Virus record (IMG/VR): IMGVR_UViG_3300036768_000196
Span: 1 to 54,069 of that record
Strand: one strand, 5' to 3'
Length of the DNA stretch: 54,069 nucleotides
Source of the DNA: a virus
Taxonomy: Duplodnaviria > Caudoviricetes
Shown: in pieces, positions 1 through 54,069 of the stretch
How positions within the stretch are numbered: position 1 is the first letter of the stretch
How the letters are laid out: every line of letters starts with the position of its first letter
Program-made: the position numbers and the translations under genes
The notes under the pieces: model-generated
Told to the model about the DNA's origin: nothing
Databases searched by the model: none
The model's input: the letters and a program-made list of their open reading frames with translations, nothing else

Positions 1-661
1 AGGTCTTCGTGAGCTTAATGAGGAAATAGATGTTCATTCGGCGAATCAAAAGGCATTTAATCTACCAACGAGACTTATCTCCAAAAAGTACCTATTTCGT
101 ACTATTTACCGCGGCTCTGGCTGGAGTTTCGCTAATGATCCTGATTTTATGGGCGTTTCTGATGATCCTGACTTTTGGGATGAAATAAACAGGAAGTTCT
201 ATGACAAGTACAAAGGAATTGACAAGTACCATAGAAACCTTGCAGATCTGGTTATAAGAAACAAGCCTATTTGCTCACCACTTGGCCGTGAATGGCTAGT
301 TGGACTAAAAGAGAACGGAATGATTCCGTGGACAGTCTTGACTAATTATCCAGTGCAGGGTACTGGAAATGATCTTCTGGCAATAACAAGAATAAGCCTA
401 AGAAAGAACATGAATGAAAAAAAGATGCGGTCCCTTCTGGTATCTACTGTCCACGATTCGATCGTTGCTGATTGCCCTGAGGAGGAAGCAAAAGATGTAG
501 CCAACCTCATGTACGATGTATTTGACATTTACCTTCCGAAGAATGTGAAGGCTATCTGGAATATAGACTTGCCATGCAAGTTTCCATGCGAGGTTAAAAT
601 TGGTCCTAACCTCAAGGACATGGATAAATACCAAAAACAGGGTATTGACAGGCAGGACTGA
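1..661 (+). CDS. Family A DNA polymerase, C-terminal part (partial copy of 51445-52173)
   Basis: NYPVQG and motif C VHDSI; truncated by the window start. Confidence 0.9.
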   Translation, partial: GLRELNEEIDVHSANQKAFNLPTRLISKKYLFRTIYRGSGWSFANDPDFMGVSDDPDFWDEINRKFYDKYKGIDKYHRNLADLVIRNKPICSPLGREWLVGLKENGMIPWTVLTNYPVQGTGNDLLAITRISLRKNMNEKKMRSLLVSTVHDSIVADCPEEEAKDVANLMYDVFDIYLPKNVKAIWNIDLPCKFPCEVKIGPNLKDMDKYQKQGIDRQD

Positions 662-673
662 ATTGGATATAAT
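645..673 (+). promoter_or_regulatory. sigma70-type promoter
   Basis: TTGACA-17 nt-TATAAT exact consensus upstream of ORF 693. Confidence 0.85.
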
Positions 674-692
674 ATAGACAAAGAGGATAGAG

Positions 693-1220
693 ATGTTAAT
701 CGAGATCAAACAGGTATCTACGAAGAATGTAGTCAAAGGTAGAAACAAATACACCCAAATGGATGTAAGTTACCACAACCTGGACAAAAACCGGGAAGAG
801 GGTAAAAAATCCTTGATGTCATTTACTACTGAGCAGGCTACATGGAATGCCCTTTCAAATGCAAAACAGGGTGAAGTATACAAGGTAAAAGCACAGAAAA
901 ACGACAAAGGGTTTTGGGACTGGGTAGAAGCAGTCAAGGAGGAAACTAACCAGATGGTTCAAGGAAAGCCTATTCCTGTATCGACACGTCCAAACTATGA
1001 GACGGCTGATGAACGTGCCCGTAGGCAGGTTTATATTATCCGTCAAAGCTCTATTGCATCTGCAATCGAGTATTATAAAGACCAAGGCAAGCGACCTAAA
1101 GTAGAAGAAGTTCTGGCTCTTGCCAAGGTATTCGAGAACTATGTGATGTCGGAAGACGACAATAATGAGGTAACTCCCAAGGATACTTGGGAAGTTGCTG
1201 ATGAAGCGGAGATTAAATAA
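693..1220 (+). CDS. Phage replication protein, possibly ssDNA-binding
   Basis: Beta-rich N-terminus, IIRQSS motif, acidic C-terminal tail, lies between polymerase and exonuclease; function inferred. Confidence 0.5.
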   Translation: MLIEIKQVSTKNVVKGRNKYTQMDVSYHNLDKNREEGKKSLMSFTTEQATWNALSNAKQGEVYKVKAQKNDKGFWDWVEAVKEETNQMVQGKPIPVSTRPNYETADERARRQVYIIRQSSIASAIEYYKDQGKRPKVEEVLALAKVFENYVMSEDDNNEVTPKDTWEVADEAEIK

Positions 1221-1244
1221 TAAAGTCATCTTAGGCAAACTCAA

Positions 1245-2036
1245 ATGAAGTGTGAATCCTTCAAGAGAAATGCCAAATCCGTAAAAGAGCTACTTGCCTC
1301 TATCAGGAATGGTAAGTTCACGCTAGATGGAAGAAATCTTATTGTTCGTGGCAACCTTTCACTTAAAAATTTGGGATTAACTTCTCTTCTTGGTTGCCCA
1401 AAATATGTTGGTGGTGAATTTAACTGTTCAGGTAATGAGTTAAAAACATTAGAAGGGTCACCACAAAAAGTTGGTAGTTTTGATTGCAGCTTCAACGACT
1501 TAATTTCTCTTGAAGGCGGACCTCGAAAAGTAGAATACAGGTACGATTGCAGTGACAACAGGCTAAAAACACTTGAAGGTGCGCCACCAAAAGTTGGTAG
1601 TTTTGACTGTTCTCGCAACAACCTTCAAACATTGAAAGGCGGACCACAGGAAGTAGGTACCTACTTTATTTGCGACTACAATAAGCTCGAAACGCTGGAT
1701 GGAGGACCTGTTAAGGTAGGAGCTACTTATAGCTGTAGCAATAATAAGTTAATCTCTCTTAAGGGTGCACCACGGGTAGTTGGCTACAATTTTTATTGTA
1801 GACAAAACAAGCTATCTTCGTTAGAAGGTTGTCCTCGTACCATTGGCGGTAGTTTATACTGTGAAAAAAATAAACTTCTTACTTCACTTGAAGGAGGCCC
1901 ACGTTATATTGTTGAGGATGTTTATTTGTATGGTTGTCCTAACTTAATCTCTATTGAGAATTTTCATCTTTACTTGCCTAAAGTACTCGGCAAATTTTAT
2001 TTCAAAAAAAGGAGGTTTGTATGTACTATAAAGTAG
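1245..2036 (+). CDS. Leucine-rich-repeat-like protein
   Basis: About 9 tandem 20-22 aa repeats LxxLxGxPxxVGxxFxCxxNx. Confidence 0.8.
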   Translation: MKCESFKRNAKSVKELLASIRNGKFTLDGRNLIVRGNLSLKNLGLTSLLGCPKYVGGEFNCSGNELKTLEGSPQKVGSFDCSFNDLISLEGGPRKVEYRYDCSDNRLKTLEGAPPKVGSFDCSRNNLQTLKGGPQEVGTYFICDYNKLETLDGGPVKVGATYSCSNNKLISLKGAPRVVGYNFYCRQNKLSSLEGCPRTIGGSLYCEKNKLLTSLEGGPRYIVEDVYLYGCPNLISIENFHLYLPKVLGKFYFKKRRFVCTIK

Positions 2037-2200
2037 TTCGTAATGGAGTAACTGTAGCAAAGGGGTTTTCTAACTACGAGAAGGCACGTCAATTCTTGCG
2101 TAAACTTCTACGTAAGAAAGATCCGATTCGTGTGAACCGTCAGCCAGACCCGCTTTCTGCTTTCCTTTTCGGCTACGAAATCGTTCGAGTTGACAAATAA
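2021..2200 (+). CDS. Small hypothetical protein, 59 aa (MYYKVVRNGVTVAKGF...), absent from ORF track
   Basis: Strong SD AAGGAGGT before ATG 2021; open frame to TAA 2200; followed by a terminator. Confidence 0.75.
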   Translation: MYYKVVRNGVTVAKGFSNYEKARQFLRKLLRKKDPIRVNRQPDPLSAFLFGYEIVRVDK

Positions 2201-2211
2201 TAGATGACATG

Positions 2212-2235
2212 GCCTCCCCGCAAGGGGAGGCTTTT
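2212..2235 (+). terminator. Intrinsic terminator
   Basis: GCCTCCCC-GCAA-GGGGAGGC followed by TTTT. Confidence 0.75.
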
Positions 2236-2253
2236 CCTGACAAGGAATTACAG

Positions 2254-3021
2254 ATGTTGTGCCTTATTGATGGCGACATTGTAGCTTACAGATGCGCAGC
2301 TTCCTGCGAACCAACGAAAGAAAAACATGAGCGAGATCCCCTTGACATCGCAATTGCAAGAGCAGATTCCCTCTTATACCGCATCGTTAGTGACACTCAA
2401 TCTACTGAATATCGGCTCTTTATATCAGGCACTGGAAATTTTAGAAAAAAGCTCTATCCGCAGTACAAAGCTAATCGTGAACATTTACCACGACCAGTAT
2501 GGCTTGACGAACTTCGTAAATTTCTGGTTGAAGAATGGAAAAGTGAAGTCACTTCCGGAATTGAGGCTGACGACGGAATTGGAATCGCGGCTAAAGGCGA
2601 TTTTATCATCTGCACCATCGACAAAGATCTTCTACAAATCCCAGGACAACATTACAATTTTATCAAAGGCGAGTTTTTTGAAATGGATGAGCGCGATTCT
2701 GCGCTGGCTTTTTGGTCTTCGATGCTCATTGGGGACTCTGCGGATAACCTGCGAGGAATTCCATCCATCGGACCAGCAAGAGCAAGAAAAGCCCTTAGTG
2801 GCCTTAATCCCAAAGAAATGGAAGCCTTTGTTCGCAGCAGCTATGGAGAAGCCGGGCTCGACTTCTCTTTGTTTTATCGTCTATATCGTGTGATCAGATC
2901 TGAAGAAGAATTAAAAGAGGTATTGGATGAAACCGAAAAGCGCGAAAAACAAAGGGAGGCTGTTGCAGAATCTGATGGTGGAGAGAATACTGGAGGCGTT
3001 CCCGGATCTGACGGAGAATGA
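2254..3021 (+). CDS. 5'-3' exonuclease (T7 gp6/FEN-like)
   Basis: LIDGD, YKANR, EADD, DKDL and GDSADN motifs; start moved to ATG 2254 after AAGGA. Confidence 0.9.
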   Translation: MLCLIDGDIVAYRCAASCEPTKEKHERDPLDIAIARADSLLYRIVSDTQSTEYRLFISGTGNFRKKLYPQYKANREHLPRPVWLDELRKFLVEEWKSEVTSGIEADDGIGIAAKGDFIICTIDKDLLQIPGQHYNFIKGEFFEMDERDSALAFWSSMLIGDSADNLRGIPSIGPARARKALSGLNPKEMEAFVRSSYGEAGLDFSLFYRLYRVIRSEEELKEVLDETEKREKQREAVAESDGGENTGGVPGSDGE

Positions 3022-3274
3022 TGTAAGGAGTACATCATCTGGTACGAGGGGACGGGACATACAGCTATCTCAGAGGGCGCTTGGTTATTTCAACTATGCA
3101 GTGGAGTGCAAGAACAAAGCCAGGATCGCCATCTACAACGATTATAAACAGGCAATCACGCATGTAAAAAATGACGAAACACCTCTGCTTGTCATAAAGC
3201 AGAACAGATCCGAGCCGCTTGTAGTTATGAGCTTGGATCATTTTTTCGAGTTGATAAAAAATAAATGCACATAA
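2927..3274 (+). CDS. PD-(D/E)XK endonuclease, Holliday-junction-resolvase-like
   Basis: SAKNKGR...GRDI...VECKN...PLLVIKQNR pattern. Confidence 0.75.
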   Translation: MKPKSAKNKGRLLQNLMVERILEAFPDLTENDVRSTSSGTRGRDIQLSQRALGYFNYAVECKNKARIAIYNDYKQAITHVKNDETPLLVIKQNRSEPLVVMSLDHFFELIKNKCT

Positions 3275-3459
3275 AAAGACTAATCGAAACTGAGCACGGT
3301 GCTGTTGAATTTTCAGCAGAACTTAGTGGGGAGGAACTGGAAGTAGTCATTACAGTTGGACTAAACACTCTGCTAAGGGCGGGTGCTCTTCCTTTCCTAA
3401 CAGAACAGCGTCACGAAAATAAAGCAGTGATACTTAATTCTCCGGATAAAAAGCAATGA
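3265..3459 (+). CDS. Hypothetical protein
   Basis: ORF overlapping both neighbours. Confidence 0.6.
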   Translation: MHIKRLIETEHGAVEFSAELSGEELEVVITVGLNTLLRAGALPFLTEQRHENKAVILNSPDKKQ

Positions 3460-4217
3460 AAATAATGGTAATACCTGACGGACAAGTCAAGTCCGGTGTT
3501 CCTATGTCTCACTGGACATGGGCAGGTAAATACGCAGCATTGAAGAGGCCAGACATCATTGTGAATCTTGGTGATTGGGCTGATATGGAATCATTGTCTT
3601 CATACGACAAAGGGAAGAAATCCTTTGAAGGGCGAAGATATAAAAAGGACATTGATTCCATAAAGAAAGCAGTAACGATGTTCGAGAAGCCTATCAATGA
3701 TTTGAATGATGAACTGGCCAAGCAGCACAAAAAAAGATACAATCCACGAAAGATCATCACGCTAGGTAATCATGAAAACCGTATAGTCCGTGCAGTAGAA
3801 AGCAGCCCGGAGTATGAAGGTATCATTGATCTGAGTGATCTTCCTTACAAGGAACATGGATGGGAAGTATATCCATTCCTTCAGGTAGTAATCATCGAAG
3901 GGATTGCATTCAGTCATTACTTTACGACAGGCATTATGGGTAGGCCAGTAACTACCCCCGCTGCTTTGTGTAGAAAGACACACATGTCCTGTGTTATGGG
4001 GCACGTACAGAAAGAGGGCATACATACGGAATATCGGGTTGATGGTAAGAGGATCACAGGTATCTTTGCCGGTGCTTTCTACCTGCACGATGAAGACTAT
4101 CTTGGGCCACAGGGTAACCAGCACTGGAGGGGTATTTGGATGTTGCACAACGTCAAGGATGGGGACTTCGATATCATGCCTGTGAGTATGTCATATCTAG
4201 AAAGGAAATTTGGATGA
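3456..4217 (+). CDS. Calcineurin-like metallophosphoesterase
   Basis: IPDGQ, LGDWAD, GNHE, SH and GHVQ metal-binding motifs. Confidence 0.9.
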   Translation: MKIMVIPDGQVKSGVPMSHWTWAGKYAALKRPDIIVNLGDWADMESLSSYDKGKKSFEGRRYKKDIDSIKKAVTMFEKPINDLNDELAKQHKKRYNPRKIITLGNHENRIVRAVESSPEYEGIIDLSDLPYKEHGWEVYPFLQVVIIEGIAFSHYFTTGIMGRPVTTPAALCRKTHMSCVMGHVQKEGIHTEYRVDGKRITGIFAGAFYLHDEDYLGPQGNQHWRGIWMLHNVKDGDFDIMPVSMSYLERKFG

Positions 4218-4363
4218 TTGGCAAATCAATGTTCTTCGACAAGAAAGGCGGCTCTGTTAAACTTGAAGAGCCAAAAAAGAAAGACTTTGGTCTTGACGAA
4301 GGATACCCGGAAGATAATAAGGATCCTGAACCTGGTGTTCAACTAAGCATACCATTTGAATAA
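4214..4363 (+). CDS. Small hypothetical protein
   Basis: ATGA overlap with the upstream stop; SD AAGGA. Confidence 0.55.
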   Translation: MIGKSMFFDKKGGSVKLEEPKKKDFGLDEGYPEDNKDPEPGVQLSIPFE

Positions 4364-4364
4364 A

Positions 4365-4526
4365 ATGGGTAACACACTTTTGTTGACAGTTTCTTCGATC
4401 TATACCTTGGTAGGAATATCCTACATCAGGGAGAGAAACTATCCGTTAGCCTTGGTATTCTTCTGTTACGGACTGTCGAATCTTGGATTTATATGGTTGA
4501 ATTTGCAAACAATAAAAACGGAATGA
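4365..4526 (+). CDS. Small two-TM membrane protein, 53 aa, absent from ORF track
   Basis: MGNTLLLTVSSIYTLVGISYIRERNYPLALVFFCYGLSNLGFIWL...; fills the gap and its stop overlaps the next start. Confidence 0.6.
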   Translation: MGNTLLLTVSSIYTLVGISYIRERNYPLALVFFCYGLSNLGFIWLNLQTIKTE

Positions 4527-5056
4527 TGGAACCGTGGATAGAAACGTATACTGGAAATAAATTTAATTTTACTCACTTGCATGATATAAGTAAGATAAGT
4601 ATTGAAGATATTGGGCACTCTCTTGGTAACCTATGTAGGTACACAGGGCATTGCCAACACTTTTATAGTGTTGCTCAACATTCAGTAAATGTTTCTTATC
4701 TTGTTCCAAAAGAAAAAGCTGTATGGGGATTGTTACACGACGCAGCAGAAGCTTACTTAGGAGATATGTCTTCTCCACTTAAACTTCTGATTCCATCATA
4801 CAAGCTTTTTGAGCAAACCACCATGAGTCGAATAGCAAATAGATTTAATTTGCCTATCTTCTTTTGGGAAGACAAGGACGTAAAACTTGCAGATACTTCT
4901 CAATTGAAAATAGAATCATTTTATCTATTGCCTAATAAAGGAAAAGACTGGTATTTTCCAGACAATTGTGTTGATGGAATAAAACCAAAGAGGCTTACTC
5001 CAAAAGAGTCGATTGAACTGTTTATGGAGAGAGCAAAGGAGTTAGGAGTACGTTGA
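4523..5056 (+). CDS. HD-domain phosphohydrolase (YfdR/5'-deoxynucleotidase-like)
   Basis: EDIGHSL, CRYTGH, YSVAQHS and LLHDAAEAYLGD motifs. Confidence 0.85.
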   Translation: MMEPWIETYTGNKFNFTHLHDISKISIEDIGHSLGNLCRYTGHCQHFYSVAQHSVNVSYLVPKEKAVWGLLHDAAEAYLGDMSSPLKLLIPSYKLFEQTTMSRIANRFNLPIFFWEDKDVKLADTSQLKIESFYLLPNKGKDWYFPDNCVDGIKPKRLTPKESIELFMERAKELGVR

Positions 5057-5057
5057 T

Positions 5058-5483
5058 ATGGCACCGATACTTAGTGCATTAATTACTTTATTCGATCCTA
5101 TTTCAAAACTGATAGATAACCTTACCCTTTCTCCAGAGGAAAAGGCGAAGCTACAACAGGAACAATTCAAGCTACAGGCTGGTATTTATCTTCAGGCACT
5201 AGAATACGAGAAAGCTGCGATGGAGGCAAAAGCTAGTATCATTCAAGCAGAAGCAAAGTCGGATTCATGGCTAACCAAAAATTGGAGACCATTGGTAATG
5301 ATTTTCTTTTGTTCCATTGTTGGGATGTACTGGTTCGGCATCATGCCTCCAAATGCCACTCCTGATGTAATCAACAAGTTATTTGAAATCATCGAGCTTG
5401 GTCTTGGTGGGTATGTTATTGGCCGTAGTGTTGAGAAAGTTGTTCCTTCAATTGCTGAAGCGATTAAGAATAAAAAAGAGTGA
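5058..5483 (+). CDS. Holin, 3TM/GTA-holin-like
   Basis: EAKSDSWLTKNWRP, hydrophobic segments, GLGGYVIGRSVEK. Confidence 0.75.
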   Translation: MAPILSALITLFDPISKLIDNLTLSPEEKAKLQQEQFKLQAGIYLQALEYEKAAMEAKASIIQAEAKSDSWLTKNWRPLVMIFFCSIVGMYWFGIMPPNATPDVINKLFEIIELGLGGYVIGRSVEKVVPSIAEAIKNKKE

Positions 5484-5486
5484 TGT

Positions 5487-5684
5487 ATGGCTCTTACAGT
5501 AAATGACCTGGCCGAACGGCTACGGGTAATGGACGAAATTACCGTTATGGAGCTTCTGGATATTTCTTCAGAAGAACTGGTAGATCGCTTCGGTGATTTC
5601 ATCGAAGCTAAGTATGATGTATTGATTGGAATGTTTGACGATGTCGATGAAGAGGAAGACGGAGAAGGATCTCTTGAGTTCTAA
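5487..5684 (+). CDS. Small acidic phage protein
   Basis: DEITVMELLDISSEELVDRF motif; acidic tail. Confidence 0.7.
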   Translation: MALTVNDLAERLRVMDEITVMELLDISSEELVDRFGDFIEAKYDVLIGMFDDVDEEEDGEGSLEF

Positions 5685-5811
5685 AGACAGGCGTGATCCT
5701 AAGCATGAATTCAAAAAGGGACATCGTACCAAAAAACATTTTCTTAATTCTGTGAGAGATAAGGAGGCAATGGATGAAATCAGAACCGAAGTATTACAAG
5801 ATTCCCGTTGA
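5626..5811 (+). CDS. Small basic hypothetical protein (start uncertain)
   Basis: ORF bridging its neighbours. Confidence 0.5.
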   Translation: MECLTMSMKRKTEKDLLSSKDRRDPKHEFKKGHRTKKHFLNSVRDKEAMDEIRTEVLQDSR

Positions 5812-5944
5812 GACATTACGAGCCATTATCGGATACCTGTTGAATCGACCAATGTCGGAGGTTGAGGCAGGAGTATATGCTCTGCGTAATCTGGAGCCTC
5901 TTGTAGAAGAGGAGAAGAATACAGGAAAGACCAATGACAAATAA
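5774..5944 (+). CDS. Small hypothetical protein, 56 aa (MKSEPKYYKIPVETLRAIIGYLLNRPMSEV...), absent from ORF track
   Basis: SD AAGGAGG at 5761; frame overlaps the RNR start. Confidence 0.7.
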   Translation: MKSEPKYYKIPVETLRAIIGYLLNRPMSEVEAGVYALRNLEPLVEEEKNTGKTNDK

Positions 5945-8495
5945 GAGCAGATTCAAGACGCCTCTAGCTGAGGATGTATTTAGAAGGAAATATGCACAAG
6001 GGCCTAACGACACCTGGGATGCTCTTGCTGAAAGGGTTGTAGAAGATGTCTGTGGGACAAGGTGGGGAACAGAACACAAACTGATGTCGGATTCAGACAG
6101 AGAGGCCCTTGTGCAGGCTATTAAGGAATTCAAATTCATTCCCGGCGGAAGGTATCTTTACTATGCAGGAAGGCCGCTGAAATATTTTAACAACTGCTTT
6201 GGCGCTGAAACCAAAGTCTTAACAGACAGAGGTTGGCGTCGTATCAGTGAATTAGGGGTCGCCAATGTAGTAAGTCCAGTTGATGGGAAACTTTACCCTG
6301 CGGAGTTTAAATCACACGGTAAGCAGCAATTGTATAAAATCACATTTGCTACTGTACGTGGACATCAACGCCATACGTGGACTGTTAGAGCTACAAAAAA
6401 CCATCATTGGGTACTTATTGACGGGACAGATACTTATGACCTTCGTGTCGGTGATGTAGTCCCGGCTAATAAATATGCTGCTCAATTTAGCTCAAAACCA
6501 AATCGTGTTGCTTTTGCTCATGGTTTTGTTTACGGCGATGGTAACTCAAACGGTCAATTACGATTGTGTGCAGATAAAGACAAAAAATATCTTGATGAAT
6601 TGGCACTTGTGGGAACAGTTACCTACCCGCCATCAGCAAATGGAGATCCCGTACTTTATTTTAATCAAGATATTGATTGGAAATCTCTACCAAAAAACAC
6701 AGATGATCCAGAATACATTGCAGCCTTCATTGCTGGTTGGCTAGCAGCAGATGGATCAGAAACAGCCGGAAACAAACTTTGCTCTGTAAATAGAGAAGCA
6801 ATAGAATGGTTCCGAGAGTATGCTGCATTTGCTGGTATTGTTATTACAGGAGAAATTCGTTCACAAATTAGAAACGTTAAAATTAAAGACTATGAGTATA
6901 AAGATCATGAAATTTTTATCCAGAATTATCAATATGGAGATGAGTTTTCTGGATATAAAGTGATTAGTATTGAGCCTGATGCAGTTGAGGAGGTATATTG
7001 TCCATACGAGCCAGTACATAATCGCATTATTATCACACACGGCATTGACACATACCAATGCTATCTACTTCGTGTTGAAGATGACACGAGAGAGGAATGG
7101 AGCAATGTAGTATGGCGGGCAATGTCATGTTTAATGACAGGTGGTGGGATTGGAATTGACTATAGTATCGTCAGGCCATCAGGAAAACCTTTGCAGAGAA
7201 CTGGAGGAATTGCATCTGGTCCTATTCCATTGATGTATTGTATCAATGAGATTGGCAGGAACGTGATGCAAGGAGGTTCAAGAAGGTCAGCTATCTATGC
7301 TTCTCTTAACTGGAAGCATGAAGATATTGATGTATTCCTTGAAGCGAAGAACTGGCACAAACAGGAACTTGGCTTGGTGTATTCAGGAAAAGAGGGCACC
7401 AACAGCTATTACACAGTGGCAGATGCAAAGTTCGCTGATTTCAATTATCCTGCTCCATTGGATATGACCAACATTTCAGTGAACTATGACGATGCTGCTC
7501 TTGTTGGTGGTCTGGAGAACAACAAGGTATTCCTAAAGAATTGCTATCAGGCATTGTCAACAGGGGAGCCAGGATTTAGCTTCAATTTTGGAGACAAGCA
7601 AAAAGAAACCCTTCGGAACGCGTGCGTTGAGGTAACATCAGAAGACGACAGTGATGTCTGTAATCTTGGATCTATCAACATAGGCTCCATAGAAACACTG
7701 GAAGAGTTCAAGGATATCGTTATACTAGCAACCAAGTTCCTTGTCTGCGGAACGCTTCGAGCACACCTTCCTTATGAAAAGGTTTACAAAGTTCGAGAGA
7801 AGAATCGTAGGCTTGGGTTGGGCCTTATGGGCATTCATGAATGGTTACTCAAAAGGAATCAAAGATATGAAGTAACCAATGAACTGCACAAATGGCTTGC
7901 CGTATACCGAGACTATTCCCGTAAGGCAGCAGATGAGCATGCAGATCGCCTATTCGTAAGCAGGCCCGTTGCTTGCAGAGCAATTGCTCCTACAGGGACG
8001 ATTGGCATCCTTGCTTCAACTACCACGGGAATTGAGCCGCTGTATGCAGTAGCCTACAAACGTAGGTATTTGTCTGAAGGTACTCGGTGGAAGTATCAGT
8101 TCGTTGTCGATGCAACTGCCGCTTATTTGATAAAACACTACGGGATTGATCCAGACAAGATAGAAACAGCCTCAGATTTGGCAGAAGATTATGAGCGAAG
8201 AATCAAATTCCAGGCAGACGTTCAAGATTATGTTGACATGTCAATATCCAGCACCATCAACCTTCCTCCTTGGAACACAAGAGAAGGCACCGAAGATTAC
8301 GTCAAAAGATTTGCTGGTACGCTTGCCAAGTATGCTACACGTCTACGAGGGTTTACTTGTTACCCGGATGGAAGTAGAGGAGGTCAACCAATCACCAAAG
8401 TAGAATACAGTGAGGCTATAAAGCATCAAGGAGTTATTTTCGAAGAGAACGATATCTGTGATATAACAGGTAAAGGAGGTGTTTGCGGGGTATAA
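5934..8495 (+). CDS. nrdJ: Class II (adenosylcobalamin-dependent) ribonucleotide reductase containing an intein
   Basis: PGGR, NNC, GGGIG, RRSA, NACVE, CNLGSIN, APTGT and a C-terminal Cys pair; no NrdB gene in the genome; about 565 aa after splicing. Confidence 0.88.
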   Translation: MTNKSRFKTPLAEDVFRRKYAQGPNDTWDALAERVVEDVCGTRWGTEHKLMSDSDREALVQAIKEFKFIPGGRYLYYAGRPLKYFNNCFGAETKVLTDRGWRRISELGVANVVSPVDGKLYPAEFKSHGKQQLYKITFATVRGHQRHTWTVRATKNHHWVLIDGTDTYDLRVGDVVPANKYAAQFSSKPNRVAFAHGFVYGDGNSNGQLRLCADKDKKYLDELALVGTVTYPPSANGDPVLYFNQDIDWKSLPKNTDDPEYIAAFIAGWLAADGSETAGNKLCSVNREAIEWFREYAAFAGIVITGEIRSQIRNVKIKDYEYKDHEIFIQNYQYGDEFSGYKVISIEPDAVEEVYCPYEPVHNRIIITHGIDTYQCYLLRVEDDTREEWSNVVWRAMSCLMTGGGIGIDYSIVRPSGKPLQRTGGIASGPIPLMYCINEIGRNVMQGGSRRSAIYASLNWKHEDIDVFLEAKNWHKQELGLVYSGKEGTNSYYTVADAKFADFNYPAPLDMTNISVNYDDAALVGGLENNKVFLKNCYQALSTGEPGFSFNFGDKQKETLRNACVEVTSEDDSDVCNLGSINIGSIETLEEFKDIVILATKFLVCGTLRAHLPYEKVYKVREKNRRLGLGLMGIHEWLLKRNQRYEVTNELHKWLAVYRDYSRKAADEHADRLFVSRPVACRAIAPTGTIGILASTTTGIEPLYAVAYKRRYLSEGTRWKYQFVVDATAAYLIKHYGIDPDKIETASDLAEDYERRIKFQADVQDYVDMSISSTINLPPWNTREGTEDYVKRFAGTLAKYATRLRGFTCYPDGSRGGQPITKVEYSEAIKHQGVIFEENDICDITGKGGVCGV
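6195..7058 (+). mobile_element. Intein (288 aa) with a LAGLIDADG-like homing endonuclease domain
   Basis: Starts CFGAETKVLT; block B ATKNHHW; LAGLIDADG-like FAHGFVYGDG and FIAGWLAADG; ends IDTYQ/C; removal restores YFNN-CYLL. Confidence 0.9.
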
Positions 8496-8526
8496 AAAAA
8501 AGGGGGCTTTCGCCCCCTTTTTTTTT
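8494..8526. terminator. Bidirectional intrinsic terminator between the two genome arms
   Basis: A8-GGGGGC-TTTC-GCCCCC-T9 between convergent stop codons. Confidence 0.92.
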
Positions 8527-8884
8527 ACTGCTCTGTATTACCAGTTAATACGTTTTCCAATGTGTTTACTACTTCATGTTCCTTTTCCATGATTCCCTTT
8601 ACGTCCAATGGCCTTTCTCTGGCATACTCCATGGCATCGTATAAAAGAACATGAAGCATTTCGTGGCAAGCTACTGAATTGAGATTTTTATCAGTAATGG
8701 GAATGGTCCAGTATTGTCCCAAAGACACCATGCAAAGCTTACTAGATCTATCTCTAGGGAATGTACATAAAGCCAAGGCATTTATTTTTTTGTCTGTTTT
8801 TATTATGCTCCAGTCTTTTAGTCCAAATTTTTCCTGCCAATGGTAAACATATTGCATGAATTTGTTTTCATTTTTCTTTGACAT
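8525..8884 (-). CDS. Hypothetical protein with HExxH (HEMLH) motif, possible zinc metallopeptidase
   Basis: VACHEMLHVLL and a downstream E; start probably MSKKNE. Confidence 0.55.
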   Translation of the reverse strand: MSKKNENKFMQYVYHWQEKFGLKDWSIIKTDKKINALALCTFPRDRSSKLCMVSLGQYWTIPITDKNLNSVACHEMLHVLLYDAMEYARERPLDVKGIMEKEHEVVNTLENVLTGNTEQ

Positions 8885-8894
8885 CTTCCATACT

Positions 8895-9362
8895 TTATGT
8901 TCTTTGTTTTTCAATTTCCATCTCCGAATCAATAAACCTGCGTAGATCAGTTACACGGTTCATCCACCCTTTCAGGAAAACTTTACTGGCAGGACGACGC
9001 TCGACTATGGCATTATAGGCTGCAATCCTAAGTTGTAAATACTTTACATAGTTATTGTCACATTGGTTTAGAAAAGAGTAAGCTCGACTAGTCCCCATAT
9101 TGACTGATGTATCAAACATACAGGCTGCCAAAGGAAATCCAAGCTTTTCCCATTCAGGCTTCCAGTACTTGTCATAGTAAATATTGACTGCCTTGGCTAG
9201 CTTAAGATCTTTTACATCTTCTTTTGGAAGATTGTTTTCCTTATTGTAAGCATCCAGAGTCCTTTGGGTTATACCATAATTGGTAGCACCGCCGGGGTCT
9301 GCGGGATGGTTGACGTAACCTCCCTCATGATCTAGCACAAATTTAAGGATTCTTGCGAACAT
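8895..9362 (-). CDS. Endolysin, glycoside hydrolase family 108
   Basis: HEGGYVNHPADPGGATNYGIT, FDTSVNMG, C-terminal FLKGWMNRV. Confidence 0.92.
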   Translation of the reverse strand: MFARILKFVLDHEGGYVNHPADPGGATNYGITQRTLDAYNKENNLPKEDVKDLKLAKAVNIYYDKYWKPEWEKLGFPLAACMFDTSVNMGTSRAYSFLNQCDNNYVKYLQLRIAAYNAIVERRPASKVFLKGWMNRVTDLRRFIDSEMEIEKQRT

Positions 9363-9364
9363 CT

Positions 9365-12300
9365 TTATTTACCTACATAGTCAAGGAATTTACGAACTCC
9401 GATTGGTGTTTTAGCACCCATTTGAAGGCGTTCCAGTTTGGTAGTCATTCGATTAATGGCAGCTTCCCCAATCATCTTTTCAAGTTTTGGGAAATCCCCG
9501 TTAATTTCATAGTATTGTTGAATTAGGTCTGGAAGTTTATCAGCAGAGCCTAGCATGGCAGTGCGCTTGATTTTATCGGAAAGCTCTGCCACTCGCTTGC
9601 TGGTTTCTTTCTCTTGCGCTGAACTGTAATAATCAAGTTCTCTTACAATGCCTTCTGGCAGGCTATAAAGATTGAATTTGCGTAAGAGATTCTCTCCTTC
9701 AGTGCGTGGATATACTCCCACTAAAGGATCTCTTAGTTTGGTGCCCATTGCACCGCCTTCTGGTAATTTTGGAGAGAATACATCAGAGTTTGCTTCGTAT
9801 AGTCCTTGTAATGCTCTTGGTAACATTGCCCGTTTGCCTAGAGCAACGCTGACTGGATCTTCAATATCCGTTACCATTCCTGCAATGTCTTTCGAACGTT
9901 GTATAACGTCTCCCATGAATGGCAATAATCCCTCGAAGGTAGGATCAATAATTGATCCAGTATCAAATCTACCTGATAGGTTAATACCAGTTAATTTGGA
10001 GATAGCACCATGAGTTATCCATGACAAGCCAGGATTTTCAAATGCAAGCTTTGCTAATGAATTCCTGATGGAATAGTCTTTTACCTTTGCCCAAAGATCC
10101 GTTGGTAGCATTCTCTTGATGAATTCCCATGCCGCATCCACGGTGGCAATTCCGTAAGCACCTCTCGCTCCAGCCAAAGTAAGGTTAAGCATTAATGCTG
10201 TTGTTAATGGGAGATAGTCACCGGTCTGTACACCATGCTTTCCGAGGGCATAAAGCTGATTAAAGATATTTACCTTGTATGTTTGCAGCGTAGATAATGC
10301 TGTTCCTAATGCTCCCATTCTGTTGAATAATGGTGCTCGCTCTGTTCTCCTATAGTCAGCCATTGACAACTTGGTAAGTTCTTCCGCTTTCTGGAACATT
10401 TCCATTTCCATGCCTTTGAACTTACCTGATTCATGTAGATGATGCACGAATGACATGAAGGTATATGCACGGGTGATTTGCTCCGCTAATGTCATGTTAA
10501 GTGCTGCCGCTTTTTCAGCCAAAGCAACACCAGCGGGCAGAGAAAGTTCTGCAACATCTGACAATGGAGTGATGTTGATTACTCCATTGTCCACTGCATA
10601 CTTACTTGCAAGGTATCCTATTTCTGATGAGAATGTTCCTCTTTTATGATAGTTATCAAGGAACAGCCCCACAGAATCCATTGTTGATTTGGAGATCGTA
10701 GAAATAGGATTGAAATTATACCCCTCTTTCAATAGTTTTAAGTGCCACGGCATCGTATTGACAGGCTGAGTTAGGGATACAGCAGTGAATCCTGGCTCGA
10801 AAAAGCCAAGGGTAAATAGATAGAAAAGACGTCGTGGAACGTCGATAACCTTTGATAAAGTGGATCTGCTTACACCAAGAGCTTTTGCTACTTCTCCTTC
10901 AATAGCAGAAAAGATTGGCTTTTCTCCAAATCCAAGCCGATTCTTCATGTACTCCTGTGCAATTTTTATTGCATTCTGATGAAGTTTTTGAAGGTTTTCA
11001 TCAGAGAAGACCTGCTTGGCTTTCTGCACAGCCGCCTGATCTTCTGCCCATTTGAACGCATTTTCTATGTAGTTTACTTGTTGCTTAAAGAATTCGATAG
11101 CATCATTCCTGCTCCAAGGACGATCTCCAATGAATCCTCGAATACCGGCTTTATGTTCAAAGTGTTTCGACTGAGCCAATTCATTGAAGCCGGTGGCAGC
11201 AACATAATCCTCGTAAATGGATTTCAGGGTTTCTACACGAGGATCATTTCTGTCCAGTACTTGCAGAAGTTCATAGTAACCTGCTTCTGCTTTGCTTGAG
11301 GTCAGTGGATTCTTTGATCTTGAATAAGTAAGTTTTGACCTTTTGAGATCAATGTCATCGAAGTTTTTCTTTACATATTCGAAAGCCTTCTCTGCTCCCC
11401 ACCGTGTTTGGGCAGCAATCCACCAGACAAGCTTTCCATCGTTTGTGTAAACAGGGATTCTCCAATCACCGTTCCACCGAGAAGCAAAGTATGCTTCGAG
11501 ACGTGTCAATGGCTTTTTTCCCATTGCTATCAGGGCATTGTTTTCTGCTTCGTATGCCCTGTCAAAAGCTTCACGAAGCTTGCTGTAGGCAGCTACTACT
11601 TTTGGATTAGCTCCAGCTTTCTGAAGTGCTTCTGGTCCGTATTGTTTACCTTCTTTGAATTCCTTCAAAAGGATATCAACCAGAAGCCTCAAATCCTTTT
11701 CAGATCTTCCAATTGCTTTGATACTTTCTACAACGGGATCTGCATACTTTGTTATACTATACTGAGCACGTTTCTCAGCATTGTCGGCCCATTGAACTAC
11801 GGCAGAAATGATTGGATTCTTTTTTATTTCTGCCATCATGGCTCCGCCGCCAATCAGAGCAACGTTATCTGAAACTGGATTTGATTTCAGAGCTTCGTTG
11901 ATTACAGTATCAACTGGGACATCTTTTGGAATAAGGGCGTCTTTTACACTGGAATAAGGGAGGATTTTCTTGTATGATTCAAGCTGTGTAATATCCTTTT
12001 GTCCAGTAAAAACAAATAAATCTTTTGTTTTACCAATAAGATCTGAAAGTTTCTTTAATCCTTCTTCGAAAACCTTGGGGTCGATGGCACCCATTTGCTT
12101 TTTGAAAGCAGCAATTTTGTTTGGTTCCCATTTTACTTTGGGGATTTCTGTTTCTGTTGTTGTTGGGTTTATTTCTCCAGATTTTCTGATACCACCCGGA
12201 TATTTAAGAGATGGAATATCTCCTTCATAAACAGAACCATAAAGTCCTTTTAGTTCAGTACCAAACTGATATGGATACATACCATATAGTTTCATGAATT

Positions 12301-13303
12301 CTGCGAATTCATTTTGCAATTTGGCAAGTGCTTCAGTATTTCCTTTTTCTTTATATTGTTCTGCTTTTGCTATAAACTCATTGATTTTTTCAGAAACTTC
12401 TGGAGAATTTAGTACTTCCAACCTTAATGGGAAATCTATAGTTGGAACTTCCGCTGCCATCCCTTGCACAACTTTTCCAGTATCTGGATCTAGGTAACGA
12501 ACACCTCCATCATCAACTGGATATTCCTCTTTATCAAGAAGTGTAAGTAGTGATTCTCTTGGAGTAATCGTTTGTTCTTTCTCTAGATTACGTACACTCC
12601 TGTCATTAATTGGGTATTTGTCTTTATCAAGAAGTTCAAGTTTTAATTTTTCTGGTTCAATTTTATCAAGATTGTCAAGAATCTTGGCATTTTCATCCAG
12701 TTTTACTTTAGGCTCTAGATTCTCTGGTTTTGTTTTAAGTTGTTTTTCTAGTGCTCTTTTACCTGCACCAAGAGGCATGAAATTCAGAAGGGTTTCTGCT
12801 GCAATGCCAGCAGCGAGTTCTCCTTCTGATCCACCGATTGCACTTCCGATTTCTCTTGCTTTTTCAATTGGATACTGGAATACGTCGCTAAGAGCTTGTG
12901 TATATGCAGCACCACGCTCCGTCTTTGGCTCGGCACCAAAGAACTTATTCAAGCTCTCTTGAACGTACTTTTGTTGTTGTGCAGCAGCATCAATGCCCTG
13001 TCCACTCACAGCAGCACCAGCACCAACCAATCCACCAGCAACATAGCCCGGCATCTGTCTCAAAAGAGTGCTACCAGCCTCAAACATTCCCTGCATTTCT
13101 TCGGGCTGCTGATGAAGTTGCTGCTTGAATTGATCCATTGGAGAAAGCTGTGCTTGCTCCGGTTGCTGTTGCTGTTGTGGCGGAGAAGGCTGCTGTTGTT
13201 TCAGTGAATTATGATATTGATTAGCCCATTTCCATGCAGTGATTTCATCTGGGGCATCTACATCATAATCAACACCGTCAACTGTAACTACCCACTGATT
13301 CAT
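9365..13303 (-). CDS. Large internal virion/DNA ejection protein (putative)
   Basis: 1312 aa, helical, at the end of the podovirus structural arm. Confidence 0.65.
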   Translation of the reverse strand: MNQWVVTVDGVDYDVDAPDEITAWKWANQYHNSLKQQQPSPPQQQQQPEQAQLSPMDQFKQQLHQQPEEMQGMFEAGSTLLRQMPGYVAGGLVGAGAAVSGQGIDAAAQQQKYVQESLNKFFGAEPKTERGAAYTQALSDVFQYPIEKAREIGSAIGGSEGELAAGIAAETLLNFMPLGAGKRALEKQLKTKPENLEPKVKLDENAKILDNLDKIEPEKLKLELLDKDKYPINDRSVRNLEKEQTITPRESLLTLLDKEEYPVDDGGVRYLDPDTGKVVQGMAAEVPTIDFPLRLEVLNSPEVSEKINEFIAKAEQYKEKGNTEALAKLQNEFAEFMKLYGMYPYQFGTELKGLYGSVYEGDIPSLKYPGGIRKSGEINPTTTETEIPKVKWEPNKIAAFKKQMGAIDPKVFEEGLKKLSDLIGKTKDLFVFTGQKDITQLESYKKILPYSSVKDALIPKDVPVDTVINEALKSNPVSDNVALIGGGAMMAEIKKNPIISAVVQWADNAEKRAQYSITKYADPVVESIKAIGRSEKDLRLLVDILLKEFKEGKQYGPEALQKAGANPKVVAAYSKLREAFDRAYEAENNALIAMGKKPLTRLEAYFASRWNGDWRIPVYTNDGKLVWWIAAQTRWGAEKAFEYVKKNFDDIDLKRSKLTYSRSKNPLTSSKAEAGYYELLQVLDRNDPRVETLKSIYEDYVAATGFNELAQSKHFEHKAGIRGFIGDRPWSRNDAIEFFKQQVNYIENAFKWAEDQAAVQKAKQVFSDENLQKLHQNAIKIAQEYMKNRLGFGEKPIFSAIEGEVAKALGVSRSTLSKVIDVPRRLFYLFTLGFFEPGFTAVSLTQPVNTMPWHLKLLKEGYNFNPISTISKSTMDSVGLFLDNYHKRGTFSSEIGYLASKYAVDNGVINITPLSDVAELSLPAGVALAEKAAALNMTLAEQITRAYTFMSFVHHLHESGKFKGMEMEMFQKAEELTKLSMADYRRTERAPLFNRMGALGTALSTLQTYKVNIFNQLYALGKHGVQTGDYLPLTTALMLNLTLAGARGAYGIATVDAAWEFIKRMLPTDLWAKVKDYSIRNSLAKLAFENPGLSWITHGAISKLTGINLSGRFDTGSIIDPTFEGLLPFMGDVIQRSKDIAGMVTDIEDPVSVALGKRAMLPRALQGLYEANSDVFSPKLPEGGAMGTKLRDPLVGVYPRTEGENLLRKFNLYSLPEGIVRELDYYSSAQEKETSKRVAELSDKIKRTAMLGSADKLPDLIQQYYEINGDFPKLEKMIGEAAINRMTTKLERLQMGAKTPIGVRKFLDYVGK

Positions 13304-13306
13304 AAA

Positions 13307-14281
13307 TTATCGACGAGGACGAACAGCGCCAGGAGGAGGAATATCTGGTACAGTAGGTACATTATTGATTTGAGGAATAGGTCCAAGTCCACCTTGACCT
13401 CCATATGGCGTCATCGGAGTTGGTTGCGAATGTGTTGGAATACGGCCACCAGTTGCCGCACCAATATCTGGTTTTCCAGCTTGTTGTTGTTGAGCAGCGG
13501 CTTGTTTCATTTGAATATCAAGCATATAGACGGTGTTGGCACGCTGAGTCAAGTTGTTAATCATTTCAATACGTTTAGCTTCGATCTCAGGATCTCCACT
13601 ATTTGGAGAATTTTTGAGTGCTTCTGCCTGCTCGATTAAACGAATAACTTCTTGCTGGTATGTTTTTGACATCATGCTGGAAACAGAGAGCTTCAATTTT
13701 TGAAGATCCATTGCAGCCTGATTTTTAAGTGTCTGTAGAGCAAGAGCACGTCTTGTCATTTCTTGCTGCTTCAATGCTTCGTCTAAAATTCTTTGTCTAC
13801 CTTGTTCCTTGATTTCCTGAAGTCTGCCTTGAGTTTGAATGTCTCGTTTAACTCGTTCTGGTTCTGCAGCACGCTTAACCCATTCCTTCATTAGCACATC
13901 GCGTTGTTCAGGAGACAATGATATGAATTTCTGTGCAAACTGAGGAGGAACACCAGAATACTCAACTGCACCTTGTGGGTCATTGTACTTAAGCATGTAA
14001 TTAAAGAAGTTGTCAGTAGCTTCCCTTCTACGTCTCTGTTCTGCTTCTTTAATCTCTCCTTCTGTTTTTTTGTTAACAAGCCCTCGAAAAGCAGCCTCTT
14101 GTTTCTTTAGCTCAATGTCAAGAGGTAACATCTGCTCGTTCCTGTACATATCTTGTAACACACGAGCACGATTTACCTCTGCTGTTTGAAGGTCTGATAG
14201 GTTTTTTGCTCGTCCTTCTGCCCGTTCCTGTCCTTTGAAAAAGGCACCTATTCCGGGATCTTCCCAAGTAAAGTCAGCCAT
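13307..14281 (-). CDS. Internal virion/ejection protein (putative)
   Basis: Q/E/R-rich coiled coil; genomic position. Confidence 0.55.
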   Translation of the reverse strand: MADFTWEDPGIGAFFKGQERAEGRAKNLSDLQTAEVNRARVLQDMYRNEQMLPLDIELKKQEAAFRGLVNKKTEGEIKEAEQRRRREATDNFFNYMLKYNDPQGAVEYSGVPPQFAQKFISLSPEQRDVLMKEWVKRAAEPERVKRDIQTQGRLQEIKEQGRQRILDEALKQQEMTRRALALQTLKNQAAMDLQKLKLSVSSMMSKTYQQEVIRLIEQAEALKNSPNSGDPEIEAKRIEMINNLTQRANTVYMLDIQMKQAAAQQQQAGKPDIGAATGGRIPTHSQPTPMTPYGGQGGLGPIPQINNVPTVPDIPPPGAVRPRR

Positions 14282-14284
14282 AGA

Positions 14285-16039
14285 TTAATCCCACCATCCA
14301 GAAATAACATCCCATATATCTTTTCCAGTGTTTATGACATTCTTGATATCATTCCAAACATTGTCAACAGAACCTCCTGCACCAAAGAATTGAGGAATGC
14401 CCTGCCAAGCATTTGCCTGCCTGCCTGCCGCTTCCCTGAATAATGATGCAACTGCAAGAGGTTGATAAATTCTTTCAATAGATTGCTGTAAACCTCTGCG
14501 ATAATCTGCTAAACGGCTTTGGGCAAGTTGTTGCAGTTTTGCAGTGCGATTGATATCATTTGACAGTCTTCCCTGAGCGGCATCAATTCCTGCCAAGCGA
14601 TTGGCTTCTAGATTCAATATAGACTGCATTTCAGGAGATTGTAGATAGGCATTTGGATTCTCGTAAGATTCACGTAATTTATTAATATACGGACTTGCTT
14701 GCTCCTGCATTTGTCCTGCAATCTGTCTCAGCGTGTCTGCATATTCTTTTGATTGCCTTGCGCCATAAATGGCTGAGAGCAATCCTAGCAGGCCATTAGA
14801 ATTTCCTCCTACATTACCCATTTGATTTCCTCCTCTACCACCACCTCCACCTCCTCCTCCAAATAATCTTCCAGCAATATTACCAATCTGCCCAATTCTA
14901 CGAAGTAGATCTCCTACCCCCGGAGTAGCTGGATTACTTGTAATCGGAGGTTCAAACCCCGGTTCTGTAAACCAAGGATCATCAATTGTAACAATGGGAT
15001 CATCAATCGGGGGAGCAAACCCAGGCTCTGTAAACCAAGGATCTATTGCTCCAGCTGCTGCTCCTGCTCCTCCAGCCCCTATTTCAGTAAGTGGAGGTAG
15101 TTCTGACATTATTGGTGCACTTGGCATAGAAATTGGAAATGACTCAGCAACACCGGTTCCTAGAGCTTCTCCAGCACCAGCAGCAGCTTCTCCACCTCCT
15201 ATTAATCCAGCAGAAGCCAGTCCTCCAAACAGGAAAGGTAATCCAATTATTGAAGCTAATGCCAAGTTACCAAAACTGTCATTTGTATCCCAATATTGTT
15301 TCTGAATTCCTTGTGTTTGTGGAACCCATACATCGCCCTGTCTTACATATGGGATAATTGTACCTTCTTTCTCTCCAGTTTTAATTTTGAATCCCATAAT
15401 ATTGGGATTATTTGGATCAGTGATAATATCCCAATTAGCATGGTGTCCAAACACAGAGGTTCCCCAGACACCATAATCTGACGGATTACCTCTAAATTTT
15501 AATTCTGGTGCTATGTATCTTGTGTATGGCCCATTCCCTGAGTCTCCTCCTTCACCCGGAACAGTTTCTGTTTGTAAGATTGATTCCCAATCATGTGGCC
15601 CACTATAATAATCAGACATTGAATAGTTCTGATAATTTTGCCATGCTCTCATGGCATCAGAAAGATTATTCTCATATGGTCCCCAATTAATATCTGAAAC
15701 ACGAAAATATGGCATGTCCCCAATACCAGGTATATTAAGAAATTTAGGAGACCAAGGCTGTTCATTAGTAGGTCCAGAAGTTTGAACTGGAGAAGCAGTT
15801 ACTTTATTAGTATTAGTGGCATAAGAGTAATCAGAATATTGACCATCCCAAACAAATGGTTTTTTATCAATAATACGTCCTCGAATACCATAAGGATCAG
15901 AGGGATCTATAACATTTTGTGGAGTAGTATAAGTATTACTTGGAGTTCCACTTACACTATTGATCAAATAGGGATTTGATTCATATAAATTTGATCCATC
16001 ATCTATCATCCTGCGATTGAGATAATTACCGATTGCCAT
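14285..16039 (-). CDS. Internal virion/ejection protein (putative)
   Basis: Gly/Ala-rich hydrophobic segments, DPWFTEPGF duplicated, C-terminal helical region. Confidence 0.55.
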   Translation of the reverse strand: MAIGNYLNRRMIDDGSNLYESNPYLINSVSGTPSNTYTTPQNVIDPSDPYGIRGRIIDKKPFVWDGQYSDYSYATNTNKVTASPVQTSGPTNEQPWSPKFLNIPGIGDMPYFRVSDINWGPYENNLSDAMRAWQNYQNYSMSDYYSGPHDWESILQTETVPGEGGDSGNGPYTRYIAPELKFRGNPSDYGVWGTSVFGHHANWDIITDPNNPNIMGFKIKTGEKEGTIIPYVRQGDVWVPQTQGIQKQYWDTNDSFGNLALASIIGLPFLFGGLASAGLIGGGEAAAGAGEALGTGVAESFPISMPSAPIMSELPPLTEIGAGGAGAAAGAIDPWFTEPGFAPPIDDPIVTIDDPWFTEPGFEPPITSNPATPGVGDLLRRIGQIGNIAGRLFGGGGGGGGRGGNQMGNVGGNSNGLLGLLSAIYGARQSKEYADTLRQIAGQMQEQASPYINKLRESYENPNAYLQSPEMQSILNLEANRLAGIDAAQGRLSNDINRTAKLQQLAQSRLADYRRGLQQSIERIYQPLAVASLFREAAGRQANAWQGIPQFFGAGGSVDNVWNDIKNVINTGKDIWDVISGWWD

Positions 16040-16040
16040 A

Positions 16041-16520
16041 TCAAACCTTTGTTATGTAAAAACCTTCAATAAGGAATGTAGAATCTGTTGCTGCTATATT
16101 ATGTGAGATCAATATTTCTGGATCTCCAGTCGTATTATTGGTTCTAACTTTAATGTTGGTATATTTAGTTCCATCTGACAATTTTGTCATAGTCAATGAA
16201 TTTTGACCTAGCCAATCACCAGCAGCATATGTTTTAGGAGCAATACAAGGAAATGGAGCCGTCAATACGTCACCAGAGTTGAATGATACTGTAGCTCCGC
16301 CGCCAAGCGGATTATTGATATCAGGGCAAATTTCTATGTGTACGAACACGACACCATTCAGTCTCTGATAGTATCCACGTTGGTCTGATACAGATGCATT
16401 ACTGAATCTTACTGCAAGATGATTAGGATCAAATGTTCCTGACTTAAAAGAAGTCATTATCGAGTTGAAATTTGCAGCATTAACGGGGTCATCCCCTTTC
16501 CACAATACAAGCTTTCTCAT
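16041..16520 (-). CDS. Putative tail-associated protein
   Basis: Position; beta-rich. Confidence 0.5.
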   Translation of the reverse strand: MRKLVLWKGDDPVNAANFNSIMTSFKSGTFDPNHLAVRFSNASVSDQRGYYQRLNGVVFVHIEICPDINNPLGGGATVSFNSGDVLTAPFPCIAPKTYAAGDWLGQNSLTMTKLSDGTKYTNIKVRTNNTTGDPEILISHNIAATDSTFLIEGFYITKV

Positions 16521-18151
16521 CTCGTTCCTAAATTATAAGCTACTTCGACTTTATCAAGCATGATATTGGAAGTGCCCATGAATTTAAGCCTTACTGCCAG
16601 ATAGCGATATCTACCTATGTTATGCCAACGAAGTGCCTGATGCTTCAGTGACTGAGGTTGGGTTTTTGAATAATACACTGTCCATCCAGAATAATCTGTT
16701 TTTCCTGTCCAAGCCAGATTAACAGTATTGTTTCCAAAATCGCCATATACATCTATATATTTTATGTGCTTTTGCCAACCAACTCCAAAATCAGCGATAT
16801 CAAATACAATTTCGGCAGTAGTGTTTGCACTTCCACTATAGAACTTGTCTATGTAGTAAAAATTGACAGTACCATTACTCAAGTAGGATGACACAAAATA
16901 GGTTTTCCATTGTGCGTTATCAGCAGTTGGGGCCAGTTGAATAAACCCAGGTGGTTTTACTTCGATTCCCCACAAGTAACCAGATGAGTCTGATGGAACA
17001 AAATCAAACCATTGGTTTTGCTTTGTGCTGTAGCTTATGTAAGGAAATCCCTTTACTGTCTGAGTTTCTCCAACATAACCTGATTGTACGTATCCTTGGT
17101 CAACGTATAAGGCAGCGCCGAATCCACAGTTAAATAATAGAACAGGATCGCCATGGAAATCTGCCATGTACAGCGTTGTGTTGAATGGTTGAGCACCTGT
17201 AACACTTTCGTTATTGAGCAGAGAATCTACATAAAAATTCGAAATTCGTTTTACGACAAAGTTATCTATCTTATAGATACCATATCCAAATCTATCTTCA
17301 TAAGATAGGAAATAAATGTTATCACCAGACTGTGTGATATTATTCGCTATTTTTACGCCATAGAGTTGTTGATACGCTTCCTGTCGAACAAGAGGAGAAC
17401 CAAGCTCAATAGCACCATCCTGAAAGAATTCTATACTTTGTGTAGAGAAAGCAACAAGATAGTTTTTATAAAGCAAAATAGCGATAAGATCATCTCCTCT
17501 TGCTTCTGGGACAATATAGTCAGTGCTATTCCAGGTAGTATACTGCCCAGGAGGAGTATTATAGATCCTTAAGTCTTTTCCTATTAAAAATAACCTTCCA
17601 TTGTAAAATACTGATTGATGTGGAGCATTGGTAGAAGTATTTCCAAACGAAAGAGAACTGGAAACTGTAATTGTTTTTGCAGTAGCATTATATTGATAAG
17701 AATGCAGTGTATTCGTCGTATTGTTTTTCAGGATTCCTGCATACAGCCGATCAGTTCCAGACGGGTTTGTAACCTGGAACATTGATTTGAAAGTATAGTT
17801 ATCTGCTCCAGTAAAATCTAGAACAGGAACTTCATCATTAAGGTAAATCCTTCTGCCTTTACAGATATACTGTCCATCAGAAGAAACAGCAGTAATTTCA
17901 TCAGAGCCAGATGACGGAAATGACTTGGATTGTGGGATAATTGCAGGACACTTGGTTAATACCCATTTATCATCTGTATTTTGCAATACGATTCTTTTAG
18001 GATAGCAGTTGATAAACCGTTGTCCTTGATAAACAGGAGTGTATGTTTCTGCTGTTCCTGGTCCAACATCTCCAGCAATAGTTTGCCCGCCAATGATTGG
18101 CAGAGCTTTGACATGGTGTGTGGAAGATTCTGGAGTATCAGTAAAAGCCAT
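16517..18151 (-). CDS. Tail nozzle/DNA stabilization protein (P22 gp10/T7 gp12-like)
   Basis: 544 aa with beta-propeller-like character; FINCYP and LVAFSTQSIEFF; follows the adaptor gene. Confidence 0.7.
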   Translation of the reverse strand: MAFTDTPESSTHHVKALPIIGGQTIAGDVGPGTAETYTPVYQGQRFINCYPKRIVLQNTDDKWVLTKCPAIIPQSKSFPSSGSDEITAVSSDGQYICKGRRIYLNDEVPVLDFTGADNYTFKSMFQVTNPSGTDRLYAGILKNNTTNTLHSYQYNATAKTITVSSSLSFGNTSTNAPHQSVFYNGRLFLIGKDLRIYNTPPGQYTTWNSTDYIVPEARGDDLIAILLYKNYLVAFSTQSIEFFQDGAIELGSPLVRQEAYQQLYGVKIANNITQSGDNIYFLSYEDRFGYGIYKIDNFVVKRISNFYVDSLLNNESVTGAQPFNTTLYMADFHGDPVLLFNCGFGAALYVDQGYVQSGYVGETQTVKGFPYISYSTKQNQWFDFVPSDSSGYLWGIEVKPPGFIQLAPTADNAQWKTYFVSSYLSNGTVNFYYIDKFYSGSANTTAEIVFDIADFGVGWQKHIKYIDVYGDFGNNTVNLAWTGKTDYSGWTVYYSKTQPQSLKHQALRWHNIGRYRYLAVRLKFMGTSNIMLDKVEVAYNLGTR

Positions 18152-18153
18152 GC

Positions 18154-18885
18154 TTACCTACGTCGTGCAGGAGTAATGAAAAATGATCCCTCTTCCGTTC
18201 CAAAAGATAATGCAGCCTCTAGAATAGAATCTGCTTCTTTTTTCAGAACAATTCGTTCATTCAATGACAATCCATATTCTGGAGCAAGCCTCGATGCAAG
18301 TTGATAAATAAGTGCTTCGTGCCATTCAACAGGAAAGTCTGGCTCATCGCTGCTGGAATCGAAGTCCTGAAATTGACGATGATACCTGATATATAATTGC
18401 CCGTTCGTTTGCCAGAAATAGTCTGGCATCGGCCATAGAGAAATTGTCCCACTATATGCACCAGGAAGATAGAATAGTTTTATCGGTGCCCCAGACGCTC
18501 TCTTTGATGACAGTGCCTGATAATCCTCATAAGTAGTGATCTCAAGAGGAACATCCAATGGTTGACTAGTGACAGAGTTATCCCTACGAACTGCCTGTAG
18601 AATTTTTAGAGGTTTATCTACCTGATTTATCGTGGCTCCGGGACCAATGGTTACTGATGGATTTGAAGCCCAGTTAGACATTGCAATGTATTTTTCAGAA
18701 ATTGCCCAAAGAGGCATTCCTTGTGCTGCTAATGCCTTTATCATGGGATTCAGTGCGGCAATACCTATATTCAATCTGGTACTATCAATTGTTTCATAAT
18801 CTCCTAATGCCCCTATTTTTCTAAAGGCAGCAGAGATTATTGAATCTCTTGATGACGTCCAGTCATAAGAATTGGAAGTAGGCAT
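18154..18885 (-). CDS. Head-tail adaptor (P22 gp4/T7 gp11-like)
   Basis: IISAAFRKIG...LN...LWP.P...FPVEWHEALIYQLASRLAPEYG. Confidence 0.75.
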   Translation of the reverse strand: MPTSNSYDWTSSRDSIISAAFRKIGALGDYETIDSTRLNIGIAALNPMIKALAAQGMPLWAISEKYIAMSNWASNPSVTIGPGATINQVDKPLKILQAVRRDNSVTSQPLDVPLEITTYEDYQALSSKRASGAPIKLFYLPGAYSGTISLWPMPDYFWQTNGQLYIRYHRQFQDFDSSSDEPDFPVEWHEALIYQLASRLAPEYGLSLNERIVLKKEADSILEAALSFGTEEGSFFITPARRR

Positions 18886-19292
18886 TATGGTACCTCAGCC
18901 GAAACAGTGTAGTTTGGTGAACTTGTCGAGATGATATTAGTTCCTCCCGAATCCGTAGCTATTTCTACTTTAATGACACCACTTGCAATTCCGGTAGATG
19001 AGACCGAATATCCAATATCTCGGTCTGCATTTAGTTGTTGCCACGTATTCAGGGTTCCGACGTTTGGAGTATCTCCACTAATGAGAGTGAAGCGGACAAA
19101 AAGAGACGTGTCTCCACCGCCAGTATGCCACTGATGTACCTGAGTAGTGCCTGTAGTGGTGGCGTGCCGGACCCATCCGTCAGTGCTGATCCGAAGTCTT
19201 GACGAGGCCGTCGGACTGTGAATATAACTTAAAGTCACTCCTGGAAGTGGATTCACGATTCCTCCACTCATGAACATCGGCCTACTAAACAT
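18885..19292 (-). CDS. Putative tail fibre-associated protein
   Basis: Beta-rich; follows the tail fibre gene. Confidence 0.5.
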   Translation of the reverse strand: MFSRPMFMSGGIVNPLPGVTLSYIHSPTASSRLRISTDGWVRHATTTGTTQVHQWHTGGGDTSLFVRFTLISGDTPNVGTLNTWQQLNADRDIGYSVSSTGIASGVIKVEIATDSGGTNIISTSSPNYTVSAEVP

Positions 19293-19293
19293 C

Positions 19294-20403
19294 TTAGCTC
19301 ACCCGAGTCCAAGTGCCTTCCCAACGCGATGCGGAAGACACATAAGTCAACACAAGCCACGTTACTGCATTTGCAGCGGTGTTGAGAGAGCCACTGACCT
19401 GTACGTTGCTTGGCAGTGTCACAGTACGCCCACCGGTAGCATCCTGCACAAACCGGATCTGCAACTGGGCACCATCCACAGCGTTCGTGATCGTCATCGA
19501 AGTGACATTGGCAGTCATCGTACCGAAGTAGATCGTGTTCGACTGGCTGCTATCAAATGTCGGTGTAGCACTAAATGCAACGTTTACTGGAGTAGTGAGA
19601 GCCCGTCCATTAGCTGCTAGTGCTGTGCCTGATACTGGCGCAGCAATCGTGACGTTACCGTTCTGTGAAACCGCAACACGTGGCGTGTTGTTTGTCCAGA
19701 TTTCAGTCGGGGTATTCGTGTTTGACCCGAAGACGGCCTTTGTTGGGTGGGCCGCAACGAATGCACTTGAGGCCCCATTCGCCCCATGTACTTCAATAGC
19801 AGTGAATCCGCTCGCGTGCGTATTTCTGAACGAGCTAACTATGTATCCATTTGTTGAACCGTATACATCTATGCCACTAAGATTACCAGAGCCAGCAGTT
19901 CCACCGTTAAACGATGCTGCGTATTGTGTGGCTACTCCGCTGACTGTAAGCGCAATTCCGCTGCTTCCGGTGATAGACTGGCTTGCAGTGAACGTGTTTG
20001 CAGCGTTTTTTAGAGGTACATTGCTGCTTAGGCGAGCATCTGATAGCGTTCCAGATGAAATGTTGCTAGCATTAAGATTAGTTATTGCAGATCCATCTCC
20101 AGAAAGAGTTCCAGAGATAGTACCCGTTACTGTTAGACCTGAAGAGGAGAAAAGACCTCTTTGTGTGCCGCCACAAGTAATTGCAAGCTGATCTGCTGCT
20201 GGAGAATAGACACCAGTATTGGTATCACCAACTATTGTAATTCCAGGTGCAGAAACAGTACCTGCAACAAAAGGTTGTGCTCCAGTAAAGGGAATGGAGC
20301 CGTCCCTTTCTATTTTTTCATTGTTCAAAGCAGTGAAGTTATTGTCAGTTTCACTGAAGGTTAGTGTACTTCCTTTTATAAGCCTAAGAGTTAGTGTTGC
20401 CAT
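19294..20403 (-). CDS. Tail fibre/spike protein
   Basis: KGSTLTFSETDNNF N-terminus; GTVSAPGI...DTNTG; NLNASNISSGTL; QDATGGRTVT C-terminal domain. Confidence 0.75.
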   Translation of the reverse strand: MATLTLRLIKGSTLTFSETDNNFTALNNEKIERDGSIPFTGAQPFVAGTVSAPGITIVGDTNTGVYSPAADQLAITCGGTQRGLFSSSGLTVTGTISGTLSGDGSAITNLNASNISSGTLSDARLSSNVPLKNAANTFTASQSITGSSGIALTVSGVATQYAASFNGGTAGSGNLSGIDVYGSTNGYIVSSFRNTHASGFTAIEVHGANGASSAFVAAHPTKAVFGSNTNTPTEIWTNNTPRVAVSQNGNVTIAAPVSGTALAANGRALTTPVNVAFSATPTFDSSQSNTIYFGTMTANVTSMTITNAVDGAQLQIRFVQDATGGRTVTLPSNVQVSGSLNTAANAVTWLVLTYVSSASRWEGTWTRVS

Positions 20404-20406
20404 ATT

Positions 20407-20679
20407 TTACAATCCGTTGTCAAATGTACCAGGTGGAACTGATTCAAATGGAATAGACCATGATGGAGAAACATCTGCTTCAGTTTCATGATAAGAAAAC
20501 GCAACTTTGTTCGTTTCTTCTGCTTTGATTTTTATCAAATCCTGCGGATGACGTGGTTCCCAGTCGTAGCGGCATACCCATAAACCATCCCATCTTTTCT
20601 TCATTTCATCAGATTTGAATCTCTGCCCACAGACTGGACAAACTACATTCCATGTACCAGGTTTATAGTAATCTTTCAT
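20407..20679 (-). CDS. Zn-ribbon-like phage protein
   Basis: CPVCG...WDGLWVC..DWEPRHPQD. Confidence 0.7.
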   Translation of the reverse strand: MKDYYKPGTWNVVCPVCGQRFKSDEMKKRWDGLWVCRYDWEPRHPQDLIKIKAEETNKVAFSYHETEADVSPSWSIPFESVPPGTFDNGL

Positions 20680-20927
20680 TTTCTTAAGGCTTCAAGTCTA
20701 TCCTCAAATTTATCGAATCTTGCCATAATTTCATTTTTTATAGCAATTAAATCAGATTTATGAACATAATCTACTTTTACTTGTTGAAGTTCATTCTCAA
20801 TTTTTTTAAGTTCATTTCGTTGTTCTACCATATTTTCTCTCATATTGTAATAAAGAGATTTGACCAGAAACCCAAGAACACCAAGTCCTGTAGTTAGTCC
20901 CAAGATTATTATATTTGTAAAGTCCAT
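20676..20927 (-). CDS. Small membrane-anchored coiled-coil protein
   Basis: N-terminal TM followed by a coiled coil. Confidence 0.6.
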   Translation of the reverse strand: MDFTNIIILGLTTGLGVLGFLVKSLYYNMRENMVEQRNELKKIENELQQVKVDYVHKSDLIAIKNEIMARFDKFEDRLEALRK

Positions 20928-21935
20928 TTAATCATCCAAACTGACATGTTTTCCTTGTGTTACCCCATCTGGTAGTGACACACCGTCAATAAATTTTACA
21001 GAAACCCCACTTTTACTTTCTATTAATCCTGTAGAAATAGGATTAGCTGTATCAATTTCTGTTACAGACAATACCAATCTTTTCTTTGGATTCCAATTGA
21101 TTGGATTTGCTGTATCTACTTCTGTAATCTGTGTTAGTACTTTTAACTTTAATTTGAATACTGAATTTGCAGTATCCGTTTCAGTAACTTGGTTTACTAT
21201 TCTGATTTTTACACTATGAACTGTAATTGCATTTGCAGTATCAGTCTCATTAGTTTGAGAAATGGATTTTAACTTTATCTTTGATACAGCAAATGCAGTA
21301 TCAGTTTCTGTTACTTGATTTACTGTTATTATCTTTGCTCCACCAAAAGAAATTGGTTGGGCAAGATCTGCTTCTGAAGTTTGTCCTACAAGTTTTGTCT
21401 TGATTTTGGATACAGCAAATGCTGCATCCGTTTCTGAAACTTGACCTACTACTCTTGTTTTTAATCTTGTTATTGACTGAGCAGTATCTGTCTCTGAAGC
21501 CTGATTTACTGCTTTTGTCTTTATTTTCGATATGGCAAAAACAGAATCTGTTTCTGTTACTTGCCCTACCGATACTATATGACCTCCACCTGTATTAACT
21601 GTAACGTTAGGTGTAACAGTATAGGTATCTAGTGGCGTCCCATTGTCCGTAATGCGGAACTTAAACTGGGTGCCATTGGCTACCGAGGTTGAGATTTTGA
21701 CACAGAACTCGACCTCGGTGTTGCCGTTGTTGCCGATGTCGATGCTTGGTAGCGGATTCGTGTCGTCACTGATCCGGCCAGCGGTGAAGGTGCCGGTGAG
21801 CCCCGTCAGCCGCTGCGTCGTGCTCGTCGAAGCACCAGCAGCGATGAACGTCGAATCGACGAGGTGAACCTCCGCCTCTAATGGAGGTTTCAGGCCGGGC
21901 GCATACGGAAGCCGCCCGTATACGCGCCACTGCAT
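20928..21935 (-). CDS. Virion/tail protein with about 9 tandem VxQxxETDxA repeats
   Basis: 20-22 aa repeats in the C-terminal two thirds; GC-rich 5' part and AT-rich 3' part. Confidence 0.65.
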   Translation of the reverse strand: MQWRVYGRLPYAPGLKPPLEAEVHLVDSTFIAAGASTSTTQRLTGLTGTFTAGRISDDTNPLPSIDIGNNGNTEVEFCVKISTSVANGTQFKFRITDNGTPLDTYTVTPNVTVNTGGGHIVSVGQVTETDSVFAISKIKTKAVNQASETDTAQSITRLKTRVVGQVSETDAAFAVSKIKTKLVGQTSEADLAQPISFGGAKIITVNQVTETDTAFAVSKIKLKSISQTNETDTANAITVHSVKIRIVNQVTETDTANSVFKLKLKVLTQITEVDTANPINWNPKKRLVLSVTEIDTANPISTGLIESKSGVSVKFIDGVSLPDGVTQGKHVSLDD

Positions 21936-21939
21936 TCTA

Positions 21940-22923
21940 TTACCTCGTCAGGCGACGGAGAGACGCGAGGGACATATAGTCCACGATCACGAGCGCAACG
22001 GCGGTCGTGCCGCTGTTAGTGGCGATCAACCCATGACCCATTGTGTTGGCAGCCGTAGGTATGTTCGTCGTCACGGTGCCGGAGCCGAGCAGCGTTCCAG
22101 ACTCACTGAAGACTTGGAACAGAGCTTCTGTCTTGGCAAGGTTGACGCGGTATCTCAGCCTGTACCACGTCGCAGTCGATAGCGTTGCGAGCGTCGCTGT
22201 CGCTGTCTGAGTGCCAGCATTGCGGCAGATTCCTGTAACCGCTCCAGCAACGATCTCGAAGAACACGCCGTTGGTCGGCGCGGTCGCGGTTGTCGCGTTG
22301 TGGTGCCCCGCACGGATCGTGGTATTTGTGTTCGTTTGCGGGTTGATGATGAATTCGCTGACCTCTCCACCCTCGATGGAGAAAGCGGTCGTATCAGTAA
22401 GCACGTATGCGCCGCTGTTCGCAGTCGTGGAAGATGAAGGTCTCCACTGTCCGGGGTGCCCTGCGGTGCCAGCGACCTTGACCTGAGTGCCAGCGCCGAT
22501 GAGTGCCACGTCCCAGATCATCGACGCCGCTTCTAGCGTAGCCGCGCCTGCCGGACCGAGGAAATCCGTCTCGTAAAACGCCCACCTGCTACGGTTTAGG
22601 CCGAACCGCAGAGCGATGGGGCTCAGGTAAACGTACTTCGTGCCCGCGCCGAAGTTGACAAGCGATCCGCTGTTGCTCGACTCGGTGACAATGGTGCGAG
22701 AGAGTGTGTTCGCTGCGCTATAGGTGCCGATACCAACTTCCCAAGCACCGTTCGGAACACCGTTTGCATCGACTGACTCGATCAGGTAGTCGAAGAAGTC
22801 GTTGACCGTGATATTCGGAATCTGGTTCGCGCGGATGTGCCCAGCCAGCGCTCCAGCGAGCGTGAAGTCGCCGGTGCCTGTACTAGTCGAGCTTTCTGCT
22901 ACCCGTGAAACTGTATGAAACAT
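21940..22923 (-). CDS. Tail/receptor-binding-like protein (GC-rich module)
   Basis: RVAESSTSTGTGDFTLAGA...WEVGIGT N-terminal domain plus a beta-sandwich-like C-terminus. Confidence 0.65.
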   Translation of the reverse strand: MFHTVSRVAESSTSTGTGDFTLAGALAGHIRANQIPNITVNDFFDYLIESVDANGVPNGAWEVGIGTYSAANTLSRTIVTESSNSGSLVNFGAGTKYVYLSPIALRFGLNRSRWAFYETDFLGPAGAATLEAASMIWDVALIGAGTQVKVAGTAGHPGQWRPSSSTTANSGAYVLTDTTAFSIEGGEVSEFIINPQTNTNTTIRAGHHNATTATAPTNGVFFEIVAGAVTGICRNAGTQTATATLATLSTATWYRLRYRVNLAKTEALFQVFSESGTLLGSGTVTTNIPTAANTMGHGLIATNSGTTAVALVIVDYMSLASLRRLTR

Positions 22924-23690
22924 TAGGGTACCTGTCTCCAGTTCGATCCGCCCACGTTGTCGTATTCGAGGCGGAATTGTTTTCCAGTTGGGTCACCAGT
23001 TGCCTGAATTCCAAAACGGATTCGGAAGACGCCTCCTGGAGACACGGTTACATCTGTATTCTGTGAGGCCATCGCCGTGCTCCCGCTCTCGCTGCCGTCG
23101 TCATTGAAGTAGCGGTAGACCTTCTGGTCGAGTGTCGTGGAGGCCGCGCCATCCGTGCCGGTCCAGTCGTCCACCGTGGCGAGTCCGTAAGCGCCGACGC
23201 CGGGCGCTCCGCTGTTTGGCCCAGTCTGGCCTGTGATCTGGCCGACCTGCACCCACCCGCTGCCTGAGTCCTTATATGCGGTCAGCGTGATCGAGCCAGA
23301 CGACCCGCTGACAGTGAGGCGCATCTTGTCGCCGTTTGCGAAGGTCGTTGCTACTCCACCAAGGGATGTGTAAGTCCCTGCATTCCACCGGGCGAATTCT
23401 GTGTGTCCCGCCCCGGACTGTCCGTCAGTGGTCAGCGCGAATGCGTTCCCGCTTCCGTCGGCGCGGACAAGAAGTTCCGCATAGTTGGTGTTAGGCGACA
23501 GGTTGCCGACGGTAGCCATCGACTCCTGATCTGCGCCCCACGTGTCGGAGTAGTAGCTTCCAGATTCAGTATTAGCTACATTGGTGACGGCGTTTGACAC
23601 CAGACGCACACCACCCCCGAAGCAAGTGCTCCACGGAGAAGCCAGTGGTGTTTCGTTCGCACGATTAAAATTGTCAGTTCGTGTTGTCAT
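22923..23690 (-). CDS. Virion protein with lectin-like beta-sandwich (putative)
   Basis: TDNFNRAN N-terminus; G/S/T-rich; YRYFNDDGSES C-terminal module. Confidence 0.6.
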   Translation of the reverse strand: MTTRTDNFNRANETPLASPWSTCFGGGVRLVSNAVTNVANTESGSYYSDTWGADQESMATVGNLSPNTNYAELLVRADGSGNAFALTTDGQSGAGHTEFARWNAGTYTSLGGVATTFANGDKMRLTVSGSSGSITLTAYKDSGSGWVQVGQITGQTGPNSGAPGVGAYGLATVDDWTGTDGAASTTLDQKVYRYFNDDGSESGSTAMASQNTDVTVSPGGVFRIRFGIQATGDPTGKQFRLEYDNVGGSNWRQVP

Positions 23691-23782
23691 ACGATATTAT
23701 CAAGATACTTGTCATCAATGATTTGCAGATCATAAGTTCCAGTGTGGCGGGTGGCGAACGGTATGTCTACGTTGAGAGCCAT
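23687..23782 (-). CDS. Tiny ORF, 31 aa (MALNVDIPFATRHTG...)
   Basis: Fills the gap; ATGA overlap with the next gene. Confidence 0.4.
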   Translation of the reverse strand: MALNVDIPFATRHTGTYDLQIIDDKYLDNIV

Positions 23783-23785
23783 TAT

Positions 23786-24355
23786 TTACTTTGCCTTCCT
23801 TACCGATACGTACCTGATCACCACGAACGGGCCATATTGCGTGTGCGCCTTCTCGTCTGCCCTATGTGGCTTCCACCCAGCCTGAAGTTCAACAGGACCG
23901 AACCTGTTCCACCACCGCCAGATGCCTTCGCTCTCGCGCCACACAAGCCCGGGCGTCTGCGGCTTGTCAAACTCTCCGTCGCTCGGTCGTGCGCTGGTGA
24001 CCCACGAGAGGCCATACATGCGGTTGCGCCAAAGCCACCAGACGCTCGTCAGGTAGCGGCCAACCTTGTCTCCGAACTTGTTGGTTGCCCATTCGAGCAC
24101 TTCGCGCGTCTGCGGCATACGAACGTCACCTGGCAGCCGCTCGTCAGGAGTCCCCCAGATGTATGCCCACCGAGGCAGGTCGCCACGGATAGCAGGGTGT
24201 TCGTAGTCGTCCGCACCTCCGGTCCAAGTCGTCGGCTTGTCGTCCCACTTGGCAAAGAGTGCCACGATTGGAACCAAGAGCGCCAGAGGCCACGAGATAA
24301 TCTCGACTACGATTGCGATCACCAAGTCATTCAGAATCAGGAGAGACTTCTTCAT
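23786..24355 (-). CDS. Phage membrane protein
   Basis: N-terminal TM; LPRW..WGTPD and WLWRN motifs; GC-rich. Confidence 0.65.
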   Translation of the reverse strand: MKKSLLILNDLVIAIVVEIISWPLALLVPIVALFAKWDDKPTTWTGGADDYEHPAIRGDLPRWAYIWGTPDERLPGDVRMPQTREVLEWATNKFGDKVGRYLTSVWWLWRNRMYGLSWVTSARPSDGEFDKPQTPGLVWRESEGIWRWWNRFGPVELQAGWKPHRADEKAHTQYGPFVVIRYVSVRKAK

Positions 24356-24358
24356 GGT

Positions 24359-24724
24359 TCATAACCCTCCACAGTAGACTTTGCGTTCCCACTTGCTCTT
24401 GTCCTTCCACATGGCCTCAGGGAGCCACTGCATGTTGACAGTGTCGTCACACCCGCCGCAAGCCAGAGGGATGACGTGGTCAATATACCACCCTGTACAC
24501 GAGCCAGTAGTAAGGCCAGTAGATGGACATGGGTGCTCCTTCATGAACTTGTGCTTTGCTGTTTGACTCCTTTTGATAGTTCCATCAGCGTTCCTCATAA
24601 TGTCATCAGGATTTACATGACATGCTCGTACATCTCCAGCAAACGCAACTGAGAACGATGTTAATAAAATTACAAATATAGATAACGAAACTAAATTATG
24701 GATTACCAAAATGGTTTTTTTCAT
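24359..24724 (-). CDS. HNH endonuclease with N-terminal signal peptide
   Basis: IDHVIPLACGGCDDTVNMQW; hydrophobic leader ending AFA. Confidence 0.75.
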   Translation of the reverse strand: MKKTILVIHNLVSLSIFVILLTSFSVAFAGDVRACHVNPDDIMRNADGTIKRSQTAKHKFMKEHPCPSTGLTTGSCTGWYIDHVIPLACGGCDDTVNMQWLPEAMWKDKSKWERKVYCGGL

Positions 24725-25194
24725 TATTGTGCCCTGTAGAAACCGGCAGCGGCAATTTGTGCTGTAATATCCGATCCGTCAGGTGTGACTACGAAATCAT
24801 GCCAGGTCAGAGGAATGATGTTGGCATCTGTTCCAGAAGTAGAATCATTATCGTAACAAATTGCAAGATCTGTCCAGTTTGTTCCTGCTGCTACTCCTGT
24901 CCAAGTCTGATCTGGAATATCAAGATCGACACGATCATTAACATCATCTGGAGCAAATGCAACAAGATCTGCATCAGATAAGATTTTGCGCGCATAACCG
25001 GTATTAGTAACTTCATCCACTCCTGATGTTGCTTCCAACGCAGCTACAGTATCCACGTCTTTAATAGTAGCATCAGATGCAGATGCGTTCCATGCAATAA
25101 CTACTAATACTGAGTTTGCAGGATCATTTGTATCCACACGATTATACAGTTCCGCTACACGCCCAAGGGCAATATTCATGACCATGTTAGCCAT
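24724..25194 (-). CDS. Putative virion structural protein
   Basis: NTGYARK, DIPDQTW and VTPDGSDIT pattern seen in tail-associated proteins. Confidence 0.6.
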   Translation of the reverse strand: MANMVMNIALGRVAELYNRVDTNDPANSVLVVIAWNASASDATIKDVDTVAALEATSGVDEVTNTGYARKILSDADLVAFAPDDVNDRVDLDIPDQTWTGVAAGTNWTDLAICYDNDSTSGTDANIIPLTWHDFVVTPDGSDITAQIAAAGFYRAQ

Positions 25195-25621
25195 AAATCA
25201 TTTCCTTCAGTTTTTTCATAAATCCGGGAGAATTGTCCTTTTTGTTTGCTTTATATTTTTCATGCTGGTGCGCTTCAAGAACACACTCATAATGATTTAG
25301 TTTCTTATACCCAAGCGGGTTCTGTGGATCTGGAGATTCTTTACCTTTATAATTAGATTCAACCCATGCTTTGACCATATCTACAGATTCAAAATATTTA
25401 TCATCAAAGCAACAATAGTAGCCAGGACGCTTGTTTATTTTGTAAACAAGTTCCTCTTCCGTAGTTTTTATATAAATGTGCTTATCATCCATTCGCATCC
25501 AGCCTTCGGCCATTGCACCAGAAACAAGTCTGGTAGAGAAATTCTGTTCTCTATCGAAACCAGTATGTTTAATCTCTACTTTGGTGCAACGGCCGTCTTC
25601 ATAGACTCGTTTCAATAGCAT
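25187..25621 (-). CDS. Hypothetical protein
   Basis: ORF within the operon. Confidence 0.6.
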   Translation of the reverse strand: MLLKRVYEDGRCTKVEIKHTGFDREQNFSTRLVSGAMAEGWMRMDDKHIYIKTTEEELVYKINKRPGYYCCFDDKYFESVDMVKAWVESNYKGKESPDPQNPLGYKKLNHYECVLEAHQHEKYKANKKDNSPGFMKKLKEMIYG

Positions 25622-25622
25622 A

Positions 25623-26156
25623 TTAAGCTCCGCTTTGAATTACAGTTAGTGTGGCTGCGCCAGCAGTTAATGCTGAAACAGACAGTCTAACCGCAGTAAT
25701 AGGAAAAGCATAGTTACCGTCATCTGTTACTGTTTTATTTGTGAGAAATTCATGTGGGAATACACGAAGTAAAGTTACTCGTGTGTCTGTATTGCCAGTA
25801 GCAGTTCCTGAAGTTGACGTAGTATAAGTAAGAGTGGTGCTGTTTACAACAGAAGCAACAGGAAATACTCCATCTGCTCCACTAATTCCTGATCCCTCTA
25901 CTACAATGGAATCATTTGCATTTACAAGATGGTCACTGGCAAAAACGACAGTAACAGTATTTCCAGATCTTGAAATACTTGTAATTGGGGTCTTTTTTCC
26001 AAGATCATCGAATGTATGCTGTACTTCGTAAGTAATTCCAGATGCACCGGAACTGAAATCAACAGCTACACCAATATTCACTGGTCGCTGTTTCCAATTG
26101 ACTGGAATCCAGTTGGAAACACCAACAGCAGATAATGTGACTGATTTAGAACGCAT
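25623..26156 (-). CDS. Putative virion protein
   Basis: YEVQHTFDD and YAFPITAVRL; beta-rich. Confidence 0.6.
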   Translation of the reverse strand: MRSKSVTLSAVGVSNWIPVNWKQRPVNIGVAVDFSSGASGITYEVQHTFDDLGKKTPITSISRSGNTVTVVFASDHLVNANDSIVVEGSGISGADGVFPVASVVNSTTLTYTTSTSGTATGNTDTRVTLLRVFPHEFLTNKTVTDDGNYAFPITAVRLSVSALTAGAATLTVIQSGA

Positions 26157-26202
26157 TTATCTTCCTTTGGAAGAGAGGGGGGAATAATCCCCCCATCCCT
26201 AA

Positions 26203-26610
26203 TTAGTCATACATACCTTCGCCAGAGCCTGGGACGAAGTACTCGATGAGTACATAGCCCTCGCCGCCAGCGGTGGATGTTCCAACCGTATAGGTTGAAA
26301 TGATCTGTTTATCTTCGGTAAGTTGGGTACCAACAGACGCACCAACCGCAGTTCCCGGAGCAACCAAACCAACTTTGGTAGTTGCCATAGAAAATGCATT
26401 AATCAGTGCATTTGCACTACCACTCCATCCTAGACTGAATGAGCCCGCTCCAGTAACTGCGTTTGATGTCTGGTTTACCATTACTTGAGTAATAACCGCA
26501 TTTTTTGGCAATACGCATTTTACTGTCGCGTTATCAGTACGTAGGATTGGTATTACCTTGGTATAAACATCTCTAACTTTTGGATATGAGATATTAACTG
26601 TGAGTGGCAT
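26203..26610 (-). CDS. Putative head decoration/virion protein
   Basis: Directly downstream of the capsid gene; SD GAGGAG; beta-rich. Confidence 0.6.
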   Translation of the reverse strand: MPLTVNISYPKVRDVYTKVIPILRTDNATVKCVLPKNAVITQVMVNQTSNAVTGAGSFSLGWSGSANALINAFSMATTKVGLVAPGTAVGASVGTQLTEDKQIISTYTVGTSTAGGEGYVLIEYFVPGSGEGMYD

Positions 26611-26621
26611 ATCGACTCCTC

Positions 26622-26650
26622 AAAACAGGGGGAAGTTATCCCCCTGTTTT
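26622..26650 (-). terminator. Intrinsic terminator after the major capsid gene
   Basis: AAAACAGGGGGA-AGTTA-TCCCCCTGTTTT hairpin. Confidence 0.75.
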
Positions 26651-26651
26651 A

Positions 26652-27560
26652 TTACGCACCTGGTGAGCCGTATAGACCGCGCCAGTCTGACCAGCCGAAT
26701 GAATAACGAGCCGTGGCTTTGAACTTGGCATTCTCAGTATCAAAGTCATTGTCGGTAGTAAATTCATCGGCACGACGCTCGAAGTACTTCATACCATGCG
26801 GGGCATTGGTACGAAGGAACCAGGCGTCCGTGTCAGTCAGGAAGTGGCTTACCACGATATTCTTGATCATCCCCATCTCTTTCAGAGCATTGGGATCGTT
26901 CAGATCAGTACCAGTACGGCCAACTGATTTTAGAATACGATGAGCCTCGAACTCTAGGGTATAGGGAATGATAAGTGACGTCGGGCGAAGAGCGATCAGT
27001 AGACCACGGTCATTACGGAATCCCTGAATATCAATGCAAGCTTGCTCAAGAGCTGCCTCGGAAAGATCCGAGTCAACTGAGAGACGGTTTGATTGAGTGC
27101 CGCCCGCCACATTTGGATGTGCGGTGTTGATCAGAGAAACGCCATCGCCGCCAGGATAAGATGGATTGAATGCACGGTTATAGACATTTGCACCAACAAC
27201 TTCCTTGGTCTGGCGCATTGAGAATGCAAGACCTTGAGCACGCCGCTGTGCAATGATGTCATACATGTCATCTTCCATAGCCTCACGAGAAACCGAGAAG
27301 CCAAGGGCATACACGACATGCGTATACCGAGTAATGAATCCCTGACGCTCTGAGTCATATGATACTGGTGCACCTTCGGCTTTCTGGATAGCCAGACCAA
27401 ATGACGATACACCAACATCTTCTTCAAAATTACGCCGAGACGTAAATTTATCGAAGAGTTTATCATACTCGACAGGGTATTCATTATACGCTTTTCCGTA
27501 CCAGGCATTTACACCAGGCCATAGCGCTTTTGCAAAATTGCCAGTAGTAATTAGAGCCAT
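26652..27560 (-). CDS. Major capsid protein (HK97 fold)
   Basis: 302 aa; EGAPVSYD, ALGFSVSREAMEDD, LTDTDAWF and RYSFGWSDWRG; strong SD; follows the scaffold gene. Confidence 0.85.
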   Translation of the reverse strand: MALITTGNFAKALWPGVNAWYGKAYNEYPVEYDKLFDKFTSRRNFEEDVGVSSFGLAIQKAEGAPVSYDSERQGFITRYTHVVYALGFSVSREAMEDDMYDIIAQRRAQGLAFSMRQTKEVVGANVYNRAFNPSYPGGDGVSLINTAHPNVAGGTQSNRLSVDSDLSEAALEQACIDIQGFRNDRGLLIALRPTSLIIPYTLEFEAHRILKSVGRTGTDLNDPNALKEMGMIKNIVVSHFLTDTDAWFLRTNAPHGMKYFERRADEFTTDNDFDTENAKFKATARYSFGWSDWRGLYGSPGA

Positions 27561-27573
27561 AGGTTATCCTCCA

Positions 27574-28191
27574 TTATACACCGGCAACACCCTTGCCTAG
27601 ACGATGCTGATTGATCATGACTTCAAGTTTTAGGTTTGAAGTGTCATTCAGATCGTTTTCGACACTACGAACTGCACCAAGAATATGCAGACCAAGTGTG
27701 GCAGTTGTTGCTTTCGTTGACATATCTACTTGCATGTTAGACATGCCAGCGCCGCCATTTGAAGCAGCAGTGCCAAGTGAAACACTGGCATTTAGACCGG
27801 TATCTGCTACAGCGAAGGCACCACTTGCCTGAGCCACAAAGATAAGATCTGGATCATCGGCAACAAGTGCATAACGAGCAGTAGAAGCTTGACGGAAACC
27901 GGACAGAGAAAGATCTGCCGTTCCTGTACCAAGAACACCGTCTACAGGGTTAGTGCCTGAAGGAAGAAAACCTACAATAGCACCAAGGAATGGGCCATTG
28001 ACCGCTGTTGCGCGTGCAATGGTTGGAACGCCGTTAGAATCTGCACTTCCTGCCAGATCAACAAGATCACCAACTGCCATAGCAGTTGAATCTGATGCTG
28101 GAATGAAGTATAGATTTACTTTACCATTATAAGGCGCACCAGAAAGGAATCGAACTGGGCGAAACCCAGTTGGACGACTTACGTTTGCCAT
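27574..28191 (-). CDS. Putative capsid cement/decoration protein
   Basis: MAN..PTGFRPV...VADDPDLIF; directly upstream of the capsid gene. Confidence 0.6.
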   Translation of the reverse strand: MANVSRPTGFRPVRFLSGAPYNGKVNLYFIPASDSTAMAVGDLVDLAGSADSNGVPTIARATAVNGPFLGAIVGFLPSGTNPVDGVLGTGTADLSLSGFRQASTARYALVADDPDLIFVAQASGAFAVADTGLNASVSLGTAASNGGAGMSNMQVDMSTKATTATLGLHILGAVRSVENDLNDTSNLKLEVMINQHRLGKGVAGV

Positions 28192-28231
28192 TAAAACCTC
28201 CTAAAATCATGGAAGCTTCTCGGCCAATAGC

Positions 28232-28633
28232 TCATCCCTTGTTTTCAATTTTAATGGAACCATATTGGCCTTCTGAAGCTTTTGGCTTAAGTCCGGCCTC
28301 AATTTCCTTAACTGTCTGTTCCTTTTCCTGCTGGCCCTCTTCATATAGCTCTTTTGGTGTGCTCATGAGGACTTGGGTCTGCCCCCCACCAACAGGAATA
28401 GAATTATCAGTAGTCGTAGAAAGTGAAGCACGTAATCCTTGAGGTACATGGTTTGCGATCTGCTCGATTTCATAACCAAGCTGTTGCATTTGATAAATGC
28501 GAGCAGGATCTGCATTTACTAACCGATATACCTTACTAGGATCTTTATTAATAATCATGAGTCGATCTTTGACTCCAACTCGTTGACGAACTTTTCGGCC
28601 TCTTGGCTCTTTGGGCGCAATATCTTTTTCCAT
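28232..28633 (-). CDS. Head-module hypothetical protein
   Basis: YRLVN...RI..M...GY pattern; between scaffold and capsid genes. Confidence 0.6.
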   Translation of the reverse strand: MEKDIAPKEPRGRKVRQRVGVKDRLMIINKDPSKVYRLVNADPARIYQMQQLGYEIEQIANHVPQGLRASLSTTTDNSIPVGGGQTQVLMSTPKELYEEGQQEKEQTVKEIEAGLKPKASEGQYGSIKIENKG

Positions 28634-28634
28634 A

Positions 28635-29492
28635 TTATCCCCTATATGTTTTTAACTGCTTGATATACTCTTCCCGAGTAATTGGGGCTCCTGCTCGGAG
28701 CATTGTATTGAGGATCTTTTCCTCTTCTTCTGTTAAGGTAAAGTTATCTGATTTCTTTACATCTTTTCTGGAACCGCCCTCGATAGTAGGAGCACGATCT
28801 TTGTTTGGATTCCTGAATTTGTTAGGAAACATTTCTTTGACCTTTTTCTCTACCATTGGCAGTGCTTCCTCTGGATCACGGATACCAGAATTCCAAAGGT
28901 GCATTGCATAACCATCGGCAAACACTCTCATGTCATTGTCCTGGGTATACCATTTATTCTGCTCTACCCATTTGGCAAATTGTTCATTTGGCTCTTGTTT
29001 TGTTTGTTGTTCTTTAAGAGCCTCCAACTCGATTCGCCGCTGATTCTCTTTCAGGTTCTCCATCTTGTCTCGGATTTCCTCGACTTTCTTGAGATCCTGT
29101 TCCTCAATGGCGCGATCTCGTTCTTCTTTTAGTTCACGCAAAGCCTTTTCATAAGCCAGTTGACCAATGCGGCGGTTATGCTCCGCCATTGCCTGCATTC
29201 CCTTTTTGAGTTCACGAATTTCTCTTGCCTGGCTGTCAATTTTATGAGCTTGACTTTCGATTTTGTCAAAGAAAGATTTCCTATCAAGAAAATCCTCTGC
29301 CGTTCGCCAAGGTTTATTTTTATTCTTCGGATCGGCATAGAATTCTTCTTTAGGTTTCCATCCAAGCTCTCGTGCCTGAGACTCAACATCAGGAATGTCA
29401 GATTCTGATTGTTGAGTTTGTTCTGCTTCAGGTTCCTGCTTTACTTCTTCTTTTACTTCTGGTTGTACTTCAACTTTTAGTTCTTCACTCAT
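28635..29492 (-). CDS. Scaffolding protein (putative)
   Basis: Acidic N-terminus, ARELGWKPKEEF, coiled coil, W...N.W, C-terminal ITREEYIKQL. Confidence 0.7.
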   Translation of the reverse strand: MSEELKVEVQPEVKEEVKQEPEAEQTQQSESDIPDVESQARELGWKPKEEFYADPKNKNKPWRTAEDFLDRKSFFDKIESQAHKIDSQAREIRELKKGMQAMAEHNRRIGQLAYEKALRELKEERDRAIEEQDLKKVEEIRDKMENLKENQRRIELEALKEQQTKQEPNEQFAKWVEQNKWYTQDNDMRVFADGYAMHLWNSGIRDPEEALPMVEKKVKEMFPNKFRNPNKDRAPTIEGGSRKDVKKSDNFTLTEEEEKILNTMLRAGAPITREEYIKQLKTYRG

Positions 29493-29827
29493 TGTTGCTC
29501 TCCATTGATTACTGCCACAACGTCTTCGTCATTTAGTAACACATAACGTTGGCCATTATGTTCTACAACTTTTCCTGCATACTTTGCAAAAATTACTGTA
29601 GATCCAACTTTGACTTTATTCGCTTCTGCACCGCCAAGATCATGGAAAGCATAAGGTCCAATTGCCAGAACTTCTCCACGATCAATTGCAAGCTGCTGTT
29701 TCATGATATCTCCATGCTCTTCCGGAATTACGATACCTGATTTTTTTGCTTTACTGAAGACTGGATCTACTTCTGTAATACTCTTGGTTTTTACAAGGAT
29801 TCTATATCCACAAGGTTCTAGCATCAT
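29489..29827 (-). CDS. groES: Co-chaperonin GroES (Cpn10) homolog
   Basis: PCGYRILVK, SGIVIP, GEVLAIG, VKVG..VIFAKYAG and LLNDEDVVAV. Confidence 0.88.
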   Translation of the reverse strand: MMLEPCGYRILVKTKSITEVDPVFSKAKKSGIVIPEEHGDIMKQQLAIDRGEVLAIGPYAFHDLGGAEANKVKVGSTVIFAKYAGKVVEHNGQRYVLLNDEDVVAVINGEQQ

Positions 29828-30039
29828 ACCTCCGTTTCTATATCTTCCAACTGAGCATAAACAAAGTCTTTATATCCTTGAATAAGCCCAGCTATTCTTG
29901 CATCAGTTGCAGGATCTTTTCCTGCCTCTTCTATCAATCGTTGAGTAAATAACTCAATTCTTGATAGGAATTCTTTTTTTATTGCTGCTGTTATTGGGTG
30001 CCTTTCCCATTCGAGCCACTCGGTTTTTTCGGTGCTAAT
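29824..30039 (-). CDS. 71-aa protein downstream of portal, probable ATT start
   Basis: SD AAGGAG 8 nt before ATT; frame ISTEKTEWLEWERHPITAA...ETEV ends in an ATGA overlap with groES; no in-frame Met. Confidence 0.6.
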   Translation of the reverse strand: MSTEKTEWLEWERHPITAAIKKEFLSRIELFTQRLIEEAGKDPATDARIAGLIQGYKDFVYAQLEDIETEV

Positions 30040-32054
30040 GTTGATTTCTCCTTAAGTTGTTGCAGTTGCTGTTGATGCTGTGCATCTTTTAGAGCCATCT
30101 TGTTTTGGGCATCTCTCATGAATATTAACTGTTTATGTCTTGCAGCCTCTGCCTGAAGTCTTGCATCCATGATCTTCTTCTGTAGATCGATGGCATGTTC
30201 TTGTCGCTTCATTGCCAATTCGGCTTCTTTACTTCTTTGATCGAGTTCCGCCTGCTTCTGTTTTGCAGCGATATCCATCTGGCTCTTGGCCTGTTCTGCC
30301 TGCATCTTCATCTGCATCTCAAGCATCTTTGGATCAGGTTTTTGCTGAATTTGTGGAGAGCCAGTCTCTGCCAGACCAGGGATAAGTTTTTCCCAATTTG
30401 GCTGCTCCTGAGCCTGCAAGATCCTTTTAGTTACCTCAACAGGATCAATGGTACCAATTGGCAGCAGATCGAGTAGAGCAACTGCTTTCTGTAGTTTCTC
30501 CTGTTGTGAAGAAGCATTTGGATCTGCCGCAGGACAGATATCATACAGATCCTTGTTGAAATCGTCTGGATTTACTGGATCATCCAGAACGGCAATATAT
30601 GTTTTCTCGTCCAGATACTCGCTATTCAGGTAGAAAATCTTCTTGAATTCCTTGTCAAGAGCCCGATAAATCCTCTTGTAGATGGCAGTAAATACCTTCA
30701 TACCCTGCTCGATAGATGCCATCGTAGTGGTTGCAGGAGTATTCTGCCCTGGCATCTTGCCTACGAAGATTTCTGCCACGGATGCCAGTTCCTTCCCACT
30801 AGTTATAAGCATACCAAGAAGTTGGTATAGCACACTTGAAGGCTCTTTTGATGGAATTGGGACCATCTGCTTACGAAGGTCATCGGCAGCAGCATTTACT
30901 GCCCGCCATTCCCCCGGCTGCAAAGGAGAAGACCCCATTTTGAGCCTTAGTCCCTTGCCAACGAAACCAGCTTGCAGGTTTGCCAGTGTACCAGAGTCTA
31001 CAAGCTGGTTGATTAGGGTATTTACTGACTCATTCAGTGGACCAAGAAGGTGTCCAAATCCAAGATCATAGAAACTTCCATCTGGATTCGGGATAAAGGG
31101 GAATTTTATGTAATTGCACATGGCATTAATGCGTACAATTTCCCCTTTATCATTAGTAACGATATCCTTTGGAAGGAATCGAGGAACTATTCGCAGAACT
31201 TTGCTGGATTCATAGTGGAAAGTTACTGTATAAGGCTCCTTAATTCCATCATCATCAAGATCAAGCCAAGTTCCCTGCTGAATGATCTTGTAAGGAACCA
31301 GAGATTCTGGCATAACACCATCTGGTTTGTTCAGAGGTTTCTCTGTGACTGGTGGAGATCCAAGATCAATGTCCAGATATTCGCCAGATTTCTGTTTTTC
31401 CTTGAGAACTCGTTCATGAATGTATAGGATTTCGGAGAACCGTTCAGCAGTTTCCAGATCCTGTGCCCAGTAATCTACCACAAAGTTCTCTGGATACACG
31501 AGTTCAGAGACAATTTTGTCTTTTTCCTTGCTATAGTAGATCTTTTTGAATACAACACCAGTGATGGCAAGCATCATGAGAAGCCGGTCCATGTCTTCTT
31601 CCCACCTTGGCATATCATACATCAACTGCCAAGACATGTATTTGGAGACACGGTCTGCTTTTGCTGCTTTTTGTCCATCAGGATCTTTACCGATGATTTT
31701 GACTTTGACAATGTTACCGTCGCTGGGCACCAAGGATGGATAAGCCCTGGCAGAAAACTGCATTGAAGCAGTGGAAATCAAGGGATATTTGACGTTAGAG
31801 GCACCAACCCAAGGCCATGTTTTCTCTTCCCGAGTCTGTTTTGCCAGTGTCATCCATTCCTGTGTCTCATCCAGCCACAGTTTACGTGAGGTTTCATCAG
31901 CATCAAAGCCCAATTTGGCATCCATGCCAATCTTTCTTAGCTTATCCTCGTCAATTTTTTCTGCGAGGTTGTCTTCCTCGATAAGAGAAAGAAGCTTAAT
32001 ATCCTGTGATTGCTGACCTTCCTGATATGGTGAGACCTGATCGCTGTAGTTCAT
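29991..32054 (-). CDS. Portal protein
   Basis: 687 aa after TerL; PW.GASN..YP, FYDLGFGHLLG, NQLVDSGTLAN; Q-rich C-terminal helical extension. Confidence 0.85.
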   Translation of the reverse strand: MNYSDQVSPYQEGQQSQDIKLLSLIEEDNLAEKIDEDKLRKIGMDAKLGFDADETSRKLWLDETQEWMTLAKQTREEKTWPWVGASNVKYPLISTASMQFSARAYPSLVPSDGNIVKVKIIGKDPDGQKAAKADRVSKYMSWQLMYDMPRWEEDMDRLLMMLAITGVVFKKIYYSKEKDKIVSELVYPENFVVDYWAQDLETAERFSEILYIHERVLKEKQKSGEYLDIDLGSPPVTEKPLNKPDGVMPESLVPYKIIQQGTWLDLDDDGIKEPYTVTFHYESSKVLRIVPRFLPKDIVTNDKGEIVRINAMCNYIKFPFIPNPDGSFYDLGFGHLLGPLNESVNTLINQLVDSGTLANLQAGFVGKGLRLKMGSSPLQPGEWRAVNAAADDLRKQMVPIPSKEPSSVLYQLLGMLITSGKELASVAEIFVGKMPGQNTPATTTMASIEQGMKVFTAIYKRIYRALDKEFKKIFYLNSEYLDEKTYIAVLDDPVNPDDFNKDLYDICPAADPNASSQQEKLQKAVALLDLLPIGTIDPVEVTKRILQAQEQPNWEKLIPGLAETGSPQIQQKPDPKMLEMQMKMQAEQAKSQMDIAAKQKQAELDQRSKEAELAMKRQEHAIDLQKKIMDARLQAEAARHKQLIFMRDAQNKMALKDAQHQQQLQQLKEKSTLAPKKPSGSNGKGTQ

Positions 32055-33525
32055 CGTTATATTCTTCTTCCTCTATTTCTTCCTGTGTCGGTGCTTCAGT
32101 AATGTAGTCAAGAAGCATGCCAAGCCACGCCAATGCGTCCACCTGGTCATCATGTCTTCCCCTTGGAAAAATGACAAGTTCTTCTTCCAATAAGTTATAC
32201 CAGTCAGATTTCTTGTCGAATTTGACTGTCTTGGCTCGCATCCGTGCCTGAATCACACGAGCACGCTGAACTTTGTCTTTCCCTTTGTGTTTAAGCTGGA
32301 CTATTGGTGGATAGATGCCTTGACGCTGCATCTCTTCACGAAGAAATGGACCAATTGCCTTGGAGATCATCATTTCTTCTATGCCAACTGCCGCAAAATC
32401 GTAGATTTTATGCAGATTAAGCAGCGTATCTACGATCTCTCTGCCATCCATCCGCTCGCGTATGATGTTTTTGATGTGCAGAATTTTGTTTTCATCAACG
32501 CCAGCAATACAAAATACGGTCCAGTCAGCTCTTGTTTCAGTAGAAATTGCCAAGTCCACCGTGCAATAATAGACTACCGGCTTCTTGTAATCCTCTTCCG
32601 TCATCGGAAGAAGGTCTCCACGCTTGAAATATGCAACAGATTCATCAATTGGATTGTTCAGATACTCCTGAGAATACAGATCAAGAGCACCATCACTGGC
32701 ATATTTCTCTTTCTCTGCTACCCAGTATTCCTTTGGAAAACGCTCCTCCCAAAGGAAATGCTTCATTTCTTCATCATGGGCACGGTATTTCACCGAATAC
32801 CAGCCTCTCACGCGCTTATCTGGCCACTCTATCCAGGTCTTTAGTGGAGAATGTTTGACGAATTTATCACTGTCACGTGGCAATAGGCGGTTCAATTGGC
32901 TATCATGATGAAGAACCGTTCCCCACATTCTAAGTTTCCCTGTTGGAGAGCGGCAGGGCATCAGAGCACCCATGAACCATCTACGGAGTTTTTCACGGCG
33001 ATCCTGGTTCATTACCAGTTCGTCGTTCTCAAGATCGTCCACAATTATCAAATCAGGGCGGGTGCCGTTCCAGTTCAGACCACGGAGTTTCTGTTCAGCA
33101 CCCTTTGCAATGACACGGAACATGTATCCATCGCTCATTTCCACGATCATGTCTGTTTCCGTGTCTTTTACTAGTTTTACTTCTCCTTTCTCGTTCTTCT
33201 TGATTCCGAACAACTCGATCAGATCTTCGTTTTCGGTTATCTCTGCCTTCATAGCACCGAGGAACATCGCTGCCTGTGCCTCAGTGTCGGAAACGATTAG
33301 ACAAAATTTGGAAGACCTGAAAAGGAGTTCAGCAAGGCCATACGACAAAGTTCCAGCAGTACTTTTTGCATGGCCTCGTGGAGCACCAATAGCTACGTTC
33401 TTGTGCTCCGAGCAAGCCATTTCCCAGATTTCACGATGAAATTCAGGGATTGCGGTTGCATTATCGAATCGTTTTGATAGTACAGAGCCTACGAAACCTG
33501 CGACTATGTCAGCAGTAAGTTTCAC
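31996..33525 (-). CDS. terL: Terminase large subunit
   Basis: Walker A PRGHAKST, Walker B IIVDDLE, nuclease VDLA and HDDQVDA. Confidence 0.95.
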   Translation of the reverse strand: MKLTADIVAGFVGSVLSKRFDNATAIPEFHREIWEMACSEHKNVAIGAPRGHAKSTAGTLSYGLAELLFRSSKFCLIVSDTEAQAAMFLGAMKAEITENEDLIELFGIKKNEKGEVKLVKDTETDMIVEMSDGYMFRVIAKGAEQKLRGLNWNGTRPDLIIVDDLENDELVMNQDRREKLRRWFMGALMPCRSPTGKLRMWGTVLHHDSQLNRLLPRDSDKFVKHSPLKTWIEWPDKRVRGWYSVKYRAHDEEMKHFLWEERFPKEYWVAEKEKYASDGALDLYSQEYLNNPIDESVAYFKRGDLLPMTEEDYKKPVVYYCTVDLAISTETRADWTVFCIAGVDENKILHIKNIIRERMDGREIVDTLLNLHKIYDFAAVGIEEMMISKAIGPFLREEMQRQGIYPPIVQLKHKGKDKVQRARVIQARMRAKTVKFDKKSDWYNLLEEELVIFPRGRHDDQVDALAWLGMLLDYITEAPTQEEIEEEEYNDELQRSGLTISGRSAITGY

Positions 33526-33659
33526 CGGGACTTACGCTCTCTTTGTGGCTTCCAACCAGTTTTACGCAAAGTGCCATACACGTATGCGTCGGCTCTTTCT
33601 CCTTTGAGTCCCTTTTTCTTTGCTTCTTTCTTGAGTTTTTCTTCCATTGCTTTTGGCAT
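33522..33659 (-). CDS. Small basic protein, 45 aa (MPKAMEEKLKKEAKKKGLKGERADAYVYGTLRKTGW...), absent from ORF track
   Basis: Fills the gap; GTGA overlap with the terL start. Confidence 0.7.
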   Translation of the reverse strand: MPKAMEEKLKKEAKKKGLKGERADAYVYGTLRKTGWKPQRERKSR

Positions 33660-33660
33660 A

Positions 33661-34452
33661 TTATTTCACCAAACTTTTGTAAATATCGGAAACCAATTCA
33701 GGTCTCCATTTCATAGGTTCAGGATCTCTTGCATCCCATCTGGTTGATCTCCAACCTGTGAGTGATTTGTATGCTTCTGCTGTACGAGGATTGAACAATG
33801 TTTCCTGTAAAACAGGATCTTTCGTAAGATCAACCCCATTTTTCATTTCCAGTCCTACAAGGGTAGCCATGATTTCATTGAATTGCGTATATGGATCGTT
33901 TTCCAGTTCCTTGCTTTTTATCGTATTCTCATGTCCATATCCAATAGTATTCAGTTCAGGGTATTTCTGCCTTAGATATGGGAGTACCTTAAGATACCTG
34001 GCTACGAATTCTCCAGTAGGAATTCCAGCACGCTTGGCAAATTCCCGGTCTCTCTGTACACCAGCGCGCTGCCCACGAACGTTCCAAAGGTGATCAGCTT
34101 CATGCAGATCCCTCAATCCCGGATCCATTGAATCATCTCCAAGATTGATGAACATGGTTTCTGCACCCTTTTCCAGTGGATTTACGAAGGCAGCAGCCCT
34201 ATCCTCATATGGATTACCAGTGGGTGGCTTGTAGTAATAGGTTTTGGTAAATCCCTGCACGAAAGGATTCCCGGTTGCAGGAACTGAACCATACATCGGA
34301 ATACGGCCAGCAGGATCTACAAACTCCCTGGCATAGACGTTGTAGATTTTCTGTGCCTTATATTTGGGATCGTTGAGGAAACGTAATTCTTCCTCACGGG
34401 GCATTGCCATTTGGGCATCATAACGCCTTGCCAGTATTTCAAGGGGGCTCAT
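33661..34452 (-). CDS. Hypothetical protein with HEADH (HExxH) motif
   Basis: LHEADHL and downstream NEIMA. Confidence 0.6.
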   Translation of the reverse strand: MSPLEILARRYDAQMAMPREEELRFLNDPKYKAQKIYNVYAREFVDPAGRIPMYGSVPATGNPFVQGFTKTYYYKPPTGNPYEDRAAAFVNPLEKGAETMFINLGDDSMDPGLRDLHEADHLWNVRGQRAGVQRDREFAKRAGIPTGEFVARYLKVLPYLRQKYPELNTIGYGHENTIKSKELENDPYTQFNEIMATLVGLEMKNGVDLTKDPVLQETLFNPRTAEAYKSLTGWRSTRWDARDPEPMKWRPELVSDIYKSLVK

Positions 34453-34724
34453 CGGCTAGCTCTCTGTTTCCTTAATGCTTCTTTACGAAGGTTTGTTTTA
34501 TCAGACACTGCCCGTAGATTGGACATAGAATTACCGCCACCATAGATGATAGGCAGGATATGATCAACCTGTTTGTTGTCTCCTTTGCGTACTTTCCCGG
34601 CTTTTTCCATTTCCCTGCGAGCAAGGACACGCTGCACCCGGTCCTTGAGCCGGTGTTTGGCTTTCTTCAATTCCCATTCATGTTCACGCTTATAATCACG
34701 CTTACCGTTTTTCTGGAATGGCAT
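34449..34724 (-). CDS. HNH endonuclease (packaging-associated)
   Basis: RDYKRE...VDHILP...N..SNLR....N. Confidence 0.8.
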   Translation of the reverse strand: MPFQKNGKRDYKREHEWELKKAKHRLKDRVQRVLARREMEKAGKVRKGDNKQVDHILPIIYGGGNSMSNLRAVSDKTNLRKEALRKQRASR

Positions 34725-34733
34725 TTTTAAGAA

Positions 34734-35309
34734 TTACTCCTGTTTAGTATGTTCTAACATCTTTGGGGTTACGTCAGTTACTTCTAACACCCTGGTCTTG
34801 TTAGCCATTTTGGCGAAGGCATCAGCAAGAGCAGTCAAGCGGTCCTGAATCTGCTGCTTTGCAGCTTCGTCTTGTGGTTTGTCATCAAGCTTGGCTTGCC
34901 TATCTAGTAATCCAGCAGCAACGTTCATGGCGTCTCTCATGACTACTGGTTTACGTTTCATTTCCCCTGTTTTCTGGTCATAGATCCAGTCACCATTCTC
35001 CAGCCTGTCCATGGTGACGTCCAGTGCCTTCTCGGCAATCTTCTTAAGCCTGTTGGACAGCTTGATAGTGTTTTCGGTACGGAGTTCGATTACAAGATCG
35101 TTCCACCACTTGGAGTATCTCCATGTCTTGACGGTATCGAATGGGATACCAAGGGAAGCAGCTACGGTAGGAAGGTTACCTACTACCATCCAGAGCTTCA
35201 CAGCTTCGAGCTTCTCTGCATCGGAGTACCAGTGTTTGACACCTTTTTCTGCCTTCCTTTTCTTTTTTGGACTAGGAAGTTTTTTAAGATTTTCTGAATC
35301 ACTTAACAT
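34734..35309 (-). CDS. Terminase small subunit (putative; HTH)
   Basis: HTH-like VAASLGIPFDTVKTWRYSKWW followed by helices; first gene of the late arm; start uncertain (35309 or 35384). Confidence 0.6.
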   Translation of the reverse strand: MLSDSENLKKLPSPKKKRKAEKGVKHWYSDAEKLEAVKLWMVVGNLPTVAASLGIPFDTVKTWRYSKWWNDLVIELRTENTIKLSNRLKKIAEKALDVTMDRLENGDWIYDQKTGEMKRKPVVMRDAMNVAAGLLDRQAKLDDKPQDEAAKQQIQDRLTALADAFAKMANKTRVLEVTDVTPKMLEHTKQE

Positions 35310-35334
35310 TTTTTTTCTAAAAATCCTCTTATCA

Positions 35335-35545
35335 AGCCAAAGAAGTTGCGGAGGATTACAGCAACTTCTTTGGCTCTTTACCAAGTCATCAGGAAGGTAC
35401 TGAAGTACCTTCCTAATGACTTGTATTGCGAAGCCTGCTCCCGAAAGGTCCCAAAAACCTTTCGGGGTAAGCAGGCTTCGCTCAATGCGAAGCCAATGGA
35501 CTTAATAGTTATTAAGTCCTTTGGCTTCGCTATAAGGCGAAGCCT
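35335..35545. repeat. Array of near-perfect inverted repeats
   Basis: 35335-35349/35361-35375, 35382-35401/35404-35423, 35429-35449/35457-35480, 35498-35506/35511-35519 and 35523-35530/35537-35544. Confidence 0.85.
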
Positions 35546-35564
35546 TATTTTTTTATAAAACGTT

Positions 35565-35593
35565 ATTATAGCATATTTTTCGAATTTTGTCAA
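35565..35593 (-). promoter_or_regulatory. sigma70-type promoter for the structural arm
   Basis: Reverse complement TTGACA-17 nt-TATAAT with TGn extension; overlapped by a 14-bp inverted repeat (35576-35609). Confidence 0.85.
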
Positions 35594-35849
35594 GTCAAAA
35601 TTCGAAAAAGGTATCCCATAAATATGGTATAATACCATATTTATGGTATAATATATCTTTTTTTATAGTTATACTATACCATTTTTATGGTATACATGCT
35701 TTTTTTGAAAATATGCGGCAGCGTGAAATGATGCCTTACGCTCCACTCATAGCTGCCGCTTTTCCCCCCACCGGGGGGTCTAATCATCGCTGCCGCATTG
35801 ATCGTGCCCGCTCTCGGCGTTGCCGATTGCATCGCGGGCACTACTGAAA

Positions 35850-35970
35850 GCATGCGAGCAGTGCTCGCGTAGATGCATGCGCTTGATCATATAAAAGCGC
35901 ATGCTTGATACATCTTTACTGTGTAAAGATGTATTCTGCATCCATCTTTTAGGTTAAAGATGGATGCTTG
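35850..35970. repeat. Second array of inverted repeats
   Basis: GCGAGCA/TGCTCGC, GCATGCGCTT/AAGCGCATGC, ATACATCTTTAC/GTAAAGATGTAT and GCATCCATCTTT/AAAGATGGATGC. Confidence 0.8.
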
Positions 35971-36132
35971 ATCTATCTTATTGATTTAAAAGGGATTTCT
36001 AGTACATCTTTTCCATACATAGACTTAGCAGCGCCGACACCGTGCGATATCGGCAAACTTTTCACCTTGTGAAATTTCTAAAACTTTTAGAACGTGCTGC
36101 GCGCAGTACCTTAAACGCGGTATAGCGCGAGC

Positions 36133-36161
36133 TTGCGTTATTGCCTAAGCCGTGCTACAAT
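36133..36161 (+). promoter_or_regulatory. Probable early sigma70 promoter
   Basis: TTGCGT-17 nt-TACAAT with TGn extension, upstream of the first + arm gene. Confidence 0.6.
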
Positions 36162-36211
36162 GCTTCTTAGATTGTGAGGTTGGCTCACAATCATCACTTG
36201 GGAGATTGACT

Positions 36212-36406
36212 ATGAAGTCTGGACGTGAGGAAATCATCCGCATTCTTATGAAACGCGACAAGCTTTCATATATGGAAGCTTTCGCGCAGTACAACGAAGG
36301 AATGAAGGCAGTGCATCGGGCATTGCTCGATGGTGATGACGTCGAAGCGGTTTTCTGCGAGGAATTCGGTCTGGAACCGGATTACCTTTTCGACGTTCTG
36401 GCATAA
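36212..36406 (+). CDS. Small early phage protein
   Basis: SD GGGAG; LMKRD...EEFGLEPDY pattern. Confidence 0.75.
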   Translation: MKSGREEIIRILMKRDKLSYMEAFAQYNEGMKAVHRALLDGDDVEAVFCEEFGLEPDYLFDVLA

Positions 36407-36426
36407 CTTACTTGGGAGAATGCACC

Positions 36427-37068
36427 ATGCAAGTCGAAATCGAAGGCAAAGGCGCGGTGAACGTTCCTGACAAGCTGGCCGCCGAAGTGCAATCGGCGGT
36501 TAAGACTACCGAAGGATCTACCGCCAAATGGCGGGATTTGTGGCCGAAGGTTGAAGACACCTTTGGCGATAACGCTTTCACGCGCGGCACGCCTGAATAT
36601 AAGGCAGTGCACCGCTTCGTGGCATCCATGCATCCCGCTTGGCGGGAAGCTCCCGAAAGGGGGGATAACTCGGATGCTGCTAACTCGGCGCGTGCGGGAC
36701 GCGCACAAGCCCTGACCGTGGCATCCGTGGCCATGTCGCTTATGGCCAAGTATCGTGCCCAACATTATAATGAGGGCGCTGAACGTGGCCCCCGGCGCAA
36801 GATTGCTTACGCTGAAAAGCGTACCCTGATCATCAAGACTATCGCCCGCTTCGCAGAAAAGGGCGATGCCCAAGCTACCGCCGACTTGGCCGCATTGCGG
36901 GCTGCTAAGGCCGACAAGCAAGCCGAAAGGATCGATGTAGCACTCGCGCAGCCCCGCACGATCGGCGCAGAGTCGCGGCAGCCGGGTCCCGTCACGGTCA
37001 CCAAGCCCGCACCCGCCAAAGCCAAGGTTCGCAAGGCCAAGGCCGAAGCCCAAACCGCCACGGCATAA
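36427..37068 (+). CDS. GC-rich early protein with Lys/Ala-rich tail
   Basis: SD GGGAG before ATG 36427; ends KPAPAKAKVRKAKAEA; terminator follows. Confidence 0.7.
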   Translation: MQVEIEGKGAVNVPDKLAAEVQSAVKTTEGSTAKWRDLWPKVEDTFGDNAFTRGTPEYKAVHRFVASMHPAWREAPERGDNSDAANSARAGRAQALTVASVAMSLMAKYRAQHYNEGAERGPRRKIAYAEKRTLIIKTIARFAEKGDAQATADLAALRAAKADKQAERIDVALAQPRTIGAESRQPGPVTVTKPAPAKAKVRKAKAEAQTATA

Positions 37069-37080
37069 CGTGGAACTCAG

Positions 37081-37110
37081 AAAGCCCGCTTAACCGCGGG
37101 CTTTTTTTTT
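37081..37110 (+). terminator. Intrinsic terminator
   Basis: AAAGCCCGC-TTAACC-GCGGGC followed by a T run; a second hairpin plus T run at about 37126-37156. Confidence 0.85.
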
Positions 37111-37252
37111 GTCCTTTGATCCTACAGCCGCGCCAGCATAGGTGCGGTTTTTTTTTATGCCCAGTTCCTCGCACTGTGACTGCGCCGAAAAAGGTCGGTC
37201 AACAAAAAGCGGCGACAAGCCCAAAGCTGCAAAACCGCTGCGGCGCGTCAAT

Positions 37253-37281
37253 TTGACATAGCCTTGGAAGTGTTGTATAAT
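37253..37281 (+). promoter_or_regulatory. sigma70-type promoter
   Basis: TTGACA-17 nt-TATAAT exact consensus. Confidence 0.9.
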
Positions 37282-37290
37282 AACAACATA

Positions 37291-37321
37291 GACTGAGAAA
37301 ACAGTCATCGTTCTTTCACAA
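37291..37321 (+). promoter_or_regulatory. boxB-like hairpin plus boxA-like antitermination element
   Basis: GACTG-AGAAAA-CAGTC then CGTTCTTTCACAA (compare boxA TGCTCTTTAACA), about 10 nt after the -10 box. Confidence 0.55.
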
Positions 37322-37364
37322 TGCAAAAATTCTAAAAGTTTTAGAAAAAGCTTTTAGAAAAAAA

Positions 37365-37930
37365 CTAGAAGGCAAGGCGCGCATGATCCTGCCCATATGG
37401 GTGCGGGAAAAGGCAAAAGCAGTTGCGCTGTATAAAAATTATTTTTAGTGCAATTGGACTGGAACGGCGTAAGGTAGGGTGCAGTTAATAAAAGCAATGC
37501 CCCACAGACAAACCGAGATTCAGTGCCGAACGACATAGACGCGACTATGGAAAGCTGGTCGGAGAGCCAGCGATGTAGTGCGAAACCTGCCTTCGAGTCA
37601 GCAGTGCTGCGGGTTGGCATCCGTGGCACTGTTGGCGAAGCGACTAGCATAAAGTCCCCAAAAGGGATGGTCCGTGCGCGGTAGGACAATCTGGTAGTGC
37701 GGAATCGGGAAATCCGATAGAGGGTCACCGCACGGTTGGCCAGAATCGCTATAGAAAATGAACCCCTCGACTCTATTCCCGGTGCTTGACCCAAACAGGC
37801 CGGAGAATCCTGCACGCAGCCTGAATAGGATTTCACTCGAATCCTCGGCGTGCCCTTCGATTCCCTGTACGGCGAAAGCACTGAAAGGAATTGAGAGCAA
37901 GGCTATCGAAGAGGTAGCCTTGTCATCAGT
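37365..37930 (+). ncRNA. Candidate large structured non-coding RNA (family unassigned)
   Basis: No + strand ORF in the track; GC-elevated; many stems with G-U pairs, long-range helices and loop-downstream complementarities. Confidence 0.65.
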
Positions 37931-37948
37931 CCCTTGAAAGGAGCCAAA

Positions 37949-38293
37949 ATGGCTATCTATATTTGTAACGAATTCTCTCTGTCTATGTTGGACAGAGAAA
38001 CCCAGCTTGAGGAAACACGAGAAGGGTGCGGGCGTGCTCCCATACCTATCAGCGCAGACACGGTGCGCCTAATGTTGAATACTGTGTGGACGCCGATTAT
38101 ATCGGCGGTAAGGCACGCCGACACTGCCAGAATCTTCTCTGTCATCCTAGGTTACCAAATCGAGGCAAACCGGGTGAGTGTTAAGCTCTACCGTGACGAT
38201 AAAGCTATCGTAGGCCTGTATGTAGGACCAAAGATTCCCAAAGGTGCTACTGCCCTCCCAGAGGGGGCAACCATCGAGTGGTGGCTAATATAA
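37949..38293 (+). CDS. DUF1874/STIV B116/YddF family protein (AcrIII-1 ring-nuclease homolog)
   Basis: NEFSLSML, ISAVRHADTA, NRVSVKL and GPKIPKGATALPEG match the family motifs NAFS, GH, NR and RLxEG. Confidence 0.8.
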   Translation: MAIYICNEFSLSMLDRETQLEETREGCGRAPIPISADTVRLMLNTVWTPIISAVRHADTARIFSVILGYQIEANRVSVKLYRDDKAIVGLYVGPKIPKGATALPEGATIEWWLI

Positions 38294-38311
38294 TTAACCT
38301 CTCTTTTCTGT

Positions 38312-38339
38312 AGTCCACCAATCGGTGGACTTTTTTTTT
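38312..38339 (+). terminator. Intrinsic terminator
   Basis: AGTCCACC-AATC-GGTGGACT followed by a T run. Confidence 0.8.
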
Positions 38340-38361
38340 CTCCAAAGAAAGGAGATTTCCA

Positions 38362-38781
38362 ATGGAAAAGAAATACGTGCTCACTGACGAAACACGGATT
38401 GTCGAAGGAAAAACCTTGTACCGCATTAAAGCGTTGCGTGATTTCGGTAACGTCAAGGCAGGGCAATTAGGTGGATGGGTTGAGAATGAATTGAACCTAT
38501 CACAACTAGGAAACTGCTGGATCGCTGATGATGCATGTGTATATGATAGAGCAACCGTATCAGACGATGCTCAGGTTAGTGATAAAGCGAACATCAAGGA
38601 ATTTGCTCACGTTTTTGAAAACGCAAAAATTTTTGGAAATGTGTATTTGAAAAATAATGTAAGGGTATTCGGAAACGCAAAAATATCTGGAAAATGTTTT
38701 TTACTTGATGAGGTACAAGTATCCGGTGATGCACATATCACCGGAAAAACATTCATCATGGGACGTGCTCTTATTTCGTAA
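38362..38781 (+). CDS. Phage hexapeptide-repeat (beta-helix) protein
   Basis: KYVLT...LYRIKALRDFG.VKAG.LGGWVE.E.NLSQ.GNCW plus VxxNAx repeats. Confidence 0.8.
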   Translation: MEKKYVLTDETRIVEGKTLYRIKALRDFGNVKAGQLGGWVENELNLSQLGNCWIADDACVYDRATVSDDAQVSDKANIKEFAHVFENAKIFGNVYLKNNVRVFGNAKISGKCFLLDEVQVSGDAHITGKTFIMGRALIS

Positions 38782-38786
38782 TCCAA

Positions 38787-39005
38787 ATGATCAAAGCGAT
38801 TCGTGAACAACGTGACGTAGCAGCACAGGCCCTTAATAAGCTCCGACAATTAGCATCCTCGATGGCGAAGTCTAGTTCGGACCCTCACCATAGAGCAGTA
38901 GCTAGGGCCTATGCCAGTGCGTCTCTGGCAGCTTTAGGAGAAATTTCGAGCGACGCAATTCTCGAAATACTCCAAACGTCTGACGAAGACGAATTTGATT
39001 CCTAA
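38787..39005 (+). CDS. Hypothetical protein
   Basis: ORF in the early operon. Confidence 0.55.
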   Translation: MIKAIREQRDVAAQALNKLRQLASSMAKSSSDPHHRAVARAYASASLAALGEISSDAILEILQTSDEDEFDS

Positions 39006-39026
39006 AACCAGAAAGGAAAAAGCAAA

Positions 39027-39227
39027 ATGAGATACTTCCCAATCGAAATGATCCAGAACGGCAATAAGTTCCTAGAAAGGAACTTATTTCTCGGAGGCAC
39101 TCCCCACCTGAAACGGGCAGAATCTGTACTGAAAAAGAAAACAGTAAATGGATACATCACAGATGAGAATAGAAAAATAGTTCTCGTACTTTCAGGAGGC
39201 ACTGTGATTTTCAAAAAAGAAATTTGA
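39027..39227 (+). CDS. Hypothetical protein
   Basis: SD AAGGA; ORF in the operon. Confidence 0.55.
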   Translation: MRYFPIEMIQNGNKFLERNLFLGGTPHLKRAESVLKKKTVNGYITDENRKIVLVLSGGTVIFKKEI

Positions 39228-39245
39228 AGAAGGGAGTAGCAAAAA

Positions 39246-39536
39246 ATGAGTGTTACAAAATACTTCAGAGAATTTCTCTGGCTCGTTTGTCAACAAGGAT
39301 TACAGGATCTCCCTGAATTCATGGAATCTATCAGGGTAGCTGAAGCAATAGGTAGAGGAATAGATAACTCAGCGAGAAGGCTGGAATTCTTTTCACATGC
39401 CACAAAAGATTTGATGGAAGGTAGAAAAATAGAATACCTTCCTGATGACCTACTCTGGATATTACATCGTCTCCCTATTACTACTTACGGAGGGGAAAGT
39501 ACAGTTTTGTGGGATGTTCTGGTAGGACGCATTTAG
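39246..39536 (+). CDS. Hypothetical protein
   Basis: SD GGGAG; ORF in the operon. Confidence 0.6.
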   Translation: MSVTKYFREFLWLVCQQGLQDLPEFMESIRVAEAIGRGIDNSARRLEFFSHATKDLMEGRKIEYLPDDLLWILHRLPITTYGGESTVLWDVLVGRI

Positions 39537-39544
39537 GAACAAGA

Positions 39545-39621
39545 GGGCCGTTAGCTTAATCGGTTAGAGCAGCCGACTCATAATCGGCGGGTTACAGGTT
39601 CGAATCCTGTACGGCCCACCA
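39545..39621 (+). tRNA. tRNA with CAT anticodon, probably tRNA-Ile2 (lysidine)
   Basis: Full cloverleaf; GGGCCGT/ACGGCCC acceptor stem; anticodon loop CTCATAA; TTCGAAT T-loop; encoded CCA; C4-G69 and C5-G68 pairs typical of TilS substrates. Confidence 0.93.
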
Positions 39622-39639
39622 TTCACCAAGGAGACAATC

Positions 39640-39711
39640 ATGAAAACGGGGCTTGTACTGTTGCTAACTTTAGCCGTTTGGTTTGTAATTTTGTTCTTAA
39701 TGACTTTTTAG
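39640..39711 (+). CDS. 23-aa hydrophobic peptide
   Basis: SD AAGGAG; MKTGLVLLLTLAVWFVILFLMTF. Confidence 0.55.
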   Translation: MKTGLVLLLTLAVWFVILFLMTF

Positions 39712-39724
39712 AAAGGAGTAAATC

Positions 39725-40027
39725 ATGACTCAGGAAAACAAAATCACAATCAATGGTGTTGAATATGTGCGTGCTGATTCAAAGCCATCCGGCAACCGTG
39801 CTGTTGTGGTTGTAGACCGTGGTTGGATTTTTGCAGGGGATGTAACACGAAAGGATGGACGTATCTACTTGTCAAACGCTGTGTGGGTGTTCCGTTGGTC
39901 TTCTGTAGGGTTCGACGGAGTGATTCGAAATCCAAAAGACGCAGAAATTCGAAAAATAGATGATGTAGACATTCCCGCTCACAGCGAAGTGTTTTCCGTT
40001 CCAGTTCACGACAAATGGGGGCTTTAA
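39725..40027 (+). CDS. Phage protein with Sm-like pattern (DUF6948-like)
   Basis: VVVDRGWIFAG...LSNA.W.FRW; upstream of a Gly-rich ORF. Confidence 0.65.
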   Translation: MTQENKITINGVEYVRADSKPSGNRAVVVVDRGWIFAGDVTRKDGRIYLSNAVWVFRWSSVGFDGVIRNPKDAEIRKIDDVDIPAHSEVFSVPVHDKWGL

Positions 40028-40314
40028 TGCTACCAGTTGGTGATAATGATGAAGATGTTGGAGGCCGTGGTGACGGGTACGGCTATGGCTACTACGACGG
40101 CATGGGTTTTGGATGTGGTTACAGTTGCGGGGACGGCTACGGCTATGGCTATGGTGTCAGAAATGGCAGCGGATACGGAGATGGTGATGGATACGGAAAC
40201 GGACACGGCGATGGTACTGGCTTCGCCAACTGTCATGGTGGATGCTACTACGATGGCTCAGGTAGAGGCTTCGGTAATGCAGGACGAGTTAAAGGATTAG
40301 TTGGTGTAAAATAA
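40027..40314 (+). CDS. Gly/Tyr/Asp-rich low-complexity protein
   Basis: GDGYGYG repeats; TAATG overlap with the upstream stop. Confidence 0.7.
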   Translation: MLPVGDNDEDVGGRGDGYGYGYYDGMGFGCGYSCGDGYGYGYGVRNGSGYGDGDGYGNGHGDGTGFANCHGGCYYDGSGRGFGNAGRVKGLVGVK

Positions 40315-40331
40315 AAAGTGGGATTAGCGCT

Positions 40332-40706
40332 ATGGCTAACTTTAGCCTTTTGGTTGATCGTGATATTTTTGATGACATTCTTAGGATGGGCAGGAAAATA
40401 ACGCAAAAAATGGTCGGTCAACAAAGGCACGTGGCCATCGCGTTAAAAAAGAACAAGATAATCTCGGTTGGGATGAACTCGTATGTAAAAACGCATCCCA
40501 AGCAAGCTTATTTTGCAAAGTTAGCAGGCCAAGACAAAAGGCAATTTCTCCATGCAGAAGTGGACGCATTGATTCGCGGAGCAGATGCGGACACTCTTAT
40601 CGTGCTCCGGTTTTCCAAGAAAGGAGAATTACGCAACGCGAAACCCTGTCCTGTTTGCATGGAAGCTATTAAGGCTTCCAAAGTTAAGTGTGTCATCCAT
40701 TCATAG
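40332..40706 (+). CDS. Zinc-dependent cytidine/dCMP deaminase-like protein
   Basis: HAEVDAL...PCPVC. Confidence 0.85.
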   Translation: MANFSLLVDRDIFDDILRMGRKITQKMVGQQRHVAIALKKNKIISVGMNSYVKTHPKQAYFAKLAGQDKRQFLHAEVDALIRGADADTLIVLRFSKKGELRNAKPCPVCMEAIKASKVKCVIHS

Positions 40707-40715
40707 GAGCAAAAA

Positions 40716-40907
40716 ATGCCAGGAATCAATGTGGAAGGAGTTGAGTTTTTTGTTGTCAGCAGGGGAATCGTGGATGTATTCACGAAAACCGGATGGGATC
40801 ATTGGTCACGTTTCAAATGGACCAAGGAAGGTCCAAAACTTATTGGTGGCCTTCCCGTGACCAAAAATGAGTACCATGTCGTGAAAAACTTCATGAAGAA
40901 TATGTAA
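40716..40907 (+). CDS. Hypothetical protein
   Basis: SD AGGAG. Confidence 0.65.
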   Translation: MPGINVEGVEFFVVSRGIVDVFTKTGWDHWSRFKWTKEGPKLIGGLPVTKNEYHVVKNFMKNM

Positions 40908-40908
40908 T

Positions 40909-41559
40909 ATGTGCTACCTGTATACATCCACAAAAGATAAACCTATGCACTTCGTTGAGCGTATCTGTGCTGGAGGTGTCTTTGGGAATTTGGTGAAAGA
41001 AAAGAAATTAAAGTATGTAGGTTTCAAGAACAAATTTATCTCGGAAAGGCATAATGTCATTGTCGATTGGCTCGAAACAATAGAAAAAGCATTTGAAATA
41101 AAAGTTATAAAAATAGAACAAGCCGACGAAGAACCTGAATTTGAAGACGTGAAAAAGAAAAAATTCAATGGTTATGTATGGGAATTTCCTGAACATAACT
41201 ACAAATGGAACATTATGCACTTGGCTGTGCTGTTAGCCAGACAGCCAGTGGAAAATGAATCCAGTGTAGGAATAAAAAACGAAAATAATGTCAAAAATCC
41301 ACTGAGACTTACAGGAGAAAAACCTAAAGATCCTTTAGGTAAATTTCTTGTCCTGACAAACGAAGAATTGTTTGATCGTGCTGCTGTACACGGATTATCA
41401 CTCTTTAACTTCGCAAGAAGTGCAAAAGGATACAGTTTACACTCATTCAAGCTTGATAAAGCGATCGAAGATCTTAGGAATAAAACGGATATGCTTATAA
41501 ATGATGCAGCAAATTTGGGTGTAATTTTTGCCGGTTATTCTCCAAGAAAAGGACAATAA
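40909..41559 (+). CDS. Hypothetical protein
   Basis: 216-aa ORF leading into the ligase cluster. Confidence 0.65.
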   Translation: MCYLYTSTKDKPMHFVERICAGGVFGNLVKEKKLKYVGFKNKFISERHNVIVDWLETIEKAFEIKVIKIEQADEEPEFEDVKKKKFNGYVWEFPEHNYKWNIMHLAVLLARQPVENESSVGIKNENNVKNPLRLTGEKPKDPLGKFLVLTNEELFDRAAVHGLSLFNFARSAKGYSLHSFKLDKAIEDLRNKTDMLINDAANLGVIFAGYSPRKGQ

Positions 41560-41560
41560 A

Positions 41561-42124
41561 ATGTCTGCACTGTTTTTATGGGGAGGTGAAGACATTTCCC
41601 CATCCCTATACGGACAAAAACCTGTGCATACCAATGCACCGGCTAAACCTTCTCAACGTGACTTAAAAGAGATCAAGCTAATCAATGAAGCTGTAAAAAG
41701 TCAACGTCCTATTATCGGCATCTGTCGTGGCGCTCAACTTCTTTGTGTAATTCACGGCGGAAAACTTTGGCAGCATGTAGAAAAGCATGCCGGCACTGTT
41801 CCGCATGAACTAGAATTAAAGCTAAAAGATGGAGTAGAAAAAGTTTATTCTAACTCCACACATCATCAGATGATGATCCCTGACGAGGATGCAGAAATCA
41901 TCGCTACTACTACAGAACCTTTGTATCCTTACCGATGGAGTGAAGACAAAAATCCTGTAAAGGTAGTGGATAAAGATGTCGAAATTCTGTATCTACCTAG
42001 ACTAAACGCGCTTGCAATTCAGGCACATCCAGAATGGATGCCAAAGAATTGCAAATTCAACCAAATGCTTCGTCAACTTGTAGAGGAGAAATTCAATGGT
42101 GAAGTATCCCTCCCTTGGCTGTGA
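41561..42124 (+). CDS. Class I glutamine amidotransferase/peptidase C26
   Basis: GGEDI.P.LYG, GICRGAQ and QAHPE catalytic triad. Confidence 0.9.
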   Translation: MSALFLWGGEDISPSLYGQKPVHTNAPAKPSQRDLKEIKLINEAVKSQRPIIGICRGAQLLCVIHGGKLWQHVEKHAGTVPHELELKLKDGVEKVYSNSTHHQMMIPDEDAEIIATTTEPLYPYRWSEDKNPVKVVDKDVEILYLPRLNALAIQAHPEWMPKNCKFNQMLRQLVEEKFNGEVSLPWL

Positions 42125-42884
42125 TCCGGAATGGTTCCTTCAAACCGAAGATGGAAAAGTAGTCTCAGCAATTGGAAAGATCGGAGGCACCAAGCAAGAA
42201 CCTCGTGTTTTGTTTACTGAGAAAATCCGAGGAAAAGAATTCCCTTTTTGCGTTCAGGAAGACAACGTCCTGCTTGAATACAACATCCCACCAGCTACAT
42301 GCAAAAGTGAGTGGCTCGATTTCAATCTGCTAATCCAAAGCAAGATTAAAGAGGAACTTCAAAAACAGGGGCTTAAGCCACTCATCGTTCCTTCTTATAT
42401 CATGCCAAAAGAGGAGATGAATAATCCGTTCGCTTGGGTATTTGGGTGCGATCCTGATTACAACGCATGGACACGTAAACCAAATCCTAATCCAGCATCA
42501 CAAAACAAGTTCCTTAGGTCTGCTGGAGGACATATCCACATTGGATTCAAGGGAAACAAAGAGGACAAGATACGGTTCGTGAAACTACTGGACCTTTTCC
42601 TAGATGCACCTTTGATGCTAATGGATAAGGATCGGCGCAGGCAGGAGCTTTACGGTAGACCGGGTGCGTTCCGATTCAAGCCGTATGGTCTAGAATACAG
42701 GACGCCAAGTAATTTCTGGACGCAGAGTTTGCAGACAATGGAGATGGTATACAACTGCGTCATGACGGCTTGGGAAAACTTCTACAAGTTAGAAGTTCCT
42801 GATGAAGTTCAGCAGATTCTCCTGCGAGGAAATGACGAAGAAATCTCTGAGATGGTAAATAAATATGTATACTCATCCCTATAA
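42096..42884 (+). CDS. phiEco32-like COOH-NH2 ligase type 2
   Basis: LGCDPE.F, QEDNV..E, GCDPDYNAW, RSAGGHIHIG and EYRTPSNFW. Confidence 0.9.
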   Translation: MVKYPSLGCDPEWFLQTEDGKVVSAIGKIGGTKQEPRVLFTEKIRGKEFPFCVQEDNVLLEYNIPPATCKSEWLDFNLLIQSKIKEELQKQGLKPLIVPSYIMPKEEMNNPFAWVFGCDPDYNAWTRKPNPNPASQNKFLRSAGGHIHIGFKGNKEDKIRFVKLLDLFLDAPLMLMDKDRRRQELYGRPGAFRFKPYGLEYRTPSNFWTQSLQTMEMVYNCVMTAWENFYKLEVPDEVQQILLRGNDEEISEMVNKYVYSSL

Positions 42885-43416
42885 ACCTCAGTTTAATCTC
42901 CCAGTGAATGGAGATTCAATTAATGATCTCGTAAGAAAATGGGGAGACTCTTTTTCTTGTGTTTATACCGATAAAGAATTTCTATTCGGATTCATCTCAT
43001 CTTTAGATGATTTAATAGTAAATTTGTGGAAAAAGGATGGCGGAAAGTTTTTATCAACAAAGGCAAAACCAACTTATTTCTATTTTCCATCGTGTTTATT
43101 TCCACACAGTAACTACATATATTTCCTACAAAGGAAAAACGAAAATGTATTCAAAGTAGGAATCAGTTCATTAAACTATAATCTCTTTTATTACGATAAA
43201 AGAGAAAAGAAATTTCTATATGATTCGGTAGAAGGTAATCCCGCATTATTCAGTTATGCTTCATTCATCACTAGCGGAATGGAGCATGAAAACATATGTG
43301 GTAATTTCTGTTATATTGACGGAAAACTTTTCTATAAAAATGATGAAGTTTCCCCTAGACTATTTCATTTAGTTCCTAAATTCATTCTCAACAAGTGGGG
43401 ACTAAAATGCCCATAG
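42865..43416 (+). CDS. Hypothetical protein
   Basis: AT-rich ORF inside the ligase cluster. Confidence 0.6.
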   Translation: MYTHPYKPQFNLPVNGDSINDLVRKWGDSFSCVYTDKEFLFGFISSLDDLIVNLWKKDGGKFLSTKAKPTYFYFPSCLFPHSNYIYFLQRKNENVFKVGISSLNYNLFYYDKREKKFLYDSVEGNPALFSYASFITSGMEHENICGNFCYIDGKLFYKNDEVSPRLFHLVPKFILNKWGLKCP

Positions 43417-44219
43417 TTTATGAAATTTATAGCCACGCTGAGGATGTAGAAACAAAATTGTATCCTCAGATCGAATATGGAAGGAAAAAATTTCCCGGAT
43501 TGAAAACCTATATGGGGTGGGTGTCTAACCCAATAGGTATTGAAATTGAAATAGAGGGATACAAATTCATTGACCCAATGCTGAAAAATGAACCACTCTT
43601 CTACTGGAAGACGATAAAGGATGGTTCTTTAAGGGATGGAATAGAGTTCTGCTCGATTCCCCTTGTCAGCAGCGGAATTGATTATGCATTGGCAGAAATC
43701 GAGCCATTCCTTGCCCAATGCAGAGTTTCTCACAGAACCGGGATTCACGTTCACAATAATGTTTCAAGGCTAACAAAAGAAAAACTTTATCTTCTGTTTG
43801 CATATTATATTCTTTTTGAAGAAGAATTCTTTGGATTCGTAGATCCTTTAAGAAAAGCAAATCCTTATTGTGTTCCTGTAATTGGACTTGATGTAGGAAT
43901 CTCCCCGAAGAAATACTTTGCTTTTGACATGATGGAATCACTAAATAACTACAGGACAGTAGAATTCCGTCATTTGGAAACAACCCATGATGTAAGGAAA
44001 ATACGGAGGTTTTTACAACTTGTAACAAAGCTGCATAGGTTCATTCATATCAATGAAGTTAAAAAGCTTATAAACATTTTGAACTCGATTGAAGATCAAT
44101 CAGAATATGAAAAGCTTTTAGACAAAGTCTTCGGTAAAACAGCCAGCTTCTTGAAAAAAACTCTCTGCCCAGACAATCTGTTTTATGCTAGGTTCATAGC
44201 ATATAAACTCTCCCGCTGA
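43407..44219 (+). CDS. Putative amidoligase (COOH-NH2 ligase)
   Basis: IGIEIEIE, DGSLR..IEF, RTGIHVH and TVEFRH. Confidence 0.85.
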   Translation: MPIVYEIYSHAEDVETKLYPQIEYGRKKFPGLKTYMGWVSNPIGIEIEIEGYKFIDPMLKNEPLFYWKTIKDGSLRDGIEFCSIPLVSSGIDYALAEIEPFLAQCRVSHRTGIHVHNNVSRLTKEKLYLLFAYYILFEEEFFGFVDPLRKANPYCVPVIGLDVGISPKKYFAFDMMESLNNYRTVEFRHLETTHDVRKIRRFLQLVTKLHRFIHINEVKKLINILNSIEDQSEYEKLLDKVFGKTASFLKKTLCPDNLFYARFIAYKLSR

Positions 44220-44226
44220 GACAAAA

Positions 44227-45456
44227 ATGTGCGGAATTTACGGAATCATTTCAAAGAACGGAACGGAGATCAACAAAGATGCCCTATATCAAATGGGGCT
44301 TCTTTCTGCATTACGGGGCACTGACAGCACCGGGCTATGCCTAATCAAAAAGAATGGTGATGCTCGAATCATCAAAACTATTGGCCCTGTAATGAACCTG
44401 TATTATGAAAAGGGCTGGAAAAAATTCGAAGAAGAATTTAAAGATGCAGTAGCAGTGTTTGGTCACTGCCGTTATGCCACCGTCGGAGATGTAGATAAAA
44501 AGAATGCACAGCCTCTTGTAAATGGCAACCTGATTCTATTGCATAACGGAACACTTACAGCAGTCAAAACAGAAAAAGGAGAATCAGACTCTACTGTTTT
44601 CTGTAAGAAAATAAAGGAAATGGGAGTGAAGGATGCCGTAAAATCTACCGCAGGTTCTATGGCAATCGTTACGTATGACTTGAATGACAAGAAAGTTACT
44701 TTCTACAGGAATTATCAAAGGCCATTATCGTATGCAAACACACAAAACTTTATTTATGTAATGTCAGAAAGGTCTGCTTTAGAGTATCTGTTTACCAGAA
44801 ATAATATCAGATTCGATGATAAATCTGACTTCGATGGTTATACTTTATATCATTTGGATATTAATAATCCTGCTGCTGGAATAGAAAAAGGTGATGATCT
44901 TTATGTCTCTGTAACAAGAAGGGAAAGCCATACAAATTTTTTTCCAGTTTTTGGAAAAGGTTTTTGGAATGACCTTTCCCCTCATTACAAGGAAGGTGGA
45001 GAAATAAACTTCATCGTTGAAAGCTTGTTTGAAAGTTCACAGAAAGGACAATATGTCTATATGTGCAGCGATGAAGATAACAGGCGTATTTTCTTTAAGA
45101 CAGACAAGAAGATTGATTCATTACTAGGTAAGATTGGAACAGGAGAATGTTGCAGCGTAGTAAAACATAACAACAGCTTCATGTATCAAGTAAAATACCG
45201 GACCATCAAATGGGATGATGAAAAACCAGACGACGATGAAGATGAAGTAGTCACTCTGGATGAATTAATTCCAAGAAAACAGTGGCTTGAGCTAGTCAAG
45301 AAAGAAGAATGCTCTGGCTGCAATAGGTCAATTCTCCTTGATGAGCATTACAACACGATGGTTTGGGAAGATGTAAAAGGGAAATGGCATCTCCTTTGCG
45401 GAGATTGTTATAATCGTAGCACTCCAGTTGCAAGTAACGAAAGGGTATTCACATGA
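44227..45456 (+). CDS. Class II (Ntn) glutamine amidotransferase with a C-terminal Cys-rich region
   Basis: MCGIYG, RGTDSTG, GHCRYAT, HNGT and DS; C-terminal CSGC...CGDC. Confidence 0.9.
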   Translation: MCGIYGIISKNGTEINKDALYQMGLLSALRGTDSTGLCLIKKNGDARIIKTIGPVMNLYYEKGWKKFEEEFKDAVAVFGHCRYATVGDVDKKNAQPLVNGNLILLHNGTLTAVKTEKGESDSTVFCKKIKEMGVKDAVKSTAGSMAIVTYDLNDKKVTFYRNYQRPLSYANTQNFIYVMSERSALEYLFTRNNIRFDDKSDFDGYTLYHLDINNPAAGIEKGDDLYVSVTRRESHTNFFPVFGKGFWNDLSPHYKEGGEINFIVESLFESSQKGQYVYMCSDEDNRRIFFKTDKKIDSLLGKIGTGECCSVVKHNNSFMYQVKYRTIKWDDEKPDDDEDEVVTLDELIPRKQWLELVKKEECSGCNRSILLDEHYNTMVWEDVKGKWHLLCGDCYNRSTPVASNERVFT

Positions 45457-46184
45457 TTATCGTACCATATAGTTGGCATTCCAAGTCTGTATGGAAACTG
45501 GCAGAAGAGCTGAATTTCTGGCTAGTATCCAGAAAAGAAATGGTTACCGAAAAAGGAATCAATTGGGGATGTAGCAAATTATGGATTGAAAACCCAGGTC
45601 TGGTGCTAAATAAGGATTATGCAGTTGAACGCGCAGTGTTTAAGAAAAAGTTATATTCCATTCTAGAACAGAATGGTATTCCTGCCGTAGAAAGCACAGA
45701 CGACAAAGAAGTAGCAAAAAGATGGCTTGACGAAGACAACATCGTATTTGCAAGAAAAGACGGATTGTCAAAAGGCAAAGGAATCAAAATCTTACATCAA
45801 GGAGATGAAGTACCCGAAGCAGACTTCTATACAAAATATATCCAAAAGAGAAAAGAGTTTAGGATCCATTGCACTAAATTCGACGTGTTCGATATAACCC
45901 AGAAGAAGCGAAAGCGGGATGAAAAACAAAATGAATTCATTAGAAACAGAAAGAATGGATGGATCTTTGCCAGACAAGATCTAAAGATCCCTAACAATAT
46001 TGAGGATCTGGCACTTAAAACAATTAAAGCACTAGAGCTTGATTTTGGTGCAGTAGATATAATCTATGATCTGGATGCAAAAAAGTTAAAGGTGCTGGAA
46101 GTAAATACTGCGCCGGGTCTGGAAGGGACTACCCTTCTTAAATATGTAGAAATGTTCAAAAACCATCCTCACTTTGCGGAGTAA
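45453..46184 (+). CDS. ATP-grasp ligase (RimK-like)
   Basis: INWG, GKGI, EFRIH, LDFGAVDII and LEVNTAPG. Confidence 0.9.
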   Translation: MIIVPYSWHSKSVWKLAEELNFWLVSRKEMVTEKGINWGCSKLWIENPGLVLNKDYAVERAVFKKKLYSILEQNGIPAVESTDDKEVAKRWLDEDNIVFARKDGLSKGKGIKILHQGDEVPEADFYTKYIQKRKEFRIHCTKFDVFDITQKKRKRDEKQNEFIRNRKNGWIFARQDLKIPNNIEDLALKTIKALELDFGAVDIIYDLDAKKLKVLEVNTAPGLEGTTLLKYVEMFKNHPHFAE

Positions 46185-46187
46185 GCT

Positions 46188-46457
46188 ATGCAACCAAGAA
46201 TGGTATACATCAGCGAAAAACATTATCAACATCTCCAGAAAATTAAAGAACAGAAGGAAAATACAAAAGGAGTGAATTTAAACGAAGTTCTTATGCTGCT
46301 GAATAAGGCAGCAACTGCAATGGGAGTAGATACGTCATATATTCCCAAGAGAATAATCAAACGTAAAAAATCAGAAAAAGCGGCTGAACTACTGAACGTG
46401 TTCTGTTCAGTGATCCTTTCCGCCAAAGCAAACGTCGATCCTGTAGAAGAAGATTAA
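46188..46457 (+). CDS. Hypothetical protein
   Basis: ORF between the ligase cluster and primase. Confidence 0.6.
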   Translation: MQPRMVYISEKHYQHLQKIKEQKENTKGVNLNEVLMLLNKAATAMGVDTSYIPKRIIKRKKSEKAAELLNVFCSVILSAKANVDPVEED

Positions 46458-47176
46458 TGGCCCATTTTGTAAGACATGAAAGATGCGAACGGTGCGCCGA
46501 AATCGGAAATGACCGATCAGGAGACAACAAAGCCGTCTACTCAGACGGAAGCTCCTACTGTTTTGCTTGTGGCAAATACCAGCCTCCCGATAGCTGGTTT
46601 CATATTAGTGAAAGAACCGAACGGAGAAATTACGACATTGGTCCTACAAAGGCCCTCCCTAGTGATTACATGAACTACTACTTAGGGTTTCTACCTAGGG
46701 ACATTATCGTACGTAATTTTACGTATAGCCCCAAGCTCAATAGATCGGTATTTACCTACACCGATCCAGAAACCCAAGAAACGTTCGTAGAGGCACGATC
46801 TCTGTCGGATAAGCCCAAGGTATTATCCCTTGGAAAAAAACCGCTCCTAGTGGCTAAAAATGGCGTTTGCGGGCATTTTAACGAATGGGATGAATTGGTA
46901 CTTGTCGAAGACCTTGTTTCCGCCTTGAAGGTAAGTATTATTACGTATGCCATGCCCTTGTTCGGTTCCGTGATCCCCCAACGGAACTTTAACTGGATTT
47001 TTCAGTCTAAGGGCAAGTCGGTCCTTGTTTGGCTTGATCCAGACAAGCTAACCGAAGCGGTGCGTATGGTCTTTAGACTGTCGAACATAGGGAAAAGTTC
47101 CCGAGTCATACCCTCGGAAAGGGATCCCAAATGCTACGACATCTTTACCATCAAAAAGATCCTATACCAAAAATAA
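46457..47176 (+). CDS. DNA primase (Zn ribbon plus TOPRIM)
   Basis: HERCERC...YSDG..YCFAC; LVED..SA; VWLDPD. Confidence 0.88.
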   Translation: MAHFVRHERCERCAEIGNDRSGDNKAVYSDGSSYCFACGKYQPPDSWFHISERTERRNYDIGPTKALPSDYMNYYLGFLPRDIIVRNFTYSPKLNRSVFTYTDPETQETFVEARSLSDKPKVLSLGKKPLLVAKNGVCGHFNEWDELVLVEDLVSALKVSIITYAMPLFGSVIPQRNFNWIFQSKGKSVLVWLDPDKLTEAVRMVFRLSNIGKSSRVIPSERDPKCYDIFTIKKILYQK

Positions 47177-47180
47177 GGTA

Positions 47181-47209
47181 TTGACAAAATTCCCGTTTTG
47201 TGGTATAAT
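47181..47209 (+). promoter_or_regulatory. sigma70-type promoter
   Basis: TTGACA-17 nt-TATAAT with TGn extension. Confidence 0.9.
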
Positions 47210-47214
47210 ACGCA

Positions 47215-47465
47215 CTTCAAAACTGGAAAAAGTTTTGCGTCAGGGCGCGTTAGCTAATACCCGGACCGCGGGGGTACCCAGGACAGCGGTAGACGGACAC
47301 TAGCCGAAAGGCACCGGTGCAACTCCGCATGGTGAGCCGTCCGACTGGTTGAATCGGCAAGTCGGGGGACTAGGGAGTGCCATGCCCTAGCATGCCGATC
47401 CCGTTAACTCGGGGCAGGAACCTACCTCTCCTTATACCCTGTCGTGGGGTAGGGGGAGGTTTTGG
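47215..47465 (+). ncRNA. Candidate structured ncRNA or attenuator leader (about 250 nt)
   Basis: GC-rich non-coding island after the promoter; multiple stems, a GNRA loop, a pseudoknot pairing and a terminal hairpin plus TTTT. Confidence 0.6.
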
Positions 47466-47551
47466 CAGGAACTTTATGAATTCTTATGTCATAAGTCAAG
47501 AAAAAATTGAACTTTTAGAAAAATCTCTTGTCTAATGGAGATATAACCAAA

Positions 47552-47743
47552 ATGAAACTACCATACGGATTCCACGAAGTTATTATCGACGAATATGATC
47601 CACGAGTGAGATATCCTCGCCGCCGTGCCAAGGCGTGGCGTGATGCGATGAAACCCGGCAAATGCCGGTCTCTCACCAAAGAAGAGATAAAAGAACTATA
47701 TGGTGCAGAGTTCCTTGCTGAAAGCACTCCTAAAGAAGGATAA
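47552..47743 (+). CDS. Small hypothetical protein
   Basis: SD GGAG; MKLPYGFHEV... Confidence 0.6.
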   Translation: MKLPYGFHEVIIDEYDPRVRYPRRRAKAWRDAMKPGKCRSLTKEEIKELYGAEFLAESTPKEG

Positions 47744-48932
47744 CTATAACAAGTACAGGAGCTTTCTTTCCTTCGAAGAGTTCCCAAAGGAAGCACACCC
47801 TGTTCTACACGCAATAGACGAATTACACAAACAAAAAGAAGGAGACCTGCACCTCGAAGACGTAGCGAACACTGCCCTTGCCAAGCAGTTTCCTAAACGA
47901 AATGAGCCACTAATCAAGGCTATCCTTGACCAAATGGTGTCAGATTCAGGACAGGAAACTGTCCAGTCCCTGCTGGAGAAGCATAAACGTCTTGCTACAA
48001 GCAGAAGGCTGGCAGTGCTGGCAGCAAACTACTCCGAAGGGCAGGGGGATCTGAACAAGATAGTAGAACTAGCTGAAGAGCTAAAAGTTCCCCCAACGGT
48101 GTTCGACGACTTCGTGACTGACGATATCACGGAGATAATCAAGCACGATGTACTGCAACCAGGTCTACGGTGGAGATTAGACTGCCTTAACAAATCCATC
48201 GGTAGTCTGCGAAAGGGAAATTTTCTTTTCCTGTTCGCTAGACCAGAAACGGGAAAGACGACCTTCCTTGCGTCAGAGGTAGGTCACATGGTCGGTCAAC
48301 TTGGGGAAGAGCAGGGGCCGGTCCTGTGGTTCAACAATGAGGAGCATGGGCACAACGTAAAGCTAAGGCAATATCAGGCGGTACTTGGTGCGAGGATCGA
48401 CCAGCTAAAAAAGTACCCTGAAAGGGCCAAGGCTGCTTTCATGGAGAAAACTAAAGGTAAGCTGAAACTTATCGATGAGGCTATCCTCACCAAGCAGAAA
48501 GTGGAAAGTATTGCCGAGCAGCAGAGACCAAGCTTGATAGTCATAGACCAGCTTGACAAAGTGGAGGGATTCTCCGCAGACCGTAAGGATCTGGAGCTTG
48601 GTGATATCTACCGTTGGGCAAGGGAACTTGCAAAAAAGCACTGTCCAGTCATTGGTGTATGTCAGGCTGATGGAACGGCAGAGGGTGTGCGATACTTGAC
48701 GATGGCCCATGTAGCCAACTCCAAGACATCCAAGGCAGCGGAGGCAGATTTCATCATAGGAATCGGTAAAGACAATCAACCCGGATGGGATTATATCCGT
48801 TTCATTTCAGTACTTAAAAATAAAGGATTCGGTGATGGTGACAGTGATCCTACACTGAGGCACGGAACTTTTCAGGTAAGAATAGTACCAGAGATAGCAA
48901 GGTACGAAGATATAAATCAACAAGAGGAATGA
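47700..48932 (+). CDS. DnaB-like replicative helicase
   Basis: Walker A ARPETGKTT, NNEE, IVIDQLD, GVCQA and EADFIIGIG. Confidence 0.92.
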   Translation: MVQSSLLKALLKKDNYNKYRSFLSFEEFPKEAHPVLHAIDELHKQKEGDLHLEDVANTALAKQFPKRNEPLIKAILDQMVSDSGQETVQSLLEKHKRLATSRRLAVLAANYSEGQGDLNKIVELAEELKVPPTVFDDFVTDDITEIIKHDVLQPGLRWRLDCLNKSIGSLRKGNFLFLFARPETGKTTFLASEVGHMVGQLGEEQGPVLWFNNEEHGHNVKLRQYQAVLGARIDQLKKYPERAKAAFMEKTKGKLKLIDEAILTKQKVESIAEQQRPSLIVIDQLDKVEGFSADRKDLELGDIYRWARELAKKHCPVIGVCQADGTAEGVRYLTMAHVANSKTSKAAEADFIIGIGKDNQPGWDYIRFISVLKNKGFGDGDSDPTLRHGTFQVRIVPEIARYEDINQQEE

Positions 48933-48933
48933 T

Positions 48934-49122
48934 ATGAATCAAGCAGAGTTACTTGAAAAGCTTGAATCAGTTCCAAAGGACGCTGCATTTGCCTATAGGA
49001 CTGGACGATGGTCAATTCTAGAGATTAGGACAGGTGCAGGAAAACTATGCGAAGAGGCCGCTGCGGAGATACGTTATCTTCAGGATGAAGTGAAGGCATT
49101 GAGGAAAGCTGAAAAAAAATGA
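48934..49122 (+). CDS. Hypothetical protein
   Basis: SD GAGGA; EAAAEIRYL motif. Confidence 0.6.
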   Translation: MNQAELLEKLESVPKDAAFAYRTGRWSILEIRTGAGKLCEEAAAEIRYLQDEVKALRKAEKK

Positions 49123-49472
49123 AACGCTACGAAATCCGTGATGGCTCACAGTCAAAGAACTGCTGCTTTGAGGCAACGGTTGTTGACACGATGAGATTAA
49201 TTACTGTGTTAAACGGACTGCCCATTTACGAAGCTATGTGTGAGTGCTCCAGCAGAACGGTTGCTGAGAGGGTGTGCGACGCACTGAATGCAAACGAGGA
49301 ATATAAGGAAGAAATCAGTCGCCTGAAGGCTGAATTAAAGCGTTGGAAGGATGCGCGTGATGAATCGTTGGCTTGCGAAAAGCTCACTTTGGATGAATTG
49401 GATGAGCTTAGGAAAGAACTCAGGATCGCGCACGACGAGATCGAGCGACTCCGAGCCAAGATGGACTTATAG
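49119..49472 (+). CDS. Hypothetical protein
   Basis: SQSKNCCFEATVVDT...CDALN plus a coiled coil. Confidence 0.65.
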   Translation: MKRYEIRDGSQSKNCCFEATVVDTMRLITVLNGLPIYEAMCECSSRTVAERVCDALNANEEYKEEISRLKAELKRWKDARDESLACEKLTLDELDELRKELRIAHDEIERLRAKMDL

Positions 49473-49495
49473 AAAGGAACACACAGGAGGTACTG

Positions 49496-49969
49496 ATGGA
49501 CTTTAGGAAAGAGGTCAACCGTCTTGCTGACGCTCTGGAAAGTGGCGATACGTACGACTACGGGAGCACGTCGGTCATCTACGGCTGGAATGCTAGCTGC
49601 GATGACCCGACTTCGCCCGCTGCTGGACTGCTAAGGGCGATGGCAGATGAAATAGAGCGTCTCCGCGCAGAGGTTAGCACGCTGAATAAGGACGCACAAC
49701 GGTGGCGCTATCTAGAGCGTAACGCCAGCATTGGCTTTACCGGTCCTCCGTCTTGTAACGCCATAGTAAGACTGAAAGTATTAAACTCATTGGACAATAC
49801 CCTCTCTAAGATAGTTGACAGAGCCATTGCTGAGAGTAAGATGACGAATGAGTCATCTGAAATAGGGGATACTTCGTATCCTGTAATGTATACAGCCTCA
49901 CACGTCAGAAGCAGCAGTCCTACTAGCGGAGGCGGATTTATTGGGAAAAAGATATATGTAGGCAAATAA
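49496..49969 (+). CDS. Hypothetical protein (Ead/Ea22-like pattern)
   Basis: SD AGGAGG; ADEIERLR...KDAQRWRYL. Confidence 0.6.
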   Translation: MDFRKEVNRLADALESGDTYDYGSTSVIYGWNASCDDPTSPAAGLLRAMADEIERLRAEVSTLNKDAQRWRYLERNASIGFTGPPSCNAIVRLKVLNSLDNTLSKIVDRAIAESKMTNESSEIGDTSYPVMYTASHVRSSSPTSGGGFIGKKIYVGK

Positions 49970-50139
49970 AAAATAACTAATGAATCATTATACAAATGCA
50001 GTCCATAACTTCGAGAAACTTGTAGATAAACTTGAACCACAATTGAGAAAAGACCAGTTGGAGATATTGAGATACAACATATTTATACTTAAGATTCAAC
50101 CTCAGTATCAGAGACCTAAGCCGGAACTTGAGACTGTAG

Positions 50140-51261
50140 ATGACTAAGAAAATTCTTACAATAGATACTGAAAACACCATCTACAACAAAGGGAATCCAT
50201 TCGATACCAGAAACATCAATGTATGTGTTGCATATAAATTCGATGATGATGAGGGTGTATTGTTTCATGACAAGAAGTCATTGGAAGAAAAAATAAACAA
50301 GGCAGATCTTCTTGTATTTTTTAACGCAAAGTACGATCTTCATTGGCTTAGGAAACTGGATATAGACATCAAGAACAAACCCATCTGGTGCTGTCAACTG
50401 TTCGAGTTTATCCACAATAGGATGCAGAACCCATATCCGTCACTAGATGGTGTGTGCGAAAAGTATGGACTTGGCTCAAAGATCGATGTCATCGAAAAAG
50501 AGTATTGGAACAATGGGATAAATACTGACAAGATTCCCAAGGAAGTTCTGGCAGAGTATGCTTTACATGATGTGAGACTTACTTATGAGCTTTACAAGAA
50601 ACAAATGAGTGTAATGCGACCACATCAGGCAAAGCTGATGATGATCTCAATGGCAGATCTGAAAGTACTTGCTGAAATGGAATGGAATGGAATTCACTTT
50701 GACATAGAAAAAGCAAAAGAAAAAGAAAAAGAAGTTGATGACAAGATTAAGGAGATACAGGACAAGCTTTCTATTCATCACAACATTCCCAACTTCAATT
50801 GGAATTCTAACGAGCACCTTTCTGCTTTACTTTATGGTGGCGATCTTACTTTCACCGTTAAAGTTCCTGATGGGGTGTATAAGTCAGGACAGAAAAAAGG
50901 ACAACTTAAGCTTAGGAATGAGGAAGTAACTTATACACTTCCAAGGAAATTCACTCCAGTCAAAGGATCAGAACTCAAAAAGCCAGGTTTCTGGTCAGTA
51001 GATGAAACTTATCTTTTGAAACTCAAAGGAGGGGATCGAGAACTCATTGACAGTATCCTTAAGATAAAGGAATTGACCAAGCTAAAGACAACCTACTATG
51101 AGGGATTTCGAAAGCTGTATGAGGAAATGAACTGGAAAGATAACCTTTTGCATACGACTTTTACTCAGGTAGTGGCAAGGACAGGTAGGCTTTCAAGCAA
51201 ATCCCCGAACATACAAAATCTTTCAGATGAAGCACAACAGCTTATTACGACAAGATGGTAA
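50140..51261 (+). CDS. Family A DNA polymerase, N-terminal part (3'-5' exonuclease plus thumb)
   Basis: ExoI DTE, ExoII FNAKYD, ExoIII YALHD; ends TGRLSSKSPNIQNL. Confidence 0.9.
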   Translation: MTKKILTIDTENTIYNKGNPFDTRNINVCVAYKFDDDEGVLFHDKKSLEEKINKADLLVFFNAKYDLHWLRKLDIDIKNKPIWCCQLFEFIHNRMQNPYPSLDGVCEKYGLGSKIDVIEKEYWNNGINTDKIPKEVLAEYALHDVRLTYELYKKQMSVMRPHQAKLMMISMADLKVLAEMEWNGIHFDIEKAKEKEKEVDDKIKEIQDKLSIHHNIPNFNWNSNEHLSALLYGGDLTFTVKVPDGVYKSGQKKGQLKLRNEEVTYTLPRKFTPVKGSELKKPGFWSVDETYLLKLKGGDRELIDSILKIKELTKLKTTYYEGFRKLYEEMNWKDNLLHTTFTQVVARTGRLSSKSPNIQNLSDEAQQLITTRW

Positions 51262-51443
51262 AACAAACCGATTCGATATACTACACCATTCTGAGACTGA
51301 AAGATCACATGGATAACGATGAGCTTTCTCATCTTATCTCGGAGATGGAATCAGTTTATCCTGATCTATTCGAGGAGCTAAGAAAGAAGATTACGTTCAA
51401 GCAGATGTCAAGACAGATCCCTGCTCTTTTGAAAAAGCAATAA
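51255..51443 (+). CDS. Small hypothetical protein between the polymerase halves
   Basis: 62-aa ORF overlapping or abutting both polymerase ORFs. Confidence 0.6.
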   Translation: MVKQTDSIYYTILRLKDHMDNDELSHLISEMESVYPDLFEELRKKITFKQMSRQIPALLKKQ

Positions 51444-51444
51444 G

Positions 51445-52173
51445 ATGTATGTGCAATGTGATGCATCTCAATTGGAATGGCGAGTTCTTAACTGGCTGGC
51501 TAATGATCCAGTAGGTCTTCGTGAGCTTAATGAGGAAATAGATGTTCATTCGGCGAATCAAAAGGCATTTAATCTACCAACGAGACTTATCTCCAAAAAG
51601 TACCTATTTCGTACTATTTACCGCGGCTCTGGCTGGAGTTTCGCTAATGATCCTGATTTTATGGGCGTTTCTGATGATCCTGACTTTTGGGATGAAATAA
51701 ACAGGAAGTTCTATGACAAGTACAAAGGAATTGACAAGTACCATAGAAACCTTGCAGATCTGGTTATAAGAAACAAGCCTATTTGCTCACCACTTGGCCG
51801 TGAATGGCTAGTTGGACTAAAAGAGAACGGAATGATTCCGTGGACAGTCTTGACTAATTATCCAGTGCAGGGTACTGGAAATGATCTTCTGGCAATAACA
51901 AGAATAAGCCTAAGAAAGAACATGAATGAAAAAAAGATGCGGTCCCTTCTGGTATCTACTGTCCACGATTCGATCGTTGCTGATTGCCCTGAGGAGGAAG
52001 CAAAAGATGTAGCCAACCTCATGTACGATGTATTTGACATTTACCTTCCGAAGAATGTGAAGGCTATCTGGAATATAGACTTGCCATGCAAGTTTCCATG
52101 CGAGGTTAAAATTGGTCCTAACCTCAAGGACATGGATAAATACCAAAAACAGGGTATTGACAGGCAGGACTGA
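51445..52173 (+). CDS. Family A DNA polymerase, C-terminal catalytic part
   Basis: Motif A DASQLEWR, motif B RLISKKYLFRTIY, motif C VHDS. Confidence 0.92.
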   Translation: MYVQCDASQLEWRVLNWLANDPVGLRELNEEIDVHSANQKAFNLPTRLISKKYLFRTIYRGSGWSFANDPDFMGVSDDPDFWDEINRKFYDKYKGIDKYHRNLADLVIRNKPICSPLGREWLVGLKENGMIPWTVLTNYPVQGTGNDLLAITRISLRKNMNEKKMRSLLVSTVHDSIVADCPEEEAKDVANLMYDVFDIYLPKNVKAIWNIDLPCKFPCEVKIGPNLKDMDKYQKQGIDRQD

Positions 52174-52204
52174 ATTGGATATAATATAGACAAAGAGGAT
52201 AGAG

Positions 52205-52732
52205 ATGTTAATCGAGATCAAACAGGTATCTACGAAGAATGTAGTCAAAGGTAGAAACAAATACACCCAAATGGATGTAAGTTACCACAACCTGGACAAA
52301 AACCGGGAAGAGGGTAAAAAATCCTTGATGTCATTTACTACTGAGCAGGCTACATGGAATGCCCTTTCAAATGCAAAACAGGGTGAAGTATACAAGGTAA
52401 AAGCACAGAAAAACGACAAAGGGTTTTGGGACTGGGTAGAAGCAGTCAAGGAGGAAACTAACCAGATGGTTCAAGGAAAGCCTATTCCTGTATCGACACG
52501 TCCAAACTATGAGACGGCTGATGAACGTGCCCGTAGGCAGGTTTATATTATCCGTCAAAGCTCTATTGCATCTGCAATCGAGTATTATAAAGACCAAGGC
52601 AAGCGACCTAAAGTAGAAGAAGTTCTGGCTCTTGCCAAGGTATTCGAGAACTATGTGATGTCGGAAGACGACAATAATGAGGTAACTCCCAAGGATACTT
52701 GGGAAGTTGCTGATGAAGCGGAGATTAAATAA
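52205..52732 (+). CDS. Duplicate of 693-1220
   Basis: Identical translation. Confidence 0.8.
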   Translation: MLIEIKQVSTKNVVKGRNKYTQMDVSYHNLDKNREEGKKSLMSFTTEQATWNALSNAKQGEVYKVKAQKNDKGFWDWVEAVKEETNQMVQGKPIPVSTRPNYETADERARRQVYIIRQSSIASAIEYYKDQGKRPKVEEVLALAKVFENYVMSEDDNNEVTPKDTWEVADEAEIK

Positions 52733-52756
52733 TAAAGTCATCTTAGGCAAACTCAA

Positions 52757-53548
52757 ATGAAGTGTGAATCCTTCAAGAGAAATGCCAAATCCGTAAAAGA
52801 GCTACTTGCCTCTATCAGGAATGGTAAGTTCACGCTAGATGGAAGAAATCTTATTGTTCGTGGCAACCTTTCACTTAAAAATTTGGGATTAACTTCTCTT
52901 CTTGGTTGCCCAAAATATGTTGGTGGTGAATTTAACTGTTCAGGTAATGAGTTAAAAACATTAGAAGGGTCACCACAAAAAGTTGGTAGTTTTGATTGCA
53001 GCTTCAACGACTTAATTTCTCTTGAAGGCGGACCTCGAAAAGTAGAATACAGGTACGATTGCAGTGACAACAGGCTAAAAACACTTGAAGGTGCGCCACC
53101 AAAAGTTGGTAGTTTTGACTGTTCTCGCAACAACCTTCAAACATTGAAAGGCGGACCACAGGAAGTAGGTACCTACTTTATTTGCGACTACAATAAGCTC
53201 GAAACGCTGGATGGAGGACCTGTTAAGGTAGGAGCTACTTATAGCTGTAGCAATAATAAGTTAATCTCTCTTAAGGGTGCACCACGGGTAGTTGGCTACA
53301 ATTTTTATTGTAGACAAAACAAGCTATCTTCGTTAGAAGGTTGTCCTCGTACCATTGGCGGTAGTTTATACTGTGAAAAAAATAAACTTCTTACTTCACT
53401 TGAAGGAGGCCCACGTTATATTGTTGAGGATGTTTATTTGTATGGTTGTCCTAACTTAATCTCTATTGAGAATTTTCATCTTTACTTGCCTAAAGTACTC
53501 GGCAAATTTTATTTCAAAAAAAGGAGGTTTGTATGTACTATAAAGTAG
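52757..53548 (+). CDS. Duplicate of the LRR-like protein 1245-2036
   Basis: Identical translation. Confidence 0.8.
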   Translation: MKCESFKRNAKSVKELLASIRNGKFTLDGRNLIVRGNLSLKNLGLTSLLGCPKYVGGEFNCSGNELKTLEGSPQKVGSFDCSFNDLISLEGGPRKVEYRYDCSDNRLKTLEGAPPKVGSFDCSRNNLQTLKGGPQEVGTYFICDYNKLETLDGGPVKVGATYSCSNNKLISLKGAPRVVGYNFYCRQNKLSSLEGCPRTIGGSLYCEKNKLLTSLEGGPRYIVEDVYLYGCPNLISIENFHLYLPKVLGKFYFKKRRFVCTIK

Positions 53549-53765
53549 TTCGTAATGGAGTAACTGTAGCAAAGGGGTTTTCTAACTACGAGAAGGCACG
53601 TCAATTCTTGCGTAAACTTCTACGTAAGAAAGATCCGATTCGTGTGAACCGTCAGCCAGACCCGCTTTCTGCTTTCCTTTTCGGCTACGAAATCGTTCGA
53701 GTTGACAAATAATAGATGACATGGCCTCCCCGCAAGGGGAGGCTTTTCCTGACAAGGAATTACAG

Positions 53766-54069
53766 ATGTTGTGCCTTATTGATGGCGACATTGTAGCTTA
53801 CAGATGCGCAGCTTCCTGCGAACCAACGAAAGAAAAACATGAGCGAGATCCCCTTGACATCGCAATTGCAAGAGCAGATTCCCTCTTATACCGCATCGTT
53901 AGTGACACTCAATCTACTGAATATCGGCTCTTTATATCAGGCACTGGAAATTTTAGAAAAAAGCTCTATCCGCAGTACAAAGCTAATCGTGAACATTTAC
54001 CACGACCAGTATGGCTTGACGAACTTCGTAAATTTCTGGTTGAAGAATGGAAAAGTGAAGTCACTTCCG
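53766..54069 (+). CDS. 5'-3' exonuclease, partial duplicate of 2254-3021
   Basis: Same sequence, truncated at the window end. Confidence 0.8.
   Translation, partial: MLCLIDGDIVAYRCAASCEPTKEKHERDPLDIAIARADSLLYRIVSDTQSTEYRLFISGTGNFRKKLYPQYKANREHLPRPVWLDELRKFLVEEWKSEVTS

Follow-up and report, generated by a model that had tools for sequence, protein, structure and literature searches.

A candidate large structured RNA behind a consensus early promoter of a microbial-mat phage, upstream of an AcrIII-1-family gene

The stretch of DNA analyzed here, referred to as the window, covers all 54,069 nt of the record IMGVR_UViG_3300036768_000196, a 54-kb terminal-repeat phage from a microbial mat with a genome GC of 0.432. 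The locus of interest comprises an upstream gene (36412-37068), two hairpins with T runs, a sigma-70 promoter, an AT-rich box, a folded core of approximately 570 nt and a gene of the DUF1874/AcrIII-1 family, the features of which are collected in Table 1. The promoter had been described in the initial annotation as exact, which is correct: TTGACA at 37253 and TATAAT at 37276 are separated by a 17-nt spacer, and all 12 consensus positions match. Four distinct promoters of exact consensus are present in the genome, the others being located at 645, 47181 and -35593, while the one at 645 recurs at 52157 within the terminal repeat. Judging from the usual promoter spacing, transcription would start at approximately 37288. 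The two upstream hairpins are terminator-like by sequence, and would close the upstream gene and insulate the early unit. The upstream 218-aa protein belongs to no Pfam or PHROG family and has no usable Atlas match, and therefore gives no sign of being a partner of the RNA.

Table 1. Features of the locus, with positions in the window.
Feature	Position	Strand	Basis or remark
Two intrinsic-terminator-like hairpins with T runs	37079..37158	+	stems 37079-37106, 37126-37149
Sigma-70 consensus promoter, TTGACA-17-TATAAT	37253..37281	+	12/12 matches
Small 5' hairpin GACTG/CAGTC	37291..37306	+	5 bp, probability 1.00
AT-rich box	37314..37362	.	repeat and palindrome matches
175-aa open frame, judged spurious	37354..37881	-	codon score -0.185 per codon
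Domain I of structured core	37366..37594	+	MFE, pair probabilities, variants
Domain I helices with variant support	37420-37430/37446-37456, 37465-37467/37513-37515, 37474-37479/37501-37505, 37534-37538/37545-37549, 37554-37559/37566-37571	+	
18-bp hairpin	37597-37614/37619-37636 (37597..37636)	+	mean pair probability 0.97
3' domains of core	37639..37883	+	hairpins 37654-37668, 37704-37718
3' domain helices	37671-37677/37697-37703, 37780-37787/37876-37883, 37812-37817/37848-37853, 37827-37833/37839-37845	+	MFE
Composite 3' helix, 4 + 5 + 11 bp, just before RBS	37885..37935	+	
RBS (GAAAGGAG) and 114-aa DUF1874/AcrIII-1-family gene	37936..38293	+	ATG at 37949
Terminator-like hairpin behind AcrIII-1-like gene	38312..38340	+	within 415-nt segment absent in some variants

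Within the AT-rich box, positions 37314-37346 match 36060-36092 with 82% identity over 33 nt (E 0.002). The box holds a perfect 17-nt palindrome, TTCTAAAA-N-TTTTAGAA, exact copies of which occur only at 37330-37346 and 36076-36092; when up to 3 mismatches are allowed, 3 matches are found against 0.82 expected. Since the palindrome is perfect and recurs at the other early unit, the 33-nt box is probably a protein-binding site or operator common to two early units. An RNA of approximately 600-650 nt extending from the first base had been proposed, an extent that should be reduced, as the AT-rich first 80 nt resemble an operator region and lie outside the folded core. The leader behind the promoter at 47181 displays no significant structure (z -1.68 and -1.51). 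In two relatives (G003 and G004), sequence behind consensus promoters was first taken as an ORF-free leader but reads as polymerase coding sequence. The nearby region 35385-36151 is a chain of DNA palindromes.

The proposed identity of the downstream gene as an AcrIII-1 homologue holds. Its product matches PF08960 (STIV_B116-like) with 30.0 bits (gathering cut-off 26, E 5.8e-7, residues 33-88), as well as phrog_5063 (E 5.7e-12). Furthermore, the His of 'VRHADT' aligns with the His of STIV B116 (2j85) and AFV3-109 (2j6b) (E 0.0011); in the DUF1874/AcrIII-1 family, the histidine of the GH motif is catalytic in cA4 cleavage. By sequence, the gene is a member of this family. It can be observed in contigs from the same mats, one in run X1 and three in run X2, that 37935 is joined directly to 38351. 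This joint skips the AcrIII-1-like gene and its terminator, and the RNA then meets the next gene (38362). Thus, the RNA is not tied to the AcrIII-1-like gene, which is an accessory neighbor whose link to the RNA is facultative. The idea of an RNA-plus-protein anti-defence cassette is not borne out, given that contigs in both runs carry the RNA without the gene. Upstream of homologues of the gene in two phage contigs (63% and 45% identity), no sequence resembling the RNA is present. Another joint, 37073-38315, which would remove promoter, RNA and gene together, was set aside as too weak (X2, one contig, depth 4.2, 25-nt side).

Between 37285 and 37935 there is no + strand ORF longer than 59 aa, and the GC content at 37450-37900 reaches approximately 0.55 versus 0.432 for the genome, both as previously noted. 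In a gene map drawn with a crude codon score, the non-coding gap at 37069-37933 exceeds all others in length (865 nt) and GC content (0.50). The score, trained on 28 phage genes (mean +0.231, minimum -0.008), lies between -0.18 and -0.58 per codon in all six frames of the core, compared with +0.149 for the equally GC-rich upstream gene. The 175-aa frame on the - strand went unmentioned in the initial annotation. That the core encodes a protein, either through this frame or through + strand frames of 53 and 59 aa, is considered extremely improbable. The 175-aa frame is open, and is called as a gene both in the record of its own genome (P0001) and in a second record (P0002), but its codon score is negative, it belongs to no Pfam or PHROG family, and among 5.8 billion proteins it has only near-identical relatives of similar or shorter lengths. 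Even in the near-identical relative P0002, 17 of 134 residues are changed, including W>R, C>Y, G>R and P>L. Moreover, the GTG start of the frame is not accompanied by a Shine-Dalgarno sequence, and its transcription would run head-on into the consensus promoter. The region 37366-37935 is non-coding, with no coding signal in any frame.

The predicted fold of the core is nested and multi-domain. The long-range closure noted earlier appears in the MFE structure as 37368-37374/37588-37594 with a probability of 0.89, and closes domain I. The 15-bp stem, with 11 Watson-Crick and 4 G-U pairs, is likewise recovered and is lengthened to 18 bp in the MFE; the resulting hairpin is a candidate site for a double-strand-specific RNase, by analogy. 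The hairpin described before the RBS consists of 11 bp (37897-37907/37913-37923, probability 0.99) atop two short helices. As no T run follows, the composite helix thus formed is not a terminator, and may, again by analogy, represent a processing or stabilizing hairpin. Every complementary word listed in the initial annotation is present at the positions given there. However, TTCGAGT/ACTCGAA (37592-37598/37835-37841) and 37519-37526/37878-37885 are absent from the MFE structure, as is the 6-nt word GGGTCA/TGACCC (37722-37727/37787-37792) proposed as a pseudoknot. The second proposed pseudoknot, GCACGC/GCGTGC (37812-37817/37848-37853), forms an ordinary nested helix, and no natural variant falls in either pairing. 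In 650 nt, approximately 3 perfect inverted matches of 8 nt, 13 of 7 nt and 50 of 6 nt are expected by chance, so that short complementary words carry no weight. An 18-nt complementarity between 37284-37301 and 37973-37990, the latter inside the AcrIII-1-like gene, is also absent from the MFE structure. Its 10-nt seed does not exceed chance expectation, and neither a closing helix nor a pair of MITE ends was accepted.

Analysis of the folding energy indicates a strand-specific excess over shuffled sequences. The + strand of 37285-37935 has an MFE of -232.1 kcal/mol and a z of -6.25, with 0 of 20 shuffles as good, and a separate run with 10 shuffles gave a z of -7.16. For the - strand, the z is -1.92, with 1 of 20 shuffles as good. 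Control values from 13 other 651-nt windows of the phage on both strands (26 values) average a z of -2.0 with an extreme of -4.83, and the + strand of the target is the most extreme among the 28 values. Because coding windows of the same phage average -2.0, the folding energy alone is only suggestive. In line with the earlier pointer to RNA-level structure, G-U pairs make up 23 of 173 pairs in the + strand fold, against 16 of 170 in the - strand fold.

Several measurements speak for a different explanation, in which the core is a non-functional spacer or relic, for instance the scar of a recombination or an acquired gene in decay, that folds well because it is GC- and G-rich. When 300-nt windows are regressed on base composition, the region is no outlier (residual z -0.2 to -1.5), and coding windows of the phage themselves reach a z of -4.8. 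A variant inferred from P0002 folds at -205.7, whereas random placements of the same 17 changes have a mean of -200.7 (sd 5.2), and 17% of 408 such placements fold as well. In addition, the sequence is an orphan with no homologues, lying in a mosaic neighborhood with indel-rich variants. If the core were such a spacer, the compensatory changes described below would be chance events or errors introduced by deducing bases from a protein sequence.

Natural variants were mapped on the fold. Contigs of the two runs (DNA contigs) provided 13 substitutions in the region, and a second haplotype was inferred from P0002, in which each of the 17 differences in 134 residues is explained by one base change. 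Since this haplotype is read from a translation, changes that are silent in the 175-aa frame are invisible in it. All four inferred changes that can be cross-checked (37503, 37566, 37569 and 37571) are also present in the contigs, which argues against an artefact of inference. Placed on the MFE structure, the 26 changes form 3 compensatory pairs, while 6 keep a pair, 3 break one and 11 are unpaired. The compensatory doubles are 37466 G>A with 37514 C>T, 37556 T>C with 37569 A>G, and 37535 A>G with 37548 T>C. In permutations that treat the 26 changes as one group, drawn from one population and with linkage among the contig variants only partly known, at least 3 compensatory pairs arise with P 0.0005 (0.20 expected) and at most 3 broken pairs with P 0.0065 (7.9 expected). 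P0002 alone gives 2 compensatory pairs where 0.11 are expected (P 0.0046). Mapped on the - strand fold, the same changes break 8 pairs. Single changes that keep a pair are not more common than chance (P 0.95), as most changes are transitions.

It should be noted that this support is unevenly distributed. It falls mainly on five helices of domain I and is nearly absent from the 3' half. Inferred changes number 6 in 37595-37836 and 11 in 37437-37594, the 3' part thus changing less, and one of the three pair-breaking changes, 37604 G>A, falls in the middle of the 18-bp helix. The X2 contigs include none over 37605-37691 and next to none over 37692-37778 (80% likeness). Covariation does not run deep, as no homologue was found outside this population. 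Taken together, the + strand RNA fold of the non-coding core appears to be under selection. The excess of compensatory doubles and the rarity of broken pairs speak against a mere spacer, as does the strongly asymmetric folding of the two strands. Moreover, 570 nt of functionless sequence immediately after a perfect promoter would be unusual in a tightly packed genome of lytic type. A spacer or relic is consequently judged improbable.

A DNA-level element, such as an origin of replication or clustered protein-binding sites, is judged very improbable. The palindromic box in the first 80 nt, repeated at the other early unit, would suit such an element, as would the chain of palindromes nearby, and compensatory changes would preserve DNA hairpins too. 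Against this, folding of the core is strand-specific (z -6.3 versus -1.9) and the fold includes 23 G-U pairs. Five of the six pair-keeping changes are C>T opposite G, which pair on the + strand only and would give A-C mismatches on the other strand. The helices are also long-range and nested, unlike the local perfect palindromes at 35735-36150.

Searches for relatives of the RNA place it in no described family. No Rfam family was matched over the whole window at gathering score, the only match being a tRNA. At E <=10 over 37000-38400, the only match inside 37285-37935 was a chance one to SmY (19.3 bits versus a gathering score of 39, E 0.19). With no covariance-model match, GOLLD, ROOL, RNase P and introns are excluded by the Rfam test, and OLE, HEARO, other large Rfam RNAs, tmRNA, group I and II introns and riboswitches were likewise without a match. 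ARAGORN predicted no tmRNA or tRNA in the region. No homologue was found by blastn of 37200-38000 against 50,697 phage records, by blastn of the region against flanks of homologues of the AcrIII-1-like and beta-solenoid genes (loci L002-L006), or by BLAST over the whole records of five terminase-related phages. The same result was obtained in a related-locus search with the upstream protein, with the - strand frame as a DNA proxy in viral, metagenome and genome contigs, and with P0002 as the query in metagenome contigs. A contig of 98% identity (L007) ends near 36059, short of the region. Covariance models of 37458-37571 (R1) and 37639-37776 (R2), applied to the window and 16 loci (212 kb), returned only the source sequence and one match of E 1.4. 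Two pattern scans of viral contigs gave none, and five loci from the second scan do not match R2. A literature search found no described RNA of this kind. By sequence comparison, the core RNA is of no described family and lineage-restricted, being found in one phage population only among the records searched, from which very close relatives may be missing.

The reading that we favor, at slightly below an even chance, is that the segment 37366-37935 specifies a genuine structured RNA with several domains, approximately 570 nt in length, which serves as the leader of an early transcript, acts in cis and is processed. Host sigma-70 RNA polymerase would transcribe it from the 37253 promoter as the untranslated head of that transcript, and the operator-like box common to the other early unit would sit just past the start site. 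The core forms a self-contained module, followed by the AcrIII-1-family gene here and by the gene at 38362 in sister genomes. Because the RNA has no terminator of its own, action in cis as a structured leader is most likely. Such a leader could hold a lengthy untranslated early transcript in a folded state, which would protect it from Rho and RNases. A double-strand-specific RNase might then cut the long irregular helices at 37597-37636, 37885-37935 or both, yielding a stable RNA and an early mRNA that is translated on its own. This mechanism of cis action and processing is drawn wholly from analogy with known systems.

Alternatively, the core may be freed from the early transcript as a stand-alone large non-coding RNA that acts in trans, a new class similar in size to ROOL and GOLLD. 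Its partner would be of host or phage origin, with the RNA acting as scaffold, decoy or sponge, possibly in counter-defence. A multi-domain fold of 570 nt is large for a cis leader, and the 3' half is more conserved than domain I. Moreover, a strong promoter of its own is kept, and the RNA remains constant while the downstream gene differs. Its location is also suggestive: an AcrIII-1-family gene is adjacent in the early region, and a tRNA gene lies 1.6 kb away. Raised GC in an AT-richer genome, as observed here, is typical of structured RNA genes. On the other hand, the missing terminator, the facultative link to the anti-CRISPR-like gene, the lack of a match to the ROOL and GOLLD models, and the failure to find homologues elsewhere, whereas the known large RNAs are widespread, render action in trans possible but rather unlikely. 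Bolder still, and decidedly improbable, is the proposal that a new class of large phage RNAs is founded by the core, which would act in trans in early infection as part of counter-defence or host takeover. It would be fired from the strongest promoter of the phage, beside swappable counter-defence genes, as a folded machine or decoy that, for example, binds a host defence protein or signalling nucleotide or assembles into particles as ROOL and GOLLD do.

Phages are known to carry few large structured RNAs, all of them of unknown function. Any further example with evidence of selection on the fold gives new access to what such RNAs do. The present example is experimentally convenient, being a compact module with a perfect E. 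coli-type promoter, of which natural versions exist with and without the neighboring anti-CRISPR-family gene. Should it prove to be no more than a leader, it would still be unusually long and elaborate for a phage early operon. Furthermore, strain-level variation in a metagenome can yield covariation evidence for an orphan RNA without distant homologues.

The core can be compared with several known systems. ROOL and GOLLD often lie near tRNA genes, and a tRNA-Met gene is located 1.6 kb downstream here. They are multi-domain RNAs of several hundred nt, borne by phages or prophages and of unknown function (PMC12286853, PMC5737381). The core agrees in being several hundred nt long, multi-domain and phage-borne. 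It differs in matching no covariance model, in its restriction to one phage population whereas they are widespread, and in lacking a terminator and running into a gene. Leader motifs of anti-CRISPR operons also place RNA structure ahead of an anti-CRISPR-type gene, and here, as there, a palindrome near the promoter could be bound as DNA, RNA or both. However, such motifs consist of one or two short hairpins, lie within approximately 100 nt of the start codon and come with an aca regulator gene, whereas the present fold spans approximately 570 nt. The unit contains no identified HTH or RHH gene, and the RNA is retained where the acr-like gene is missing.

HK022 put and EAR are cis-acting RNAs of 70-120 nt for processive antitermination. 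As with these, a structured RNA follows an early promoter directly and precedes terminators that need read-through, here the hairpin at 38312-38340 before the gene at 38362. The present RNA is far longer and has no Rfam match, and antitermination would be an analogy of layout. In the early leader of coliphage T7, RNase III sites lie ahead of the anti-restriction gene 0.3. The two leaders have no sequence relation; the present one is longer, GC-rich relative to its genome, and nested and multi-domain with variant support, and its RNase III sites are candidates only. They share a strong host-type early promoter, a long untranslated leader, and an irregular helix of approximately 20 bp that immediately precedes the RBS of the first early gene, a gene which in both cases is of an anti-defence type.

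Natural variants provide the strongest evidence that the region at 37285-37935 encodes a structured RNA. Contigs of two metagenome runs, X1 and X2, were compared with the phage genome at 80% likeness and displayed much strain variation, with at least 13 substitutions inside the region among the best-supported variants (256 further rows lie beyond those listed). A second haplotype was derived indirectly from the protein sequence P0002, a 134-aa relative of a minus-strand frame in the region, each of the 17 residue differences being assigned one base change; where these overlapped the contig table, four of four agreed (37503, 37566, 37569, and 37571). Twenty-six changes, from the variants listed and from P0002, were placed on the minimum free energy (MFE) structure of 37285-37948. 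It can be observed that three compensatory doubles arise, each in a different helix. Six changes keep a pair, namely 37430 G>A (G-U to A-U) and C>T opposite G at 37503, 37505, 37571, 37590, and 37773, while three break one (37311, 37566, and 37604) and 11 fall at unpaired positions. When every change was reassigned at random among positions with the same reference base in 20,000 trials, three or more compensatory pairs appeared in 0.05% (0.20 expected) and three or fewer broken pairs in 0.65% (7.9 expected). The P0002 changes alone gave 2 compensatory pairs against 0.11 expected (P 0.0046) and 2 broken pairs against 4.9 (P 0.037). On the minus-strand fold, the same changes broke 8 pairs. Single pair-keeping changes were not enriched (P 0.95), since most changes are transitions. 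The inferred variant, with an MFE of -205.7, was better than just 83% of 408 random placements, and 37604 G>A, which leaves A opposite C halfway along the 18-bp helix, counts against the fold. A structured RNA of no known family is supported by this strain-level covariation, drawn from one population and falling almost wholly in domain I (37366-37594), the 5' part of the folded GC-rich core (37366-37935); the 3' half is more conserved (6 inferred changes over 242 nt) than domain I (11 over 158 nt). It is quite likely that the region is a genuinely selected plus-strand RNA structure.

Features of the RNA region and compensatory double changes; domains and helices are as predicted by the MFE fold
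Feature	Position	Strand	Remarks
Two terminator-like hairpins	ahead of the promoter at 37253-37281		close the upstream gene
5-bp hairpin	37291-37306	+	after the promoter
Domain I (predicted)	37368-37594	+	closing helix of 7 + 2 bp; branches into at least 5 helices
18-bp hairpin (predicted)	37597-37636	+	directly after domain I
Several smaller domains (predicted)	37639-37883	+	3' of the 18-bp hairpin
Composite 4 + 5 + 11-bp helix (predicted)	37885-37935	+	ends two bases before the ribosome-binding site (RBS)
Compensatory double	37466 G>A + 37514 C>T		G-C to A-U
Compensatory double	37556 T>C + 37569 A>G		U-A to C-G
Compensatory double	37535 A>G + 37548 T>C		A-U to G-C; equal depth, one contig each in X2

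Folding energy is suggestive only as evidence of structure beyond chance. The plus strand reached an MFE of -232.1 kcal/mol (z -6.25); its shuffles gave -196.2 ± 5.8, and none of the 20 folded as well. The minus strand had a z of -1.92, and repeat runs gave -7.16 for the plus and -2.26 for the minus strand. Across 13 other 651-nt windows of the same phage, both strands (26 values), background z averaged -2.0 with an extreme of -4.83, so the true excess is about three background standard deviations, not six. Once base composition was regressed out in 300-nt windows, the region did not stand out (residual z -0.2 to -1.5), implying that the excess comes from long-range nesting and G-U pairs (23 of 173 pairs on the plus strand, 16 of 170 on the minus strand). 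That the stretch, unremarkable in those windows, is non-functional DNA is nevertheless unlikely, the compensatory doubles being set against it. The complementary words listed in the initial annotation all lie where it placed them. Its 15-bp stem with four G-U pairs (11 Watson-Crick and 4 G-U) extends to 18 bp in the MFE structure, in which the long-range closure and the pre-RBS hairpin are likewise formed with high pair probability. The pairings TTCGAGT (37592-37598)/ACTCGAA (37835-37841), 37519-37526/37878-37885, and GGGTCA/TGACCC are absent from it, and GCACGC/GCGTGC is simply nested. The description "pseudoknotted" is without support, because, by arithmetic estimate, chance alone would give several to dozens of words of 6-8 nt in a stretch of 650 nt. 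After the chance pairings and an operator-like 5' end are trimmed, the observation is real. The AT-rich stretch after the 5-bp hairpin is probably outside the fold. Within the most conserved part of the core, 37692-37699 could pair with 37671-37677, as in the MFE structure, or with 37727-37733 (6 perfect pairs), and 37671-37733 is a possible alternative-structure switch.

The promoter, an exact TTGACA-17-TATAAT at 37253-37281, is as first described, as are the raised GC content of the region (about 0.55) and its lack of a credible plus-strand ORF (the longest within 37285-37935 is at most 59 aa). When genes are mapped by a crude codon score, no other non-coding gap in the genome is as long or as GC-rich as 37069-37933 (865 nt, GC 0.50). 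A 175-aa open frame on the minus strand (37354-37881; product P0001), absent from the initial annotation, was taken as the main refuter. Codon log-odds, trained on 28 long genes of the same phage, were +0.231 per codon in those genes (minimum -0.008) and +0.149 in the upstream gene, whose GC content is equally high; each of the six frames of the core fell between -0.18 and -0.58, with the 175-aa frame at -0.185. The frame matched no Pfam or PHROG family, and among 5.8 billion proteins only itself and P0002 (87% identity) were found, with no relatives among shorter proteins. Of the 134 residues of P0002, 17 differ from the frame, with W>R, C>Y, G>R, and P>L among the changes. Negative codon scores, the lack of a family, and a sole, near-identical relative speak against the region as coding sequence on either strand; no conserved protein was found on either, and a protein gene is extremely improbable.

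A 33-nt box at 37314-37346 has a counterpart of 82% identity at 36060-36092, immediately ahead of the first early gene. Both boxes contain the perfect palindrome TTCTAAAA-N-TTTTAGAA, of which these are the only exact copies in the genome, so placed that one box lies ahead of each of two early units. The box is probably the site of one early regulator, a shared operator that might be bound as DNA, RNA, or both. A DNA-level element as the explanation of the whole region, although such a box stands at its 5' end, is very improbable. Elsewhere, a 767-nt non-coding region (35385-36151) between the divergent late (minus-strand) and early (plus-strand) modules consists of some ten perfect local palindromes in a row, and no other part of the genome has folding outliers as large on either strand (z as low as -7.4 after correction for composition; at 35735-36150, -6.2 on the plus and -8.7 on the minus strand). 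Copies of ATACCATATTTATGGTATA and the minus-strand consensus promoter (35593) lie within it; it has no Rfam match and resembles regulatory or origin sequence acting at the DNA level more than a single RNA.

The window is a complete virus record of 54,069 bp (GC 0.432) with direct terminal repeats, near-identical copies of which occur in two runs labelled microbial mat metagenome. The repeat seems to be ~2.5 kb (1-2557 and 51513-54069), with an offset of 51,512 between the two copies of ORF starts and of the consensus promoter (645/52157, 693/52205, 1245/52757, 2209/53721). Structural genes occupy the minus strand up to about 35,384; early/replication genes lie on the plus strand from 36,152 and include ribonucleotide reductase, dCMP deaminase, a DnaB-like helicase, family A polymerase, and a phiEco32-like amidoligase/GATase/ATP-grasp cluster. 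The latter genes (41528-46184: glutamine amidotransferases, phiEco32-like COOH-NH2 ligase, amidoligase-like protein, ATP-grasp protein) suggest a peptide or nucleotide modification pathway. Exact TTGACA-N17-TATAAT occurs at 645 (again at 52157), 37253, 47181, and, on the minus strand, 35593; perfect host-type promoters are used by this phage. At 47181-47555, some 250 nt of GC-rich sequence without a long ORF come after the promoter, then an AT-rich stretch with CTTTTAGAAAAA, and after it a small ORF and the gene for the DnaB-like helicase; folding there is not significant (z -1.7, -1.5), with no Rfam match. The early region that holds the RNA also has a tRNA-Met (CAT) gene (39545-39621), 1.6 kb further downstream. 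Upstream, the 218-aa gene at 36412-37068 is unusually GC-rich (about 0.60), encodes a product of no known family with a Lys/Ala-rich tail, and has many length variants in mat contigs, with skips of 65-267 nt; this gene and the GC-rich RNA may have been acquired together.

The gene at 37949-38293 encodes a 114-aa product above the Pfam threshold for STIV_B116-like/DUF1874; this product also matches two proteins of solved structure, STIV B116 and AFV3-109, with the family histidine aligned, so that its label as an AcrIII-1 homolog appears fair at family level. In contigs of both runs (X1 one, X2 three), 37935 is joined to 38351 with three other letters between, omitting this gene and its terminator (415 nt, 37936-38350), so that the RNA adjoins the RBS that serves the beta-solenoid gene (38362). 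The piece is thus a presence/absence polymorphism among sister genomes of the same mats, and GAAAGGAG at both its edges would fit a small accessory gene exchanged at ribosome-binding sites. In phage contigs, no sequence resembling the RNA stands upstream of homologues of the AcrIII-1-family gene (63% and 45% identity), and ordinary genes precede the homologues of the beta-solenoid gene. The RNA is not bound to the AcrIII-1-family gene, and the proposed RNA-plus-Acr anti-defence cassette is not supported. No T run follows the composite 3' helix, so transcription should continue into the next gene, whose Shine-Dalgarno sequence and AUG lie within a small predicted local hairpin. Because of the missing terminator, the operon-head position, and the tolerance of different downstream genes, a cis role is tentatively favored, in which a folded leader module would shield a long untranslated early transcript and cutting at the long helices would free the downstream mRNA. 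A stable RNA acting in trans, to which the size, multi-domain fold, and conserved 3' half point, is rather doubtful but nearly as likely as the cis leader.

The suggested Infernal cmscan check, run against all 4,227 Rfam families, matched only the tRNA-Met gene in the window, and the region gave nothing credible with the E limit relaxed to 10; by Rfam models alone, the RNA is therefore not a member of the ROOL, GOLLD, OLE, HEARO, RNase P, tmRNA, intron, or riboswitch families, and a GOLLD/ROOL-like class is not supported. No RNA homologues were found by exact-word or degenerate-pattern seeding or within retrieved loci, in collections from which records very close to the window may be missing, and this absence is weak evidence as to distant relatives because the searches were so confined; within that scope the RNA is an orphan. 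The Aca-bound 5' UTR hairpins of acr operons, as described in PMC13551039, are far smaller and are accompanied by a regulator gene. ROOL and GOLLD are like the present RNA in size, phage carriage, and unknown function. In the T7 early leader, a host-type promoter is followed by a long leader, a 20-bp irregular helix, and then an anti-defence gene, a layout that the RNA described here resembles.

Follow-up and report, generated by a model that had tools for sequence, protein, structure and literature searches.

The ORF at positions 37949..38293 (plus strand; 114 codons and a TAA stop) is a genuine DUF1874-fold gene, descended from ring nucleases of cyclic tetra-adenylate (cA4). We put at about 50% the probability that selection on its ancestral cA4 pocket has been lost, that its product works poorly as a ring nuclease or has ceased to be one, and that the cassette carrying it is being lost. 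This reading is favoured because sister alleles have lost other ligand-contact residues and family-conserved columns appear unconstrained in the clade, and also because the same mats contain a canonical allele as well as genomes without the cassette. The original prediction had offered three outcomes, namely a new specificity, a sponge or decay; the comparative evidence favours the last, as a decay-type loss of selection on the pocket, and speaks against a new specificity held by the whole clade. Here, the window is the whole stretch of DNA analysed (54,069 nucleotides), and we call the product and the sequence of this ORF the window protein and the window allele.

Membership in the DUF1874/AcrIII-1 family

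Direct reading of the sequence places a Shine-Dalgarno-like GAAAGGAG at 37936..37943 on the plus strand, with the ATG 5 nt downstream. A public gene call for the same ORF (P0002) begins at M13. We prefer 37949 as the probable start, given that alignments with full-length relatives begin at residue 1 and that the N-terminal motif of the family is retained in residues 1–12.

Assignment to DUF1874/AcrIII-1, as originally predicted, was borne out by an HMM search, in which the protein matched Pfam PF08960 with 30.0 bits against a cut-off of 26 (E = 5.8e-7), the aligned part being residues 33–88 only. It also matched phrog_5063 (E = 5.7e-12), and a phmmer search against PDB sequences returned STIV B116, AFV3-109 and SIRV1 gp29 (E ~1e-3). 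NCBIfam gave zero family matches, both for this protein and for its canonical sibling P0005. Against the 30.0 Pfam bits of the window protein, its nearest relatives P0003 and P0004 scored 26.6 and 21.6, the canonical siblings P0005–P0007 scored 48–49 (over residues 4–100), and the THSA-485A phage protein scored 49.1.

An AF2 model built with 86 relatives as input had a pLDDT of 94.9 and a pTM of 0.86. At E ≤ 0.01, Foldseek matched this model solely to AcrIII-1/Crn2 chains (6scf, 2j85, 2j6b, 2x4i, 8y7f and 8y7g), the next match having an E of 0.49, in keeping with the AcrIII-1 fold of a five-stranded sheet and three helices. The canonical fold is predicted with confidence, although AF2 is insensitive to point changes.

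Replacement of the lid around a retained histidine and pocket floor

The active site of the AcrIII-1 family has been described as highly conserved and as strictly specific for cA4. The report on SIRV1 gp29 identifies H47 as the general acid (H47A is >2,500-fold slower), lists the side chains of N8, S11, N13, S49, T50, R66 and Q81 as the cA4 contacts, and describes a loop arginine, R85, that 'locks' the closed dimer (10.1101/778746). For Csx1-Crn2, the corresponding report describes a lid arginine that docks on an Ala-x-Gly preceding the histidine of the other monomer and a lid glutamate, equivalent to E88, that stabilises the imidazole of the histidine; cleavage was markedly lowered by each of N451A, H495A, R514A and E536A (PMC11317161). 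The THSA-485A phage protein, which carries every canonical residue (NAFS, GHADTA, NR, AQ and RLPEG), is reported to have abolished cA4-dependent but not cA6-dependent immunity (10.1101/778746).

We aligned the window protein with 231 relatives (88 from a word-indexed search and 150 cluster representatives, with overlaps removed), a set that was picked by similarity to the window protein and is therefore biased toward sharing its residues. In a profile alignment with SIRV1 gp29, the general-acid histidine H47 falls on H56, and the pocket-floor residues N8, S11, T50 and R66 fall on N7, S10, T59 and R75. These residues are retained and are common among relatives (H56 in 226 of 231, R75 in 229, N7 in 216, S10 in 209 and T59 in 215), and N74 is likewise retained in the window protein. 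The histidine and the NR pair (74–75) are thus kept, as the original prediction had it, and the altered motifs read as it described (NEFS at 7–10, RH at 55–56, KIPKG at 95–99); replacements by L90 and I96 were absent from its list.

Six positions depart from the family. The window protein has E at position 8 (0/231 relatives; A is usual, in 197), R at position 55 (0/231; usually G, 228) and K at position 95 (0/231; usually R, 228). At position 98 it has K, which is found in 5 of 231 relatives where 220 have E; L90 is found in one (Q in 229), and I96 in three (L in 225). In gp29 numbering, A9 aligns with E8, G46 with R55, R85 with K95, E88 with K98 and Q81 with L90, this last pairing coming from the profile alignment (a single-sequence phmmer alignment shifts the column by one residue). 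The lid arginine (R533 in Crn2) and its docking glycine are therefore K95 and R55, the lid glutamate (E536 in Crn2) is K98, and the cA4-contacting glutamine of the lid strand is L90; N-terminal residues of Crn2 were mapped onto the window protein by motif, and these equivalences are putative. The lid has all of its Gln, Arg, Leu and Glu replaced together with the docking glycine, and a new glutamate adjoins the phosphate-binding asparagine; the floor and the histidine are unchanged. As aligned, the window protein lacks three to four residue-level features common to the tested AcrIII-1 members.

By homology with those tested members, the ancestors of the window protein were probably homodimeric, metal-independent ring nucleases, in which a mobile lid would have closed over cA4 before cleavage, with the conserved histidine as general acid. 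The window lineage would have been struck in the lid and in its docking site. K98 would replace the lid glutamate that supports the histidine, K95 the lid arginine that locks the closed dimer, and L90 the lid-strand glutamine that contacts cA4, while R55 would take the place of the glycine before the histidine, the docking point of the lid arginine, and E8 would adjoin the phosphate-binding asparagine. Cleavage of cA4 by the window protein may now be poor or nil.

Across 15 ligand-binding and catalytic positions the window protein has six deviations and ranks third of 232 sequences, 219 of which have two or fewer. Only P0097 (10 deviations) and P0114 (8) have more, and both lack the catalytic histidine. 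P0097 is altered jointly at positions 8, 55, 95 and 98, like the window protein, which suggests that these four positions may be coupled. R95K and L96I are conservative changes. If a consensus codon is assumed as the starting point, all six changes are single-base and of mixed types. We rejected a diversity-generating retroelement as their source, given this pattern and the lack of a reverse transcriptase annotation among the 66 PHROG-scanned ORFs.

The same residues could belong to a working cA4 ring nuclease or anti-CRISPR with a rewired lid, in which R55 and K95 would together form the arginine lock, E8 or a water would stand in for the lid glutamate, and a strong early promoter would allow timely blunting of type III signalling. 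All of H56, N7, S10, T59, N74 and R75 are present, the predicted fold is confidently canonical, and the charged changes at positions 8, 55, 95 and 98, the four altered in P0097, could pair. We nevertheless consider this unlikely, in that E536A, at the position equivalent to K98, markedly lowered activity according to the Crn2 report (PMC11317161), and a lysine beside the histidine should, from its chemistry, disfavour the protonated form. Moreover, R55 stands where 228 of 231 relatives have glycine, and the equivalent of Q81 is gone.

Loss of the catalytic helper glutamate with retention of the ring-holding floor would also suit a slow or non-cleaving cA4 sponge, or else a binder or nuclease for cA3, cA6 or a CBASS product. 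Histidine-to-alanine mutants in the family still bind cA4 tightly, with a KD of ~32–62 nM given for the Crn2 H495A forms (PMC11317161), and the literature treats cyclic-nucleotide sponges as an established phage strategy. In addition, viral enzymes for cA3 and cA6 have been predicted in a review (PMC8284326), and the pocket changes sum to a net +2 per monomer, making the pocket more cationic. Such a role seems to us quite unlikely, since the changes go beyond the catalytic helpers to the equivalents of Q81 and R85, which contact the ligand and lock the lid. The negative charge of E8 would lie beside the phosphate-binding asparagine (compare the S452 contact described for Crn2; PMC11317161), and G55R should narrow the pocket and not widen it.

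It is similarly improbable that the window allele has been re-engineered, with the lid arginine moved to the Gly-His position and the lid glutamate to strand 1, so that another cyclic oligonucleotide is bound or cut, or cA4 is held uncut. By analogy, the pressure for such a change might perhaps come from hosts with a changed signal, or from guarding of the nucleotide pool as in Panoptes. Panoptes systems punish nucleotide-depleting phage proteins. Among the matches listed in a non-exhaustive search of the AcrIII-1/DUF1874 and ring-nuclease/sponge literature, we found no description of lid variants of this kind.

Evolution of conserved columns in the nearest clade

Loss of selection on the pocket, the reading that we prefer, draws much of its support from the nearest relatives. 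P0003 and P0004 derive from short metagenome contigs, are both called from M13 and are ~80% identical to the window protein. The three sequences form a clade (support 100/99) on a stem of 0.53 changes per column, compared with 0.13–0.28 in neighbouring lineages. I96 and K98 are common to all three, whereas P0003 and P0004 retain G55, Q90 and R95 and have changes of their own, namely A57P, T59I, N74S and R75H or R75Q.

We took as conserved every column with at least 85% conservation among the other family members; 26 of the 95 columns compared are of this kind. Conserved columns account for 6 of the 20 differences between the window protein and P0003 and for 6 of the 16 between it and P0004 (30–38%; the clade has n = 3). 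Among 1,699 other pairs at 60–92% identity, the mean share of differences in conserved columns is 3.7%, with a 95th percentile of 10% and a maximum of 28%. Conserved columns of the family thus evolve as fast as variable ones within the window clade, because the share of differences that falls in them is about the share of such columns (26/95). The same equality of counts would arise from positive selection on the pocket, which fits as well as relaxation. A metagenome scan for the DNA of relatives gave 14 loci, the best 54% identical, and P0003, P0004 and P0005 were not among them.

Carriers of K98 deviate elsewhere too. When 14 key positions were considered, all six K98 carriers had at least two other deviations, compared with 30 of 226 non-carriers (Fisher p = 9.6e-6); counting the window clade once leaves four of four (p = 4.1e-4). 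The simplest history would place E98K first, followed by lineage-specific drift of the remaining pocket. On this history, purifying selection on the cA4 pocket would have ended in a small clade, probably once E98K had arisen.

A single new ligand specificity for the whole clade is hard to reconcile with these alleles, because the sister lineages are altered at different pocket residues. P0003 and P0004 lack the new residues particular to the window allele and have lost floor residues instead, so the clade has no common new pocket that a sponge or a nuclease for another ligand could share. A rewired lid meets the difficulty that the sister alleles are without the scissile-phosphate arginine, and that the conserved columns appear unconstrained in the clade.

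Organization of the phage genome and the transcription unit

The window represents a complete virus record whose direct terminal repeat measures 2,557 bp, for a unit length of 51,512 bp. A PHROG scan of 66 ORFs identified a tailed phage. Its structural and lysis genes occupy the minus strand between ~35.6 and 8.5 kb, and its genes for early functions, nucleotide metabolism and replication run along the plus strand, from ~36.1 kb through the repeat and on to 8.5 kb. No CRISPR-related PHROG annotation was found among the 66 ORFs; the gene thus lies in a complete phage record and not inside, or fused to, a type III CRISPR-Cas locus as expected of Crn2. Megablast of positions 36000–42000 against the phage collection gave no match. 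For the large terminase, the best matches were to an uncultured Caudoviricetes record (48.7% identical) and, across 76% of the query, to an Alcaligenes phage (54.5%); at 49–55% identity these are too distant to name a host.

Although the original prediction took the ORF for the first protein of the early transcript, two ORFs (36212–36406 and 36427–37068, both plus strand) come before it in the plus-strand block, as do two terminator-like hairpins. Both upstream ORFs have a GGGAGA ribosome site and no family matches. The hairpins (37079–37106 and 37126–37149) stand upstream of a sigma-70-type promoter, TTGACA-17-TATAAT, at 37253..37281 on the plus strand, which agrees with the consensus at 12 of 12 positions. 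Only four perfect TTGACA-N16-18-TATAAT sites, this one included, are present in the 51,512-bp genome unit.

Downstream of the promoter, at 37330..37346, lies a 17-bp palindrome, TTCTAAAAGTTTTAGAA, a candidate operator or RNA hairpin. Its sole other copy (36076–36092) lies ahead of the preceding early ORFs, giving one copy before each unit. A scan of the window that allowed up to two mismatches gave two matches where 0.12 were expected, and 2 of 100 shuffles reached two.

Between the promoter and the ORF is an untranslated stretch of ~660 nt (37288..37948, plus strand), which contains no convincing ORF and which we take for a structured leader, the transcript start being inferred from the promoter. 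Its predicted minimum free energy is -242.5 kcal/mol, compared with a shuffle mean of -197.9 (z = -7.9; 0 of 20 shuffles equally stable). Of the metagenome variants listed, eight fall at paired leader positions; the pair is kept in seven and broken in one, and two of the seven make up one A-U to G-C double change (37535/37548). Rfam gave only tRNA at the gathering threshold and no match inside the leader at E up to 10. Blastn against all retrieved loci gave chance-level matches only, two exact leader patterns scanned in viral contigs had 0 matches each, and loci around homologues of the next gene showed no leader-like DNA. We also noted an 18-nt inverted repeat between the 5' end of the transcript and codons 9–14; it was missing from the whole-transcript fold and we took it as chance.

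The ORF is followed by an intrinsic-terminator-like hairpin, AGTCCACC-AATC-GGTGGACT and then a T run (38312..38339, plus strand), which is 72% identical over 32 nt to the terminator at 37083–37114 (family D1). A second copy of GAAAGGAG at 38348–38355 precedes the next gene, which is YdcK-like (38362–38781). The ORF is thus alone in a promoter-to-terminator unit of its own. With its perfect sigma-70 promoter and strong ribosome-binding site, this unit would suit the early expression that Acrs are described as needing (10.1101/2023.01.10.523387), which is a point in favour of the rewired lid considered above.

A presence/absence cassette in mat populations

We compared positions 36900–38500 with Logan contigs from two public runs, X1 and X2, labelled microbial mat metagenome; among the runs listed as containing the stretch, none was of RNA. 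The spacer, the ORF, the terminator and the second GAAAGGAG form a presence/absence cassette (37944..38355, plus strand) bounded by the two GAAAGGAG copies. In contigs without the cassette, position 37935 is joined to 38351 (three contigs in X2 and one in X1), to 38347 (one in X2) or to 38361 (X2); the shorter side of each joint measures 21–28 nt, with likeness set at 80%. A loose contig end continues into the start of the next gene, and the leader is there directly followed by the YdcK-like gene. Contigs identical to the window allele are present in both runs (records 5, 13 and 14), one of which may be the source sample. Another loose end, at 38255, continues in frame as GPRLPEGATQ, identical over ten residues to P0005 and P0006, and the canonical allele is thus present in the same mats. 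Over the ORF, contig depth fell below that of both flanks; genes cannot be ranked by summed contig depth, and we did not count this dip as evidence.

Because mat contigs join the leader directly to the next gene, the ORF seems to form a cassette that the phage can do without. Such genomes, found in the same mats, weigh against a rewired lid that still blunts type III signalling. On our preferred reading of lost pocket selection, the cassette would be expendable and may be disappearing from the population.

Base composition differs between the ORF (50.4% GC), the next gene (39.5%) and the genome (43.3%). A viral contig of 67% GC (L001) encodes homologues both of the ORF (63% amino-acid identity) and of the gene at 23783–24355, and holds the closest canonical relative among those with retrieved DNA. 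The ORF was probably acquired from a higher-GC phage, as suggested by this GC contrast and by the two genes common to L001.

Other settings of homologues

On genome contigs, loci with homologues are at most 56% identical and come from many phyla. Half of the genome loci with the subfamily of the window protein (21 of 42) have titles that name Patescibacteria-type lineages, and subfamily loci adjoin housekeeping genes, including a TrmB-like regulator (12 of 47 loci), RNase Y, ClpP and trigger factor. The neighbourhoods of chromosomal homologues were examined for CRISPR loci over 5 kb on each side.

These settings raise a role that does not depend on the pocket, either the binding of a host protein through another surface or the cellular role of chromosomal DUF1874 genes that lack an obvious CRISPR context. 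SIRV2 gp37 is reported to act by inhibiting a host lysine methyltransferase and not as an Acr in native infection (10.1101/2023.01.10.523387), the Patescibacteria-type loci stand beside housekeeping genes, and the non-pocket segments SLSMLD and LPEGATIEWW are conserved in the window clade. No partner is known or predictable for the window protein, the methyltransferase interaction is limited to crenarchaea in that report (10.1101/2023.01.10.523387), and the cassette is dispensable in the population; we regard such a role as very unlikely.

Discussion

In favour of lost selection on the pocket we counted the rarity of the window residues, the importance of their positions in tested homologues, the long stem, the weaker Pfam score, the association with K98 and the GC composition, in addition to the clade and population evidence with which we began. 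Against it we counted the intact histidine and floor (N7, S10, T59, N74 and R75), the whole ORF with its perfect promoter, strong ribosome-binding site and terminator, and the window-identical contigs in two runs. We also counted against it that R95K and L96I are conservative, that the four charge changes (E8, R55, K95 and K98) could form a compensating network, and that the clade comprises only three sequences.

If the protein is inactive, it would be a natural allele that retains the histidine with the lid Arg, Glu and Gln and the Gly preceding the histidine replaced, and would serve as a test of which of these residues are truly needed. The locus, the canonical allele and the cassette-less genomes would then amount to a population snapshot of the loss of an anti-defence gene. 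This would bear on how long such genes persist once they are unprofitable, and on the Panoptes-type idea that depletion of an immune signal can become a liability. Activity on another ligand would instead make the protein the first DUF1874 member whose specificity has changed. When 'AcrIII-1' is counted in phage genomes by HMM, alleles such as this one will be included, and their function should not be assumed.

Comparison with known systems

The sponges Acb2, Tad1 and Tad2 are described as small phage proteins that remove immune second messengers, and offer a functional analogy only; none of our searches gave a sequence or fold relation between them and the window protein. Crn2 and Csx1-Crn2 (8Y7F, 8Y7G) share the fold of the window protein, and their mutants provide the evidence that cleavage requires the lid Glu, the Asn and Arg of the floor, and the His. 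Crn2 is cellular and linked or fused to type III CRISPR effectors, whereas the window gene is phage-borne.

The archaeal-virus AcrIII-1 proteins (SIRV1 gp29, 6SCF/2X4I; STIV B116, 2J85; AFV3-109, 2J6B) have the same Pfam family and fold (Foldseek probability 1.00; TM 0.63–0.72), and the equivalents of H47, N8, S11, T50 and R66 are present in the window protein. They are ~18–22% identical to it, and their G46, Q81, R85, L86 and E88 correspond to R, L, K, I and K in the window protein, and A9 to E. The window gene differs further in belonging to a bacterial-type phage with sigma-70 signals.

A search of the phage genome collection gave a single match, the THSA-485A protein already mentioned (AFK87686.1), a DUF1874 member from a Thermoanaerobacterium phage that is 33.6% identical across 98% of the query. 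Like the window protein, it comes from a bacterial phage and is of similar length. In contrast to it, the THSA-485A protein has all canonical motifs and scores 49.1 Pfam bits rather than 30.0, and its activity has been reported (10.1101/778746).

SIRV2 gp37 provides a precedent for a non-essential viral DUF1874 protein that acts by other means, as described in the report on that virus (10.1101/2023.01.10.523387). The residues for cA4 cleavage are retained in gp37, which belongs to the middle/late genes, whereas the window pocket is altered and the window promoter looks like a host-recognised early one.

A structured leader precedes the DUF1874 gene

Downstream of a perfect promoter, and running up to the DUF1874 ORF, we found a structured leader or candidate non-coding RNA of ~660 nt (37288-37948, + strand), whose fold has a z-score of -7.9 relative to shuffled sequences and which has no family match in Rfam. 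Contigs from two public microbial-mat metagenomes place the leader directly upstream of the next gene, too, where a genome is missing the DUF1874 cassette. Base pairing was kept in 7 of the 8 listed variants at paired leader positions, including a double change that turns A-U into G-C (37535/37548). The leader also holds one copy (37330-37346) of a 17-bp palindrome, TTCTAAAANTTTTAGAA, whose other copy lies at 36076-36092. Both early units have a copy upstream, with none elsewhere in the window, making the palindrome a candidate operator common to the two.

The other early unit comprises two ORFs of 64 and 213 aa (36212-37068, + strand), for which Pfam, PHROGs and NCBIfam all gave no match. The 213-aa ORF has 60.6% GC, compared with 43.3% for the genome, and a second GC-rich patch (58%) lies at ~22-24.4 kb; together, these compositions suggest that the window contains mosaic imports acquired from high-GC phages. 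Two such genes are common to the window and L001, a viral contig of 67% GC.

Other genes in the window

A YdcK-like beta-solenoid gene comes directly after the DUF1874 cassette; ~six tandem paralogues of this gene occupy another locus (L060:1200-4450). Further along the + strand is a 99-aa ORF consisting mostly of Gly-Tyr-Gly and Gly-Asp-Gly repeats, without a family match (40015-40314), followed by a phage-borne gene cluster for an amidoligase-type peptide or modification system (41528-46184), which encodes a glutamine amidotransferase, a COOH-NH2 ligase, an amidoligase, a GlmS-like amidotransferase and a RimK-like ATP-grasp protein. A family-A-like DNA polymerase (50140-52173, + strand) is divided into ORFs of 373 and 242 aa with 183 nt between them; the gene could be split, interrupted by an intron or frameshifted.

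DUF1874 relatives in other genomes

Patescibacteria-type lineages, as judged from record titles, account for 21 of the 42 genome loci encoding the window's DUF1874 subfamily. The genes at these loci have housekeeping neighbours (RNase Y, ClpP, trigger factor), and a TrmB-like regulator lies near the subfamily gene in 12 of 47 loci analysed; this setting does not suggest anti-CRISPR use.

Among the window protein's relatives, Glu/Asp-Asp replaces the canonical Gly-His in P0097, P0114 and P0149, so that the catalytic His is absent. Four others of ~210-260 aa (P0090, P0122, P0135, P0182) each contain two DUF1874 matches and may be single-chain pseudo-dimers. Finally, Myxococcota and Proteobacteria MAGs encode proteins of ~520-550 aa with a C-terminal DUF1874 domain (L024:594-2243, L040:6669-8309, L053:150-1712) and an N-terminal region of ~440 aa without a Pfam match. 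These may be effector-ring-nuclease fusions of a kind unlike Csx1-Crn2.

Follow-up and report, generated by a model that had tools for sequence, protein, structure and literature searches.

What lies between the primase and helicase genes of this phage, where a GC-rich stretch without an evident gene directly follows a consensus promoter? The window, by which we mean the whole stretch of DNA that was analyzed, represents a complete virus record; it spans 54,069 bp, and its final 2,557 bp are an exact repeat of the first 2,557 bp. Its GC content is 43.2%, and the sequence was found in two sequencing runs, both of DNA, from microbial-mat metagenomes. Judged by PHROG and Pfam scans, this is a tailed phage of the lytic type. 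The same scans place structural, packaging, and lysis genes on the minus strand (~8.5 to 35.4 kb) and early and replication genes on the plus strand, the latter including an amidoligase/GATase/ATP-grasp cluster, a primase, a DnaB-like helicase, a split family-A DNA polymerase, an exonuclease, and a ribonucleotide reductase. For the 63 window ORFs scanned, the PHROG names returned included neither an integrase nor a phage RNA polymerase nor an antiterminator. The closest cultured relative found was Alcaligenes phage vB_Af_QDWS535 (locus L042), with 54.5% identity in the terminase, 30% in the primase, and 41% in the helicase; the gene order GATase, ATP-grasp, primase, helicase, and split polymerase is common to both genomes. 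The Xanthomonas Xp10 group holds more distant primase relatives (27% identity to the Xp10 primase).

The genes that frame the locus and the elements between them are listed in Table 1. The primase stop codon lies 4 nt ahead of the -35 hexamer of the promoter. The first gene past the island, a small basic ORF, had been overlooked in the sequence-only reading; its product matched no Pfam or PHROG family, and an Atlas look-up of the protein returned nothing usable. The helicases of relatives start at residues 1 to 6 of the window helicase, which is therefore taken as a complete gene; it is followed by small ORFs and then by the split family-A DNA polymerase. A group I intron splitting a primase-helicase gene was considered and rejected, since no Rfam match was obtained, the helicase is complete, and the primase has its own stop codon.

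Table 1. Genes, promoter, and predicted RNA elements at the primase-helicase junction (positions in the window)
Feature	Position	Strand	Details
DNA primase gene, 239 aa	46457..47176	+	PHROG phrog_47/239/22173, E 5e-8 to 3e-6
Sigma70-type consensus promoter, TTGACA-17 nt-TATAAT, extended -10 TG	47181..47209	+	12/12
Predicted non-coding transcript, ~250 nt	47214..47463	+	Start placed 5-8 nt past the -10 hexamer, end placed at the U4 tract
5'-proximal hairpin, CAAAACU-GGAAAA-AGUUUUG	47218..47237	+	Pair probability >=0.88; -5.7 kcal/mol, z -2.4
Proposed three-way junction, GACGG/CCGUC around GAAA hairpin and UGCAACU hairpin	47292..47341	+	z -1.69
Hairpin B, CCGACU-G-GUUG-AAU-CGGC-A-AGUCGG	47341..47365	+	Pair probabilities >=0.76; -12 kcal/mol, z -2.75; invariant in L002
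Hairpin CCCG-UUAACU-CGGG	47400..47413	+	Pair probability >=0.94; z -2.16
Direct repeat GGCAGGAAC, copy 1	47413..47421	+	Directly 5' of terminal hairpin
Terminator-like hairpin and UUUU	47424..47463	+	12 bp, one-base bulge, 3 bp, 6-nt loop
Direct repeat GGCAGGAAC, copy 2	47464..47472	+	Directly 3' of U tract
AT-rich variable spacer	47476..47551	+	Contains ribosome-binding site of 63-aa ORF
63-aa basic ORF, conserved, first gene past island	47552..47743	+	
DnaB-like replicative helicase, 410 aa	47700..48932	+	phrog_19, E 1e-52; Pfam DnaB_C, AAA_25

An exact sigma70 promoter had been noted directly behind the primase stop codon, and this observation was borne out. The site combines TTGACA (47181-47186) and TATAAT (47204-47209) across a spacer that falls within the 16 to 18 nt of sigma70 promoters, and it carries TG at 47201-47202; an inverted repeat, ACAAAA/TTTTGT, lies inside the spacer. 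Perfect sites of this kind, with all 12 hexamer positions and TG, occur five times in the window (four distinct: 645, which equals 52157; 37253; 47181; and 35593 on the minus strand), against about 0.02 expected by chance. The promoter at 47181 is real, in that it lies beyond chance. The promoter scan listed no further plus-strand promoter between 47210 and 47700.

The position of this promoter recurs in relatives. In L042, TTGACT-17-TGTTATAAT at 5780 overlaps the primase stop codon and is followed by the helicase gene after a gap of 104 nt, which is 12% GC and rich in TATATA. In L003, whose helicase is 44.5% identical, TTGACA-17-TACAAT is found at 2929, ~30 nt before the helicase, which runs from ~2986. 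In L043, where the primase gene overlaps the helicase gene, the junction is devoid of such a promoter. Behind the polymerase gene, the window (52157) and L042 (10193) have a further conserved promoter in common. Because a consensus promoter stands directly upstream of the helicase gene in L042 and L003, the promoter at 47181 was assigned to the helicase/DNA polymerase operon; on this comparison, its position is ancestral and it serves that operon. The helicase mRNA presumably depends on it, and read-through from upstream could supply mRNA as well. Neither a GC-rich non-coding gap nor an nhmmer match was found upstream of the helicase in L003, L042, L043, or the other helicase-bearing loci, and an nhmmer search of L042 and L043 gave nothing. 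The comparison thus indicates that the lineage of the window acquired ~250 nt of GC-rich non-coding sequence, together with the 63-aa ORF, between promoter and helicase.

The island itself is as GC rich and as devoid of genes as had been described, and all of the sequence elements listed for it are present. The ORF-less stretch (~47215-47463) is 61 to 66% GC; GC content is 0.61 in the intervals 47225-47374 and 47300-47449, compared with 0.33 to 0.49 in the flanks, and 0.33 in the interval 47450-47599, which takes in the AT-rich spacer. Among reading frames located mostly within the island, none exceeds 53 open codons. A frame of 47 to 52 codons across the terminal hairpin (47374-47535) was rejected as a gene, as it has no ribosome-binding site, its end differs in the related contig L002, and the indels there are not multiples of three. 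A pseudogene remnant was likewise rejected: the minus-strand frame has only DLPIQPV in common with a DUF3310 gene and contains stop codons.

Several local elements within the island are predicted to fold robustly, namely, the 5' hairpin, hairpin B, the CCCG/CGGG hairpin, and the terminal hairpin, all of which stand out by pair probability. The arms of the 5' hairpin (CAAAACT/AGTTTTG, 47218-47224 and 47231-47237) form an inverted repeat that may act either as an RNA 5' stem-loop or as a DNA operator. The outer arms of hairpin B are CCGACT/AGTCGG (47341-47346 and 47360-47365), and a CTAGGG/CCCTAG pair follows at 47370-47375 and 47385-47390. Single hairpins scored z values of -1.4 to -3.3, values that apply to hairpins picked by eye. 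Taken as a whole, the 255-nt sequence has a minimum free energy of -100.2, compared with -96.1 +/- 5.1 for dinucleotide shuffles (z -0.81), and 43 of 200 shuffles were as good. A complex, ribozyme-like fold is accordingly not what this energy suggests, and no Rfam match points to one. The proposed pseudoknot between ATCGGCA (47353-47359) and TGCCGAT (47393-47399) fared no better, since perfect 7-nt complementary pairs occur at the chance rate (2 observed against 2.55 expected). The letters of the proposed three-way junction are in place (GACGG, 47292-47296; CCGTC, 47337-47341; GCC-GAAA-GGC, 47303-47312; CGG-TGCAACT-CCG, 47315-47327), yet the junction is kept by the centroid structure alone, differs in the minimum free energy structure, and is not stable in the ensemble. 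The suggestion of a CsrA/RsmA sponge was not sustained either: GGA occurs 9 times against 6.5 +/- 1.75 expected (56 of 500 shuffles reach at least this count), only 2 of the 9 copies fall in predicted hairpin loops, and no CsrB/Rsm family of Rfam matched.

The 3' end of the island is marked by the last of these elements. As had been claimed, a hairpin containing G-U pairs and followed by TTTT is flanked by GGCAGGAAC on both sides; exact copies of this 9-nt repeat occur in the window at 7254, 47413, and 47464 only, and the repeat is kept in L002. The stem (47424-47460) comprises 15 pairs, three of them G-U, and its predicted energy is -24.0 kcal/mol on the plus strand (z -3.28) compared with -15.6 kcal/mol on the minus strand. 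Since the hairpin needs its G-U pairs, this asymmetry fits an RNA made from the plus strand. The stem is GC rich and the loop short, as in an intrinsic terminator. The U tract falls short of the five T in eight that the terminator scan requires, as TTTT is followed by GGCAGG, and the scan did not list the site. The clear terminators of the same genome, at 37079, 37126, and 38312, carry T9, and a terminator with UUUU only would be expected to leak. When the 3' arm of the hairpin was blocked in constrained folding, ~15 kcal/mol was lost and no obvious competitor emerged; no convincing antiterminator fold alternative to the hairpin was found in these constrained folds.

Searches of RNA families placed the island in none of them. 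At the gathering score, Rfam matched only tRNA in the whole window and nothing in the island. With E values up to 10, the region 47150-47560 gave RAGATH-32 alone, at 14.4 bits against a gathering score of 41.8 bits (E 0.74); this match runs across the 3' arm of the hairpin and the spacer, and we rejected it as noise, far below the gathering score as it is. With nothing else up to that E value, a riboswitch of a known class was not supported. ARAGORN detected neither a tRNA nor a tmRNA in the island, a tRNA-Met at 39545-39621 being its sole find in the window, and an Rfam scan of 35300-38400 with E up to 1 returned nothing relevant. The island has no paralogue in the window, and its only motifs in common with the leader at 37282-38345 are CTTTTAGAAAAA and AAAAGTTTT.

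Searches for homologous sequences were similarly restricted in what they returned. The region gave no blastn match among 50,697 phage records, in which a 46-nt hairpin B query found chance matches of 17 to 29 nt only. Viral contigs searched by helicase yielded 17 loci, of which the L002 contig alone has the RNA; the 63-aa ORF retrieved the L002 contig alone, the primase retrieved no relatives, and neither an 18-mer nor a 20-mer taken from the island had any match. A second island 18-mer matched the L002 contig and two unrelated contigs. Among metagenome contigs, the helicase found 20 loci, at most 49% identical, none with the RNA by nhmmer. An exact 18-mer search of one representative genome per prokaryotic species gave 18 matches, none with flanking similarity or an Rfam family; we rejected these as homologues and regard them as chance. 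Among 400 scored genomes from a single bacterial class, a BLAST-type search produced no match.

One other record therefore has the island, the viral contig behind loci L002, L020, and L044, whose helicase is 97% identical. This contig ends inside the island, so that the comparison covers the 3' 149 nt. These 149 nt contain two changes, at 47442 and 47444, and each of them falls in the 6-nt loop that caps the terminal hairpin, whereas this pair has 255 differences over 3,150 positions of helicase and polymerase coding sequence (~8%; binomial P of 3e-4). The conserved block extends ~15 nt past the U tract, and divergence sets in from 47481. The spacer (compared over 47470-47619) shows 9 substitutions, a 25-nt insertion, and 27 indel columns, a divergence of ~14%; its AT-rich composition is kept in L002 but its sequence is not. 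Within it are a conserved site, AACTTTTAGAAAAATC (~47510-47525), and CTTTTAGAAAAA, which is also present at 37339-37362. In a conserved TTGAAC...TCTAAT stretch, position 2 of the -10 is not A, and the final T is lost in L002. The 63-aa ORF differs from that of L002 at three nucleotides, all synonymous, and the protein is 100% identical.

Variation within the population was also considered. In contigs from the DNA runs, the density of listed variants is 0.7% in promoter and island compared with ~5% in adjacent primase and helicase segments, and several alternative sequences are joined at 47480-47503 (run X2). The first 372 nt of the primase gene also have no listed variants in these contigs, which makes the variant density weaker evidence than the pairwise comparison with L002. 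At the level of the predicted fold, the island variant C47269U would leave a G-U in place of a G-C pair, and U47433C (run X2) would cost the terminal stem a U-A pair unless compensated; the run X2 contig over 47303-47472 has a second difference, which would be compensatory if it lies at 47451. One block transferred recently is unlikely to account for this pattern of conservation, given how strongly the spacer that separates the two conserved modules, island and 63-aa ORF, has diverged.

Collectively, these findings suggest that the island is probably functional, and the best explanation that the sequence offers is a leader- or attenuator-type RNA that is a member of no described sequence family. 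We tentatively favor, as something a little short of an even call, the reading that the island is the 5' leader of the helicase/DNA polymerase operon, in which a weak terminator would yield both a ~250-nt RNA and a read-through mRNA. In a phage proposed to depend on the host RNA polymerase, the consensus sigma70 promoter would first transcribe the GC-rich non-coding RNA, whose 3' end would be the strong hairpin with its four U. Polymerases stopping at the hairpin would release a short, probably stable RNA, which the 5' stem-loop may also help to stabilize, and those reading through would produce an mRNA that covers the 63-aa ORF along with the helicase and polymerase genes. In this way, the island would act in cis as an attenuator or checkpoint. 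The transcript ends and the partial termination are predictions, as is the factor or signal that would tune read-through.

Several observations argue for such a leader. A terminator-like element stands between the promoter and the first ORF at 47552, with no promoter listed between them; given the absence of a listed plus-strand promoter between hairpin and helicase and the four U, a leader with a leaky or conditional terminator is the most economical arrangement. The near-invariance of the 149 nt, with both changes in a loop and the spacer diverged, counts in its favor, as does the predicted exchange of a G-C for a G-U pair by C47269U. A second arrangement at 37253-38340, comprising the promoter at 37253, a ~660-nt leader, a 114-aa gene, and the canonical T9 terminator at 38312, suggests that this genome gates expression at its terminators. 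Against a leader, neither an antiterminator protein nor a convincing antiterminator fold was found, U47433C would disrupt the stem unless compensated, and low diversity is not unique to the island. Furthermore, the near-total invariance over 149 nt exceeds what a simple terminator needs, and read-through from upstream genes could provide the helicase mRNA. Among the possibilities raised by the sequence-only reading, an attenuator of the helicase and polymerase genes is thus the best fit, with a promoter that drives the helicase directly in L042 and L003. A non-coding RNA driven by the promoter and read from the plus strand is the natural reading of a consensus promoter in an ancestral position and a strand-specific hairpin; as a stand-alone sRNA it ranks as a rival.

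That rival, which we consider unlikely, is a trans-acting phage sRNA, an RNA "moron" equipped with a promoter and terminator of its own, in which read-through would be incidental and whose targets may be transcripts or proteins of the host or of competitors, e.g., in host takeover, in anti-defence, or as a sponge. The unit does look self-contained, with consensus promoter, non-coding body, and hairpin with U4, and the conserved block ends shortly after the U tract, directly ahead of a variable insertion slot (the 25-nt insertion in L002) of the kind typical of independent cassettes. The invariance over 149 nt also concerns the sequence itself and not just its structure. CAGGA occurs three times against 0.36 expected (0 of 500 shuffles as high), although GGA motifs are not enriched overall. 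Two unrelated viral contigs have a DUF3310 gene to which hairpin B is a perfect antisense match (22 nt and 20 nt); however, the similarity does not extend, no cultured phage has the match, and a collection of that size should, by our estimate, contain ~1 to 2 chance 18-mer matches. Within the phage's own genome, complementarity to the RNA stays at chance level (best, 13 nt; E 0.24). A tail of four U is short for a stable, efficiently terminated sRNA of the enterobacterial type, and the promoter, being ancestrally that of the helicase, cannot serve only the RNA. An inert GC-rich insertion, a remnant of foreign DNA in the 5' untranslated region whose low diversity would reflect recent spread by recombination and not selection, was judged improbable. 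Its absence from all other relatives examined (L003, L042, L043, and the other helicase-bearing loci), its composition, foreign to a genome of 43% GC, its ordinary fold energy, and the 9-nt direct repeat that flanks the terminal hairpin like a duplication or insertion scar would all suit such a remnant, and low-diversity blocks are also found in the coding DNA of this population. One recent transfer block nevertheless does not account for a spacer that has diverged so strongly while the island on one side and the 63-aa ORF on the other are equally conserved, and the sole two substitutions in L002 fall in a hairpin loop. A useless strong structure in a highly transcribed position would presumably be costly, and no source was found, the 18 genome 18-mer matches all being chance and none of the 400 genomes of one bacterial class matching.

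The location between primase and helicase genes also brings to mind an element of a replication origin, at which transcription from the promoter would activate or prime DNA synthesis and the GC-rich hairpins might be single-strand initiation signals beside an AT-rich unwinding region. By this analogy, the AT-rich spacer after the island (GC 0.33, with its composition kept in L002), the AT- and TATATA-rich 104-nt tract behind the L042 promoter, and a G>C skew of +0.17 on the non-template strand of the island (47225-47374) would fall into place. AT-rich 5' untranslated regions are commonplace, however, and the cumulative GC skew turns only with gene orientation (~8 kb and ~35 to 36 kb), without an inflection at 47 kb. 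No iterons were seen beyond the one 9-nt repeat, and variable insertions lie between the RNA end and the AT-rich part, unlike in a tightly spaced origin. We regard such an origin element as very improbable.

It is quite improbable, though compatible with the near-invariant 149 nt and the strand-specific G-U hairpin, that the island founds a new class of phage regulatory RNA, be it a ligand- or factor-sensing or put-like (RNA-polymerase-modifying) leader that gates the replication genes or an RNA that primes or activates an origin between primase and helicase. If the leader truly gates expression of helicase and polymerase, it would constitute a checkpoint on replication at the RNA level. Its setting would then be an Xp10/Alcaligenes-phage-like group, from which an unusual control of host RNA polymerase termination is already known in the form of Xp10 p7, and it would add an orphan sequence family to the few phage RNAs derived from 5' untranslated regions. 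At present, the structured RNA is a prediction and the locus a clean candidate for transcript mapping.

Known systems offer partial parallels. In the primary origin of phage T7, promoters are followed by an AT-rich tract, and RNA II of ColE1 is a pre-primer RNA; the window resembles both in having a promoter by replication genes, a predicted structured G-rich transcript, and an AT-rich tract, and differs from them in that it has no skew signal for initiation and that the AT-rich part lies at variable distances among members of the population. In size and in its content of GC-rich hairpins, the island is typical of the structured non-coding RNAs in Rfam generally, whereas it matches none of the families (riboswitches, CsrB/Rsm sponges, group I introns, 6S, tmRNA, and phage motifs). 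The put element of phage HK022 provides an analogy for a leader that modifies RNA polymerase. The lambda pR'-tR' "6S" leader combines a strong constitutive promoter, a short terminated leader, and an operon that needs read-through. The parts predicted here, a promoter, a terminated leader, and an operon behind the terminator, are those of lambda pR'-tR' and of the Xp10 p7 system. Unlike in lambda, no Q-like protein was recognized in the window, and unlike in Xp10, no p7 homologue was found (tblastn, best E 1.5); the operon in the window is one of replication and not of late genes, and the leader is larger and more GC rich. For Xp10 p7, antitermination of intrinsic terminators is reported (PMC6624301, PMC4513864). 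In Pseudomonas phages, an ONT-cappable-seq study reports 42 terminators in 5' untranslated regions and 29 non-coding RNA candidates, with premature termination in 5' untranslated regions giving abundant short RNAs of <250 nt beside full-length mRNAs, mostly of unknown function (PMC10914365). Those RNAs were seen as transcripts, whereas that of the window is predicted from its sequence; the window is of another, Xp10/Alcaligenes-phage-like lineage, and no sequence relationship to them is expected. The layout is nonetheless the one described in that study: a promoter, a terminator within ~250 nt, and a position upstream of the first gene.

Two unrelated viral contigs, both GC-rich, carry a DUF3310 gene (Pfam E value, 4e-12) whose non-coding strand shares an identical stretch with hairpin B of the island, the predicted non-coding RNA between the primase and helicase genes (47214-47463). 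The identity covers 22 nt in one contig (47342-47363 in the window; L019, 1998-2019) and 20 nt in the other (L021, 2000-2019), so that the island RNA would be perfectly antisense to the DUF3310 mRNA. No similarity was detected beyond these 22 and 20 nt, and the match was absent from cultured phages. By our estimate, about one to two 18-mer hits are expected by chance, and the identity is therefore probably coincidental; however, the longer match exceeds an 18-mer by 4 bases, which is unusual for chance.

Several repeats lie within and around the island. The terminal hairpin unit (42 nt) carries an exact 9-nt direct repeat, GGCAGGAAC, on both sides (47413-47472), and elsewhere in the window the repeat recurs exactly only once, at 7254; the arrangement resembles a duplication or insertion scar. 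At the other end, two CAAAA...TTTTG inverted repeats that differ in spacing are found at the island promoter (see the table) and could be protein operators instead of RNA hairpins. Directly 3' of the island is a hypervariable slot, 47480-47503. In L002, the only near-identical relative found to carry the island, this slot contains an insertion of 25 nt, and in run X2, a DNA sequencing run from a microbial-mat metagenome, at least five different sequences are joined there, with loose ends of up to 255 nt; one of these alternatives starts with a possible small ORF.

Repeats, palindrome copies, and promoter unit in the window
Feature	Position	Location or composition
Inverted repeat ACAAAA-6-TTTTGT	47185-47201	inside spacer of promoter 47181
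Inverted repeat CAAAA...TTTTG	47218-47237	about +3 to +22
TTCTAAAANTTTTAGAA copy	36076-36092	5' of 64-aa ORF at 36212
TTCTAAAANTTTTAGAA copy	within 37330-37362	~45 nt 3' of predicted start of promoter 37253
Half-site CTTTTAGAAAAA	37349-62	
Half-site CTTTTAGAAAAA	47510-47525	immediately 5' of ribosome-binding site of 63-aa ORF
Promoter 37253 unit	37253-38340	consensus promoter, ~660-nt stretch, 114-aa gene, terminator at 38312

The perfect palindrome TTCTAAAANTTTTAGAA occurs twice in the window, and its half-site CTTTTAGAAAAA next to the 63-aa ORF (47552-47743) is kept in L002 although the surrounding spacer has diverged. These sites are candidates for an operator or a translational-repressor site. 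The ~660 nt behind promoter 37253 lack plus-strand ORFs of at least 80 aa and are GC-rich in some parts; this stretch is probably the "first" RNA of the sequence-only reading, which listed the island as the "second" promoter-driven structured RNA. The 114-aa gene that follows is STIV_B116-like (Pfam E value, 6e-7), and the terminator is canonical, with a hairpin and T9. In its layout, the unit is similar to an early gene with a terminator behind it, and no Rfam match was found for it. Separately, on the minus strand, the late-operon leader (35420-35560), 3' of promoter 35593(-), contains several hairpins formed from the repeated word GCGAAGCC/GGCTTCGC.

The first and last 2,557 bp of the record are exactly identical (1-2557 = 51513-54069). 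This terminal repeat includes the final part of the polymerase gene along with promoter 645/52157 and two ORFs; as it is long for an assembly overlap, it may represent true terminal redundancy. Upstream of the primase gene, 41528-46184 holds glutamine amidotransferase (GATase), COOH-NH2 ligase, amidoligase, Gn_AT_II, and RimK-like ATP-grasp genes, and the order of GATase and ATP-grasp genes matches that in Alcaligenes phage vB_Af_QDWS535. The family-A DNA polymerase (50140-52173) is encoded in two parts of 373 aa, comprising the exonuclease and the beginning of the polymerase domain, and 242 aa, separated by a gap of 183 nt with a small ORF of ~44 codons. The polymerase of the Alcaligenes phage (8281-10196) is likewise annotated as two CDS.
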